DNA of 64,000 bases, taken from positions 29,698,001 through 29,762,000 of the forward strand of contig CM059448.1 in assembly GCA_030390025.1 (NCBI GenBank). The letters are read 5' to 3'. The DNA comes from Squalus acanthias (lineage: Eukaryota). This document shows positions 1 to 64,000 of the stretch, in pieces. The notes beneath the pieces were generated by a model. The model worked only from the letters and a program-made list of their open reading frames with translations, did no database searches and was not told where the DNA came from. The position numbers and the translations under genes are program-made. Numbering within the stretch: position 1 is the stretch's first letter; each line of letters starts with the position of its first letter.

Positions 1-1299
1 GGGAATGTTAACTAGGACACTGGGAAAACTCCCAACTTGAGATCAAAACTCTGTCGGTAAAATGATACCGTTGTCTGTATGGCTGTGAATGCAATTGGTC
101 CCTGCTGTAGCTGCCATGTCTGTGATCTCACTGGGATCCCACTTTTTGAAACAAAAGTATGTCACCAGGCATGTTTATACTGGAATAAGAAAGAACTTGG
201 CAAGTAGGGACAAGCGCGCAGTATAATAGGAGCAACAAAGGCAGATGAGCCAGGGCAGGACGGTGTGCTCTACTGTAAACAAGCGCATTTTGCTGGTCAG
301 TCATTCAAAAAAAAAGGGATCGAGCAGCTTTGAACTCCCATTATGTCGGACCCTAGCAGTTAGAATGGGAAAAAGACTTCAATTCCCATCAGGCTGGACT
401 GGAATTATGGTCCAAGTCCCTGTGGTTAAGAGCGTTAATCTTGCATCATTACGCTATCCAGTTTTCATGTTTAGAGAGTTTGAGGGGGGTTGGAAGTGTT
501 TTTTTTTAAAGGTTTCCATTCTAATGCACTTTTTCACTTTACGCCATCGTTTAGATTCTACCCTTCAGGCTTGTTCCGTAACACAATCTGTGGAGTGAGT
601 TCCTTCAAAGCTGTTAATTTGGTGAAAGGAATTTGTTGGCACCAGCTGCTTGTGTGCATGGTGCACAAATCTGCAGAGCACAAGTGTGAGTTCATGTGTT
701 GAAGTGTGTGAGCGAAGCAGGAGCAGCTCTCTGATGTGTTTGAAGAGAGATACAGTTGATCTGATATCCTAATACTGTTGGATGTCAGACATTGAAAAGA
801 TTTTGTTAATCCCTGAACAGGAACATCGGAGCCTCCTTCCATTGTTTTAATCTGCTTTTATTGAAGCCTTTCAGGATTCAGCGGAACTCCAGGCCTGTTC
901 CCTATGTCACCGATCTGACCGAGAAAATCTCTATTCTCCTGGAGGGAGGATATTGCCCAAAGCGAAGTGCAGTACCCACCTGTATGTGGTGTCATTGTTT
1001 CTCAGCACAGCTCTTGGGTTTTGACTTGCTTATTGGCCAGTCTGTAAATGAATACCCACCTGCCCCCCCTCAAAGAATTTGTGCCTGTAAATGGAGTGTG
1101 TGAATTCAATCCAGTCATCACAGCACAGAGCATGGTAGGGTCATTGCAGTCCTCATCCTATCCAATCCAATCCACTCCTGCTTAACAGAATTTTGGTGCA
1201 CAGTGCTCACCACATAGTGTAGAGTTCTTGAATACAAGCCCTGTGCTTCGCCGAGATGATCAGTCTTCAGTCAGGGGGCTTTCCTTTTAAATGTTTTGT

Positions 1300-1630
1300 T
1301 TGTTTTTTTATCTTCTCGCTCCTCCTCATAGGTGCTGACTCTTGCTGGGGTGCAATTTAACTGGCTCCATCTTCCCTCTGATTCCTCACTTTTTAATGTG
1401 AGTCAAGACAGTGATCGTTGGCAGTCAATTCAACTGTTGCCATCACATTAGAGGTCGATTCTGTGCTCACCTCGCATCACTGATGTTGACTAGGAGCAGG
1501 AATCCTGCCTGACTACCCTCATCCTTCCCTGCCCCGCCAGCAATACTGAGGCTAATCGGAATTCCCAAAGTCAGCATGGACTAGGGAGCAAACCTATGAC
1601 TTGAGAGTTTTCATATGAGTTTGCACTGCG
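1300..1630 (-). mobile_element. Old tRNA-headed SINE-like family ('family B'), degraded copy
   Basis: Shares motifs (tgactcttgctggg, ctgtgctcacc, ggagcaggaatcctg, actgaggctaat, gactaggga..aaacct) with 4990-5400 and 37200-37390, and in reverse with 14250-14525, 39860-40190 and 55690-56045. Boundaries approximate. Confidence 0.5.
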
Positions 1631-1724
1631 GGACGTGTGTGAAAGAAACATAAATTCAGGAGTGTTTGTCCACTTTAGGGTGCATGTATGTGTGATGGTG
1701 CTGTTTGTCACATTGTCCAGTATA

Positions 1725-2000
1725 GTAATGTCGCCACCCATAATCCAAGTTTCAGTCAAAGCCAGGATGGCAATGCCATCATCCACAATAAGGTCGTGGG
1801 TGGCAAGGGCCTTGTTCGTGAGTGAACAGACATTCTGGAGAGAAATGCAGAGGGGGTGGTGGTTGATCCGCAGGCAGAGTCCAAGGGGGTAGTAGGTAGG
1901 AAGGATGGCGAGAAAGATGGATGAGGCAGTTGAAGTATCTGCTCATAAGGCAGCAACGGTTGCCTCGATGGGCCTCCAGAGAATTCCAAGAGAGGCACAA
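1725..2000 (-). mobile_element. L2-type LINE ORF2 N-terminal APE endonuclease fragment
   Basis: Minus strand 1850->1725 reads CISLQNVCSLTNKALATHDLIVDDGIAILALTETWIMGGD, matching the N(V/I)RSL..K and (L/I)TETW motifs of LINE APE endonucleases. Confidence 0.75.
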
Positions 2001-2702
2001 AAGGTAGCTAGGGCTTATTCAAGAGGATTGAATCCTGGAACAACAGCAAAAGAGGATGATGGTAGAGGAGTAGTGATCAGTTGGGTTAGGAATTGGGGGC
2101 GCAAAGTCCCCAAGAAGGGAGAACGGAAAGGTAGCATGACTGGAGAGAGGAATGGGAGGAGAGAAGAGCTCAAGGGGCAAATGGGGAAAAAAAGGGGGGA
2201 TATAGAGCAAATGGGGTGGATTTTTGTCTTCACTGCTTGGGAAGTAATCAATGGAATGAAAATCAGGCAGGTTCTCTAAATATAGGAGGATCTGTTCCAC
2301 CAGGTTACCAGCCAGGCACTGAAGACAAAACTCTACCACTGTAGACTTGGGTCCAGGAGCGGATGCCACAATGAGCAAGCGATTGGACAGAGAAGGCATT
2401 TGGGTTATGTAGCCATCGCTAAGATTAAAGGAGACATCTGGTCATCAACAGAGGACCTTCCCCCTTACTCCAGGTCCCTTGTATCAGATGAATTAAGAAT
2501 TGTTATGCTCATGACCTAATGTTACAAGAAAATGTTACAATATCTAATTAGCCAATGGTCAGTCCAGAGGCGCAACTCTTCATTGCATCAACAACCTCAC
2601 CAAGCAATAAAGCACTCCACAAAGCAAGGCTCACAAATTCAACAGAAGTTTTTTTTTGAGAGTCTCCCTCTGCGGTTCTGTGGGTAAAAGCACTGATCCA
2701 TC

Positions 2703-2860
2703 TGATTCCCTGATGGTTTACTGGTTAGAGGCACCTATCCCAAGTCTGTGCTGATTCCCTGATGGTTTACTGGTTAGAGGCACCTATCCCAAGTCTGTGC
2801 TGATTCCTTGATAGTTTACTGGGTAAAAGCAATGGTCCTTGGTCTGTGGCGAGTCCCTGG
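2703..2860 (+). repeat. 49-bp tandem repeat, about 3 copies
   Basis: tgattccctgatggtttactggttagaggcacctatcccaagtctgtgc occurs twice exactly from 2703, followed by a diverged third copy. Confidence 0.9.
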
Positions 2861-4989
2861 TTTAGTGACTAAACAGCTATGGTGCATACGAACGTCTCTA
2901 ATCCTTTCCTTAGATTCTTGCACAATGAAACACAGCCCTCTTCAGCTGTTGGTCTAAGTTACACCTTGGCATTGCAAGGGGAAAGTCATCTTAGCATCTG
3001 TGATAAGTAAAAGGGGAGACTGAAAGAGATGCCCACCTACCGTAGGCTGAAACCCAACCTCGCCCTGCACTGACCCACAAACAATGGGCTTGAACACACC
3101 TTGCTCTGAGCCAGAAAATTGCTTCATTATTTTTCCATTTGAAATGCCCATTTTATTTTACAATCCTAGTACTGACTGGATTCATATATTTTAATGCCTT
3201 TGGGGGGGTGACGTAAAGTGTTTTTCCATGTTAACTAGCCCTCTGAGTTCTGTGGTGTCAGAGCAGCTAATGAGGTGCGTTTCCTCTTTACTGTATACTG
3301 GGGGTTAACAGTCATTATTGGAGGATACTGCTTTATCTGAACACTGTCGGGTCTTTCCCAATAATCACGTAACTTGGTTGTTCTCTTCACTTGGTGCGGG
3401 ACGCAAGTTACTCTGTCTGAATAGCTAAGTAGCACCGTGCAGACCTGAACACTGCAGTCGCACAAATACATCAGCTATTGTTTTGATGGGAGGGTAAGAA
3501 TCTCCTGTTGAACTCTTGCCCCTGACCGCCTGGCTTCTGCTCACTTCAGGACCAGCCAGAGCAGAGGTGACTGGCCTGTTCCTCGATGCTGGAGCTAGAC
3601 TGTACCTGCCTGTACAAACTGCATGTCCAGTCTGAAATTCAAGGTCCTCTTCTGGCACTTTCTGCCTTATGGCTTTTCGTTTTAATGTTAGGGATTTGCT
3701 GTCAGTAGTGCCTCTGCAATCCTCCTTATCCATTCTTTTCGGTATAACCTGAACTCTGCACCACCGGCAGTTCCCTAGGCCTGAATTTTCATGGCTTCGG
3801 TAAGCTGCTGGTCAAGGCAGTCCAATGTGCTGGCCACCCTCCCATTGGACCAGCCTGGGACCTATATTGGAACTGTTGGCACTTTACAAAGAAAAACAAG
3901 GGGGATGATGCTCATTGGTCATGGACCTTCATTTGAGGCCTGTTCTCCCAACGCCCAAATGGCAACATCAAACTGTCACTACATTGAAGCCAGAGCCAGT
4001 GCTGCCTAAATGCCCACCCTGGAATCGAACAGTTACCCAGGTAAAGGGGTGATTTTACTTCACTGAGGTTCGATCTGTGGAGGTGACCGTTCTTCTTGGA
4101 ATTTAATGGTAGGAACACAGGGCCAAAGCCCGTCCTTGAGTCTTGCCCTTTATTTCGATTGATTCAGAATGAAGACATGTCCTCCAGTTTGATAATGGTC
4201 TGTTGCCAGTTTTAAATGGGCAACGTTCAGCTCAGACTGGTGACAAGGGGCTTGTTGGCGCAGGACAAGGAGGCTTTGTTACCCGAGAGACTTGGTATAT
4301 TCTGTATTTTTTCCTAATCAGCATTTGCCACACTGCATTTTTCCCATGGGCGAATCACTGACAGCATTCAATCTGAGATGGTTTTGATATTGGCACAGCT
4401 TTACAATTCTCTTTTGCTGTACTGTATGAAGATGCTTCCTTAGTAGGTGCGATGGGTCTTTTTCTCTGTTGCTGCTAGGTTAGTACTTCTTCACATTTCT
4501 CTGTAATTAGCAGTTCTTTTTACACTCTGTTTTGTGCTTCTTATTGAGAACTTTGATCACAGTGGGCTTCGAGCACTTTCTGAACTGCTCCTGGGGAATC
4601 TGGTGACTAACAGCCAAGATCAATGCCCGTGGTTCAAGCACACCTGGTCTCTTCCTCTGTATGCTTGCGGGTTCCAAACAGAAACTGAAGCTACTTAAAG
4701 AACAGAGTGTGTATGACGTGGATTTGAAATTACAGCTTCAGGTTTCTATAAAATTCTTGCCTCCCTTGGAGGCAGCTGTGCTGCTCGAGTCTGCTGGGTT
4801 GGTGGGGTTAGATGCTGTGTTTTGGGTAACTATAACATTTTGCCATGTGGGCTTAGGGTTCTGGATGGATGAACTTCATGAACTACAATTTAGATGAGGA
4901 TGTGATTTGATAGCTGGATTGGTTAGTGTGACACTATCTGATAGATTCTGTCTGATTTTAGGACAGACTATCTGTCTTGTTTTTAATTT

Positions 4990-5400
4990 TTTTTTCTTCC
5001 TTGGTCTCTTCCTGTCTTTCCTCTCCCCCTGAAGGTACGGAGTTTTGCTGGGGTAAAGGTCCATGAATGTTGGCAACCCTGCAAATACTACTCTTCCAAG
5101 AGTTTTGTCAGACTCTTTGACCATAGAGTGGACTACAGCTGAACCCTATTCTATCCTCAACTACCTGAGGATAGAATAGGGTTCAGAATTACTCTGTGCT
5201 TTGCAGCAGAGATTACAGTCTAGCTAGAAGGAGCAGGAACCCTGGCTAAAGCCCCTCTCCCGTGCCCCGAGCCCCACTGTGGTGCTGAGGCTGCGATCAG
5301 CTAACTCCACACAGACTAGGAATCAAACCTGGGACCTTCTGCTCTGCATGACTCAGTATCACATCCCTGGGGGATGCCTTTTCTCCCCAGGCCATTGGAG
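4990..5400 (-). mobile_element. Family B SINE-like copy containing a 21-bp perfect hairpin
   Basis: The head gatcagctaactccacacagactaggaatcaaacctgggaccttctg is the reverse complement of the tRNA-like head (agaaggtcccagg/cttcaatc..ctgagttagctg) seen at 39860 and 55700. Confidence 0.55.
5139..5186. repeat. Perfect inverted repeat, 21-bp arms, 6-nt loop
   Basis: ctgaaccctattctatcctca-actacc-tgaggatagaatagggttcag. Confidence 0.95.
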
Positions 5401-5559
5401 GAGGCTCTGTATTGTTCAGTCACTTTCTATTTTCAGACTTTGCTTGTTATTGAGCTTGTGGCCTTGGATTGCAGGATTTCAGAATGTGGACAAAATTAAT
5501 TGCAGCTTTGCTATTTGCACAGAAAAATTGAGCAATACAGTTATGCATGCTACAAACTA

Positions 5560-5905
5560 AAAGAAAAACGTGCATTTATATAGTGCCTTATATTTCTCAG
5601 GACATCCCAAAAGACTTTGTAGATAGTGAATTATCTTTGAACAGTTATTGTGCATTTTGTGCACTGAAAGATCCCACAAACAGCAAATAAGATGAGTAAT
5701 TTTGTTTTTGATGGTGTTGTTTGAGGGAGGAATGTTGGCCAGTACACTGGAAGAACGCTTCGAAAAGTGAAATGAGATCTTTTATGTCCAGTTTAACAGG
5801 CAGTAGGACTGCGGCTTAATGTGTGCCTTGCGACTGCACGATACACCGAGATTATGTGATGGAGTGGGACTTGTGCCTCTGACTTTAGATAATAGCAACT
5901 GAGCC
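5560..5905 (-). mobile_element. Deu-domain SINE (SacSINE1/AmnSINE1-like), degraded
   Basis: Begins with the reverse-complemented L2-like tail tgcatttatatagtgcctt..ggacatcccaaa and is colinear with the better copy at 8394-8770. Confidence 0.65.
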
Positions 5906-8393
5906 AAGCCAACTTTGAAATACTTTGAAAACGATTCCCTTGTGTTTAGTTATCGTTGCCCTGCACTCTCAGTGAGAGACAGACGTGCTGTAACCAGCAA
6001 CTACACCGAGCAGCCTCTAAATACGTTCCGAAAAAGAATTACTGGCCAAAATACTGCTCTGGAACAATATTTACCTGAGATGAAAAGAAAGAACAGCAAA
6101 TGCTGAAAGTACAGTCGAAAATACAAGGCACTTGTCTTTTTTAAAAAAAAAACTGACCAGCGCTTAGAAAATCAACGAGCAGAGTCCCGAGATAATCCCA
6201 GGGCAGTTTACAGGCTTATTGCAAGCACAAAGAGATCCTGTTTTCTTCAAACATTTTGAAGTCTTTGAAGAAGACTGTTATTTGTTAAAAGCAGACTGTG
6301 TTCTTGAATTGGTTCTATGGCCTATTGGCCACGCACAATAGAGTCCTGTGGTTTTCTTCTGAAGCTAAACTAAGATTGTATCTTGACTTTATTTTTGTAT
6401 TTACAATATTAAGAAGCTTTTATTTGTGACATGACCATAAAATCAGACGCATGTGTCTTTCACCTATTGGTTCCAACTCACATGACCTCTCTTTCAAGTG
6501 CCCTGAATGAAACACTCTTCCAGACGACCTTCGGCTAGTTTTCTATTGCTGCTGGGTATCTGCGGCACGCTGCTTTACCCCGAGAGGAGCAAGCTGTGCA
6601 GGGAATGCGTGGCGGCGGTCTTCGTGCCTCAGTCCAATGTCTCTGGTGTACGGAGCTCCGTCTCTGCTCGCTGTGTCCCAGGCTGTCGAGCATCAACCTT
6701 TGCATGAGTGTGAAGAAACCTTTTCTTCGTACAAACGTGTTGCTTGAATTTCAGAAAAGCGGCTACAATTTTGTTTCTTTATAAACGCATTCCCTCACTG
6801 ATAATTGATTATATATATTTTCTATACTCCAGGCACTAACAGTTAACCAGTTTATGGCAATCCATTTACTCAATTCAGTTTTTTTTTGGTCAGCTGCGTG
6901 TCTGACACATGCAAAAACCCGTCACCATATTTGAGACTCTGAACCAAGCAAGCAAGAAATCTACATGTAAAATTTCTGTTTACCTGATGGAGGTGCACTC
7001 CTCACAAGGGCATACGACACATACCCAATCCAGAGAGCATCGGCACAAGTTGGTAGAACCAAGGTTTAGAGCCCCCTCCCCCCCCAAAGTGCGCACAGGG
7101 TTCTACTGGTGTTTAACCACCTGGACCTATGCAGCTTACTAGTGCAGAGCACTGGTTAGCTTCCTACTGCTTGTCCGACCAGGAGCACCCTACCTGTTGG
7201 GGCTTTGGCTTACGAGAGTTGCAGCCTCCAATGGCAGGTCTATCCCTCCAGGTTCCATTAGTGAGCCAGAGTGGCTGGTAAATCATCATCAATGCCCGAA
7301 CGACTGCAGACCTTCCTGGTTCAGATATCAGATCACCAAGTCTGCCGCAGTTCTATCGCCAGGCATCTCATCTTGGAGCGACTTCAACCCCACCGAGACA
7401 CTACCTACCCCTCCAGCTCAGCCCAAGGAGATCAGTCACCAGTTAGTCGTTAGGCAACTAGATTTGTGGATTTAGCATAGTCTCACTCTTAGCTGTAAAA
7501 CACTCTTCGCAAGGACAGCTATTGTCACGCGTACCGAGGGTTTATAGACGAAAGCAAATGTTATATTTATTTAGAAATGAAGAGTAATGTAAAGCACAGA
7601 AATCGGTATATGCTTAAAAAATGATGAGTCCATAATGGGTTAGTTATCCTTACCTTTGAATTAAATATGAATCTCTAAATTGAATGCACGGTTTTGATTT
7701 CTGTCACGGTGAGTTCAGAAAGTTTCATCTCAGTGTGTTGTACCAACACTTGTTCTGTTTTAAACTCTGCCTTTACTCTCTTGTATTAAAACCAATTAAC
7801 TCTGACCTCTGCCACCTTCAATAATGCTTCATGTATGCACCTTGGCCTAGCTATAACCAATGGGTTGGGACATCAAATGTAGTTTGTAATAACGAGGTGT
7901 TTGTTGAACTGAGTTGCACTGTATTTGTAATACTGCAGCTCTGTTTGGCTCCTCTCAGATTGAGTGCCGTACTCTCACCGACTGTGCGTGCACGAGGACC
8001 GGAAGCACAGTGAGCAGGAGGTCAATACAGAGCAATTTCCAGCTATGGCATCGGGAATATAGGCAAAGGACAAGACGTATGTTTGTTATAACTGTCCCTT
8101 CCCTACAGTAATGTCCATTACACATCTTAATACTGGTGAACAGATGTGTAGAACACAATGTTGAATATCCTGAAGATAACAACACTTGCACATGTCTGTC
8201 AATTATGATGTCCAAACAATAGAGCAAAACTGATCTTTCACATCAAAGGGACAGTGCATTGATTAAATCAGGGAAACGAGCTGCTTTGATCTTTTAAGTA
8301 ATTGAAACCAGCAATTCGAGCTGCTTTTGCATTGCAGCCTGGGTCTCGGGAGAGCAGTCTGACTGAGCGGCTCTCCCACGTTTAGCTTGTAAT

Positions 8394-8770
8394 AGAAAGA
8401 ACTCGTATTTATATAGCGCCTTTCACGACCTCCGGACATCCCAAAGTGCTTTACAGCCAATACAGTACTTTCGAAGTGTAGTCACTGTTGTAATACAGGA
8501 AACACGACAGCCAATTTTGCGCACAGAAAGCTTTCCACATCTGTTTTAGTGATGTTGGTTGAGGGATAAATATTGGCCGGGACACCGGGGAGAACTCCCC
8601 TGTTCTTCTTCGAAATAGTGCCATGGGATCTTTTACCTCCGCTTGACAGGGCAGACGGGGCCTCTGGTTTAAAGCCTCATCCGAAAGACGGCACCTCTGA
8701 CAGTGCAGCACTCCCTCAGTACTGCACCAGGGTATCAGCCTGGATTTAGTGCTCCAGTCTCTGGAGTCTG
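8394..8770 (-). mobile_element. Deu-domain SINE (SacSINE1-like), best-preserved copy
   Basis: Contains gccatgggatctttta..gggcagacggggcct..gtttaa..ctcatccgaaagacggcacctc.gacagtgcagcactccctcagtactgcac (recalled Deu-domain core, reverse complement) plus an L2-type 3' tail. Confidence 0.8.
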
Positions 8771-9999
8771 TTAACTGGCAGCACTGAGGGTCCCGTGATT
8801 GTGAGAATGTGCCGTGACATTTTGACCAGCACTCTGGTGTAGAGAAATGACATAGTGACGCCAATATGAGCTAATCGGGGAACGTTTCGTGTGGTGACAC
8901 CCTGAATCAACCTCATTACATCGCCACTGAAACTACTAGCCTCAGTTAAGCCAGGCCACAGCCTAAAAACGAGTGGGGCAAACGGGCCTTAATTGCTATC
9001 CATCTAACAAACAAAATCCGCAGGATCACCTTGATGTGGCCACCAGTGACAGGAGACCTGTGGCCAAAAGTAAAAGCGGCTACAAATTCAGCTTCACCCG
9101 ACAGAGTCTCCCCTCCAGCAATGTTGGATATGGTTCAAGTGCTCAGTAAGCTGCGAGGATTATTCCGAGCTGGCGAGGAAGGCATGGAGAGAGTTGAATA
9201 CTGTGCACACTGACCCAGCTTGTGGTGCAGAGGCTGTGTACTGGTATTGTACACACTGAGAGCGAGATGCTAAAGATGATGGTGTCGCTTGTTCTGTTTA
9301 AACTGAAAGGTCCTGCAAGAAGACTGCTATTTAACGTAAACTGTGACGGGGCGTGCTAGAGCGGTCACTGAGAAGACCTCGATCACATGACCCTGAAGTG
9401 TTGAGGATGATTAAATAGAGACACATTCTGCAGCCGTGCCTCTGATGCAGTGGTAGTCGGAGCTGTACTCCTGGTCTGTCTTTGAGTGACTGGTGCCTGT
9501 ATAACGAAGTGTGTCTGGATCTTATCTGAAACGCACCTGCAGGATCTATCCCATAAAACCAGAAAGCTGGAAACGGTGTTTGAAGGGTGGAGGGCTGAGA
9601 TGGAGTAAGCTGGGTAGCTACCTAGCGATGCTGCGAAAGCCAGCCATTTGCACCATTCAAGATGGGGGTAGAGTGTAACATTTGCATTATATTGTAGACA
9701 CAAGGCGAGCCCTGTGTTCTATCCTGAATTATCTCTGCAGTAAGTCACTGGGTGTCCTGTTATTTGACTCCCTCACCTCCATATGCTCCTTGTTCTATTG
9801 GAAGCGGAGGCCTGTGACGAGGTAAGGGCAGCACTGAAGACAGCATTGCTTCGTTCACCAAGGGCTGCTTTACAAAGTCTTAACTGAAAGGAAACCTCTT
9901 CCTGTCAGCGAGGTTATAGATTACGACCTTACACAAAGATGAGTGTACCAATCACTCCTTGCCATAGTAATGGCTACCCAACTTTCACCAGTAGGCTGA

Positions 10000-10270
10000 A
10001 CTGTGGAAATGCAAATCTCGTTAACTAGCTCAAAGCCTCGGTGACCTTGAGTTAGGGAGAGGAAAAGTCAGTCACTCCTGATCCGTGTTCATTGAGCCCT
10101 GGTGGAAAGTGCACCTGTGACACCGTATCCTCCCGCGATTGACTATAAGGTCACTCGCCACTGAAATGCACATGGCAAGACTGACTGCTTGGACAAGGTA
10201 CTGGATGACTGCTGCTCCCTGTGGAACCATATCCAGCAAGGAGCAGCACATCCAGGAGAAGAGCAAATTT
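10000..10270 (+). mobile_element. Family B SINE-like copy, degraded
   Basis: Motifs gttagggagaggaaaagtcag..ctcctgatc, atggcaagactg.ctgcttgg..aggtactgga, ccctgtggaac match other family B copies. Confidence 0.4.
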
Positions 10271-13200
10271 GGGGCGTAGGTAGAAACTATCCCATGTGAT
10301 TGTGTAAAGGCGGCAGTGTAGCATTTCATAGTGAATGTGGAATGGGCTCCTAGCAGTCCATAGCTTGGCATGTTACAACTGTGTGGGCTGGTGACTCTTT
10401 GCCAATTCATTCTGGCCCTGGCAAACTACCTGCTTTATAGACCTCTGGGCTTTCATTCATGCCTTGCCAAGCTGTAGGATGTTAACTGAGTTGGAATTCA
10501 GTCCTCTTTCCTTTTTTTGTTGTTTTCCTGCAAAAGAAGGAAGGAATGTTACTAGGAGACAGGATTATCCCAGCTTCCAAACACCAGCAAGAGGCCCCAT
10601 TGAAATACAACTATTTATTAGAGCAATTTATCCTGAGGTTTTTTCCCATCTTCCTTTGGGTAAGTGCCTGGCCTTCACTTGGCAACTGGGCACAGTGGCA
10701 AATGGGAGACATAGACCCATGTCCCAACACATGTTCCCAGTTTGGCCCAATGGTTGGGCTTGTGATTCTTGACAAGGCACTGGGGAGTGACACTGGCGTG
10801 GGAGAATAGTTCACTGCCCACCCCACACCCCCAGTATAGAAATGAGCTGTTCCTGGCAAAGTGGTACACCCTGGGGTATAGAATGGGGTGAGAATCTCAC
10901 TCTATACTAGGACAAGACAACTTGCTCAACTCTTTCCCCCTTTCTTCCACTGGAGTTCAAACAGCATCCTGGCTGAGCTGGCTTGGCCTGATAGTTTCAT
11001 ATTAAGTCTGCTGTATTGTAGGGAATCCAAAATGAAGTGTTGATGATGATCTTTGGCATCCATTATGTGTATATATAATCTGAAGAGGCAGGTTTGAAAC
11101 CTGTACTGCGATGATGCACCGCACGGTGTGATCAGACGGGAAGAGTACAGGACAGTAGAGCGAATGAGAGGGATCCTGAAATGGGGATAGAACGGGTGAC
11201 AAGAAAAGGGATGAGAAACTTGGGACAATCGAAGTAGTGATGGATTAAAATATTAGTGTCTCCTTGATCTGTTGGAGTCTGTGTGAAGGGGAACCACAAT
11301 ATTAGTCCAGCACATTCTGAGGCTTGGTGTGTTTGTAGACACAGTTTCACTATGTGCAGGTGCTGCAGTTTATTGGGGAGTGAAAATCAGGTATAGTGTG
11401 GATACAGTGCGCACGTGTGCTTAATATAGTGTGTATAGTGAGCAAGTGTGTGTGTGTGTGTGTGTATATTTGTGCTTTTATACGTGCGTGTTTGTTTGTC
11501 GGCATATATGCCCAGAGTGGTTATGCCTGTGTGTACTAGTCTAATTTCTGCCCCAGCTAAATCAGCAAAAACAAGGAACCAAAGGTGTGGCCTCGTGGTC
11601 TGTTTGCTCAGTATCTCACCACACTGTGCTTGTACTCACTAGGCCATCGGGCATGCTGTGTAAGACCGGTTCACGTACTCTGCTGCAGGTCTGGGCTGCA
11701 CCAATGTGAACGTCTAGAACTAACCAACTGAAAATGCAACATGTATAGTGGACAGAGAGCGCACCGGGCACCCTGGCATTGTAGAGTGACATGCAGTCAC
11801 ACGCACATTCAGCCGGAAGCAGCGATACAGGAAAGCAGCGTTTTGCGCAGAAGTCTTTGGGCTACTTCTGGCACCATTTACTGAAGCCCTTTGATCTTCT
11901 CCAAGCTCTTTGATCTGCGACTGCGTGCTGCTGAGTAGCTGCCAGTGCGGTTACAAACATTTCCCCAGAATAGAGACTCCAATTGTCAGCTTCTTTTGAG
12001 AAGGGTTGGGGATAAGGGGGTTTTAAGAGGGCTTCTCTTCTTGTCACTGTCCTCATGACACGCACTGCTGTTTCATCTTGACGTTGAGGTTTGTGCTACT
12101 GTTGCTTGTTTTTATACAGAAGGAAACTTTGTTCAAGGCTTTTACAATCAGAGTCCGAATAATTGGTGAGCCAGCTAGCAATGCCGGTCTCGCCATTTTG
12201 CTTGCGGAGGAGTTGGGCTGGCTGGTATCTGTCGGAATGGCTTTAAGAAACATCATCCAGTATTGATCTTGTGCAGGGATTTCAAAAAGTTTTGCGTGTA
12301 AACATTGATCATCGACTATAGAGCCCTTGCTGATTGGTCCCTGCTAACTACGTATTGTCAGCACAGACCAATCGCATCCCAACAATCAATTCCACAAGAA
12401 CACAAAAATCCCATTTTTAATTTATTCCGTCCAAACATACAATTTTTTAAAAATCTGACTTCCCCATTTTAGTTATATTTACAGCACTTTTTTTTATTTT
12501 TAGCTTTTTTTCCAAAGCTTTCTCCACTCGGTTTCTGCCTGATCCAAATCCTTGCCCTTGCTTCCCCTCCCCTCCCCTCTGATTTTAGCTGCTGTAAAGG
12601 TCCTGTCTTCCTCATCCTCTGCCTCACTTGAATCTTCCCTCCTGCTCCAGCAGGGCTGTGAACCCAGATTCCAGCTCGGCCAGCTCCTCTGCTGTGCCAG
12701 ACCGACCCTCCCTTGTCTTCCCTCTGAGCGCACTCACCGAATCGGGAAATTAAACAAAGAGTAAATAGAAATAGTAAATTTAGACTTATAAGAAAGTAGA
12801 GAGTGAGAGTCAAAGGAGGAAAAAATCAAAGGAAAATAAATCTAAGCTTTTATTTAAAAAAAAACGAGAGAAGGATGAAGAAAGTCTCAAAATACAGACT
12901 GGTAGACGTAAAGAAACGGATACAGTGAGACTATGGCAGGTATACTTAAAAGAGATATACACAAACTAAGACTGTATAATGAGCATATACGAGTGGGAGA
13001 GATGCAGTAGAGCGAGGGGAAAGAAAAGAGAGGAATAAGGAAGTTTAGATGATGAATACAAAGATGAGAAGAGAAAACATCTGAACCTTACAGACCGAGA
13101 AATGCAGAGACCAAAAGAATGCAGGACAAATTGTAAGAGGGAGACACAAGGAACTGGAGAGTGAGAGATAAGCAGACAAGACAGTCACATGGAGAAAGAC

Positions 13201-13975
13201 TCGAATGTTATTTTTGTTTTTGTCTGAGCTGCTGATTGCTACCCATTGACTCCGATGTGGACATCAAGTGGGGAAAGGGGAGGCCACAGGAGATCAACCA
13301 GATATTCTAAGAAAAAAGTTAAAAATTGGAATAGACTCATTTGCAATGTCGTCACTGGGATTTCAGAAAATTATCGGTGGAGCAGGGTGACGTTTTCACA
13401 CTGTGTGTATTTCAACTGCTAAAACACTCCAGCAACACAATTCCAGATTCTGCTCTTCCGAATCTTGGTTGGGTCTGGAGAGAGTATTTTGAGCTGTATA
13501 ACATCAGGGTGAAGTGAACGGAGCAATTTGAGGAGATCAATTAAGAGAATCACATTGAAGTATTAAGCTAAAAACAAATTTTCCTAAAAGTCTGTCATTA
13601 GCGGCACATTAAATAAGCTTATTCTTAATAAGTTACTGGTAGGAATTTGGGTTAATCGGACTCGTGTTTAATTTGTATTCAATTGAGAGAGACATTTATT
13701 TGGGGGTTTAATTTTTCTGATGTGCAGCACACTGAATACAAAATCTCCAATAATCTCGAATGAGAACAACCACTAAAAACGCACCATGAGAGAAACCAAA
13801 TTGTGTTAACCCTTTGAGGACTGCAGCATCCATGCTGCAAATACATCAAAGGGGAAAGAATGGGTTCAGTGTTCCAGTAAGTGCACCACCCGGGACTGAT
13901 CTATACAGTCCAGAAGGTGCTGGGATTGATCAGATTGCTCCATTTGCAGCTCTTGGTCAGGCAGCCATTAGGATG

Positions 13976-14241
13976 TTTCTTAACTTGTCCCATTACCATC
14001 TCCTTTTGCCTTGCACCATCATCCCTTTTGTCGCTTAATCTCTCCTGCCTTCCATCCTGTCACAGACCTTCCCGTTTGTTCTTTCCTCCCCTCCCCCCGC
14101 CCCTACACTTGCTTAAAAACCTGTTACATCTCCAACTTTTTCCAGTTCTGACGAAGGGTCATCGACCTGAAACATTAAGTCTGCTTCTCTCTCTACAGAT
14201 GCTGCCTGGCCTGCTGAGTGTTTCCAGCATTTTCTGTTTTT
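13976..14241 (+). mobile_element. Penelope-like element 3' fragment (family 2) with 9-bp TSD
   Basis: Flanked by attaggatg at 13967-13975 and 14242-14250. Ends ..cagatgctgcctggcctgctgagtgtttccagcattttctgttttt like the 63825-63989 copy and carries a hammerhead motif. Confidence 0.7.
14144..14180 (+). ncRNA. Minimal type I hammerhead ribozyme motif (PLE family 2), mutated
   Basis: agtt-CTGACGA-a-gggtc-atc-gacct-GAAA-ca-tt-aagt. The 63875-63886 copy shows the intact gaaacgttaact 3' half. Confidence 0.6.
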
Positions 14242-14529
14242 ATTAGGATGCTGCAGTTGGCTTCCATGTCCGTGGGTTAGCGAGGGTGGAAATTAGCTGG
14301 CGTACCTGTTCCTGATCACCATCCAGTTACCCTTGCGAGAAAGTATGTGTGTGGCTATCAGGCATAGACAGCGTTGGGCTCAGTCTGATGCCACTTCTCC
14401 ACCTGTAGTTGAATTGCATGCTAGTGCAATGTTACATGTGAAGACTGGCCACTTGGGTGAGCACCTGAAGGGATTGTACCTTTGTAAGGGTCAGCACCAG
14501 GAATAGAGGGGAGAAAATTGGGAAGGACA

Positions 14530-14745
14530 AATGTTTGCGTCATTCAGTGTATTTGAATGGTGAGTCAGACGGCGAGATGCCATTTTCACGCAGCTTTTGG
14601 AGGAGCAGGGCATCTCGGACAGCAACTTCTGGGTTTCCACGTTTAACTGCGCGCGTGCGGTCGCTGGAAATTGCTGTCCAAGTTGCACCGGACAACTTGC
14701 GAACACTGTTAGCCTTCCCGTTATTTTTGCAGCAAATTCCGGCCC
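14530..14745. mobile_element. Possible MITE fragment with Harbinger-like terminus
   Basis: CpG-rich segment ending aaattccggccc, similar to the terminus of the 38107-38775 element. No partner TIR or TSD found. Confidence 0.3.
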
Positions 14746-15454
14746 AGTCTCAAAGGCCACATATAAAGTTGAAATCCATGTTCCCATTAGATCTCAAACT
14801 GTGGGTACGAATGGATTTTGGTTTTCTGATTTAGGATCTATTCAGCAACAGTGCGAACAACCCTTTCCAGAGTCCAGATGCACAGAATTAAAACAGGAAA
14901 ACCAGCAAGAAAGAAATAAGTGCATACAGAACCGAAGTGCCTGGACACTGTGGGACAAATTTCAAAGCATTATACACCACTGTTTGTATACTCCTGCTGC
15001 AAACAGTGAATCCTCCTGTGTCTGAAGTCCATGTCTGGTAATGATGAAGTCCAGCTACTTCAAGTTGAATTCAGTTGTTGTGGATTTTGAAGGGTGTCGT
15101 CGTTTCGGGGAGTATTGGGCTGGCTGCTTATAAAGTGTTTTTTTCTCTTTTAATTAAGATTAGCAGCACCTGAGGTGGGCTCTCCCTCCAAGACAATGTC
15201 TGCACATCGCTCTCTCACTTGACAGCTTTGGTCCTGCTGGGCAGGTTATAGTTCTAATCGAACAAGACCCAGAGATTTGTGTAAGAACTGTGTCAGTGCG
15301 AGGGCTTCAGTGGAAAGGGAATAAGCCATTTAATTTTAATGTGTGCATCATTTATTACTGGGGCCAAAGTATTAGATAAAGTGGAACCCATCAGGAAACT
15401 ACTGTTTTGCGCTCTAATTCTCTCCTGAAAGCATCAACTGCTGCTGGGATCCAA

Positions 15455-15615
15455 AAAAGAACGACTTGCATTTCTATAGCACTTTTCACAACCTCAGGAC
15501 GTCCCAAAGCGCTTTACAGCTAATGAAGTACTTTTGGAGTGTAGTCACTGTTGCAATGTAGCAAATGCAGCAGTCAGTTTGCGCACAGCAAGCTCCCACA
15601 AACAGCAGTGTAATA
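15455..15615 (-). mobile_element. Deu-SINE 3' tail fragment
   Basis: acttgcatttctatagcacttttcacaacctcaggacgtcccaaagcgctttacagc..gtagtcactgttg. Confidence 0.7.
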
Positions 15616-15722
15616 TTGACCACATCCGGCATCCACACTGAATAGGTCACTGAGAGGGAACCCCCCACCCGACTGACTTTCTTCACCCTTTAACCCAGGG
15701 GCCAGTGAGACTAATTGTAGTA

Positions 15723-16002
15723 CAGGTTGAGGGTCCCGAATTCGGCAACCTCGGGACCGAGGCCGAGCCGGTTTTCGGGTTTTTCCGGACTTCGGAACGT
15801 GTTTCTGATGTCCGAAGTCCGGAAACGCCCGAGCCCAGGTTGCGATATTTCCGGACTTCGGACATCAGAAACACGTGCCGAGTCCGGAAATGCCTGGGCC
15901 CAGGTTGCGCTATTTCCGGTTTTTGGTAAGCCTCCCTCAGGGTGTCCGGATTCTGGAACATTTTACAGATTCCGGAACTCCGGATTTGGGACGCTCAACC
16001 TG
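15723..16002. mobile_element. Tc1/mariner-pogo (Tigger-like) MITE, 280 bp, TA TSD
   Basis: TIRs caggttgagggtcccgaattcgg / ccggatttgggacgctcaacctg flanked by TA at 15721-22 and 16003-04. CAGGTTGAG termini resemble Tigger4/MER46. Internal perfect inverted repeat; CpG-rich. Confidence 0.85.
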
Positions 16003-17159
16003 TACCTGACTGCAGCACGGCCCAGGGATTTAGCCTGGGACTATGCGCTGTGTATGGCTCGATACACTGGACCTTGTAACAATATGACCCTCCCCTCATG
16101 GCTGAACACCCTTCCGCTGGGCACTGTCTAGGTCACAGATGCATGCCCTTAGGGAGCTGTGGTTCCTTTTAAAGTGCATTTGGAACAACGTAACGAGTCC
16201 AGCCTGGAACCTTCAGTAAAGAAAGCTTTCCTAGAAGAGCAGGATGTGTTTGTGCTGATACACTTTCGTATCTGCTAATCTCTGCCAAAGGGAATAACAA
16301 CAGAAAGCAACATGTGTTTACACTTTAACACAGGTAGTTTAACATTCAGCATTAAGTGGAGGATCGAGTTTCCAATCCCCTGTTCTTCTGCAGTTAGTAA
16401 TCCTACACTTCAAGTATTTGTTTGGATTACTGGAACATTCTCTGAAATGAGCTTTCCTATTAGAGTCCATTAGTGCCTATTTACTGTCTCCTAATCCCCA
16501 ACAGATACAGAGCAAAAGTATTTATGATGTAAAGTGGGTGGTGGCTAAGAAGGGGCTGCTGGGTCAGAAGTCAGCCACTTGCCCCCATCTCCTCTCAGTT
16601 GCCTCTCTAACTCTTAGTGGGCAAGTCTGTCTGCCATTTCTACTTTGCTCTCCACCTTATCAAGAGTTAGTACATGGACTTGAACCAACATGCTGAAGAT
16701 GGGGTGTTTGGCTGCGTTCAATAAATAGACTGGGAAATGGCGAGAAGCGGTTCTCTTTTGCAACCAGAATCAAAACTTTCTATTCTTCAGGTAGTTGGAT
16801 CTTGTGGGCTGTGGCCACTGTATAGTGTATTACAAAGGAAGGCTGTGTGCCACTGGGTGTTGCCACTGCAGTGTGTTCCCCGTGAGGGCAAGAGGCAGAT
16901 GGTAGAATTCTGCTTTCTGTGTAAAAATTTTTTTTTTTGTGTGTGAAGGCTGTGAGCTATGTGGGGAAATGGTGAAAGGTCTAACAAATGCACTCGTTGA
17001 ACCAGCTCTGCACCCTGCAGGCCACTGTAGGAAGCAGCCTGGCAGCCAACCGTGACATCCGGTACTTGCTGACAGTTCAGTGTATGCACTGGGGACTCTC
17101 GGATTCTCTAACAGGCTGGAGAGTCTGGAGATCCTCACACGAGATACAGTGAAAGTGTT

Positions 17160-17530
17160 ATTTTCCTTAGTCTTTGTTTTCAAATCCCCCCTCATCTCTT
17201 TAACCTCCTCTAGCCCTACAACCTTCCAAGATCTCTGCGCTCCTCCAATTCTGCCATCTTGTGCATCCCCGATTTTCATCCCTCCACCATTGGCAGCTGG
17301 GCCTCCAGCTGCCTAGGCCCTAAGCTCTGGGATTCCCTCCCTAAACTTCTCCGCCTCTCTACCTCTCTTTCCTCCTTTAAGACGCTACCTCTTCAACCAA
17401 GCTTTTGTTTACCTGTCCTAATATCTCCTTATGTGGTTTGGTGCCAAATTTTGTTTGCTCACACTCCTGTGAAGCACCTTGGGACGTTTTACTATCTTAA
17501 ATGTGCTATATAAATGCAAGTTATTGTTGG
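17160..17530 (+). mobile_element. L2 LINE 3' end fragment
   Basis: Degenerate ..VFKS..LRSS..GPKLWDSLP..LSSFK reading, then the tail gtgaagcaccttgggacgttttacta..tgctatataaatgcaagttattgttg. Confidence 0.75.
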
Positions 17531-18574
17531 TGTGCTGTCTGGAGCAGCACAGACCCCAAACACATTGTATCAGGGGCCTCTGTGACATTTCAGTTTGCTG
17601 ACTTAAATTTCAATGGGGTACAGACTGGTCACACAGAGGAAGGCAATGAATAGATACTGCTCCAGTGTTCATTCGGCCTGGAGGTTTGGCTTAATCGTTA
17701 ATCCCCGAGTCAGCCATGGAGGACCAGTGGATAATGATTGATACTGTTTGCAAAAAAGTGATGAACTGTATAAAATGATCTTTAAATAAGACAGATTTTT
17801 ATCTTTCTGACACATTCTGACTAGGTATACGATGCCGACCTCTTAACCTGTGGTTCTGGATGCAGAGAAGTCACCCCAGCTCTTGGCCCATGGTCTCGTC
17901 CAACTTTGAGACATACCAGATTCAGACTAGCGACTCCTGGGTTGGGAGTTGCACCGGTTGGAGGAAGATTATACCAGACACCCCCACCCCCCCCCCCCCC
18001 CACCCAAAGCTTTGGTTGTCTGACTGGCAGAAACCCAGGAGCTGGTAGAAGGGCTCCACTCTGTTTGGAGGCGGCAGCTTGGTGTTCTGCCAATATTTCG
18101 CCCTCAACCAACACCTCCATTGGCTGATTGTTACAAACTTGGGGTCTTGCCATAGATCTTCTCTTGGGTACAATGGTGACAGTCGCACTCATAAGCAGTC
18201 TGAACATCTTCCATTTTGATGTATGCCTGGCTTATCCTGTAACTATATGGTGGGGTATAACAGTTCCATCCCCTTGTGATCTGAATTGGATATTTATGTG
18301 TTTCATTTTTTTCAAAGGCAGACTAAGAAAACACCTCGTGAGACCTGTCCAGATACAAATTATTTCACAAAGTGTACAGAGCATCAGTTATGACCAGACT
18401 CACTTAGTTCAAGAAGTATAACTTGCCTTCATATACTAATACAAAAATAAGGAATACATGATGCTTCCCCATGTCAGTGAGTCGTCTTGTTTGACTTAAA
18501 CAAAATAACTCCTGACTACCCTCCTGTGCTCTTGTTTTCTGTCTGGCGATACCTTGACTTCACAATTTGTTTTA

Positions 18575-18770
18575 AGAAATATTTGCATTTATATAGTACC
18601 TTTCACGACCTAAGGACACCCCAAACGCTTTTCCAGCCAATGGAGTACTTTTGAAATGTAGTCACTGTTGTAATGTAGGAAACGCGGCAGTCAACTTGCG
18701 CACAGCAAGGTCCCACAAACAGCAATATGATAATGATCAGATAATCTGTGTTCAGTGATGTTGGTTTAAA
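18575..18770 (-). mobile_element. Deu-SINE 3' tail fragment
   Basis: ttgcatttatatagtacctttcacgacctaaggacaccccaaacgc..gtagtcactgttgtaatgtaggaaacgcggcag. Confidence 0.75.
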
Positions 18771-19109
18771 AATATGACTAATTTTTCAGCCTTTGCTGGA
18801 CCTGACTGCCTATTTTTATCTCCCTTGGTTGACGGCCAGAAAGGTAGACCTGCCAGTACCCCTGCCGAATACATGATATCAGAGACTTTCCAACAGAAAG
18901 GGTTTGATATATTTATTTGCGAGACAGACTGGCAAATTGCTCATTATTTACAGTCTATGGGGAAGCAACATCAAAGCCTAGCTCATTAGTATTTTAACCA
19001 TCTCGGTGCTTTTTTTAACTTGTGGAAATACACTTTGCTTTAAAACCCTAACGTTTTAAAGTAAGTTTTCAAATCCTATGGAAAAATGGTCAAAGAATCT
19101 CAAAACATG

Positions 19110-19930
19110 ACACCAATTAGCTGGTCATTCGTGTCACCTGCTGTTTCTGGGATCTTCCTGAGTACAAATTGACCACCACATTAGACTACATAACTACAAG
19201 CACCAGGGTTTATTTCGAGAAGGATACAATTCAAAAGTAGGGAAGTTATACTAAACCTGTATCGAACCTTGGTTAGACTACACTTGGAGTACTGCGTACA
19301 GTTCTGGTCGCCTTATTATAAAAAGGATATAGAGGCACTGGAGAGGGTGCAGAGAAGGTTTACAAGGATGATACCAGAAATGCGAGAGTATACATATCAG
19401 GAAAGGATGAACAGGCTGGGTCTCTTTTCTCTTGAAAAATGAAGGCTGAGGGGTGACCTAATAGAGGTCTTTAAAATTATGAAAGGTTTTGATAGAGTGG
19501 ATACAGAGAGAGTGTTTCCACTTGTGGGGAAGAGCATAACTGGAGGCCATCATTATAAGATAGTCACCAAGAAAGCCAACAGGGAATTCAGAAGAAACTT
19601 CTTTACCCAAAGAGTGGTGAGAATGTGGAACTCGCTACCACAGGAAGTGATTGAAGTGAATAGTACAGATGCATTTAAGGGGAGGCTAGACAAGCATATG
19701 AGGGAGAAGGGAATAGAGGGTTATGCTGATAGTTAGATGAGGAAAGACGGGAGGAGGCTTAAGTGGAGAATAAACGCCGGCATGGACTGGTTGGGCCGAA
19801 TGGCCTGTTTCTGTGCCGTATATCCGATATAATCCTGTGTAATAACAAAAGTAATTCATTGGCTTTGAAGTGCTTTGGAATGTCAATGAGGATGTGATGA
19901 GGTGCCATAGGAGGTGCATGTTTGTTATTT
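19110..19930 (+). mobile_element. Deu-SINE 3' tail split by a nested CR1 (19203-19842)
   Basis: ctggtcatt..gctgtttctgggatctt..caaattg before the LINE; aaaagtaattcattggctttgaagtgctttggaatgtc after it. Confidence 0.5.
19203..19842 (+). mobile_element. CR1/HER1-type LINE, 5'-truncated 3' fragment
   Basis: Encodes LYRTLVRLHLEYCVQFWSP..RGDLIEVFKIMKGFDRV..NFFTQRVVRMWNSLP; 3' UTR gggccgaatggcctgtttctgtg. Confidence 0.9.
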
Positions 19931-20739
19931 CCTTCTTGTTCCTGCGACCCGTGCAACTTCTGAGCCAGGAGTGGCCAGTCTCAAAGCTGAGCGTAACCAA
20001 TCCGTGGCCAGCATGGGACAAGAGCTGGGATGGCCGACCTGCATTCAGTCTTACTTTTCTTATGAATTTGGATCAGCTGCTGCAGCTGTCGGGTATATAC
20101 TTGCGCAGAGTCTGTGCAACTACTGTGAGGATGGGTATTACAGGAGGCTCAGCGTTACTGCCCTCATTCCTGTGGTGCTCTGTGACAAATCGGAATGCAG
20201 CCCCTCTCCCAGTCCTGTGGATGGCTGCTGATACTCTTCATGTACCTATAACCTGTGATTGTGAATGCCAGCCTGACCCATCTCCTCATTCACCTTTGGA
20301 CCCATCACTGGTTTTGTGAAATGGGTGATTTATTCACTTGGCCCTGATCGTTCAGACCCTAAACCCCAGCTCCAGCCATGCTCCGATACTTATTGCTGGG
20401 AGGAGCCGAAAAAAGGTGGACCAGTCACGGCCCCCTTGATGCCTCAGATTTCAGTGTCCTGTACTTCTACGGTACCCCAAGCATATGACAATCAACTGGT
20501 TAACCCTTCTCACTACAGAAGCAGCAGGAAATAAATCAAAATGGAGCCTGGCGTACTAATACTATTCATCACTCAGATTTAGGGTAGTAAAATCTGGGTT
20601 CCTCGCAGGTTCTGTGGCACACAGTGTGACAGATTCAACCCTCTTCCCTAAATGATGAATTCTCATTCTTGGCTAAGTTTGGGGAATGTGGAGCAAAGAC
20701 CCGGGCCTTTCCTGCAGGGTAGTAGGGAAAATGTGCAGG

Positions 20740-20935
20740 CCTCCCTGTCATGGGATCGTTTACATCCATCTGAGAGGGCAGACAGCATCTCATCCAAAGG
20801 ACAGCACCTCCGACAATGCAGCACTCCCTAAGTACTGCACTGAAACGTCAGCCTAGTCTCTGGAGTGAGGCTTGAATCCAAGACCACCTGACTCAGAGGT
20901 GAGTGTGCTTACCACCCTGCCAAGGCTGACACAAT
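20740..20935 (-). mobile_element. Deu-SINE 5'/core fragment
   Basis: catgggatcgtttacatccatctgagagggcagacag..cagcacctccgacaatgcagcactcccta.gtactgcactg..tgactcagaggtgag. Confidence 0.75.
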
Positions 20936-21138
20936 TCAAAGAAGCCGCTGTTTAGAAAAGTTTAAGATCTCGAGTACAGTGAGAAGGTAACAGACACTGA
21001 ACCCGCCTGCTGGTACATAAAGTGAGTGTGCGATACAGACCCCTCTTAGTGGCACAATACAATGACCGATCAACACAGACACTGCCCCATCGTGCTGATA
21101 TAGTGTAATGAGCAAGTGAATTTGACAATGGCCTCTCC

Positions 21139-23200
21139 TACTGGTACAGTACAGTGAGAGAGTGACACATTACTGGTACACTACATTGCGAGTGACACAT
21201 TACTGGTACAGTACAGTGAGAGTGACACATTACTGGTACAGTACATTGAGAGAGTGACACATTACTGGTACACTACATTGCGAGTGACACATTACTGGTA
21301 AAGTACAGTGAGAGTGACACATTACTGGTACAGTACATTGAGAGAGTGACACATTACTGGTACACTACATTGCGAGTGACACATTACTGGTACACTACAT
21401 TGCGAGTGACACATTACTGGTACAGTACAGTGAGAGTGACACATTACTGGTACAGTACATTGAGAGAGTGACACATTCCTGGTACAGTACAGTGAGAGTG
21501 ACACATTACTGGTACACTACAGTGAGTGACACATTACTGGTACACTACAGTGAGTGACACATTACTGGTACACTACAGTGAGTGACACATTACTGGTACA
21601 GTAGAGTGAGAGTGACATGTTACTGGTACAGTACAGTGAGACACATTACTGGTACAGTACAGTGAGAGAGACACATTACTGGTACAGTACAGTGAGAGTG
21701 ACACATTACTGGTACAGTACAGTGAGAGTGACACATTACTGGTACACTACAGTGAGAGAGTGACACATTACTGGTACACTACAGTGAGAGAGTGACACAT
21801 TACTGGTACACTACAGTGAGAGAGTGACACATTACTGGTACAGTAGAGAGAGAGTGACACATTACTGGTACACTACAGTGAGTGACACATTACTGGTACA
21901 GTACAGAGAGATTGACACATTACTGGTACACTACAGTGAGTGAGTGACACTTTACTGGTACACTACATTGAGAGAGTGACACTTTACTGGTACACTACAT
22001 TGAGAGAGTGACACATTACTGGTACACTACATTGAGAGAGTGACACATTACTGGTACACTACATTGAGAGAGTGACACATTACTGGTACACTACAGTGAG
22101 AGTGACACATTACTGGTACACTACAGTGAGAGAGTGACACATTACTGGTACACTACAGTGAGAGTGACACATTACTGGTACACTACAGTGAGAGTGACAC
22201 ATTACTGGTACACTACAGTGAGAGAGTGACACATTACTGGTACACTACAGTGAGAGTGACACATTACTGGTACAGTACAGTGAGAGTGACACATTACTGG
22301 TACAGTACAGTGAGAGAGTGACACATTACTGGTACAGTACAGTGAGAGTGACACATTACTGGTACACTACAGTGAGAGTGACACATTACTGGTACACTAC
22401 AGTGAGAGTGACACATTACTGGTACACTACAGTGAGAGTGACACATTACTGGTACACTACAGTGAGAGTGACACATTACTGGTACAGTACAGTGAGAGTG
22501 ACACATTACTGCTACAGTATAGTGAGAGAGTGCCGCATTACTGGTACAGTACAGTGAGTGACACATTACTGGTACAGTACAGTGAGAGTGACACATTACT
22601 GGTACACTACAGAGAGTGACACATTACTGGTACACTACAGTGAGAGTGACACATTACTGGTACACTACAGTGAGAGAGTGACACATTACTGGTACACTAC
22701 AGTGAGAATGTGACACATTACTGGTACAGTACAGTGAGAGTGACACATTACTGGTACAGTACAGTGAGAGTGACACATTACTGGTACAGTACAGTGAGAG
22801 AGTGACACATTACTGGTACAGTACAGTGAGAGTGACACATTACTGGTACAGTACAGTGAGAGTGACACATTACCTGGTACAGTACAGTGAGAGTGACACA
22901 TTACTGCTACAGTATAGTGAGAGAGTGCCGCATTACTGGTACAGTACAGTGAGAGTGACACATTACTGGTACACTACAGTGAGAGAGTGACACATTACTG
23001 GTACACTACAGTGAGAGAGTGACACATTACTGGTACACTACAGAGAGTGACACATTACTGGTACACTACAGTGAAAGTGACACATTACTGGTTCACTGCA
23101 GTGAGAGTGACATTACTGGTACACTACAGTGAGAGAGTGACACTTTGGTTCAGTGCATTGAGAACACTACAGACTCCTATTGGTGTAGTACAGTGAGTGA
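21139..23200 (+). repeat. Minisatellite, ~30-bp unit (28-32), about 65 copies
   Basis: Unit attactggtaca(c/g)tacagtga(ga)ngtgacac. Length variation comes from the embedded GA dinucleotide run; edges are degenerate. Confidence 0.97.
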
Positions 23201-24182
23201 CAAAGACACCAACCTCTCCTACTTGTACTATACAATGAAAGATCACTGACACAGACAAAGGCACACCCACCTTGTGCCTTGCCAAATATCCTTTGAAGCA
23301 TTCTGTGCCTCCCAGGAGGTTGAGATGTGTCCCAGCAGTTGGGCTGAGTACACCATGCAGGCTGGGTTTCTGCAAACCATCTTTACGATGTTGACTAAGA
23401 ATGAGATCGCACATCGGCCTGTGCCCAGCTGGCAGTAGATGAGCAGAGATGAAAGTGGAAAGTGAAGTCCCGCACCACAGTAATGATTCCTGTGCACAAA
23501 CAGGAAGATGCAAGTTACATTTCAATTGCACTTTTCCTTTGATTTGATTCCAAGTGTAGTTTAATTTTTAATCAAGTTACCATATTGCCTGGAGTATGAC
23601 CTGCTTATCACCTCCTCAAATACAGTATTTACAGAAAGGCTCATATTACAGCAGTGCGCTCTGGGTGCTTTGGTGTTTGATGATTGGCTTTTGGTGAGAC
23701 CGGAAAGGACTGGGTACAATGCCCCATTTGTATATAATTCTTCTGCAACTGAAACAGATGCCAGCTGGAACATCTCGTCTCCACGGATGAAATTCAATGA
23801 AGTGCGAGGCTGGTGAGAACAAAAAAGGAGTTTGAATTTCACAGTCAATAAAACTTCAGAAGTTTCATCATCGCCTTAAACACGTTTCCTGCGTTACTGA
23901 GGTAACAGCTGGCTGAATATGATGAAGGAGCCATGATAGGCAAGGTGGCCTACCTCCAGCAGGAGTGTGGTGGTCTCTTGGTCAGAGAGGTTGGTAGATC
24001 CAGCAGGAGAGTGATGCAGTCCCGATCAGGGTGGGGGTGGTGGTTATGATACTTTCAGTTGGAGGTGCCACTGTAGACGGATGGGGGTGCGGCGGGGGGG
24101 ATATTTCTATTCACAGCCTCAACTGGCTCATCTAATGAATGCTTTGTGACAGAATTGTGCTTTGTTTTGGATGGAGCCACCA

Positions 24183-24282
24183 AGAAAGAAAGACTTGCAT
24201 TTATATAGCACCGGACGTCTCGAAGCGCTTTACAGCCAATGAAGTACTTTATTTTTTGAAGTGTAGTCACTGTTGTAATGTA
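24183..24282 (-). mobile_element. Short Deu-SINE/L2 tail fragment
   Basis: agaaagaaagacttgcatttatatagcac..gcgctttacagccaatgaagtactt..gtagtcactgttgtaatgtag. Confidence 0.7.
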
Positions 24283-25436
24283 GCTATATCGCTATGTACA
24301 TCCTTTAGGAAAATCCACAGGGTACTGACAGTTGTGAATATTTGGCCCGACTATCAGCCCTTTCTAATTAAAGGAATACTGTGCAGTGTCAGGGAGGGGA
24401 AATCACAAATTACATAAACTACATAATGAAAGACGAGGTGCCACATGAGTCTGAGGAATTTTGTGCGAGACTGTTGGAGCACTTTGTACCTTGGTGTACC
24501 GCGATCATGTTCAGCCAAATCGCCCTTTTACTTGGTTAGATTTCTGAGTGTTCGACTTCAATATTTACGGAAGTTTTATGGTTTTATTTTTTCTTTATCT
24601 TATCCCCATCAGTTTTTCACTGAGTCACTCTCCAGGTGAACAACGCTACTTGCTCTATTGCCCTTCCTGTCAGTGGAGACTCACGCTGAAAGGAGCGGCT
24701 ACCTTGACACAGGTTGCACCATCCTGTCATATACTCTGGGTGCACGGTTTATTGCTGTTGACCGGAATCTGTTTCAACCAGTAATAATTCTTTCCCTTTC
24801 CCAGTTCAGTCCCATAATTCCTGGTTACAGTAATATATTTTGCGATTGTACTGAGTCAGGTGACCATGACCCCATCATGCCCTTCCCTTTATTTTCTAAT
24901 TCACAAAATGCCTTGCTTGCAACTGAGTTTAGAAATGGATTCACGTGGCCACATAATTGGTGAGATTTCGTGCTGAACCGCTCCTCCCTCCCTCTCCCTA
25001 TCCCCGTGTGTTGACCTCATCCAATTTGGGATGGAGCTCGTTGTAGTTGATCTACCCGGAGAGATTTTGGGTGTTCCCAGGTGCGCTGATTTGTCTTTTC
25101 CCCAGTGGTGGTACAGATTGATGGCTGAAGCAAATCTAAGTTGCATGGCTTAGCTGGACACTGCGTCCGAAGCCTTTGTCTCTTACTGGGTGCAATACTG
25201 GCATTAAACACCAATGTTTGAGTGATGTTGGCTGTTGGTTACGTGCTGCTTGTGGTTAGGCATGTCCCATTCTGATTTACTAAAGGTTTCCTAGTACTGC
25301 TGCTAGTTTTGATGTTAAAGGCGTCTTGGCCTTTCTGCTTATAATAGGTTAACTTGCCTGGAGATCATTGTACCTATTTTGCAACTTTCTCAGCAGAGGG
25401 TTGGGAGTGCTGCAGATTCTGGATTGAAACGCAGGC

Positions 25437-25500
25437 TTTTTTTTTAATCCACTTATGGGATCTGGGCGCCTCTGGCAAGGCCAGCATTTATTGCCCATCC
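25437..25500 (-). mobile_element. Short non-LTR retrotransposon 3' terminal fragment
   Basis: T-run followed by atgggatctgggcgcctctggcaaggccagcatttattgcccatcc, recalled as a common shark LINE terminus. Confidence 0.45.
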
Positions 25501-25692
25501 ATAAAAGCTTACAGGAGCGCTGCCAAGAATTCCATTTATCAGAGAACGCCACACGGAAATATTCGGCACAAAGTAAGCTGTGGCTAAGTTGCCAGTACTG
25601 GCACCCAGGTTTGCAAATTCAGCAAATCTGTAACTGCCCCTCAACCAAATCGAAGTGCAAGCTGCCAGCTGCTGAGTGAGTGCCGGTAGGAA

Positions 25693-25931
25693 GGTCCCCT
25701 CCCGGAGCCGCTGGGGCGGTCCCCTCCCGGAGCCGCTGGGGCGGTCCCCTGCCGGAGCCGCTGGGGCGGTCCCCTGCCGGAGCCGCTGGGGCGGTCCCCT
25801 GCCGGAGCCGCTGGGGCGGTCCCCTGCCGGAGCCGCTGGGGCGGTCCCCTGCCGGAGCCGCTGGGGCGGTCCCCTGCCGGAGCCGCTGGGGCGGTCCCCT
25901 GCCGGAGCCGCTGGGGCGGTCCCCTCCCGGA
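25693..25931 (+). repeat. GC-rich 25-bp minisatellite, about 9.5 near-perfect copies
   Basis: Unit gccggagccgctggggcggtcccct; only g/c variation at one position. Confidence 0.97.
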
Positions 25932-28900
25932 GAGTGGGTATTTGCTGTCGACAGTTTAAATTTTTTCTTACCATTGTTCAATCCAAAGCCCTTTTTGTTT
26001 TGGTTAGGAGGCCCAAACTAACATGGAAGTGCTCTGAGAGTTGTGAGCAATGTTTCACTTCCTCCGCACAGCTCCCAGCATTGTGGAGGTAAATGTGCAA
26101 AGTGCTAACTGTTCCAAATCCTTTTTCTTTCCCTTTTTCAGTGTTCCTCCCCGTTGTTGGGCCGGATGACACTCTATCCCCAGCTGCCAACCTGCCATTC
26201 TCCAGTTGATAGTGCCCTGCAGCCAGTCCCTGCTGATGTTGCTGTGTAACCATGAGCAGCCTGGGGAGCTGCCAGGAACCAGCACTTTTTTATCCTCACC
26301 ATTCAACTCCAAGCTGCAGTTTGCTTTGTGGGGGGTGCCTTTCAAGGAGTAAGTTGGGAATGCTTCTCCGATCTTCCGGGAAGTAATTTTCAGGAGAGTT
26401 GGCAATCCTGGAGCTGCTGGAATACAGGATACCGGCTTTCTGTGGCCCGAAGAAAATTCTGGGCATTAGTCCTGCTGTATGTACTTCATAGCCCAGAACT
26501 CTCAACATGAGTGAATCCATAACCAGAGAGAAATGGACTCTTGGCTCATTTAAACACACAGTAGGTTCATTTTAACGGCATCAAAATAAGTTGACATTTT
26601 GAATTCAAAAATGTAAGTTTCCTTCCAAATTAGTGATGTGAGTGAGATAAGTTTGCGTGGACCCAGAGTATTGGGAGGTGTTTGATTCATTCGAGATCTG
26701 GCTGGAACTTCTCCATCCTGAAGGAAATCTTCCAAACGTTCACATTTTTATTTTTATTTCAAAAGGAGTTCATGCTTGTGGAAAACGTGGGCTAAATGCT
26801 CCAGGTGGAGTTGGTTTCTTGTTTGTGCTATCAGCCCCCATTTCATGCTTGCGTACACTCTTTTTAAATGTCCTGTCTGGTCAGATTTTGGACTGTAAAG
26901 GTGGTAGCCCTATTCTGACGCCATTTGTATCACCATTTTAAACACCTTCATTTTTCCAGAGCCCCAAAGCTTTTTAATAGATCCCTCTTGTATTACACGT
27001 TATTCATTCCATTTAACTGTTATAAATGTTTTTCAGTTTCTTATGCCTCTATGCTCGCTCACTTCTGCCCCCAGGTACCACTGCTGAAGAGTGCGAGTGA
27101 TTCCCCGTAGTCTCCTGCCTCTGGGGTGAAGTCACTGTTGATTATTGAAGGCGATGTAGAAGCGACCCTTGTACAAAATTAAAGATTCTATGGCAATGTT
27201 GTTTACCTATCGTCCTCAGCAGGATGAAGATGTCACAATAACCCAGACGGCAGAGAGCCTCCAATTGGGGATTAACCCGCTGAGCTGGCTAACTTAATGA
27301 AAGGGCTGACATTCCACGGTCTGATTTCAATACTCAGTGGAACCAACACTTGGTGTGCAATAAACAGCACTCCTACTCCTTCAGGACAAGAAATGCACAG
27401 AGGAAGCTGCAAACAGCACACGTTATACCAAAGAGTGGGATAAATGGGAAAGGAGCAATGGGCTTGTGCCATATACAGACCAAATTCTTAGTTTATGCAG
27501 AGTTTTAGTGAGGATCGTGTGTAAATGATGAATCCCTTGTCCAGTGCTGACTCTTGCAGCACATTTGGACTCTCTGCTTCAAGATTTCCTCGACTTCCAA
27601 AACCACAAGGCATCCTCTATAGCATGAAGACTGGAATAAGGTGCAACCTGTATGTTCAGTTTATCAGTGATTCTTGTCGTTGCGGACAGCAGCTGTTTTG
27701 CTGGCTCTCTTTGTATGTATATATGCTACTTGCAGTTTAATAAAAGTTGTTTTTTTTATTGCTTTGTTTGGCAGTTTCACCCTCTGTGGCTGTGTAACAC
27801 CAGCGAAGATGAACAACAAGACTATGGATTTGTCAGTATGGTCAAACTGGAGAGTCCTGACCGAGACCCACATCCCTGTCTCTCCCTCTTCAACAAGGTA
27901 GGCGATCTGAGCACAAACACAAACACATTTTAATTTGGTCACTTAAAGGTGATATTTAACAAGTGAGACATAAGTTTGATTTTTTTTTTACATTAAAGCT
28001 GGCCAAAGTCTCATAGGGCTTTAATGTTTAGGGTTAAGAGTCCAAAGCTCTTGATACATCTGTGAATTTCAAGAAATGTAAATATTTCCAAGTTTCTGGT
28101 CTGAAGGAGCTGGCAGGCTCGGTACAATTTCACAAGGCCAGCAGTCCTCCAGTTCGCCCTGACTCGGACTAGGTACCGTTTCACAGGGCCTGAAGCCTTT
28201 CAGTCCCTTGTCTTGACTCAGACTGCGGTAGGGTTCCATGAGGCCAGCCGTCCCTTGCCCAACCGGCCGTTCATGTATGAGCCTTAGCGGTCTGTATTGG
28301 CCAGATATTCGACCTGAGGGGTGTTGCAACTAAGCCTAATTATTTGATGTCAGGCCCTGAGTTGGGAATCAGACACTGGGCCTTTCTGACACTTGTTGCT
28401 GAGCGTTTGAAAATTCTAAAGTGGTGGGAGTGAGGGCAGCACCAGGGGAGGGGATAGTTGACGGCACAAAGCCTTTGATTGCATACTAACAGACTGACAG
28501 CATTTTGTAAAGTGGCCATGCCCCTAAAACCAGCACTGCCGGTTTCTGTAATCACTGCCCATTTTTCTTGATTCCTCTATTTTGCCTGAACTGTTCTCTA
28601 CCTCTCCCACTACTGAATTTATACAAGTAAGTACATGTAATCCACTAGTGGTACACCCGACCTGGGTAATTTTGCATTCTCCTTCACCCCTCACCCAGAT
28701 GCCAGTTTTCTAGATCTAGAGTCCCATGTTTCTGCCCCATTCTCATCTATCGATGTTTAATGAAACACAGCAGCATTTGAGGGAATGGAAGCTTGCAACT
28801 CCTCCAAAAACAGGCACTGAAGGCTTGGCCTTTGCTGGGTAATGAGGACACACCACATGGCTCCCTTTCGACTTGTCTTCTCATCACAGTGCTTAGTAAC

Positions 28901-29345
28901 CTCAAGGCTCTGACCAACAGAGCGTTCACTTTTCTTTTGATATATTTGTTCTTCATTTATATTTTTTGTTGCTGTATTCTTTTGTCAAAACACGCTGTCA
29001 TATATTAAAAGTGTACATTATGCAAGGTACACAATGCAGAGGAATAGCGAATGAATCTTCCAGAGTGGCTTACAGGCAACTCTGGGGGCTGAGTCTGGCC
29101 CTGGCCAATAGCAGCAATGTTGGAGTGTACAACACGTGCCCACTAAGTTGGTGTCCTGGTGGGTTTTGGCTTTGCCACCACAGCTTTGTGTATTGCTTTG
29201 TTCAGGTGAAGTGTAAGAGGTACAGTATGTGCCGAATGTTACGGCCGACTGCCCAGCCACACACAGCTGGTAAGGAAGATCAGCATAGTAAATTTGGAGA
29301 ATTTCTACTGATTCAGTCTGAGTAAGTACATGATTTTCCTCTCGA

Positions 29346-29424
29346 CCATTGCCATTAACCTTCACTGTACCGACCCCAAGAATGGCCATCGCCATTAACC
29401 TTCAGTGTGCTGACCCCAAGAATG
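29346..29424 (+). repeat. 40-bp tandem duplication
   Basis: gccattaaccttca..gaccccaagaatg starting at 29351 and 29391. Confidence 0.85.
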
Positions 29425-29574
29425 ACAGTCACCATGGCGTGAGTGAAGTTGCAGACCAAGAGATGGGTCTTCAGACTTGTGAAAGTGAAGCTGAAGTAGA
29501 AGAGTTTAAAAGAAGAGTTACAGAGTGAAAGATGTGATGGTTGAAAGGCTCTGTCATTAATAGAGGAATATGTG

Positions 29575-30320
29575 GTGAGAGATTGGGAAATGTTGGTGTT
29601 CAGAGGGACCTGGTATCCTTGTACACGAATCACTGAAAGTTAACATGCAGGTACAGCAAGCAATTAAGAAAGCAAATGGTATGTTGGCCTTTATTACAAG
29701 AGCATTTGAGTATAAGAGTAAAGACGCCTTACTACAACTATATAGGGCCCTGGTGAGACCACACCTGGAGTATTGTGTACAGTTTTGGTCTCCTTACCTA
29801 AGGAAGGATATACTTGCCATAGAGGGAGTGCAACGAAGGTTCACCAGACTTGGATGGGGGGGGGATTGCCCTATGAGGAGAAATTGAGTAGACTAGGCCT
29901 ATATTCTCTAGAGTTTAGAAGAATGAGAGGTGATCTCATTGAAACATACAAAATTCTTACAGGGCTTGACAGGGTAGCTGCAGGGAGGATGTTTCCCCTG
30001 GCTGGAGAGTCTAGAACTAGGGGGTCACAGTCTCAGAATAAGGGGTCGGCCATTTAGGACTGAGCTGAGGAGAAATTTCTTCACTCAAAGGGTGGTGAAT
30101 CTTTGGAATTCTCTACTCCAGAGGGCTGTGGAGGCTCAGTCGTTGAGTATATTCAAGACAGAGATCGATAGATTTTTGAATATTAAGGGAATCAAGGGAT
30201 ATGGGGATATTGCAAGAAAGTGGAGATGAGGTAGAAGATCAGCCATGATCTTATTGAATGGCAGAGCAGGCTCGAAGGGCCAAATGGCCTACTCCTGCTC
30301 CTATTTCTTATGATCTTATG
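29575..30320 (+). mobile_element. CR1/HER1-type LINE 3' fragment
   Basis: MQVQQAIKKANGMLAFI..LYRALVRPHLEYCVQFWSP..RMRGDLIETYKILTGLDRV; tail ggcctactcctgctcctatttcttatg. Possible TSD tatgtgg at 29568 and 30317. Confidence 0.92.
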
Positions 30321-30689
30321 TGGGGGTGGTGGTTGCACATGACATGGAGTAGTCTGGAGTCTGAACAGCACAACGTGCAAGCTAGGACATAGGGTGGAAA
30401 AAGGTTCTGAGGTAGTGTGAGGCAGGCCACGGCGGGATCAACAATTTGAATTCAGTTCACGGGCAGGAGTGAGACGGGGAGCCAATTGCAGTGGGCGAGG
30501 AAAGGGCTGATAGTTGTATCGATATAATCCAACAAATTCTGAATGAGTTCAGAGTGGAGCTCAGAGTGCCGTCAAGGAGGATGAAGAAGAAATGGAGCCT
30601 CGAGTTGCTGGTGGTATGGACAAGCACCATTTGAGGTAAAAATGCAAGTCGGCAGTATCATGAAGGATAAGTAGGTTTACTTACACTTG

Positions 30690-30930
30690 GTGTGGGGTTT
30701 GAAGCTTAGGGTTGAACACAGGATGGCTTCTGTTTTGCTAATGTTGAGCTGGAAGATGTTCTTGCTGCTCCAGGAAGGGGAGACAGACAGGAAGTCCGAT
30801 GGAATGGTGCCACTTGTGCAATCGAGGGTAGTGGGAATATAAAGTTGAGTGTCAGGCACATACACGCGGAAGCTGATGTCATGTTTAAAGATTGTCCTAA
30901 AATATAGCTGAGGGGCATTGCGTGCTCCTG
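30690..30930 (-). mobile_element. L2 LINE reverse-transcriptase fragment
   Basis: HDISFRVYVPDTQLYI (degenerate YADDTQLY) ... FQLNISKTEAIL on the minus strand. Confidence 0.75.
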
Positions 30931-31419
30931 GGTCAGTGGTGAGGTGAGGCTTTCTCACTAATGGGAGTGATGATTAAGTTTCTTTTTCATAAAGCCGACT
31001 GGCTCTCCGGTTAGACACAGCACTGAGGATCGGCAAGAGTATAGATGATGATTGGCAAATGATCTGTAGAACATGGTTTCTACATTGCTCGGATCAGAGA
31101 GGTGCCATGCCGAGGAAGGCTAGGCTGTGCAGTTTTAGATATTCATTATTTTGCTAGATTTATCTGACGGACAATGGGGAAAACCTTCTTATTTCGGGAG
31201 TTGAAATAGAGCTCAATTATACATGGTCTGTGGGAGGGGCAGTCCCACGGCTTTCATAGAGTCCAAATGTACCAAGTCTGGGAGGAGCTGGGATGATGGG
31301 CGCAATGGTCGTCTTCCATTTTTGTCGTCTTAATAGCTATATCCCAACGAAGCAAGATTGAGTGGTTGGTGGAGGAGTGTGTCAGAGGATCTGGAATTGG
31401 GGAAGGATAAGACTTAAAG

Positions 31420-31580
31420 AACAGAATATCTGCAAGTCTACAGCAGGTTGCTGAGTATCTGGCCGAGATTTGGTTGGGATCCCATATCTCTCTCTTTCAG
31501 ATGCTGACTGAGCTGTTGTACATTTCCAGTATTTTTTGTTTTTATTTTAGGTTTCCAGTGTTTGTAGCTTTTATCTTTTT
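31420..31580. mobile_element. Old PLE family-2-like fold-back remnant
   Basis: acagaatatctgcaagtctacagcaggttgctgagtatctg ... cagatgctgactgagctgttgtacatttccagtattttttgtttttatt; degenerate version of the 63825-63989 layout. Confidence 0.45.
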
Positions 31581-34409
31581 CACCGTGAAGTCAGATTATA
31601 TATGAGGTGTTTTTTTGCCCAGGCCAAAACTGGATGGGGATGGAACGTTTCCAAAAGGACAAGTGACCCACTTGTACACACTTGCAAGGACCTTAAAAGG
31701 CAGCCATCGAACTTGGACTTTTACTGTCCAGTTCGCAGTTATCAAAATTACAAGGCGGTCCACTCGAAATCAGACTGGTGACTGGGCCAACAGACACCTG
31801 CAGTCTTCCTGCCGGTGCACACTACTGATATGTCAGTGCCCAACATTCCATGCAGCAGGGGGATCCCAGTGGGCTGTTCCAGCACAAATTCCTGCCCCGT
31901 GTTTCAGAGGCAAGTGTTTGAATCCTGCCTGACCCAAACCATTAATTGTTTGTCTGGGAGAACGTGGCTCCTAATTTCACTTCCAGCGCCAAGGGAAATA
32001 ATTATGGGGTGTTGGAAATTTAGGAGAGGAAGGAGCCAATGGGACAATAGAAGATTGCTAGTGTTCAGTTGTAAACTTTGGTCACACAGGCAACCAAAAT
32101 AGCATGTATAGCTGATAGTTGAAGGTTTGTCTGTAGTTAGGTCACTTGCCTTGATCAGTACTGACTATTTGGCACAGTAAATCAGAGAGGTATGAAATGT
32201 CAAAAATTCAAACCTAGCATTTACTTTAGTTGAGTTGTGACAGAATAATTGTTTCTTGGTTGATACTTTCATACCCGAGAACCTTTTATAAGAGCCAAGT
32301 GCTTCCAGGCAAAGCAATTAACTGCCAAGTTCTACTAGGACAGTCTGGTGCCATAAGCACTGGGAACACCTGCCTCCCACGCACAGCACTGAGAGTTTGT
32401 GCCAGGATTATCTCACCGGGATCCTCCTGCTTGGAAGCTGTCCGCTTAGGGAACAATGGAGCACAATAATTGCTGCTCTTCCAGTTACCTTCCAGCTTTA
32501 ATTGAATTTACCCAAACTCTGCGAAGAATGAGCCCCAGCGATCTGATCCTTTAAAGGTGTTTTCCTCTTTATATTCAGACTGTGCCAGTGAGAGTCGCGG
32601 ATGCCTGCTACAGACAGGGCCTTATTGAGATAGGGGAGGCAAACTCAAGGGTCCTTCCTTTTGCACCTTCCATGTGCCCAATTAGAACTGGGAGAGCGTC
32701 GCTCAGATCGCAACTCTGCTGGAGCATCACTCTCCAACATCAACATGCAGGTGTCTTAAGGCTTTGTGCATCTGATGAGGTCTTCCCTAACATGTTTAAC
32801 CACAGCATGTTTGTTTTGGGCTACGTGCAGTGGTTATTTGAGGGTGATATGAACAGCAGTGGTTCCTAACTCATCTCTATTCAGCACAAGTTCTGAGACG
32901 AGTAGACAGGTGGTGTTTCCTATGTTAGGAAGTGTTAAAGTGTTTTGATTTATTTCCTTTGTCCTATTCTGTTCTGTTTTTCCTGAAGTGAGTTTTATGG
33001 AATCTCCAGGGATGAACTAGCGTCAGTCGATTTTGTGTTATGCTTCATTGACTGGAAGTTCTCAAAACGTAGCATCAATGCCTCCTTATACCTGCTCTCT
33101 CCTCTAACCCTTACCCACCCTGACCCTTCTCCACCAATTCCATCCAGCCCCCTCCTCTTCCATCTCTAACCCTGCCCCACCTCCTCTTCCAGCCCCATCT
33201 CCTTCAGTTCTGCTCCAGCTCCTTTCTTGCTCTTCCTCCATCACAATTTCTTCTCCAGCTCTTCTTTCTTCCCGTTCTCTCCATAGCTATTCACTTGGGT
33301 AAGGGGTTTGAGTGACCCCTCCTGGGTAAGGTGTTCACTAGGGATCCACAATTGAGTAGTATATTTTCAGTTAGGTTGCAATGTTCAACGCCACGTCGGA
33401 GTTGAACAGAATTTTTGGAACGGCTGATGTGTTGCACCTCAATTGAACTGATGAGACATCATGGAGTGTTTCTGCCAAACTCCACCTGACGCAACCTTGC
33501 AGAACTGCTGCTCCTGGAGGGGGTTTCCAATATGATTCACGTCGGATTAACAGCGATATAAGATTTGCAGACTTTGTCTTAGGGACATCGTACAGGACTA
33601 GATTCCGTTAACTGCAGAAGCCAAACAGCGGCTTGTTTAGGCACTGAATCAGTACAATGTAATCTCTGCCTCAAGTTCTCCTCATTATTTAGTGGGCTCC
33701 TTCAAATCCAGTAGATCTCAAACTGGGGTGGGACAGGAGGCTTGTCCAGCTGGGATGGGGGAGGCGGGGGGGGGGACTCCAATTCTGTGCAACTGGGGGA
33801 AAGCTATTTTTAAGGCCGTTTTCTAGTTCTGAATAATGTAGAGTGTGTTTTGGCTGTGTTTGTGTGGAGACATTGAGGAGCACAGTTTGCAGATGCGGTT
33901 GAACGAGTTGTGCAGGCACTCCATCTCCAACATCACTCAACAAAGGAGGAGCAAGACAATAATAATAGAGGAGGAGGTGGGGTTGGTGATGGGATGTACC
34001 TGTTTGGGCTGTAGCAGGCAGGAGTGAACTGGGTGGAAGGAAGCAGAGGCAATATGTTCATGGGAGCAGGAAAGTTGTGCTTTTATTCTGATTTTTTTTT
34101 CCCCCTCCCTCCCCCATTCCTTGTAATGTGACTTGGGTCATTAAAGGTCAGGTATAAATGAAGGTTGTTGTTGGGGAAGCTACAATGTTGTTAAAACATA
34201 CTGTGCATAACCAGGTACGGCGGTTCTTGCTTTTTATCTCCCTTTTCAGAACGATGGTGATACCAACTTATTGTCAGGTAAAAGCTTTTCCTTTTAGTGT
34301 CTCTTTAAAAAGTTACTTCAAAATTCATCTGCTAATTAGGGGCTGAAAAGAAAAAATCAAAGCGCAGAAAAGAAAGAAAAGTTGGGGGTGTTGATGGGAA
34401 CTTTATGAA

Positions 34410-34872
34410 TCTGTGGGGGTGTCGGGGGGCACTTCCTGTGTCTCTGGGGGATGTTGGTGACCACTTCCTGTGTCTGAGGGGGATGTTGGTGACCACTTCC
34501 TGTGTCTGGGGCTGTCTGTGAGCACTTCCTGTGTCTGTGGGGGTGTAGGGGGGCACTTCCTGTGTCTGTGGGGGTGTAGGGGGGCACTTCCTGTATCTGT
34601 GGGGGTGTCGGGGACTTCCTGTGTCGGTGGAGGTGTCGGGGGGCACTTACTGTGTCTGTGGGGGTGTCGGTGAGCACTTCCTGTGTCTGTGGGGGTGTCG
34701 GTGAGCACTTCCTGTGTCTGTGGAGGTGTCGGTGAGCACTTCCTGTGTCTGTGGGGGTGTCGGTGAGCACTTCCTGTGTCTGTGAGGGTGTCGGTGAGCA
34801 CTTCCTGTGTCTGTGGGGGTGTCGGTGAGCACTTCCTGTGTCGGTGGGGGTGTCGGTGGAACTTCCTGTGTT
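34410..34872 (+). repeat. 31-bp minisatellite, about 15 copies
   Basis: Unit gagcacttcctgtgtctgtgggggtgtcggt, with variant blocks. Confidence 0.95.
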
Positions 34873-35311
34873 GGTGGGCACCATGAAAATCTCGAGGTGG
34901 ACACTTGATGCATCACCTTCCCCCAACCGCCATATTGAGCCTTTTACTGTTGCATGGAATTTCTTGTTCATTTTTACCCATTTCGCACTAAAGCAAAAAT
35001 ATTCAAATGCATTCGAACAGGTTGACATATTCGATGCTGATAACATTAACCATAAATGAGGAAGGCATCATTTTTGGGATGTGAATGGCCATGAGAATAT
35101 TGTGATGGGGTAATCGGGAGCCACTGTTCTAATCTCACTTTCTTTCCTTTTTGGTGACCGTTCATGACCAGCACTGTGAGCGAGGTGTCTAATAACTGGT
35201 GCTGTGCTGCTCTCCCCTATAAATCCAACTCTTGGCTCCAGTTGCTGCAATAAAAGGTACTGGACATTTCTTCCAGTGCCGACCGACAGCCCCGGAGGCT
35301 GCAGCCATTCG

Positions 35312-35618
35312 CCTCCCTCCCCCCCCCCCCCTCATCCCCCCCCTCCTCCCCTCATCCCCCCCCTCCTCCCCTCATCCCCCCCCCCCCCCCTCCTCCCCTC
35401 ATCCCCCCCCCCTCCTCCCCTCATCCCCCCCCCATCTCCCCTCATCCCCCCTCCCCTTCCCTCCCCTCATCCCCCCCTCCCCTTCCCTCCCCTCATCCCC
35501 CCTCCCCTTCCCTCCCCTCATCCCCCCTCCCCTTCCCTCCCCTCATCCCCCCTCCCCTTCCCTCCCCTCCCCTTCCCTCCCCTTCCCTCCCCTCCCCTCA
35601 TCCCCCCTCCCCTTCCCT
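35312..35618 (+). repeat. C-rich polypyrimidine low-complexity tract
   Basis: Built from cccctcat, cctcc and cccttccct units; no G on the + strand. Confidence 0.95.
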
Positions 35619-37199
35619 AAAGACTGCAAAAATCCGAGTGCTGTTCTTTTGTTGCTGTTTTGTAAAGGGGTGCCTGCTGCCCGAGGAGTTTGCTAATCTA
35701 AACGCTGCAGCCTCCCAGCATTCCGATATGGAATTACACTCAGATGGATTCAGCAGCAAATGCCTACTTGCTCAGTTGCTGTAACGTTCTGTCTGCCTGG
35801 CTCTGGCCACTGGTCTTCCCCGGTGTAACGGTTCACCTTTTGCTTTTGCCCCAGCTTTCGCTCCAGAAACAGGGGAATCCCACCTACCCTCTGCCGTGGT
35901 GCTGCGGGCCTCCAGAGGATTGTGGGCCCGCTTCCTTTATACCCTGGCCCTGCCTCTGAAGTCAGATCTAGCTCGCTAATGTAACCAGGGTATAAAAACG
36001 GTGAACGGCAGGCCGCCTCTCGCCAGAACTGGTTTGTCCTTCAGGTGTTCACGCCAGGAGATCAGTCATCAGACGGTTAATTTTTCTGTGAGCCACTTTA
36101 GTTTCTTGTGGTTTTCTAACGCGGTGTCCGGCAGCTGCAAGGTCTCTGCATGCACAGCAACGTGCGGGCAGAATAAATCATAGTCTTTTACACCCCCACC
36201 CCCGGATACTCCACTCTTCCACCCCCACCCCACCCCACCACCCCCAGGTCCATGCAGTGAAGTTTCCTCAGGAATTCCAGGTCATTACATTGCAATCTAT
36301 TCTCCTAAAACAGATGCCTTGGGGGGAAGATTTCTAAATAGAGAATTCCAGAGAGTGTTTACAGCAGGCACATCTTGCCATCTTCCACCTTCAGAAGGGT
36401 CCATGGTCCATTAGATTAACTAGCACAAGAAGGCAGCAGGTCGCTCCAGCGACTATCTAAACAGTGCCAGAGAAGCCTGCGGAGCGAGCAAGTGAGCGGG
36501 AAAGCAGTGACTGATGTGCTGCCAAGGAAAACAGTCCCTGTGTTTACTAGGCAGGTCACGTAGGGGTACAGGAAGGCCATAGGTCTCCATTTAAAGAAGC
36601 TTGAAAACTCAGCAGCTGTCACAGAACCCCCCCCCAGGCCTGGCGCTGGCCGTGAAGCACAGCTCTCTGACTGCAAATGTGTCACAGTGGTGAAGATTAA
36701 AGAAACTTCAGCAGGCCCCACCCAGACTCGGGGCCATACAATAGCCTAATTACACAGAATTTCTCACATAGTTCAGGAAGAGGCAGCAACAGCTGCATCT
36801 GAGTGCTTTTAGGAGCCGAACGGGACGTGTTCTAAGCTGTGTGAGATTTGTTATTTGTGAGGAAAGCATTTCAGCTTTCAGCACGGTGCATACCTCTCCA
36901 TGTCAGCCCAGCCCAGCGCAGCTCGGCAGCCAGCAAGTGAAAGTTAAAGCTGACAGTGAGCGTTGCGTGGAGGAGCTTTTGTGGGTTCTACCTCCTTGTC
37001 GTTTGCAGCCAGCTTTGCTTTGTCTCCATGGCAGCACTGTCCCATGTAGGTGCACTGCAGTGACTGGCAGGACCTTGTTTCGTGCCCTTTTCTGTTGCCT
37101 GGATACACGTGACTGACCTCAGCAAATGCAGCCCCAGCACGATGTTGGCTCGTGATTCAAACTCCCCTTAAACGGAATCGAGCGAGGTTTTAGATTTTT

Positions 37200-37390
37200 T
37201 TTTAAATTGAGCTTTCGCCTTCTCTCCCTCCTATGGGTGCCAACTCGTGCTGGGGGCTATGGATCCACGGGCACGACCAGATCTCCGACACCATAGCCAA
37301 GTTCGTTTGTCATGTGTGAACCCAGTGTTGTGCGATATTCAACAATAGAAAGAATCACAACAGTCCTGACTTCACCTGACATCCACCCCA
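37200..37390 (-). mobile_element. Family B SINE-like copy split by a Deu-SINE (head continues ~37755-37890)
   Basis: ttctctccctcctatgggtgccaactcgtgctggg..catgtgtgaacccag; later ggaacccaacatgggaccttctggtctctatgg. Confidence 0.45.
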
Positions 37391-37404
37391 CCCCCTTTTA
37401 AAAG

Positions 37405-37752
37405 AAATAAAAACTTGCATTTATATAGCGCCTTTTACGACCTCAGGACACCCCAAAGCGCTTTACAGCCAACTAAGCACTTTTGAAGTGAAGTGACTGT
37501 TGTAATGTAGAAAACGCTGCAGTCAAAAATGCACCCAACAAGCTCCCACAAACAGCAATGTGATGATGCCCAGATCATCTGTTTTAGGTGTTATTTAAAG
37601 GATAGATATTAGCCAGGATAACTCCCCTGCTCTTCTCCGCATTGTACCATGGGATCTGTTACGTCTATCTGAGAGGGCAGACGGGGCCTCGGTTTAACTC
37701 CCATCTGAAAGACGGCACCTCCGACAGTGCAGCACTCCCTCAAAACTGCACT
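37405..37752 (-). mobile_element. Deu-domain SINE (SacSINE1-like)
   Basis: L2-type tail plus gggcagacggggcctcggtttaac..ctgaaagacggcacctccgacagtgcagcactccctca. Confidence 0.8.
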
Positions 37753-38029
37753 ACTAGGTAGGAAACCGAGCTGATTTTTTTTTTTCACTGAGCACCTCAT
37801 CTACTCCCCCAGCTGTGCTCAGACAATTTAGCACAAATTAGGAACCCAACATGGGACCTTCTGGTCTCTATGGTTACATACCACACCTGTACCTGAGAGT
37901 TCCTATACTCCCAAGACTATCAGGAGAGCTACCTCATTTTATTTCCATTTCCATTTCCATTTCCCTCCCCTGCCCACATTTGTGTGTATATGTGTGTCTC
38001 TCTCTCTCTCTCTCTCTCCCGCTCTCACT

Positions 38030-38090
38030 GTCTGAAGCGCCTTTGAACATTTTACTACGTTAAAGGCGCTAAATAAATGCAAGTTATTGT
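38030..38090 (+). mobile_element. L2-type 3' tail fragment after a (CT)n run
   Basis: tgaagcgcctttgaacattttactacgttaaaggcgctaaataaatgcaagttattgt. Confidence 0.6.
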
Positions 38091-38106
38091 CTCTCACACA
38101 CACATT

Positions 38107-38775
38107 GGCCCAGATATTCCGATCCCTACGGGTGGTTACGCGCTGTGTACCCACCCGTAGGGACATCGGAAATGCCGGTTTCAGGCATGCACAGCGCATG
38201 CGCTGGAAACCGGCATTTCTGATCTGTCAAGAATAGTTCCGCTTTTTGGAGACCCTCTGCCCACAGAAAACCCTTACAATTCTTATGCCTGGTAAAAGCA
38301 GGCGTAAGGCCTGCTTTTACCAGGATGAGTTGAAAAAACGTTTTTTTTTTAAAATACTTTTTAAACTAAAAAGGCAAGTTTATTTTTAGCCCCATAAAAA
38401 ACTTTAATTATTTTTTTCAAAAAATTAAATTTTTGTTTAAAATATTTAATTTATTGTAATTTCAAGTCATTTAAAAAATGTATTTAAAGTTTTACTATGT
38501 TTTTGGGGTGATCTCCATTCATATATTTGACAGGTCTTCCTGTCAAGTGTATGAAGGGAGATTCCCTTCTTTGATTGGCTCCCCATGGCCCACGTGATCC
38601 CAGGGACGCTGCGAACTACCTGCGCCTCTGGGATACCTGGGCCCTGCGCACTTGGAGTTCGAGAGGCCCAGGAGCGGAAGTGTGTGCATCCCGGGAGCCC
38701 TCAGGTAAGGGCGTAGATTTTTTCCAGATTGGAGGCTTCCGCACGCGGGAGGCCTCCGATCGGAAAATATGGCCC
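38107..38775. mobile_element. PIF/Harbinger-like MITE, 669 bp, 3-bp TSD ATT
   Basis: TIRs ggcccagatattccgatc / gatcggaaaatatggccc (15/18 match); ATT at 38104-06 and 38776-78; GC-rich subterminal hairpins around an AT-rich core. Confidence 0.75.
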
Positions 38776-39859
38776 ATTAACTCACCTATTCTCTTTCGCG
38801 TGAGCTCTCCTCTTGAGGGTGATCCTCTTCAATTTGAAGTATACTTTTTATTTTATCACTTGCCCTCAAAGTTCTCTTCTTTCCAACCCTCCTTCCCTGC
38901 ACACCCAGCAATGAGACATTAGATTCTCCTTGGAGGAGGTTACTTGGCTCAGGTGGAGCAAGATGCCAGGGAGAAGACCATTGCGCTTCCTAATGATTTA
39001 AACAGTAAGGTGATTACAAGTGCAGAATGCATGTCAGTGGGTGATACAGTCACCAGGGAGACAGAAGGAGCCAATTTTATTTGTATTTGGTGGTGGGGCA
39101 GTAGAGGCAGATAAATTGAACCACTTTGGATAAAAACCTCTACAGATTGGAGCTGATTTAGAGTAGGGTTTACGAAGACTTCAAATTGTCAAATTTGCCC
39201 ACTGGATCGACCGGTGGGAGGACTGTAGCGGGCAGTTTGTGGTACCTGGGAAGCTTCCAGCTGGAAACTGTGTCCTTCTTGCGCTGCATGTACTGTTAGC
39301 ACATTGAGTGCCAGAGGAAGGGGAGATGCATGGTGAATTCACAGGAGCAGTACGCAAGTGGTGATTTCTGGTCTCTCAAAACCAGCAGAGCATAGTCTGA
39401 TAGTGTGTAGGCCAGTGTCCTTCCTTGAAGTTGACTATTGGCCACGGGAGGGAGAAAGGAAGATGGGCCCGTGAGATGGCCTCACGCCTTGGCTAGAAGG
39501 GGAGTGTGGAAGAATGTTAAAAGGTCTCTAGATATGGATATTATGTTATTAGCAGAAGCCTGCATTGTGGCATAGGTCGGTATCATCACTGGTATTAAGG
39601 GAGATACTTTTATGTCTAAGTAGCAGATGGACAAGGAGTGAATCAGTGCTACTGGTTTCTATTCCTGTAATAATTTGTCTCTGTTGAAAAGTGTAAACAC
39701 CTTAAATTGTCAGGTTGTGACAGAGTTCTTGTCAGAATGTTTCATTAAATACTGAGAACTACATTGCATTACTTGCACGTAAAGTTGTGAGTAAATCTAC
39801 ACCCAGCTCCCCTCGCTCCAGCCTATTTTAAAGGAGAAGGAATTGAGCAAAGGCACTGC

Positions 39860-40190
39860 CTCATGTAGCACTGAGTGACGCAGACTAGAAGGTCCCAGAC
39901 TCCATCCCAGAGTTGGCTAATCTCAGCTGTAGCAAGACTTGGGCCATTAGAATTGGCCCCATCGCTGTTTGCTCTGCATAGGTGCTGCTGGAAAATGCTC
40001 ATGTATGGACATTGGTGAGGACAGAAATGGGCTCGGCTACGGTGCCCATCATGGTCGAACAGCCTGCTGGCGCACAATGTCCATGCTCAGATGTCAAGGG
40101 TGGTAACTTGAGTGAGGTTCTACATGGCGGCCATCTGTGCAACTCGTCCGCCGGCAAGGATCAGCACTTTCAGTAGAAGGGAGGAAGAGA
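39860..40190 (+). mobile_element. Family B SINE-like copy
   Basis: tRNA-like head cactgagtgacgcagactagaaggtcccag..gagttggctaatctcagc; body ctgctggaaaatgctcatgtatggacattggtgaggacag. Confidence 0.55.
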
Positions 40191-40819
40191 AGGATCCCAA
40201 AGTTGGATAGTTCTTGTGATACTGGGACCATGAAAATGGTATTTGTCGAAAGCAATCCGCCACGGGTGAATGATAAAGGTAGTAATGTTTTAAATTTGTC
40301 CTTATTTTGCTAGAATACCTCGGTAGTTGGGGAGAAATGTAACAGATCTTGGGAGCTTGTACTTGTGTTCATTCAACATTCTTGATAGATTAAATAAGTT
40401 GGGCAGAGCCCACGTTGTGCAAGTCCTACGTGACCCATCAGGAGGGGTGTTGATGGCTCAAATGGCCTTTCTGCACTCCATACTTTAATAATTGCAGCAC
40501 AGGTGGGTAATGGGCCTGTTCCTTGTTTACCTGGAAGCCGTGGTCTGTACAGTAGAGTTTGATTTAAGGAGTGTACTCCAAGTGGAGTTAAACACAAAAC
40601 CAAGAAGGTTTGGCAATCCCAGCCTCTGTCAGTCTGGGTTCAGGGTAAAGGAATCAGTGGCAAATTTCATTTGTGAAACTGAAGTGAATTTTTATGATAC
40701 TTTTATCAGTAGTTGAATGTAGTGTTGAGTGACATTGAATAGGTAAGGCAAGCAGGGTTAGCAGAAATCTCAGGAAAAATAGGTAAGCGAGTACTGTCCC
40801 ATCCTCTGCGGGTGTTGTT

Positions 40820-40886
40820 TCAGCTTTAAGCGCCTTGGGATGTTATTCCTACGTTAAAGGAGCTATATAAATGCAAGTTGTTGTTT
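40820..40886 (+). mobile_element. L2-type 3' tail fragment
   Basis: aagcgccttgggatgttattcctacgttaaaggagctatataaatgcaagttgttgtt. Confidence 0.65.
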
Positions 40887-41129
40887 CCACCTTTTGGTTG
40901 GCTGGAAGAATAGAAGTCTGACGGCAGAGGAGAAGATTGGGCGCTTGCACAACGGATGTTGACGCTGGCCTTAGATCAATGGCCCAGAGGGCAGTTGAAA
41001 TGCTCCATGTTACAAAAAAGTGTGCCATTGATGGTTAGAATTTCATTGCAGGATATAGTGTGGGGGGAGGAGGAGCACTTGGGGTGATGGGATCTGTGTC
41101 AAACTGGCTTTGTCCAGAACTCAGGTGAA

Positions 41130-41365
41130 AGAAAAGAAGAACTTTGCCTTTCACAACCTCAATGTCCCAGAGCGCTTCACAGCCAATTAAGTACTTTTGA
41201 AGTAGGGAAATGTGGCAGCCAATTTGTGCACAGCAAGGTCTCAAACAGCAGTGAGATTAATGACCAGATAATCTGTTTTAGGCATTGGTTGAGGGATAAA
41301 TATTGGCCAGGACACCATGCTCTTGCATAGTGCCATGGGCGCTCTTACATCACCTGAAAGGCCAA
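41130..41365 (-). mobile_element. Deu-SINE fragment
   Basis: cctttcacaacctc..gcgcttcacagccaat..ggttgagggataaatattggccaggacacc..tagtgccatggg. Confidence 0.75.
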
Positions 41366-41813
41366 CCATAATTACAGTTTTTGTCCTTCCAAACTTTGGT
41401 TGTCTCTGGAGGGAGAATTTTGAACTGTTACTACTAGAGTAAAGTACTGGTGGGAACGGGTCCATCATAGGAATTGTTGAACCAGCTTGGAGGCTGAATT
41501 AAGAGCACCAGTCAAGAAGCGTAGCGCTCGCTGTTGCTAAATGTGTTTAACTGTGCTTTTTCCTGTCGTGAATTGATATCGATACACTAACTAAGCTCAG
41601 TGATAGTACTGGATAAATCAGAATCTCAGGACTTCCCTACTCATTATTCACTTTTTACACAGAGTGAGAGAGTCAGGTTCCTGCACATGGACAACAGTAT
41701 TGCTGCTGGTAAAGAGAGAGGCTGGTTCTTCACAAGACTGCCCTGGATGCTGTGTTCAGAAACTGGGGACAAATGTTTATATCCATCACCAATGGATTTG
41801 TATGTCAGGCAAA

Positions 41814-42085
41814 NNNNNNNNNNNNNNNNNNNNNNNNNNNNNNNNNNNNNNNNNNNNNNNNNNNNNNNNNNNNNNNNNNNNNNNNNNNNNNNNNNNNNNN
41901 NNNNNNNNNNNNNNNNNNNNNNNNNNNNNNNNNNNNNNNNNNNNNNNNNNNNNNNNNNNNNNNNNNNNNNNNNNNNNNNNNNNNNNNNNNNNNNNNNNNN
42001 NNNNNNNNNNNNNNNNNNNNNNNNNNNNNNNNNNNNNNNNNNNNNNNNNNNNNNNNNNNNNNNNNNNNNNNNNNNNNNNNNNNNN
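41814..42085. other. Assembly gap (272 N)
   Basis: Run of N; ORFs spanning it are artefacts. Confidence 1.
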
Positions 42086-42139
42086 GGAACATTAGAAGTG
42101 TTGCTAACTATGGTGGGATCTTCAACGGCAATATGGCTT

Positions 42140-42380
42140 ATGTTTGTAAAGGATGGGGAACCTAATATTCCTGGTTATAACATTTTCAGGAGAGATGGGT
42201 GGGTAGCACTATAGCACTCTATCACAATAGTAGAGCATAAGGATGTTGCAGGGGGTTGTGTTAAGACTGAATGCATATGCATAGCATTAAGAAATATGAT
42301 GGGAATTGGTACAATTCTTGGTGAGCATTGCAGGCCATCGAACAGTGGAGATGAGACAGGGGGAGATCTGCAGATAGTTC
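42140..42380 (+). mobile_element. Old CR1 endonuclease-region remnant
   Basis: NIPGYNIFRRD..GWVAL, then a GEHCRPSNSG motif (degenerate GVxYRPPNS). Confidence 0.6.
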
Positions 42381-43480
42381 AGAGTTCCTTCTGGATAATG
42401 AAGTGGGACAGATAATTGATGAGAGTAGGGGAACAATTGGGGAAATAGTAACCACAACACGAGTTAAGTCAAAATTCATTGAGCTGATACGGGAACTGGG
42501 CCGAAAAGTTGCCAAATAATGTCGACGGATCAACAGTGGAAATTCTTGATAAGTCACCAGGACCAGATGGGATGCATCCTAGGATGTTGAGGGAAGTCAA
42601 GGCAGAAATTGCTGAGGTACTGGCCATAATCTTCCAATCCTCCTTAGTTATGGGGGTGGTCCCAGAGGACTGGAGAATTGCAAATGTTGCACCCTTGTTC
42701 AAAAAAGGGTGCAAGGATAAACCCAACAACTACAGGCCAGTCAGTTTAACCTCGGTAGTGGGGAAGCTTTTAGAAATGATAATCAGGGACAAAGTTAACA
42801 GTCACTTGGACAAGTATGGATTAATTAAGGAAAGCCAGCACGGATTTGTTAAAGGCAAATCATGTCTAACTAACTTGATTGAGTTTTTTGATGAGGTAAC
42901 AGAGAGGGTTGATGAGGGCAATGCGGTTGGCATGGTGTACATGGACTTCCAAAAGGTGTTTGACAAAGTGCCACATAATAGGCTTGCCAGAAAAGTTGAC
43001 AGTGGCAACATAGATACGAAATTGGCTAAGTAACAGGAAACAGAGAGTAGTGGTGAACGGTTGTTTTTCGGACTGGAGGAAGGTATACAGTGGTGTTCCC
43101 CAGGGGTCGGTACTAGGACCACTGCTTTTCTTGCTATATATTAATGATGGACTTGGGTGTACAGGGCACAATTTCAAAATTTGCAGTCGACACAAAACTT
43201 GGAAGTATAGTGAACAGTGAGGAGGATAGTGTTAAACTTTAAGAGGATATAGACAGGCTGGTGAAATGGGCAGACACGTGGCAGATGAAATTTAACGCAG
43301 AAAAGTGCGAAGTGATAGATTTCGGTAATAAGAACGAGGAGAAGCAATATAAACTAAATGGTACAATCCTAAAGCGGGTGCATGAACAGAGAGACCTGGG
43401 GCACAAATCGTTGAAGGTGGCAGGGCAGGTTGAGAAAGCGGTTAAAAAAGCATACGGGATCCTGGGCTTCATAAATAGAG

Positions 43481-43637
43481 AGGTCGCACAACACCAGGTT
43501 ATAGTCCAACAGTTTTATTTGAAATCACAAGCTTTCGGAGCTATCGATTGCCCCTTCCTCAGGTGAAGTAAATAGATACAGAATCGCCAAAGCATATATA
43601 GATAGAGAACAAAGCATGTGTACCTTACAATTGCAGA
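43481..43637 (-). mobile_element. Penelope-like element fragment (family 1), copy A, 11-bp TSD
   Basis: Interrupts the CR1 GFINR|GIE coding sequence. TSD cataaatagag at 43470-43480 and 43638-43648. 88/89 identical to 49102-49190. Confidence 0.8.
43525..43566 (-). ncRNA. Minimal type I hammerhead ribozyme motif (PLE family 1)
   Basis: Minus strand: tcac-CTGAGGA-a-ggggc-aatcgata-gctcc-GAAA-gc-t-t-gtga. Stem I 4 bp, stem II 5 bp with one G-U, palindromic AGCT at stem III. Confidence 0.7.
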
Positions 43638-44269
43638 CATAAATAGAGGCATAGAGTTCAAATGCAAGGAAGTTACGACCCTTTTATAAAACACTGGTTC
43701 GGCCTCAGCTGGAGTATTGTGTACAATTCTGGGCACCGCACTTTAGAAAGGATGTGAAGACCTTCGAGAGGGTACAGAAAAGATTTACGAGAATTATTCC
43801 AGGGATGAGGGACTTCAGTTACATGGATAGACTGGAGAAGTTGGGGTTGTTCTCCTTAAGAGCAGAGAAGGTTGAGAGGAGATTTGATAGAGGTGTTCAA
43901 AATCATGAGGGATCTGGACAGAGTAGATAGGGAGAAACTGTTCCCATTGGCAGAAGGGTCGAGAACCAGAGGACACAGATTTAAGGTGATTGGCAAAAGA
44001 ACCAAAGGCGACATGAGGGAAAACTTTTTTATGCAGCGAGTGGTTATGATCTGGAATGCACTGCCTGAAAGGGTGGTGGAGGCAGACTCAATCGTGACTT
44101 TCAAAAGGGAATTGGATAAGTACCTGAAGGGGAAAAAATTTGCAGGGCTATGGGGAAAGGGTGGGGGAGTGGGACTAGCTGAAGTGCTATTGCAGAGAGC
44201 CAGCACGGGCTCGACGGGCTGAATGGCCTCCTTCTGTGCTGTAACCATTCTATGATTCAAATATGACAT

Positions 44270-46260
44270 GCATAGAATATAAAATAAATACATCCCTGCC
44301 GGGTAAAAAGGGAGTGCATCAAAGAATAGAGTTTCATGGATAAATACATGGATTGCAACTAAACTGAAACTTAAAAGGGAGGCATATGATAAAAGTAGAG
44401 CTAACAGTATTAAGATAATCATGAGGAATGTAGAAAGTGTAATGGGGAGATGAAAAGGAAGCTTAGAAAAGCTAAAGGGGAATACTAAAAAGAGCTAGCA
44501 GTTAAAAGAAAACAAAATTGTACGGGCTTTTATACGCATTATAAAGTAAAATAATTAGAGAGGGTAGGAGAGCTCACTTGAGGGAGGGAATCTAATTGTG
44601 GAGGATGAAGGGATGTCATATTACATAAATAATTTGCATTTTTTTTTACAAATGATGGTGGAAGTCAGAATGTTGATGTATTAGAGGAGGATGTGAAACA
44701 TTTAATGGAGGTAATTGTAGAAAAGGGATTGGTTCAGAAACAATTAGCAGGCCTCGGTGGATAAGTCACCAGACTCTGATGAAATGTAGCCTAGGTTATT
44801 GAAAGAAATCAGAGAGGAAATAGCAGAGGCTCTGGCCACAATTTTTAAATCCTAATTAAATATACAGTACAATTCGTGCTGTTGAACTGTAGTCACTAAC
44901 ACATTTGAAGCTAGAGAAGGATAAACCGGGAAACTATAAACATTAGTTGCGGGCAAACTCTTAAAATCCATAATTTGAGATGAAATTAATAAGCATTTAG
45001 AAATGCATGGATTAATCAAGGACAGATTTGTTAAAAGAAAGCTGTGTTTGACAAATTTAATACAGTTTTTTTTGCAGAAGTGACCACTTGGATAGATGTT
45101 GTTTATATGGATTTTTAGAAGGCATTTGATAAAAGTATCTCCGAAAACAGTTGTTAGAAAAATGCAGATGTGTATGTGTGTGGTAGAAGAGGAAAATTAG
45201 TAACATGGATAGAAGGTCAGTTGAAGGGTAGGAAACAAAGAGCAAGAGTAACTGGTTGTTGCTCAGATTGGAGAAGGGTTGGAAGTGGTGTGCTCCAGGG
45301 GTCAGTGGGCCTACTTTCATTTTGGATATGTGCAGATGATTTTGATTGATTATAGGGAACAAAATCTCAAAATTTGCTGACGATACAAAAGTATAAGGTT
45401 TTGCAAACAGCAGCAAGGACTGTAAAAGACTTCAGGAAGGCATAGGATAATGAGCAAACAGGTGGAATATGCAACTTATTGTGGATATGTATGAGGTAAT
45501 ACATTTGAGAGGAAAATCAAGTAATGGGATTATATGCTCTGTTGAAAGACGCTGAAGGGTATGGGTGAACAGAGATCTAGGGGTTCAAATACATAATTCC
45601 CTAAAAGTGACAGTGCGGGTAGATAAAACTATAAAAGAAGCCAACAGCATTTTGGGTTTTGTTAATCGGGACATAGAGTACAAGAGTAAAGAAGTCATGA
45701 TAAATTTGTATAAACATTGCCAGTACTGTGCGGCTCTGGGCACCCCATTAAAACCATAGAGAACGTACAGCATGGATTCACCAAAATGATGCCAGGAATG
45801 GAAAAGTAAAGTTATGCGGTGAGACTTGAAATACTGGGACTGTTTCTACTGTAGCAGAGAAAGCTAAGAGGAGAACTGATGGAGGTTATTAAGATTAAGT
45901 TTTGATCGTGAAGAGAATGGAGGTTATTGAGATTAAGTTTTGATAGTGAATGGGGGAAAGACTATTTTCTCTGGTTGGGAAGTCGGTGATGAGGAGGTCA
46001 TCCATTTAAAATGATCAATAAGAGAGCGAGGAGCGAGATTCAGAGAAATTTCTATATGGTAAGGGTTGTTGGAGCGTGGAATGCTTATCTACAGGGAGTG
46101 GTCGAGACGGGGACTACTGCATCTTTTAAGGGAAAATTGGATAAATATTAGAAGCAGAGGAAGATGGAGAGGAGGGGGAACAGGGCAGGAGGATTAATTT
46201 TGGATTGGTCTCACAGAAAGGCGGTGCATACACTAGGGGATAAATGCTCTAAACTTCACC
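44270..46260 (+). mobile_element. Older, heavily decayed CR1 LINE (ORF2 to 3' end)
   Basis: Degenerate gataagtcacc, gatttttagaaggcatttgataaa, ggtgtgctccaggggtcagtg, aaatttgctgacgatacaaa (KFADDTK), RDLGVQIHNSLKV..ANSILGFVNRDIEYKSKEV. Confidence 0.85.
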
Positions 46261-46879
46261 ACAGTAAACACTGCTACAGTTAGTGTTGAGTGAAGCTTGT
46301 GCCTATTGAGAACCCATTTGATTCCCAGCAGAAAGTCATGTGTAAAAAGATGATGGGTTAAAGGGTCCTGTACGCACCATTACTGTTTGCCAGACCATAT
46401 TTAGAAGCCACCAGATCATGTGGATACCAGTCACTGAGATGCAAGTGGATGTGGTCAGACACAGAGGACAGTTAATTTTCTCATCATTTTCAAAGAGATT
46501 CGCTATAATGAAGAGGAGAGTTGTAGAGAGAATGGAAAATTCGGATTACATGCTGAGTAGAGATTACTGCAGACTATTTTGCTAATTAATTCTTCCAGAT
46601 TTAAAATATCTTTCTTTATTCCAACAAAGTGTTGTGGTATTGAAACCAAATTCTTCTGGTTTTCCTAGCAGCCTCCGTGAATGTGGTTTTTATGCAGTTT
46701 TTTAGGCTGTACGTCTTTTCATTCAGCTTCAATCAGTACCGTTAAATCACGTCACTTTTGAAATCCTCACAAAGAATTCTTTTGTGTGTGTTTTTTTTTC
46801 CACTCCCTGACTTGCCTGATCCTGCCCTTTTCTTATTTCTGTTAGAATTCAGGAATTTATTCAAAAGCTGTTCGTTTAC

Positions 46880-46984
46880 CATAGCTGCTCCGGGGTAACG
46901 TGCAGCCCGCTCCCCTTCAGTGCTCCAGTGCTCATCCATTGGTGCATCACTTGACGTAGAATCTCCAGTTCCTCCCGCTCACTT
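46880..46984 (-). CDS. Candidate 105-bp internal coding exon of an unidentified gene
   Basis: Acceptor cactcctatctttcag|, donor atg|gtaaac, length divisible by 3. Only one open frame: SEREELEILRQVMHQWMSTGALKGSGLHVTPEQL. No homology recognised. Confidence 0.3.
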
Positions 46985-49054
46985 CTGAAAGATAGGAGTG
47001 TGCAATCGTAAAAAAGGATTTTGTTTGAAGTATTTATCCTCCTTTTACCTTGACTCTGAAACATTCCATACTTCAGCCGAGAGTTGTTTCCAGGCCGTAG
47101 TTTGAGAGCAGCCCTGGGGCTCGCCCCTTTACCGGCGGGGAAACACTAAGGTGGCCCCCCCCTGCGGACGGCTCACGACTGGGAACTGACCTGTAAAGGG
47201 AGGTGCAGGCACACCCCATAATCCTCCCACTCCCATGATGGATGTGCTCCGTGTTGTCTAATATGATGCAGTCCAGCCCAATTTCAGACTTAAGCCAAAC
47301 AGATGCATCATATAATCCCCTCCTTTTCAATGTACTGGGGCAGATACTGTCCTAGAACTTAGTAAAGCAAACTGGTGTGATTACAATTTCATTTTCAGAC
47401 AGTACAACACAAGCAACAGTGGGGTGGGGAAATGTACTTGTCCGACACGAGTCCTGTGTCTGTATTAAATGGGAATCCTGCACATTGCGTTAAAACTATT
47501 TGTACAGCACTGCATATAGCCAAGGACACTGAGATTGTGCACAGATTCTCCCAAGACAGGATTCCATCACAAATGATGCCGGGTCCCATATTCCTGAATC
47601 AATAGCTGCAGCACAAGGATTTCATAATTTATAGGAACAGGAAAAGCCCATTCCACCCAAAAGGCTCTTCTCCGTCAGACCGATCTTAACCCCACCAGAT
47701 CTACCATTTCACTCTCTCCCTCAAACTCTTCTTTCAGTAGACATTCCATTCTCTCCGGTTCCATTAAACACATACTCTCCTTTAGCATCTTGCTCCTATA
47801 CTAATTATATTACCGTTAACCACATTGAACTGCAACTCATTCTAACTGCCCCGTCACCTAAACTACCTGTGTCTGTCTGAATTTCTAACTTGATATCTTC
47901 CTTAATGCATACTTCACAACTATACCCTGTGAGCATTTTAATGGCAACCAATAGTCAAAGGAAGGGTGGGGCCGATTAGGGACCAAAAAGGCGATCTTCT
48001 TGTGGAGGCAGAGGGCTTGGCTGAGGTACTAAATGAGTACTTTGCATCTGTCTTCACTAAAAAAAAGAGGATGCTGCCAATGTCGCAGTAAAGGAGGAGG
48101 TAGTAGAGAAATTGGATAGGATAAAAAGGAGGGCCTGAAAGGGTTAGCAGTCCTCAAAGTAGAAAAGTCACCTGGTTGGGATGGGGTGCTTTCCAGTTAC
48201 TGAGGGAAGTAAGGGTGGAAATTGCGAAGGCTCTGGCCACAATCTTGCAATCCTCCTTAAATATGGGGGAGATGCCAGAGGACTGGAGAATTGCAACTGT
48301 TGCACCCCTGTTCAAAAAAAAGGGGGAGCTTTTAGAGACAATCTGGGACAAAATTAATTGGCACTTAGAAAAGTATGGGCTCATAAATGAAAGTCAGCAC
48401 AGATTTATTAAAGGCAAATCGTGTTTGACTAACTTGATTGAGTTATTTGATGAAGTAATGCAGCGGTTGATGAGGGTAGTGCGGGTGATGTGCATATGAA
48501 CTTTCAAAAGGAGTTTGATCAAGTACCACATAATAGGCTTGTTAGCAAAATTAAAACCCATGGTATTAAAGGGACAGTGGTAGCATGGATACAAAATTGG
48601 CTGAGGGACAGAAAGCAGAGAGTTGTGGTGAACGGTTGTTTTTCAGACTGAAGGGAAGTATACAGTGTTGTTTCCTAGGGGTCAGTATTGGGACCACTGC
48701 TCTTTTTGATATACATTAATGTCCTGGACTTGGATATACAGGGCATCATTTAAAAGTTTGAAGATGATACGAAACTCAGAAATGTAGTTAACGATGAGGA
48801 GGATAGTAACAGACTTCAGGAGGACATAGACAGACTGGTGAAATGGGCAGACACATGACAGATGAAATTTAATGCAGAGAAGTGTGAAGTGATGTATTTT
48901 GGTAGGAAGAATGAGGAGAGGCAATATGAACTAAATGGTACAATTTTAAAGGGGGTGCAAAAGCAGAGAGACCTGGGGGTGTATGTACACAAATCTTTGA
49001 AGGTGGCAGGACAAGTTGAGAAGCATATGGGATCCTTGGCTTTATAAATAGAGG

Positions 49055-49284
49055 TCATGATGCGGAGATGCCGGTGTTGGTCTGGGGTGGACAAAATTGA
49101 GAGGTCGCACAACACCAGGTTATAGTCCAACAGTTTTATTTGAAATCACAAGCTTTCGGAGCTATCGATTGCTCCTTCCTCAGGTGAAGTCACCTGAGGA
49201 AGGAGCAATCGATAGCTCCGAAAGCTTGTGATTTCAAATAAAACTGTTGGACTATAACCTGGTGTTGTGCGACCTCTCAATTTT
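49055..49284. mobile_element. Penelope-like element fragment (family 1), copy B, fold-back structure with TSD
   Basis: TSD ataaatagagg at 49044-49054 and 49285-49295 (14 bp if the shared ttt is counted). Perfect arms 49093-49187 / 49190-49284. Hammerhead motif followed by AATAAA on both strands. Confidence 0.85.
49190..49231 (+). ncRNA. Minimal type I hammerhead ribozyme motif; mirror copy on the minus strand at 49146-49187
   Basis: tcac-CTGAGGA-a-ggagc-aatcgata-gctcc-GAAA-gc-t-t-gtga; predicted cleavage after 49227. Confidence 0.75.
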
Positions 49285-49299
49285 ATAAATAGAGGCATA

Positions 49300-49690
49300 G
49301 ACTGAATTTTAGTACCCAAAAATGGGTGAGTTGGGGTCGGGACAGATGTTAATTTTAAAAATCTGAAATCCGCCTCTAACCCGTCCACTTCCGAGTTCAA
49401 CAGGTCAGGCAGCCAACTGACTCTCGGAGGTGGGTTGGCGACTTAAATATGCTAACGAGGCTGGAAGCCTCTGATTTAACCATACTTAGCGGGTTTTACA
49501 GCGGCCGGCCTAGTTTCTCAGGCCCCAGGACACCTGATGGCTGAAGGGAGGCTGGGACAGCTTCGGGGAGAAGGTAAGTGCCTTCACAGCACTGCTTGTG
49601 AGCCAGTAGGAGTGCTTTCTCCCGCGCCCCCCCCCCCCCCCCCCCACCCCTAAACCATACAAAGACTACTGGGATCGGTTCACCAGGTCC
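49300..49690. mobile_element. Possible non-autonomous DNA transposon fragment truncating the CR1
   Basis: CR1 homology stops abruptly at gactgaatttt (Harbinger-like terminus), followed by GC/CpG-richer sequence. No second TIR found. Confidence 0.3.
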
Positions 49691-49844
49691 CCGGGGGTCT
49701 TGGATCACACAAGATTACCACTAGGCCAGTCAAAAGACTGTTCCCGACAGAAAGCAAAGCACTCCAGGTCCGCAATAAGTGTGATTGGTGAAGCCTGTGC
49801 ACAAATCTATTTGAGGCTTGTGCTTTGTATCAGAGATGACACCG

Positions 49845-50649
49845 TGTGGTAACACAATACAGCTTCCTGTGACTCGAACTTTATTGCATCACTTCCTGTG
49901 ATTAGTCCAGGATAAATACTGGACTGATCAGTGGGATCCTGGAGAGGCATAGAGTAAGACCTCTTTTGTATGTAGCACCTTTTTAGTTGATTAAAGCTTA
50001 CTTTAAGTTCACCACGCGTAAGGCTCATTCTTACGACAATGCCAGGGGATGATATTGTACCAGGCACATCTCTGGGCTCGCCAGGTGCCTCTCATCATGA
50101 TCTGGATCTGACGCCGGCTGGTACCTCACTCCAGCGTGCCGACCTGGGGCAGACTGACTATGAGCCCGTCGGGGCTCACACGCGCAGCCACGATCCACCC
50201 CGTACCGTACGCTCGGAAACGGATCTGCCACAGCCCTGCCCGACACCCGTTCGGGCACCAGTACACAGTCAGGATCGTCCTGACCCCTCACAGAGCGGGC
50301 TGGATCACTTGGACTCTGGTCCACGGCCCGCGGCGGGTAAACTGGCTAGGGGCCCTCTACCGCTACGAGAACCCAAACGGGTGCGGCTCTCCCTCGTCCA
50401 GCGGCTACGAAAGGGAGGGAGCATCCCGGCCTCCTAATCTTTTGGGGGGGGAGAATGTGGTAACACAATACAGCTTCCTGTGACTCGAACTTTATTGCAT
50501 CACTTCCTGTGATTAGTCCAGGATAAATACTGGACTGATCAGTGGGATCCTGGAGAGGCATAGAGTAAGACCTCTTTTGTATGTAGCACCTTTTTAGTTG
50601 ATTAAAGCTTACTTTATGTTCACCACGCGTAAGACTCATTCTTACGACA
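49845..50649 (+). mobile_element. Mini LTR retroelement (TRIM-like or internally deleted Gypsy-type), 805 bp
   Basis: 194-bp LTRs at 49845-50038 and 50456-50649, TG..CA ends, 2 mismatches. PPT ggggggggagaa at 50444-50455. 5-bp TSD caccg/cgccg. ATTAAA in the LTR. No TGG-type PBS after the 5' LTR. Confidence 0.92.
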
Positions 50650-50729
50650 CGCCGCTTCTACGATAGTTGCATGTATCTCAGGCAGCATGAAAATTATTAC
50701 TATCTTGTCCAGTAACAAGTGGATTGTGT

Positions 50730-53700
50730 AAACCAGGCACTCTGTCTTTGTGTAAGGAGCAGGGTTAGATAGACCAGGCACTCTGTCCCTGTGTGAGGAG
50801 CGGGGTTAGATAGACCAGGCCCTCTGTCCCTGTGTGTGAGGAGCAGGGTTAGATAGACCAGGCACTCTGTCCCTGTGTGAAGAGCAGAGTTAGATAGACC
50901 AGGCACTCTGTCCCTGTCTGTGAGGAGCCGGGTTAGATAGACCAGGCATTCTGTCCCTGTGTGTGAGGAGCAGTGTTAGATAGACCAGGCATTCTGTCCC
51001 TGTGTGTGAGGAGCAGGGTTAGATAGACCAGGCCCACTGTCCCTGAGTGTGAGGAGTAGTGTTAGATAGACCAGGCACTCTGTCCCTGTGTGAGGAGCAG
51101 GGTTAGATAGACCAGACATTCTGTCCCTGTGTGAGGAGCAGTGTTAGATAGACCAGGCATTCTGTCCCTGTGTGAGGAGCAGTGTTAGATAGACCAGGCA
51201 TTCTGTCCCTGTGTGTGAGGAGCAGTGTTAGATAGACCAGGCACTCTGTCCCTGTGTGTGAGGATCAGGGTTAGATAGACCAGGCATTCTGTCCCTGTGT
51301 GTGAGGAGCAGGGTTAGATAGACCAGGCACTCTGTCCCTGTGTGAAGTGCAGGGTTAGATAGACCAGGCACTGTGTCCCTGTGTGTGAGGAGCAGGGTTA
51401 GATAGACCAGGCATTCTGTCCCTGTGTGAAGAGCAGTGTTAGATAGACCAGGCACTCTGTCCCTGTGTGTGAGGAGCAGGGTTAGATAGACCAGGCACTC
51501 TGTCCCTGTGTGTGAGGAGCAGGGTTAGATAGACCAGGCATTCTGTCCCTGTGTGAAGAGCAGTGTTAGATAGACCAGGCACTCTGTCCCTGTCTGTGAG
51601 GAGCAGGGTTAGATAGACCAGGCATTCTGTCCCTGTGTGAAGAGCAGTGTTAGATAGACCAGGCACTCTGTCCCTGTGTGTGAGTAGCGGGGTTAGATAG
51701 ACCAGGCACTCTGTCCCTGTGTGTGAGGAGCAGGGTTAGATAGACCAGGCACTGTGTCCCTGTGTGAGAGGAGCAGGGTTAGATAGACCAGGCACACTGT
51801 CCCTGTGTGAGAGGAGCAGGGTTAGATAGACCAGGCACACTGTCCCTGTGTGAGGAGCGGGGTTAGATAGACCAGGCCCTCTGTCCCTGTGAGAGAAGCA
51901 GGGTTAGATAGACCAGGCACACTGTCCCTGTGTGAGAGGAGCAGGGTTAGATAGACCAGGCACACTGTCCCTGTGTGAGGAGCGGGGTTAGATAGACCAG
52001 GCCCTCTGTCCCTGTGAGAGGAGCAGGGTTAGATAGACCAGTCACACTGTCCCTGTGTGTGAGGATCAGGGTTAGATAGACCAGGCACTCTGTCCCTGTG
52101 TGTGAGGAGCAGGGTTAGATAGACCAGGCATTCTGTCCCTGTGTGTGAGGAGCAGGGTTAGATAGACCAGGCATTCTCTCCCTGTGTGTGAGGAGCGGGG
52201 TTAGATAGACCAGGCCCTCTGTCCCTGTGTGTGAGGAGCAGGGTTAGATAGACCAGGCACTCTGTCACTGTGTGTGAGGAGCAGGGTTAGATAGACCAGG
52301 CACTCTGTCCCTGTGTGTGAGGAGCAGGGTTAGATAGACCAGGCACTCTGTCCCTGTGTGTGAGGAGCAGGGTTAGATAGACCAGGCATTCTGTCCCTGT
52401 GTGTGAGGAGCAGGGTTAGATAGACCAGGCATTCTCTCCCTGTGTGTGAGGAGCGGGGTTAGATAGACCAGGCATTCTGTCCCCGTGTGAGAGGAGCAGG
52501 GTTAGATAGACCAGTCACACTGTCCCTGTGTGTGAGGAGCGGGGTTAGATAGACCAGGCACTGTCTCCCTGTGTGAGGAGCAGGGTTAGATAGACCAGGC
52601 ACTCTGTCCCTGTGTGAGGAGCAGGGTTAGATAGACCAGGCACTCTGTCCCTGTGTGTGAGGATCAGGGTTAGATAGACCAGGCACTCTGTCCCTGTGTG
52701 TGAGGAGCAGGGTTAGATAGACCAGGCACTCTGTCCCTGTGTGAGAGGAGCAGGGTTAGATAGACCAGGCACACTGTCCCTGTGTGAGAGGAGCAGGGTT
52801 AGATAGACCAGGCACACTGTCCCTGTGTGAGGAGCGGGGTTAGATAGACCAGGCCCTCTGTCCCTGTGAGAGAAGCAGGGTTAGATAGACCAGGCACACT
52901 GTCCCTGTGTGAGAGGAGCAGGGTTAGATAGACCAGGCACACTGTCCCTGTGTGAGGAGCGGGTTAGATAGACCAGGCCCTCTGTCCCTGTGAGAGGAGC
53001 AGGGTTAGATAGACCAGTCACACTGTCCCTGTGTGTGAGGATCAGGGTTAGATAGACCAGGCACTCTGTCCCTGTGTGTGAGGAGCAGGGTTAGATAGAC
53101 CAGGCACTCTGTCCCTGTGTGTGAGGAGCAGGGTTAGATAGACCAGGCATTCTCTCCCTGTGTGTGAGGAGCAGGGTTAGATAGACCAGGCACTCTGTCC
53201 CTGTGTGTGAGGAGCAGGGTTAGATAGACCAGGCACTCTGTCCCTGTGAAAGGAGCCGGGTTTGATAGACCAGACACTCTGTCCCTGTGTGTGAGGAGCA
53301 GGGTTAGATAGACCAGGCACTCTGTCCCTGTGTGAGGAGCAGGGTTAGATAGACCAGGCACACTGTCCCTGTGTGTGAGGAGCAGGGTTAGATTGACCAG
53401 GCCCTCTGTCCCTATGTGTGAGGAGCAGGGTTAGATAGACCAGGCACACTGTCCCTGTGTGTGAGGAGCGGGGTTAGATAGACCAGGCACACTGTCCCTG
53501 TGTGTGAGGAGCGGGGTTAGATAGACCAGGCATTCTGTCCCTGTGTGTGAGGATCAGGGTTAGATAGACCAGGCATTGTCCCTGTGTGTGAGGAGCAGGG
53601 TTAGATAGACCAGTCACACTGTCCCTGTGTGAGGAGCAGGGTTCGATAGACCAGGCATTCTGTCCCTGTGTGTGAGGAGCAGGGTTAGATAGACCAGACA

Positions 53701-53828
53701 CTCTGTCCCTGTGTGAGGAGCAGGGTTAGATAGACCAGGCCCTCTGTCCCTGTGTGTGAGAGCAGGGTTAGATAGACCAGACACTCTGTCCCTGTGTGTG
53801 AGGAGCAGGGTTAGATAGACCAGGCACA
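50730..53828 (+). repeat. Minisatellite, 41/43-bp unit, about 73 copies
   Basis: Unit gtccct(gt)ngaggagcagggttagatagaccaggcactct; the embedded GT run gives +/-2 bp variants. Confidence 0.97.
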
Positions 53829-54237
53829 GATAGAAGGAGCATGATGTCTGGGACAAGAACTATAGGAAACTTATCCCTTTTACTTTCCAGCCTGCTGGTT
53901 GGTTTGTAGCTAATTTTTCATGTCATTGGTTTGTTTGGAACTCTGCTGCTCTTGAGTGCACAGCCACTGCACATGTCCAGAATTATCTCTCTCCCTTGTA
54001 CAGATAATAATACACGAAGGCTGTGTCCAGGTCAGCCATGTATCTCCACAAATGGCGTTGACCAGAGACACCGGTGGGCTAGGCTTTGCCGTTCATGCCT
54101 CAGGAGCAGTGCGGTGTTTCAACGGGTAATTGGCTTCAGCTCTTCCTTTTCAAACAGCTGGTATAAGTGGCTTTGAGAAGCCTATGGTTAAATGCCTCCT
54201 GCTACCCCAGCTAGGAATCACGGGAGGAAGCAAGAAG

Positions 54238-55140
54238 CTTCCGGGGCTAAAAAGGTTAAATTATGGGAGCAGGTTGCATAGACTGGACCTGTATTCCCTT
54301 GAGTATACATAAGAACATAAGAAATAGAAGTAGGAGTAGGCCATTCGGCCCCTCTAGCCTGCTCCGCCATTCAATAAGATCATGGCTGCTCTTCTACCTC
54401 AACTCCACTTTCCTGCACTACCCCCATATCCCTTGATTCCCTTAATACCCAAAAATCTATCGATCGCTGTCTTGAATATACTCAATAACTGAGCCTCCAC
54501 AGCCCTCTGGGGTAGAGAATTCCAAAGATTCACCACCCTCTGAGTGAAGAAATTTCTCCTCATCTCAGTCCTAAATAGTCGACCCCTTATTCTGAGACTG
54601 TGACCCCTGGTTCTGGACTCCCCAGCCAGGGGAAACATCCTCCCTGCATCTACCCTGTCAAGCCCTGTAAGAATTTTGTATGTTTCCCTGAGATCACCTC
54701 TCATTCTTCTAAACTCTAGAGAATATCGGCCTCGTCTACTCAATCTCTCCTCATAGGACATAGGACAAGATTAAGGGGTGAGATAATTGAGCTGTTTAAG
54801 ATGATTAAAGGGTTTGATGGGGTAGATTAGATGGAAAGTATTTCCTCTGGTGGAGGAGTCCAGAACAAGGGGGCATATCCTTAAAATTAGAGCTAGGAGG
54901 TTCAGGGCTGATGATCAGGAAGCATTTCTTCACACAAAGGGTAGTGGAAATCTGGAACTCTCTTCTCCCAAAGCTGTCAAGGCTAGGTCAATTGAAAATT
55001 TCAAAACTGAAATTGATTGATTTTTGTTAGGCAAGGGAACCAAGGCGGGTAAATGGACTGAAGATACAGATCAGCCATGATTTAATTGAATGGGGGAACA
55101 GGCTCAAGCGGCTGAATGGCCGACTCCTGTTCCTATGTTT
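54238..55140 (+). mobile_element. CR1 3' fragment (host) with a nested antisense CR1
   Basis: PGLKRLNYGSRLHRLDLYSLEY | aagattaaggggtgag.. resumes at ~54768, colinear with 57950-58370; tail ggctgaatggccgactcctgttcctatg. Confidence 0.85.
54308..54767 (-). mobile_element. Young CR1/HER1-type 3' fragment, antisense, nested
   Basis: Open C-terminal ORF SYEERLSRRGRYSLEFRRMRGDL..NFFTQRVVNLWNSLP; tail cataagaacataagaaatag; closely similar to 29870-30320. Confidence 0.92.
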
Positions 55141-55689
55141 CTTCCTAAGCTCAAATGCAAACAGTTAAGTTATTAAAAGCGGTGGATACTGAATCTTTTT
55201 CTTCACGAGATGATAAGTGTTTTTGTCAGGGGGAGAGAAGGGGAAGATAATAACACTGAAGGATCTTCCTTTTCCCCAAAAAATAATCTGGTGAATAGGT
55301 AGCTCCCACAACTCCGGCCTGTGGGCGACGTTTGATATTTTAATACGATTGCCACAGTTCTCTCGAGCTGTGATTCCGGCCTCGAGCACGTCAGCTGCAG
55401 GCTGCTCAGGTCAGGGTCAATCGTGCCTGGCTGTCGGTGTCATTCTTTTCAGTCACTCGGGGAAGTGTGAGAGGCACAAGGCTGATTTTTTTTTTTGAGC
55501 CTCTGTTACTTGCAACCAAATGTCACAAATCGCATAACCTCAGTAGTGAAGGGCCCCCAGTCGAAAGATCTTTGGCTATCTGCAGTAAGCTTGCAATCCA
55601 TTGGGTGGAGCTGGCTTATTCACAGCAGAGATGGCTCACACAGAATTGACAGGTTATCTTCTTTGTTTGCTGATGGCTCATTTGGAAAA

Positions 55690-56045
55690 ATCAACACAGT
55701 GCAGAAGGTCCCAGCTTCAATCACCGCTCTCTGCTGAGTTAGCTGAGCACCATCGGGTGGCAATGAAGGTTGCAAGTGATCTTAATGCCGCTAAGGAAGG
55801 AAAAATTCAGCCAGGGTTTCCACCCTTAATTACCATCTAGTGACCCCTACGGATGTTGGATGAAGATGAACTTGGCTTGGCAATGACAACCCCACACCCC
55901 CTTACACAGTTGAATAGCCTGCTGACACTCACTATCTGGACTCGCACATAAAGAATGAGGTTCCAGACGCACCCAAGCAATTGCATCCCAGCAATGAGTT
56001 AACGCCTTCAGGACAGGAGGGGAGAAATTGGAAGGAAGAAGCAAA
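55690..56045 (+). mobile_element. Family B SINE-like copy
   Basis: Head gcagaaggtcccagcttcaatc..ctgagttagctgag; body ggaaggaaaaattcagccaggg..ccatctagtgaccc..gttgaatagcctgctgacactcac..ggaggggagaaattgg. Confidence 0.55.
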
Positions 56046-56899
56046 CAGTCTGCTTGAATTGACTTGGAGCTCTCTTCCACTTCACCTCACTGAAGGGTAA
56101 TCGGGTTTACTTCCAATCTGAGTTAACCGCTAGGCCTTGAGGTTAGCTGCAATCAGCAGGAGCCCGACTCGGTTAAATTATATTCTGTCATATTGGAGTA
56201 TCACCAGAAGCACAGAACCCATTCATATGAAGAAATTTGTTGTTCTTAAAGTTGCACGAGAGCCTAAATGGCTGAAATCAAACAGACTGTGGCCAAGTGG
56301 TGTGTAATATAGAATAATTGCAGCTCCTCCAGGTCTTCCTCAAACTGCTAGTGGGTGTATGCTGCATTCCACAACCACAGCAGGCACATTGACCCAGGGC
56401 TTCACTGCTACTAATGGCTAGGGAAAATAGATTGGTGAGAAATGTTCAGCTTGGACCTCTTTGCTGTACTGGCAGAGCAAAGGAAGGGTGCAGTCCAGCA
56501 ACCATATACTGATGTACAATCGCTTACAAATGGTAAATCTGGGGAGGTGTGGTCTCATGTGGAGTGGCGCTGTGGGTGTCAGCAGGCTGAGATGGGTGAA
56601 CTAGTGCTAAGACTAGTCGTTGATGGTGCACTCTGGTTGGGTGGGGCAGTACTTCAGCACACGATCGGCACATTTAACACTTTGTCAGAATAATAATTAT
56701 ATTGGAGCATCTTCCTCAGGACATAGAGAGGATGCAGTCCAACAGGTTGTTCCTATGTATCCAACAGATTTCCCCGCCTTGTGTGTTTACACCAAGTATG
56801 AACTGAAATTAGCATTACAGGTAAAAGCAGCAGCTTGATGGTTCATTGGGTAAATGCGTTGCCAGCTGTCTCCCACTCTGCACTCTTGACAGTCACTGG

Positions 56900-58370
56900 C
56901 TGAAGTAGGTGAGGAAATGGTAGATGCTCTAGTCGTGATCTTTCAAAACGCGCTCGATTCAGGAATTGTCCCCATGGATTGAAACGTTGCCAGTCACCCC
57001 ACCACTAGAGAAGGGCAAGAGAGAGAAACTAGGAAATTATAGGTCTATTAGTCGAATGTCTGTTGTGGGGAAGTTACTAGCATCTATTATTAGGGACAGA
57101 GTGACTGAGCACTCGGACAAATACGAGCTGATCCGAGAGAGCCAGCACGGATTAGTAAAAGATAATTCACGTCAAATGACTCTAGTTGAAATTTTTGAGG
57201 TGGTGTGTGTCTCTGGATGTTATTTATATGGACTTCCAGAAGGCATTCAACAAGGTCCCACACGAGACGGTTAACAAAAATGAGAGTATATGGAATTGGA
57301 GACAACCTATTGACTTGGATAGGGAATTGTTTAGGAGGTAGGAGACAGAGAATAGGGATAATGGGTATGTACTCCAGTTGGCAGAATGTGACTAGTGGTG
57401 TCCCTCAGGGACCTGTACTCGCACCTCAGTTTTTCCACGATATTTATAAATGACTTAGATGAAGGAATAGAGAGCCATTTTTCCAAGTTTCCTGACAACA
57501 CCAAGTTAGGTGGCACAGGAAATAGTGTAGATGTGAGCAGAAAGTTGCACAGAAACATTGATAGATTGAGTGAGTGGGCAAAACTGTGGCAGAAGGAGTT
57601 CAATGTGGGGAAGTGAGGCCATCCACTTTGGACACAAAAAAGGTAGATCAGAATATTTTCTAAATGGCGAGAAGCTAGGAACTGTGGTGGAGCAGAGAGA
57701 TTTAGGGGCCCAAGTGCAGAAATCACTAAAAGCTAGTGGACAGGTTCAAAAAATAATTATAAAGGCTAATGGAATGTTGGCCTTTAACTCAAGGGAGCTG
57801 GCATACAAAGGGGTGGAAGTTATACTGCAGCTGTGCAGAGCTCTGGTTAGACCACATTTAGAGTACTGTGTTCAGTTCAGGCCACTGCATCTCAGGAAGG
57901 ATATATTGGCCTTGGAGGGGGTGCAGTGCAGTTTCACCAGAATGATACCGGGACTAAAAGAGTTAAATTATGAGGACAGATTAATAGATTAGGCTTCTGT
58001 TCCCTTGAGTATAGAAGATTAAGGGGTGAGCTAATTGAGGTGTTTAAGATGATCAAAGGATTTGATGGGGTAGATAGAGAGAAACTATTTCCTCTGGTGG
58101 GGGTGGGGGAGTCCAGAACACGGGGTCATAACCTTAAAATTAGAGCTAGGCCATTCAAGGGTGATGTCAGGAAGCACTTCTTCACACAAGGGGCAGTGGA
58201 AATCTGGAAAACTCTCCCACAAAAAGCTGTTGAGGGTCAATTGAAAATGTCAAAACTGAGTGATTTTTGTTAGACAAGGGTATTAAGGGTTACAGAACTA
58301 AGGCGGGTAGATGATCTAATCGAATGGCAAAATAGGCTCGAGGGACTGAATGGCCTACTCCTGTTCCTAT
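56900..58370 (+). mobile_element. CR1 LINE RT-to-3' fragment, decayed
   Basis: GNYRSISRMSVVGKLL..ESQHG..VTSGVPQGPVL..SKFPDNTKLGG..QRDLGAQVQKSLK..RPHLEYCVQF..KHFFTQ; tail gaatggcctactcctgttcctatg. Confidence 0.9.
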
Positions 58371-59349
58371 GGTCAACTTCCCACCGTCCCCTACTGAAGT
58401 CACTTTCTACACCTCGCTCCCTCAAGCCCGCTACTCCACGCTCTACCAGTCACTGGCTGCACTCTGCTCCCTAAAATTCCCCACATCACAGCCCCCTGCT
58501 CCACCCTCTGCCACTCACTGGCTGCTCCCCACCCTCTACGGTTCCCTGTGCCTCACTCCACGAGGTACTGAGAGTCGGCTGCACTGTGCAAACACTGTTC
58601 AGCTTGTAGCAAAGCTGCAACAAGCCTTTGATGAGAAGCCAAGAGGATCAGCACTGGCTGCATTCCAGCTACTTTAAATACTGTAGATGGGCTCTGTCCC
58701 TATGTTTGAAGCCAAGCACCCATACTACCCTCACAGCAAGTTCCACTCCATGACTCTTTCCCACTTTTTTTTTTAAAGTAAAGTTTTTAACAAATGTAGA
58801 AGCCTTTCTTTCCTGCGGGAGATCCCCTGCGCCATTCACCTCTGTTAGTTAGCTGGGGTTGTCTGTGGCCTCAGTCTCGTGTAAATGTTAATCACAGACT
58901 GCAGTCGCGAGTAACCCAGAAGGACCAGCAACAGGAGGTCAACAGAGACTATGATCCTTTCACTGTCATCATGAGAAGTTAAACATAGACCAAAGCAATC
59001 GGAGCTAGATCATCACAAGAAATGGGCAAATGTTACATTTTTTTGGGGGGTGGTGGTTATAAGAAAATTCACCACTGCTGATGGTTCTGCCCATCTTAAC
59101 GGGATTGCCGCCATACAGCTTCATCCGAGTTGAATGCCTTATCCTTAGATACGTAATCCACTGGCTTCCAGTTGCACTGCTGCAATTGCTCAGCTAGTCA
59201 AAGGTTCCTTACTAATTGGTACCCCAACCCTCCATAGCTTCTGCTTTCCTCCATGAGTTTTTTTGTTTCCATAACCTGTTAGCATCTGGTCACCAGCTGA
59301 TGGGAAAAGCAAGTTAATGTGCGTCCATCAGCCACACATCTTCAGCTGT

Positions 59350-59560
59350 TGAGCTGGAGCTGGGCTTCAGCAATCATTTCACCTTTGGAACCTGCGTTCA
59401 GTTCCAACCCCGACTGATGAGCTGAAATTCTGGCTTGCTGGGTGTGAGGAGTTTGGGCAGTCTAACTCAGTACTTCGTGGGCATGGCCCATAGCACAAAA
59501 CTGGCTCTTAACTTGGTGCCTACTGGGAATCTCAGTGAGGCCACAGGGTGGCCAGTGTAG
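59350..59560 (+). mobile_element. LF-SINE-like ancient SINE remnant
   Basis: tttcacctttggaacctgcgttcagttccaaccc..gagtttgggcagtctaactcagtacttcgtgggca..cacaaaactggc..ttggtgcc..tctcagtgaggcca resembles the recalled LF-SINE consensus order of motifs. Confidence 0.4.
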
Positions 59561-60567
59561 GAAACTGAGAAGTCACATTGCAGTAGAGCAGCGTGTCCAA
59601 GATTATATCTTCATGGCCCGCATAGGTGCATTGCATGGAGTCATGAGGGTCACATAGCTTTTAAATCCACATTCCCATGAATTTGTGTATACGTTCCGTT
59701 GTTGATTATAACGTATATTCTTGGTGTTCTGATTTGAGATTTGTCCGCTAATGAGGTAACAAAGCCAAAAACAATTTTTCCAAACCTCCAGGTCCACAAA
59801 ATTTCAGCAGGGCAAATAAGAAATAAAAAAGCAAATGGGACGAATTTATCTGGGCTTTGAGCACTGGAACATCAGGTTGTAAATCTGCTCTTTGGAGGTT
59901 GGGCCTGAAACATATAGTTGCTATAGTGTGGAGGGAGATCACTCTGCACCTAACCAGGCTGAATCTGAGTTGGAGTGCTTGAGGTTGACATTGGGTGCCT
60001 GAAATGGAAAGTGTTCTATTCCCTGGCACTGACCGCCCTCATCTTGAACACAAATTCACACAAAAAAAGTAATTAAAAAAAAAACTCAATGATTTCAATC
60101 CTTTTGGTAATTCTCACTCTGCAGCACACACTGGGCCTCACCAGGCAACACTAGGGTCCAGTGGTCGACATCTGCCCCTACGTGAAGTGGGTTTTTGTCC
60201 ATTTCTGTCATCTCCACTTGTGGGCTGCTACTTGTTTTGATAAATTGATTTCTGGGAAGCGTTTGCACTGGTTTCCAGCTGAACTGCTTTCTATAGCTAG
60301 CGAGCGAGCAAAGCGAATAATGGGAGAAAAGGCCCCGAGGGTCAGGTGTTCAGAGTAAATAAATGTTTAATGTGAAAGGAGAAGCTTAAGCCGTGGGATG
60401 AAAGGATGAGATGCGCCGTAGCGTGTTTGCGAAGGAGCAGTGCTTCAGGTGATCACCACCCTTGAGATGCATTGCTTTCAACTAGAGTGGAGAGGTCGTG
60501 ACCTCTTAGCAAAAAGTGTGTGACTGCCCCAGCAAGAAAGGGCAAGGAGCTGCAGCACGAGTCATGG

Positions 60568-60795
60568 GTTTAAAAGCAGAAAATGCTGGGCATAACATAG
60601 CCGGTCCCTCAACATCTGAAAGAGAAAAGGCAGGTTCCGATTTTAGCGGGGTGGGGGGGCCTTCGTCAGAATTCACCAGTTCCTATGAAGAGTGTCTCCC
60701 CCACCCCCTGAAACATTAACCGTATTTTTTTCTTTCAGATGATTAATGCCCTGCAATGCAATTTTTTTTTTTAATATCACATTTCCAACCGTCAT
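60568..60795. mobile_element. Old PLE family-2-like fold-back remnant
   Basis: aaaagcagaaaatgctgg..catctgaaagagaaaa..ccttcgtcagaa / agttcctatgaagag..cctgaaacattaac..tctttcagatg; decayed hammerhead cores on both strands. Confidence 0.5.
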
Positions 60796-63289
60796 TGTTT
60801 ATCTTATTCCTGGTTTTTTGCCTGTAGCAATTCAACCACAACTTCTTTTACTCCGGCATGACTGCTTGGCTGGGTGAGGTGACGCCAGTTAACACTCCTT
60901 TTACCCTCCGAGGCTAAAGGACTCGCACACAAACCGGCTGACCTGATCAGGATTTATTTGACAGGTGTTGAGCCATTACTATATGACTTACACATTCCCT
61001 GAGTTCAGCAGCGTAAACTGTGTGCGTCCCCACCATCTCTGAAGAATTGGGGGCGGGGGTGCGGAACCACTAGTAGAATAAAGATTTTAAAAGGCTTCTT
61101 GGATGTCCCAAGAAGGAGAGCGGAGTTTAATCTGCGTCTCAACCAATGTCACTCCAGCTCCTCCGGCAAAATTGTTCACACAAGCTCTTTGTCGAGGACT
61201 ATGTCTGTCAGCCTGGTGACCCCTGACCTTGAGGCTGCGGTTGCCCTGACTGGTATTCATGGTTCCAAGCAAGTCCTCCTTACAGTTTTCTTAATACCTC
61301 TCCTGACATGCATGAGCCAGAAGCACTGTTCAAGGTCACTGTGGTCTCTGAGCATTGGTCTCAACTGAAGCTCCCAGATCACAAAGAGCTAGATTTACTT
61401 TCAAGAAATCCTTCGGTGGGAAAGCTCCTCCCTCTGCCCCCGGAGTGAAGTCCTCCGTCATGGAAGGATTCGCCTCAGAGTTGACAACTATTAGATTCCA
61501 TACCCGACATTGCTGTTTGATCATTGGTTGGGTCATTGCTTTCTGCTTTGGCAGGTGCTCTGATGGCATTTGTGAATGGCCATGGCCATCTATGATGTGG
61601 CAACATCAATGACTCAGATCCTTTAGGGCCTTCTGATTGAGAAGTGGCAAGGGATGAGATACTGCCTCTGGAATTTGGACCTCAATATCTCCTGGGCAGA
61701 GCACCCTTGATGAATGGAATGGCCAAGAGCATCAATTTGGAGTGAGGAAATGCTGGACCTGCTGGAAGTCGTCACGTGCGCAGGCATTCCTGCCTTTGCC
61801 CGTTCACTATCTTTGCTGTCTGACTGATTCTGTTTGAAAGCCCTCAACAGTTTTTGTCAACTCCAGCCAAGGTGGATAACATTCATAGAGGAAAATTTTA
61901 CTTGGCGATTCCTAAGTGATATTCATGAAAGGAAGAGTCTTGTATCTCCAGGGGAAGGAATGCAAGAAGTCAGATGCTTGAGGGAGGAGAACGCACTTCC
62001 AGGGTATGTCACAGATAAGGATACGACCAGTCAAATATGCTGGGTGAAATTCATCTATCGGTAAATGGCTGTTGCTGGTACCACTCGAGCCCCCCTGTGA
62101 CAGCAACGTCCTGCTGGGCACGTACTATGCAGACTGTGAAACTTTCATCCTCCGTTGGGGCAAGATTGGGTTCCGCTGCTCAGAGTTTCCCGTTCCTTAG
62201 GCTGCGATCTTCCTCGGGGAAACTCGGGTGAAGTTGCTGGAAGTTGAAGAAAGGCTGTGGAATGTTCCTCAAAATGGAGGCAAAACAAGAAAGCTATCCC
62301 AGGAATTCCCCCTATGGGCAGCTAACTTGAAGCTCTCTAAATCAACTACCCCTCCAAGAAGGAGAGCGAGTGAAGGAGCAGCATAAGACTTCAGACTTTA
62401 CTGGACTCACTGTGGTAATAGCTAAGAAATGGATATCAATCACTCCTTTCCATTTCTAGGCCGACCAGCAAAAAGGATGAGACTCTAACACGTATGATAG
62501 TTCAAAATCATCTTACTTTTAAGGAATTATTCTGCTGCAGCAAAGAGTTGCCTTATTAGCTCATAATCTAGCAGTTCTGTGAAGTTGAGAGCAGATTATA
62601 TTACACTAGGGAAGTTGGAGATCTTGTGAAATTCTGTCCTTCTCAATATGTTGTGCCTCAGCACTCAAGGTTGCATTCAGTTGGATAAACTCATGAACAA
62701 ATTAAAAGGTATAACTGAAAATCTACAAAGCTCATTCATGGGTAACTGCATATAAATCTACTTATGTAACTGTGTCTCTCGATGCTGTTGGATTGCGGAG
62801 TGCTGTGTGTCACCGTATCTCTGGGCGCTGTTGGATTGCAGAGTGCATTCACTTTCAGTAACAATGCTGCAAGTGACTCTGGTAGGCGACCAGTGCCCCC
62901 TGCAGTACAGTAGGTTCTCTGCTACCTGTTTGTTTCAGTATAGTTTAAACTTAAGTAATCACAGAGTATGTATGTGTGTACTTCAGAAAGATTTGGTCAG
63001 CTGGATCTTAGCAAAAGTACAAGGGAACAGCAGTCCACATCATCTATCCAAGATGCCATTGGGTGCTTTGAACATTTACAGATTAAAGAGCGGGAGGATA
63101 GAAAGAGAGAGAAAATTACATTCAAGAACATTTGAGCCTGACAAAATTCAAGACTCAGGCAAAATTATTTGTGAGAATTTGCAACAATTGATTTTTTTTT
63201 TAAACTTCTGGGACACAAACCCTTGACACTAACACTCCGATATATGGATCCCCTCAGTGACCCCTTTTTTGTCATAAACCCACCAGGGC

Positions 63290-63565
63290 ACCCACTCTCC
63301 GTGTACTCCTCCCCGCGACACCCGCTCTCCGTGTACTCCTCCCTGCGACACCCGCTCTCCCCGTGTACCCCCCGCGACACCCGCTCTCCCCGTGTGCTCC
63401 CCGCGACCCCCGCCCTCCCCGTGTACTCCCCGCGACACCCGCCCTCCCCGTGTACTCCCGGCGACCCCCGCCCTCCCCGTGTACTCCCCGCGACACCCGC
63501 TCTCCCCGTGTACTCCCCGCGACACCCGCCCTGCCCGTGTACCCACTGGACACCCGCCCTGCCGT
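63290..63565 (+). repeat. CpG-rich 29-bp minisatellite, about 9 copies
   Basis: Unit gtgtactccccgcgacacccgc(c/t)ctcccc. Confidence 0.93.
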
Positions 63566-63824
63566 GTCTGTGTGTTGTTGCATCACCTGATCTGATGTTC
63601 GCACCTCCATTATTGTAGTGCCCACTCTCTAATAAAAAGTCATCCTACTCTGTGCCTCTTGTTGGCTTCTGAAGAGTATGCAGCGGCGAAGTTCAATTAT
63701 ATCTCCGTTCACATTCCCACCTTTGTCTAGACAGAAGTCTGGAGCCTCCCAAATTTACATGACAAACAACCACAAATAAGGAAGTTTCTGGTTTGGGACT
63801 GTTGTGGAGCAGAAGTAGTTGGGA

Positions 63825-63989
63825 AGTAAAAACAGAAAATGCTGGAGATACTCAGCAGGTTAGGTCGATGACCTGAAACGTTAACTCTGTTTCTTTCTCT
63901 CTTCACAGATGCTGCCTGACCTGCTGAGTATCTCCAGCATTTTCTGTTTTTATTTCAGATTTCCAGCATCTGTAGTATTTTCTTTTTGT
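63825..63989. mobile_element. PLE family 2 short fold-back insertion with TSD
   Basis: agtagttggga at 63814-63824 and 63990-64000 (may extend past the window). Perfect 34-bp arms 63827-63860 / 63919-63952. Carries the 3' half of the hammerhead (gacctgaaacgttaact). Confidence 0.8.
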
Positions 63990-64000
63990 AGTAGTTGGGA

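Follow-up and report, generated by a model that had tools for sequence, protein, structure and literature searches.

What brings nearly the same Penelope-like element (PLE) sequence twice to the same codons of two different LINEs? In the window (the whole 64-kb stretch of shark DNA analysed here), two inserts break the same GFINR/GI codons of two related LINE ORF2 remnants, and they are the only PLE matches within it. The first-pass annotation had described one simple and one fold-back insert at a shared site of diverged hosts, and sequence comparison bore out positions, site and structure. The shared insert segment is identical at 88/89 nucleotides (the sole difference is C/T at 43552), the hosts are ~77–80% identical over ~500–570 nt upstream, and the fold-back of insert 2 has arms identical at 95/95 nucleotides on either side of a 2-nt spacer. 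Four LINE copies reported as empty (~19210, ~29690, ~45660 and ~57780) do differ at the target position and carry no insert. The target duplications reported at both inserts are present and longer than had been stated, at 11 bp for insert 1 (CATAAATAGAG, 43470–43480 and 43638–43648) and 14 bp for insert 2 (TTTATAAATAGAGG, 49041–49054 and 49282–49295).

Inserts and element

42545–44141, + strand: host 1, a degenerate CR1-type LINE ORF2 (RT and C-terminal part) interrupted at GFINR/GI, delimited by tblastn coverage with natural LINE ORFs
43468–43480, + strand: left target copy of insert 1, the 12-bp core TTCATAAATAGA (43468–43479) plus one base common to the element, read from the sequence with core limits from genome-wide junction classes
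43480–43637, − strand: insert 1, a one-armed, tail-less PLE pseudo-LTR (pLTR) end that starts at the internal start site and is 5′-truncated; it matches the L151 pLTR (a full-length copy) at 98% over 174 nt; junction class found 1,291 times
43525–43566, − strand: putative minimal hammerhead motif of insert 1, identified by eye and folded
43638–43648, + strand: right target duplication of insert 1, lacking the first two T of the core (sequence)
47951–49054, + strand: host 2, a second CR1-type ORF2 remnant of the family of host 1 (sequence comparison)
49041–49054, + strand: left target duplication of insert 2, the 12-bp core plus GG that also match the element template (sequence)
49055–49189, − strand: insert 2 arm 1, which starts from the tail site and consists of the 38-nt tail and the pLTR end, with a putative hammerhead motif at 49146–49187; 98% match to the L151 pLTR; junction class found 845 times
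49190–49281, + strand: insert 2 arm 2, inverted and ending at the internal start site, with a putative hammerhead motif at 49190–49231; identity to arm 1 as above; junction class found 1,393 times
49282–49295, + strand: right target duplication of insert 2 (sequence)

Insert 1 lacks a tail and starts from the internal site; insert 2 runs from the tail to the internal site, which places the two in opposite orientation classes. We take the hosts to be CR1-type elements on the strength of C-terminal motifs and the 3′ repeat; a full-length relative (L216) has an ORF2 with an APE-type endonuclease and RT (Exo_endo_phos and RVT_1), an architecture common to many LINE clades.

Both inserts are ends of a young, endonuclease-positive PLE. 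A search for the full-length partner, as proposed in the first-pass annotation, found intact young copies with an 892-aa ORF that combines RT and GIY-YIG domains (L271:3640–6318; Pfam RVT_1, E=1.4e-8), and a structure model (pLDDT 90.8) had TERT structures as its top Foldseek matches. The GIY-YIG match is marginal (PF01541, 22.9 bits against a cut-off of 22.6 on the C-terminal 142 aa, and absent on whole-protein search), and the endonuclease motifs VVY..YIGET, KIIEQ and GLN are present. A CX2-5CxxC linker (CHGKLCKTC at residue 753) lies between RT and endonuclease, and the endonuclease has a CCHH motif assigned by eye to Cys796, Cys800, His836 and His842. The linker and CCHH motifs suggest a Neptune-type element, with Neptune favoured over Nematis by vertebrate host range (bioRxiv 10.64898/2026.07.22.740005). 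Placement in the Penelope/Poseidon clade, which is marked by absence of the linker, was rejected because the linker is present. Homologues comprise uncharacterized shark proteins (82–94% identical) and turtle proteins (43–47%); a PDB sequence search with the protein returned no solved relative (best E=0.89). Pseudo-LTRs from partial tandems, an inverted 5′ copy and the 38-nt tail are seen in L151 and L271–L280. Inspection by eye and folding, set against published minimal hammerheads (PMC4209133), agree with the earlier description of the pLTR end as hammerhead-bearing: insert 1 has a candidate motif with a CUGAGGA core, a 5-bp helix II, GAAA, a palindromic AAGCUU and a helix I of UCAC/GUGA. 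An Rfam search of the inserts gave no hammerhead match, and the fold-back gave only sub-threshold microRNA hairpin models.

A palindromic target motif inside and outside LINEs

Exact pattern searches of the genome found 845, 1,393, 602 and 1,291 junctions at the CR1 site and none with reversed-pattern controls, indicating that the pattern is not due to chance. The two orientations (1,393 and 1,291) amount to at least 2,684 junctions at the same CR1-type site. No junction was found at 26 neighbouring positions, a control that used a longer anchor than the 845-junction search and one junction class only and is not strictly like for like. Empty exact copies of the target number 9,037; as the patterns differ in length, the raw ratio of 2,684 to 9,037 is an inexact measure of occupancy. 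A DNA similarity search, in which only the window's own among 30 loci lay at the CR1 site, had seemed to refute a hot spot and was overturned by these exact searches; similarity searching skips common words and therefore favours rare variants. In sequencing runs of other organisms, 60–80% of the 10 words of the junction region were present and contigs of two of them contained both LINE and PLE end, with no junction-bridging piece among the pieces listed for these two.

Target preference was read from 65 young-subfamily insertions with a duplication, taken in order of position along the first 19.5 Mb of one chromosome; 19/84 insertion blocks, in which no duplication could be called, were left out. 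Twelve of the 65 (95% CI 11–30%) are at the GFINR site, 32 lie in CR1 ORF2 against a measured background share of 25%, and 33 lie elsewhere. This background agrees with the 22–34% of elasmobranch genomes reported for CR1-group elements (PMC13343379). The anticipated enrichment at the CR1 site is thus present among young insertions; across all subfamilies, exact patterns place only 1,447/41,619 tail matches (3.5%) there. The proposed label of a LINE-targeting element is not borne out as phrased: besides the 33 insertions outside CR1 ORF2, the 32 inside are spread over several codon positions and LINE families.

What the insertions share is a DNA motif. Duplications are 12–14 bp long in 46/65 cases, with a mode of 12, and the duplicated 12-bp core is flanked by TG-N16-CA at 40/65 sites (1.0 expected) and at 20/29 de-duplicated non-CR1 sites (0.6 expected). 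Among 18 sites with exactly 12 bp, which allow no alignment freedom, 14 have TG, 14 have CA and 11 have both, against a background of 6% per side. The motif is palindromic, approximately CnYTG(G/C)C–12 bp–G(C/G)CARnG, and its informative positions (−4/−3 and +15/+16) lie outside the core. Insertions are therefore not dispersed over generic AT-rich sites, and the preference is for a palindromic motif that occurs also at non-LINE sites and is not LINE-specific. In an older subfamily, whose endonuclease differs at a few residues, the duplication mode is again 12 (25/55), but TG-N16-CA is found at just 4/54 sites (0.9 expected), indicating that the sharp motif is not family-wide; the older motif is looser. 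With 12/65 young and 4/54 older insertions at GFINR, the element does not behave like strictly site-specific retroelements (R2-like or repeat-targeting Tx1-like), which concentrate almost every copy at a single site of a host repeat.

With a matrix built only from the 29 non-CR1 sites, from the same 19.5 Mb, the two targets in the window scored 14.2 and 18.0 bits and the four empty LINE copies 0.9, 7.3, −1.3 and 3.2 bits; of 63,665 positions in the window, no other exceeded 13.3 bits. The GFINR position of CR1 is the best-scoring high-copy match to the motif. Loci from the similarity search fit weakly: 6/18 score at least 5 bits, against 0.35. The element itself contains no strong target site, its best scoring 9.0 bits, which rules out the motif as a copy of its own pLTR. 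The matrix predicts a 4–9% share for GFINR, which the observed share exceeds. A match as good as the window target arose in only 1/300 shuffles of the host, and good sites are 2–3 times more numerous in CR1 than in shuffled CR1 sequence, so that pure coincidence of the CR1 match is not proven.

Has selection, then, tuned the young subfamily's specificity to conserved CR1 coding motifs, making CR1 a true safe haven? The excess in CR1 ORF2 (32/65 versus 25%, p=2e-5) is in keeping with such tuning, as are the use of homologous codons (WLS(D/H)R.QR, (S/T)GEVP and GFINR) in several LINE families, the 13 sites of at least 9 bits in nine diverged CR1 ORFs (4.9 in codon shuffles; 0/200 shuffles as high), and the sharper motif of the younger subfamily with its few endonuclease differences. 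Seven intact-ORF loci that were not pre-selected for site included three at GFINR and one at another CR1 site. However, the 33 insertions outside CR1 ORF2 carry the same motif; in a 200-kb background CR1 holds only 30–35% of 3–9-bit sites and 1/14 of those of at least 13 bits; and non-CR1 DNA also exceeds its own shuffles (63 versus 38–43), suggesting that higher-order composition accounts for part of the CR1 excess. When the GFINR site is set aside, CR1 accounts for 20/53 insertions, which is no different from 33% (p=0.28). We consider tuning to CR1 unlikely. It could coexist with dimer and double-priming chemistry.

Start windows, arms and a proposed mechanism

Two-armed inserts have one tail arm and one internal arm in 36/37 and 41/41 cases (77/78), and none has two tails. 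The outer ends fall in two narrow start windows (positions 12–21 and 48–60 after the anchor), the internal arm starting 38 nt inside the tail start. Arms of the same insert derive from one haplotype, being discordant at 22/721 polymorphic cells versus 35% when shuffled; among young arm pairs, 7/40 are not fully concordant. Primer–template microhomology of 1–3 nt occurs at both windows, with a mean of 1.6 nt versus 0.6 (0/2,000 shuffles as high). The cut position is fixed while the RNA start ranges over at least 10 nt.

The two window inserts are probably independent, 5′-truncated copies of a young Neptune-type PLE with a palindromic motif at its insertion sites, its enzyme most likely acting as a dimer that makes a 12-nt staggered cut and primes from both ends. 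The enzyme would cut both strands of the dyad 12 nt apart, its GIY-YIG domain, alone or together with the Cys-rich linker, reading the motif and the cuts presumably leaving 3′ overhangs. Reverse transcription would be primed from both cut ends; both cDNAs may come from one source transcript, with the tail-primed cDNA displacing the internally primed one, and host repair would join the two 5′ ends head to head. Extension of one end only would yield a one-armed insert such as insert 1. The GFINR codons would be the main hot spot because they offer a near-ideal match in more than 9,000 still-empty exact copies. The in vitro behaviour of an anole PLE, with two start sites and with cleavage and extension on both strands (PMC11167929), speaks for this mechanism. 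An N-terminal homodimer is predicted with a score of 0.50 versus 0.06 for the best control (pLDDT 62–63; at least 75% of contacts recur between runs); the score mark was reached by 21/30 solved pairs and 0/23 single chains in a microbial calibration and by 7/16 animal pairs. A bolder reading, in which the young subfamily has a restriction-enzyme-like dimeric GIY-YIG that recognizes TG-N16-CA, cuts with a fixed 12-nt stagger, writes one RNA onto both ends and is a LINE parasite, tuned to conserved RT codons of the host's commonest LINEs as a safe haven, is doubtful.

Arm identity is also compatible with two transcripts of one locus or with repair that homogenizes inverted repeats.

If priming happened only once, the fold-back could form by template switching or self-priming, with the second strand cut later at a loosely fixed distance, and identical arms would be directly explained. 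Head-to-head arms with a tail at one end are a known PLE shape, self-priming on the antisense template has been proposed for rotifer Penelope (PMC3846280), and 40/84 and 25/68 blocks were called one-armed. This account is nevertheless improbable, as both outer ends lie in narrow start windows with microhomology at each, the motif is symmetric about the core and the orientations are used about equally (1,393 versus 1,291). It is much less likely still that the target is chosen by pairing of the cut DNA end with element RNA instead of by protein. ATAGAGG does resemble the template ATAGTGG, and AAATAGAG resembles AAATTGAG; orientation-A junctions among the matches listed are nearly all ATAAATAGAGG followed by TCATG, with a GG that matches the template, and microhomology is above chance. 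However, homology averages just 1.6 nt, the positions that carry information flank the duplicated core, and the cut stays fixed as the RNA start varies.

Two independent, recent insertions by a PLE with strong sequence preference, as the first-pass annotation proposed, are supported by the hosts. On a tree of 53 host flanks, occupied and empty copies are intermixed (25 label changes versus 25.0 shuffled) with no insert-bearing clade, rejecting a single chimera, and the duplication carries the host's own variant in 39/39 both-ended loci with three variants (~42% expected by chance from variant frequencies). Spread of one CR1–PLE chimera by CR1, or copying between neighbours by duplication or gene conversion, might be suspected from two near-identical inserts only 5.6 kb apart, but is effectively refuted by these hosts and duplications, the opposite orientation classes and different extents of the window inserts, insert lengths of 96–1,304 bp among 22 both-ended loci and several PLE haplotypes at the CR1 site, and 2,684 occupied sites would by chance yield ~12 pairs within 6 kb and ~60 windows with at least two.

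Implications and comparison with known systems

PLE integration is still little understood: in vitro work on a full-length enzyme covers only one, from an anole, which showed two start sites, cleavage and extension of both strands and no defined target (PMC11167929). The shark genome offers tens of thousands of natural PLE products with a readable signature of dyad, 12-bp core, tail and internal arms and one haplotype, and an intact young ORF with a defined 32-bp substrate makes the dimer and double-priming model directly testable. Double priming, if true, would explain the long-puzzling head-to-head, one-tailed shape across PLEs. Related subfamilies with loose and sharp preferences give a handle on the residues that set GIY-YIG specificity, and RNA-templated genome-writing tools could draw on a retroelement that chooses its target by sequence and writes onto both ends of the break.

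The first-pass annotation knew of no description of such targeting, and our literature search likewise found no PLE with such a target, the target data of Pyatkov 2004 and Evgen'ev 1997 being taken as relayed by PMC8557442 and PMC11167929. The anole element, a Poseidon PLE of Anolis carolinensis (PAc; Frangieh et al. 2024, PMC11167929), resembles the shark element in its single ORF with RT and C-terminal GIY-YIG, hammerhead-bearing pLTR, ORF that starts close to the end of the pLTR, pair of reverse-transcription start sites on either side of the tail and dimer predicted to form through a long N-terminal helix; PAc cleaves and extends both strands in vitro, as the shark element likely does. Unlike the shark element, PAc prefers AT-rich sites (ATT) and starts in vitro at a site non-homologous to the cut DNA, two differences that count against our mechanism; its main text reports no palindromic site and contains neither 'duplication' nor 'palindrom'. 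The shark element differs in its Cys-rich linker, bipartite GC-containing motif, 12-bp core and 1–3-nt microhomology.

Neptune/Nematis and Naiad PLEs (Craig et al. 2021, PMC8557442) share with it the CX2-5CxxC linker before GIY-YIG, the CCHH motif, partial tandems, an inverted 5′-truncated copy and a 30–40-bp tail at one end only. The biases reported there are for microsatellites such as (TA)n, and Penelope is described as having a moderate target preference only, with a variable distance between its two cuts, whereas the dyad targeted by the shark element is not repetitive and its duplications are most often 12 bp long. Penelope elements of Adineta vaga (Arkhipova et al. 2013, PMC3846280) also have inverted pLTRs with a tail on one, 8–10-bp duplications and one copy inside a non-LTR element, but are of low copy number, with no target consensus reported in the text available and fold-back ascribed to self-priming. 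The putative hammerhead matches the minimal hammerheads of metazoan PLEs (Cervera and De la Pena 2014, PMC4209133) in its short helix I, extra base between positions 9 and 10.1, G10.1–C11.1 pair and palindromic helix III remnant, with no difference apparent in the motif. Spike-moss PLE-X families at 28S rDNA (PMC8557442) likewise occupy a precise position of a multicopy sequence; they lack the GIY-YIG endonuclease and are confined to rDNA, whereas the shark element has an endonuclease and inserts genome-wide at its motif.

Two insertions at one LINE codon position

Two Penelope-like element (PLE) ends interrupt the same codons, GFINR|GI, in two related ORF2 remnants of CR1-type LINEs (hosts 1 and 2; hereafter the CR1 or GFINR site).

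43480-43637: insert 1, PLE end in host 1, 11-bp target duplication
49055-49281: insert 2, fold-back PLE end in host 2, arms identical at 95/95 positions, 14-bp target duplication
49845-50038 and 50456-50649: pair of 194-bp direct repeats (99% identity) with TG at the start and CA at the end, about 420 bp apart
21139-23202, 34383-34878, 50729-53828 and 63295-63567: long tandem arrays, unrelated to the PLE finding

The segment common to both inserts is 88/89 identical and the hosts are about 77-80% identical; the inserts are as the first-pass annotation described them: same codons, diverged hosts and a fold-back in insert 2. Its observation that four further LINE copies in the window, with another sequence at the GFINR position, are all empty was also upheld. 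About 60 windows of 64 kb with at least two occupied sites are expected genome-wide.

From 49302 onward, a different element, conceivably a Harbinger, breaks host 2 seven bases past the PLE site, and the downstream part of this LINE was not found nearby. At the equivalent position, five loci elsewhere (L038/L078, L084, L148, L243 and L268) have GGCATAG and then an element that opens with GGGCT(G/C)GATTTT, possibly marking a DNA-transposon hot spot adjoining the PLE site. The 194-bp repeats, flanked by a 5-bp repeat with one mismatch, form a miniature LTR-type element.

Extending copies elsewhere in the 3.71-Gb assembly recovered the full-length partner sought since the first pass: units with pseudo-LTRs, partial tandems and inverted 5' copies (L151, whose ORF has a frameshift near its end, and L271-L280). 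The closest named relatives of the protein are from sharks, and telomerase reverse transcriptases are the best structural matches of its predicted model. The element fits the Neptune type by criteria in the accessible text of PMC8557442, rather than by a tree with named references. Its pseudo-LTR carries a motif agreeing with the minimal hammerhead in the portion of PMC4209133 consulted, as the description of a hammerhead-bearing PLE had it, though Rfam returned no hammerhead match. Arms of one insertion differ little (0.43% in the young subfamily, to which the inserts belong, 34 pairs; 1.56% in the older one, 18 pairs), so the element was active recently.

Reuse of the CR1 site

PLE copies appeared dispersed in an initial similarity search; that search skips common words, and junctions were counted with exact patterns. 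With junctions named by which of the two PLE starts (tail or internal) abuts which flank, the CR1 site yielded 845 tail-left, 1,393 internal-right, 602 tail-right and 1,291 internal-left junctions. Internal-right and internal-left represent opposite orientations, and there are therefore at least 2,684 insertions. Reversed-pattern controls for the four classes gave none genome-wide, and no tail junctions fell at the 26 positions immediately downstream of the site; exact empty sites number 9,037. Thirty loci each of tail-left, internal-right and tail-right were inspected individually, internal-left being represented by pattern counts.

Insert length ranged from 96 to 1,304 bp in the 22 of 30 inspected tail-left loci where both ends were visible. 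The inserts at the site represent several PLE haplotypes, and the right duplication matches its host's sequence variant at all 39 loci with both ends. Together with the dyad described below, these features support the earlier proposal of independent, sequence-directed insertions. A single clade of occupied hosts was not seen on a host-flank tree, where occupied and empty copies were intermixed (25 changes versus 25.0 shuffled; few well-supported branches). It retained 53 of 83 flanks; those excluded matched a LINE over less than 300 nt, and a usable left flank was missing from 9 of 30 orientation-B loci.

A palindromic motif as the target

The first 100 of 14,747 young-subfamily anchor matches, in chromosome order, gave 82 insertion blocks, or 84 when parsed a second time with a few incidental neighbours counted; 65 of these 84 allowed a duplication to be called. 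Duplications measured 12-14 bp in 46/65, and a palindromic TG-N16-CA dyad was centred on 40/65 (1.0 in shifted controls); apart from 16 and 17, spacer lengths gave values at or near background. CR1 ORF2 received 32/65 insertions (versus 25% of 200 kb of background) and the GFINR site 12/65. Insertions also recurred in non-LINE repeats and, in other LINE families, at the WLS(D/H)R.QR and (S/T)GEVP codons, and the dyad was present at 20/29 de-duplicated sites outside CR1 ORF2 (versus 0.6). The suggested enrichment at the CR1 site thus holds, but the specificity for LINEs is wrong on present evidence, the motif occurring also at non-LINE sites.

A matrix built from those 29 sites alone scored the window's two targets at 14.2 and 18.0 bits, against a maximum of 13.3 at 63,665 other window positions and at most 7.3 in the four empty LINE copies, and predicted a GFINR-site share of 4-9% (observed 11-30%); the motif therefore explains most of the hot spot. 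A CR1 excess is left over: good sites are enriched 2-3-fold in CR1 relative to its shuffled versions, though non-CR1 DNA too is about 1.5-fold above its own.

PLEs have a second major hot spot in a 67-bp tandem repeat that includes CCATCAAACACTCCCAGGGCAG (L215, G000:C1:4400001-4410000, plus seven sampled junctions), its units scoring 12.7-14.6 bits with one copy in the training set. Two sampled insertions fell in a non-LINE repeat with CCCTGATTATAATCACTCAACCA (L158, L178, L220, L230), whose background score is 13.9-15.0 bits.

The older subfamily has 29,343 anchor matches, and 68 of its insertion blocks supplied 54 scored sites. Here the 12-bp duplication mode holds, but the dyad is weak (4/54 versus 0.9), and 4/54 sites are GFINR sites. 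Compared with young L271, endonuclease domains of older subfamilies (L084, L090, L005, L013, L244, L320) carry a small set of recurring differences, in the linker and close to the CCHH motif, that parallels their looser target motif.

Mechanism and known systems

Host boundaries at the CR1 site are fixed at the 12-bp core, element starts being variable within two windows 38 nt apart. Primer-template homology averaged 1.6 nt (0.6 shuffled; 68 junctions), and 77/78 two-armed inserts in the young and older samples had one arm per start window. Arm haplotypes agreed, with 22/721 polymorphic cells discordant (35% shuffled) and 33/40 pairs fully concordant, the pairs being drawn from all loci examined, including site-selected ones. 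Modelling predicts that the N-terminal 330 residues homodimerize through helix 42-80 (score 0.50 versus 0.06 for the best control; pLDDT 62-63). We infer that a PLE dimer probably cuts the dyad with a 12-nt stagger, that both 3' ends would prime on a single source transcript, and that repair would join the products head to head. Self-priming, in the manner outlined in the part of PMC3846280 available, is a live rival for the fold-back step.

Sequence-directed PLE insertion is real. Known PLE biases favour AT-rich DNA or microsatellites or, in plant families that lack the endonuclease, 28S rDNA. For PLEs that carry the endonuclease, full-text searches of the accessible literature turned up neither a palindromic target nor a LINE hot spot, although most subscription papers, notes in Repbase, the 2004 paper on the Penelope endonuclease and supplements to cited papers may bear on this. 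A close parallel is an anole PLE that, according to the accessible part of PMC11167929, cuts and extends both strands; like the shark element, it has two starts, there bounding the tail, and predicted dimerization.
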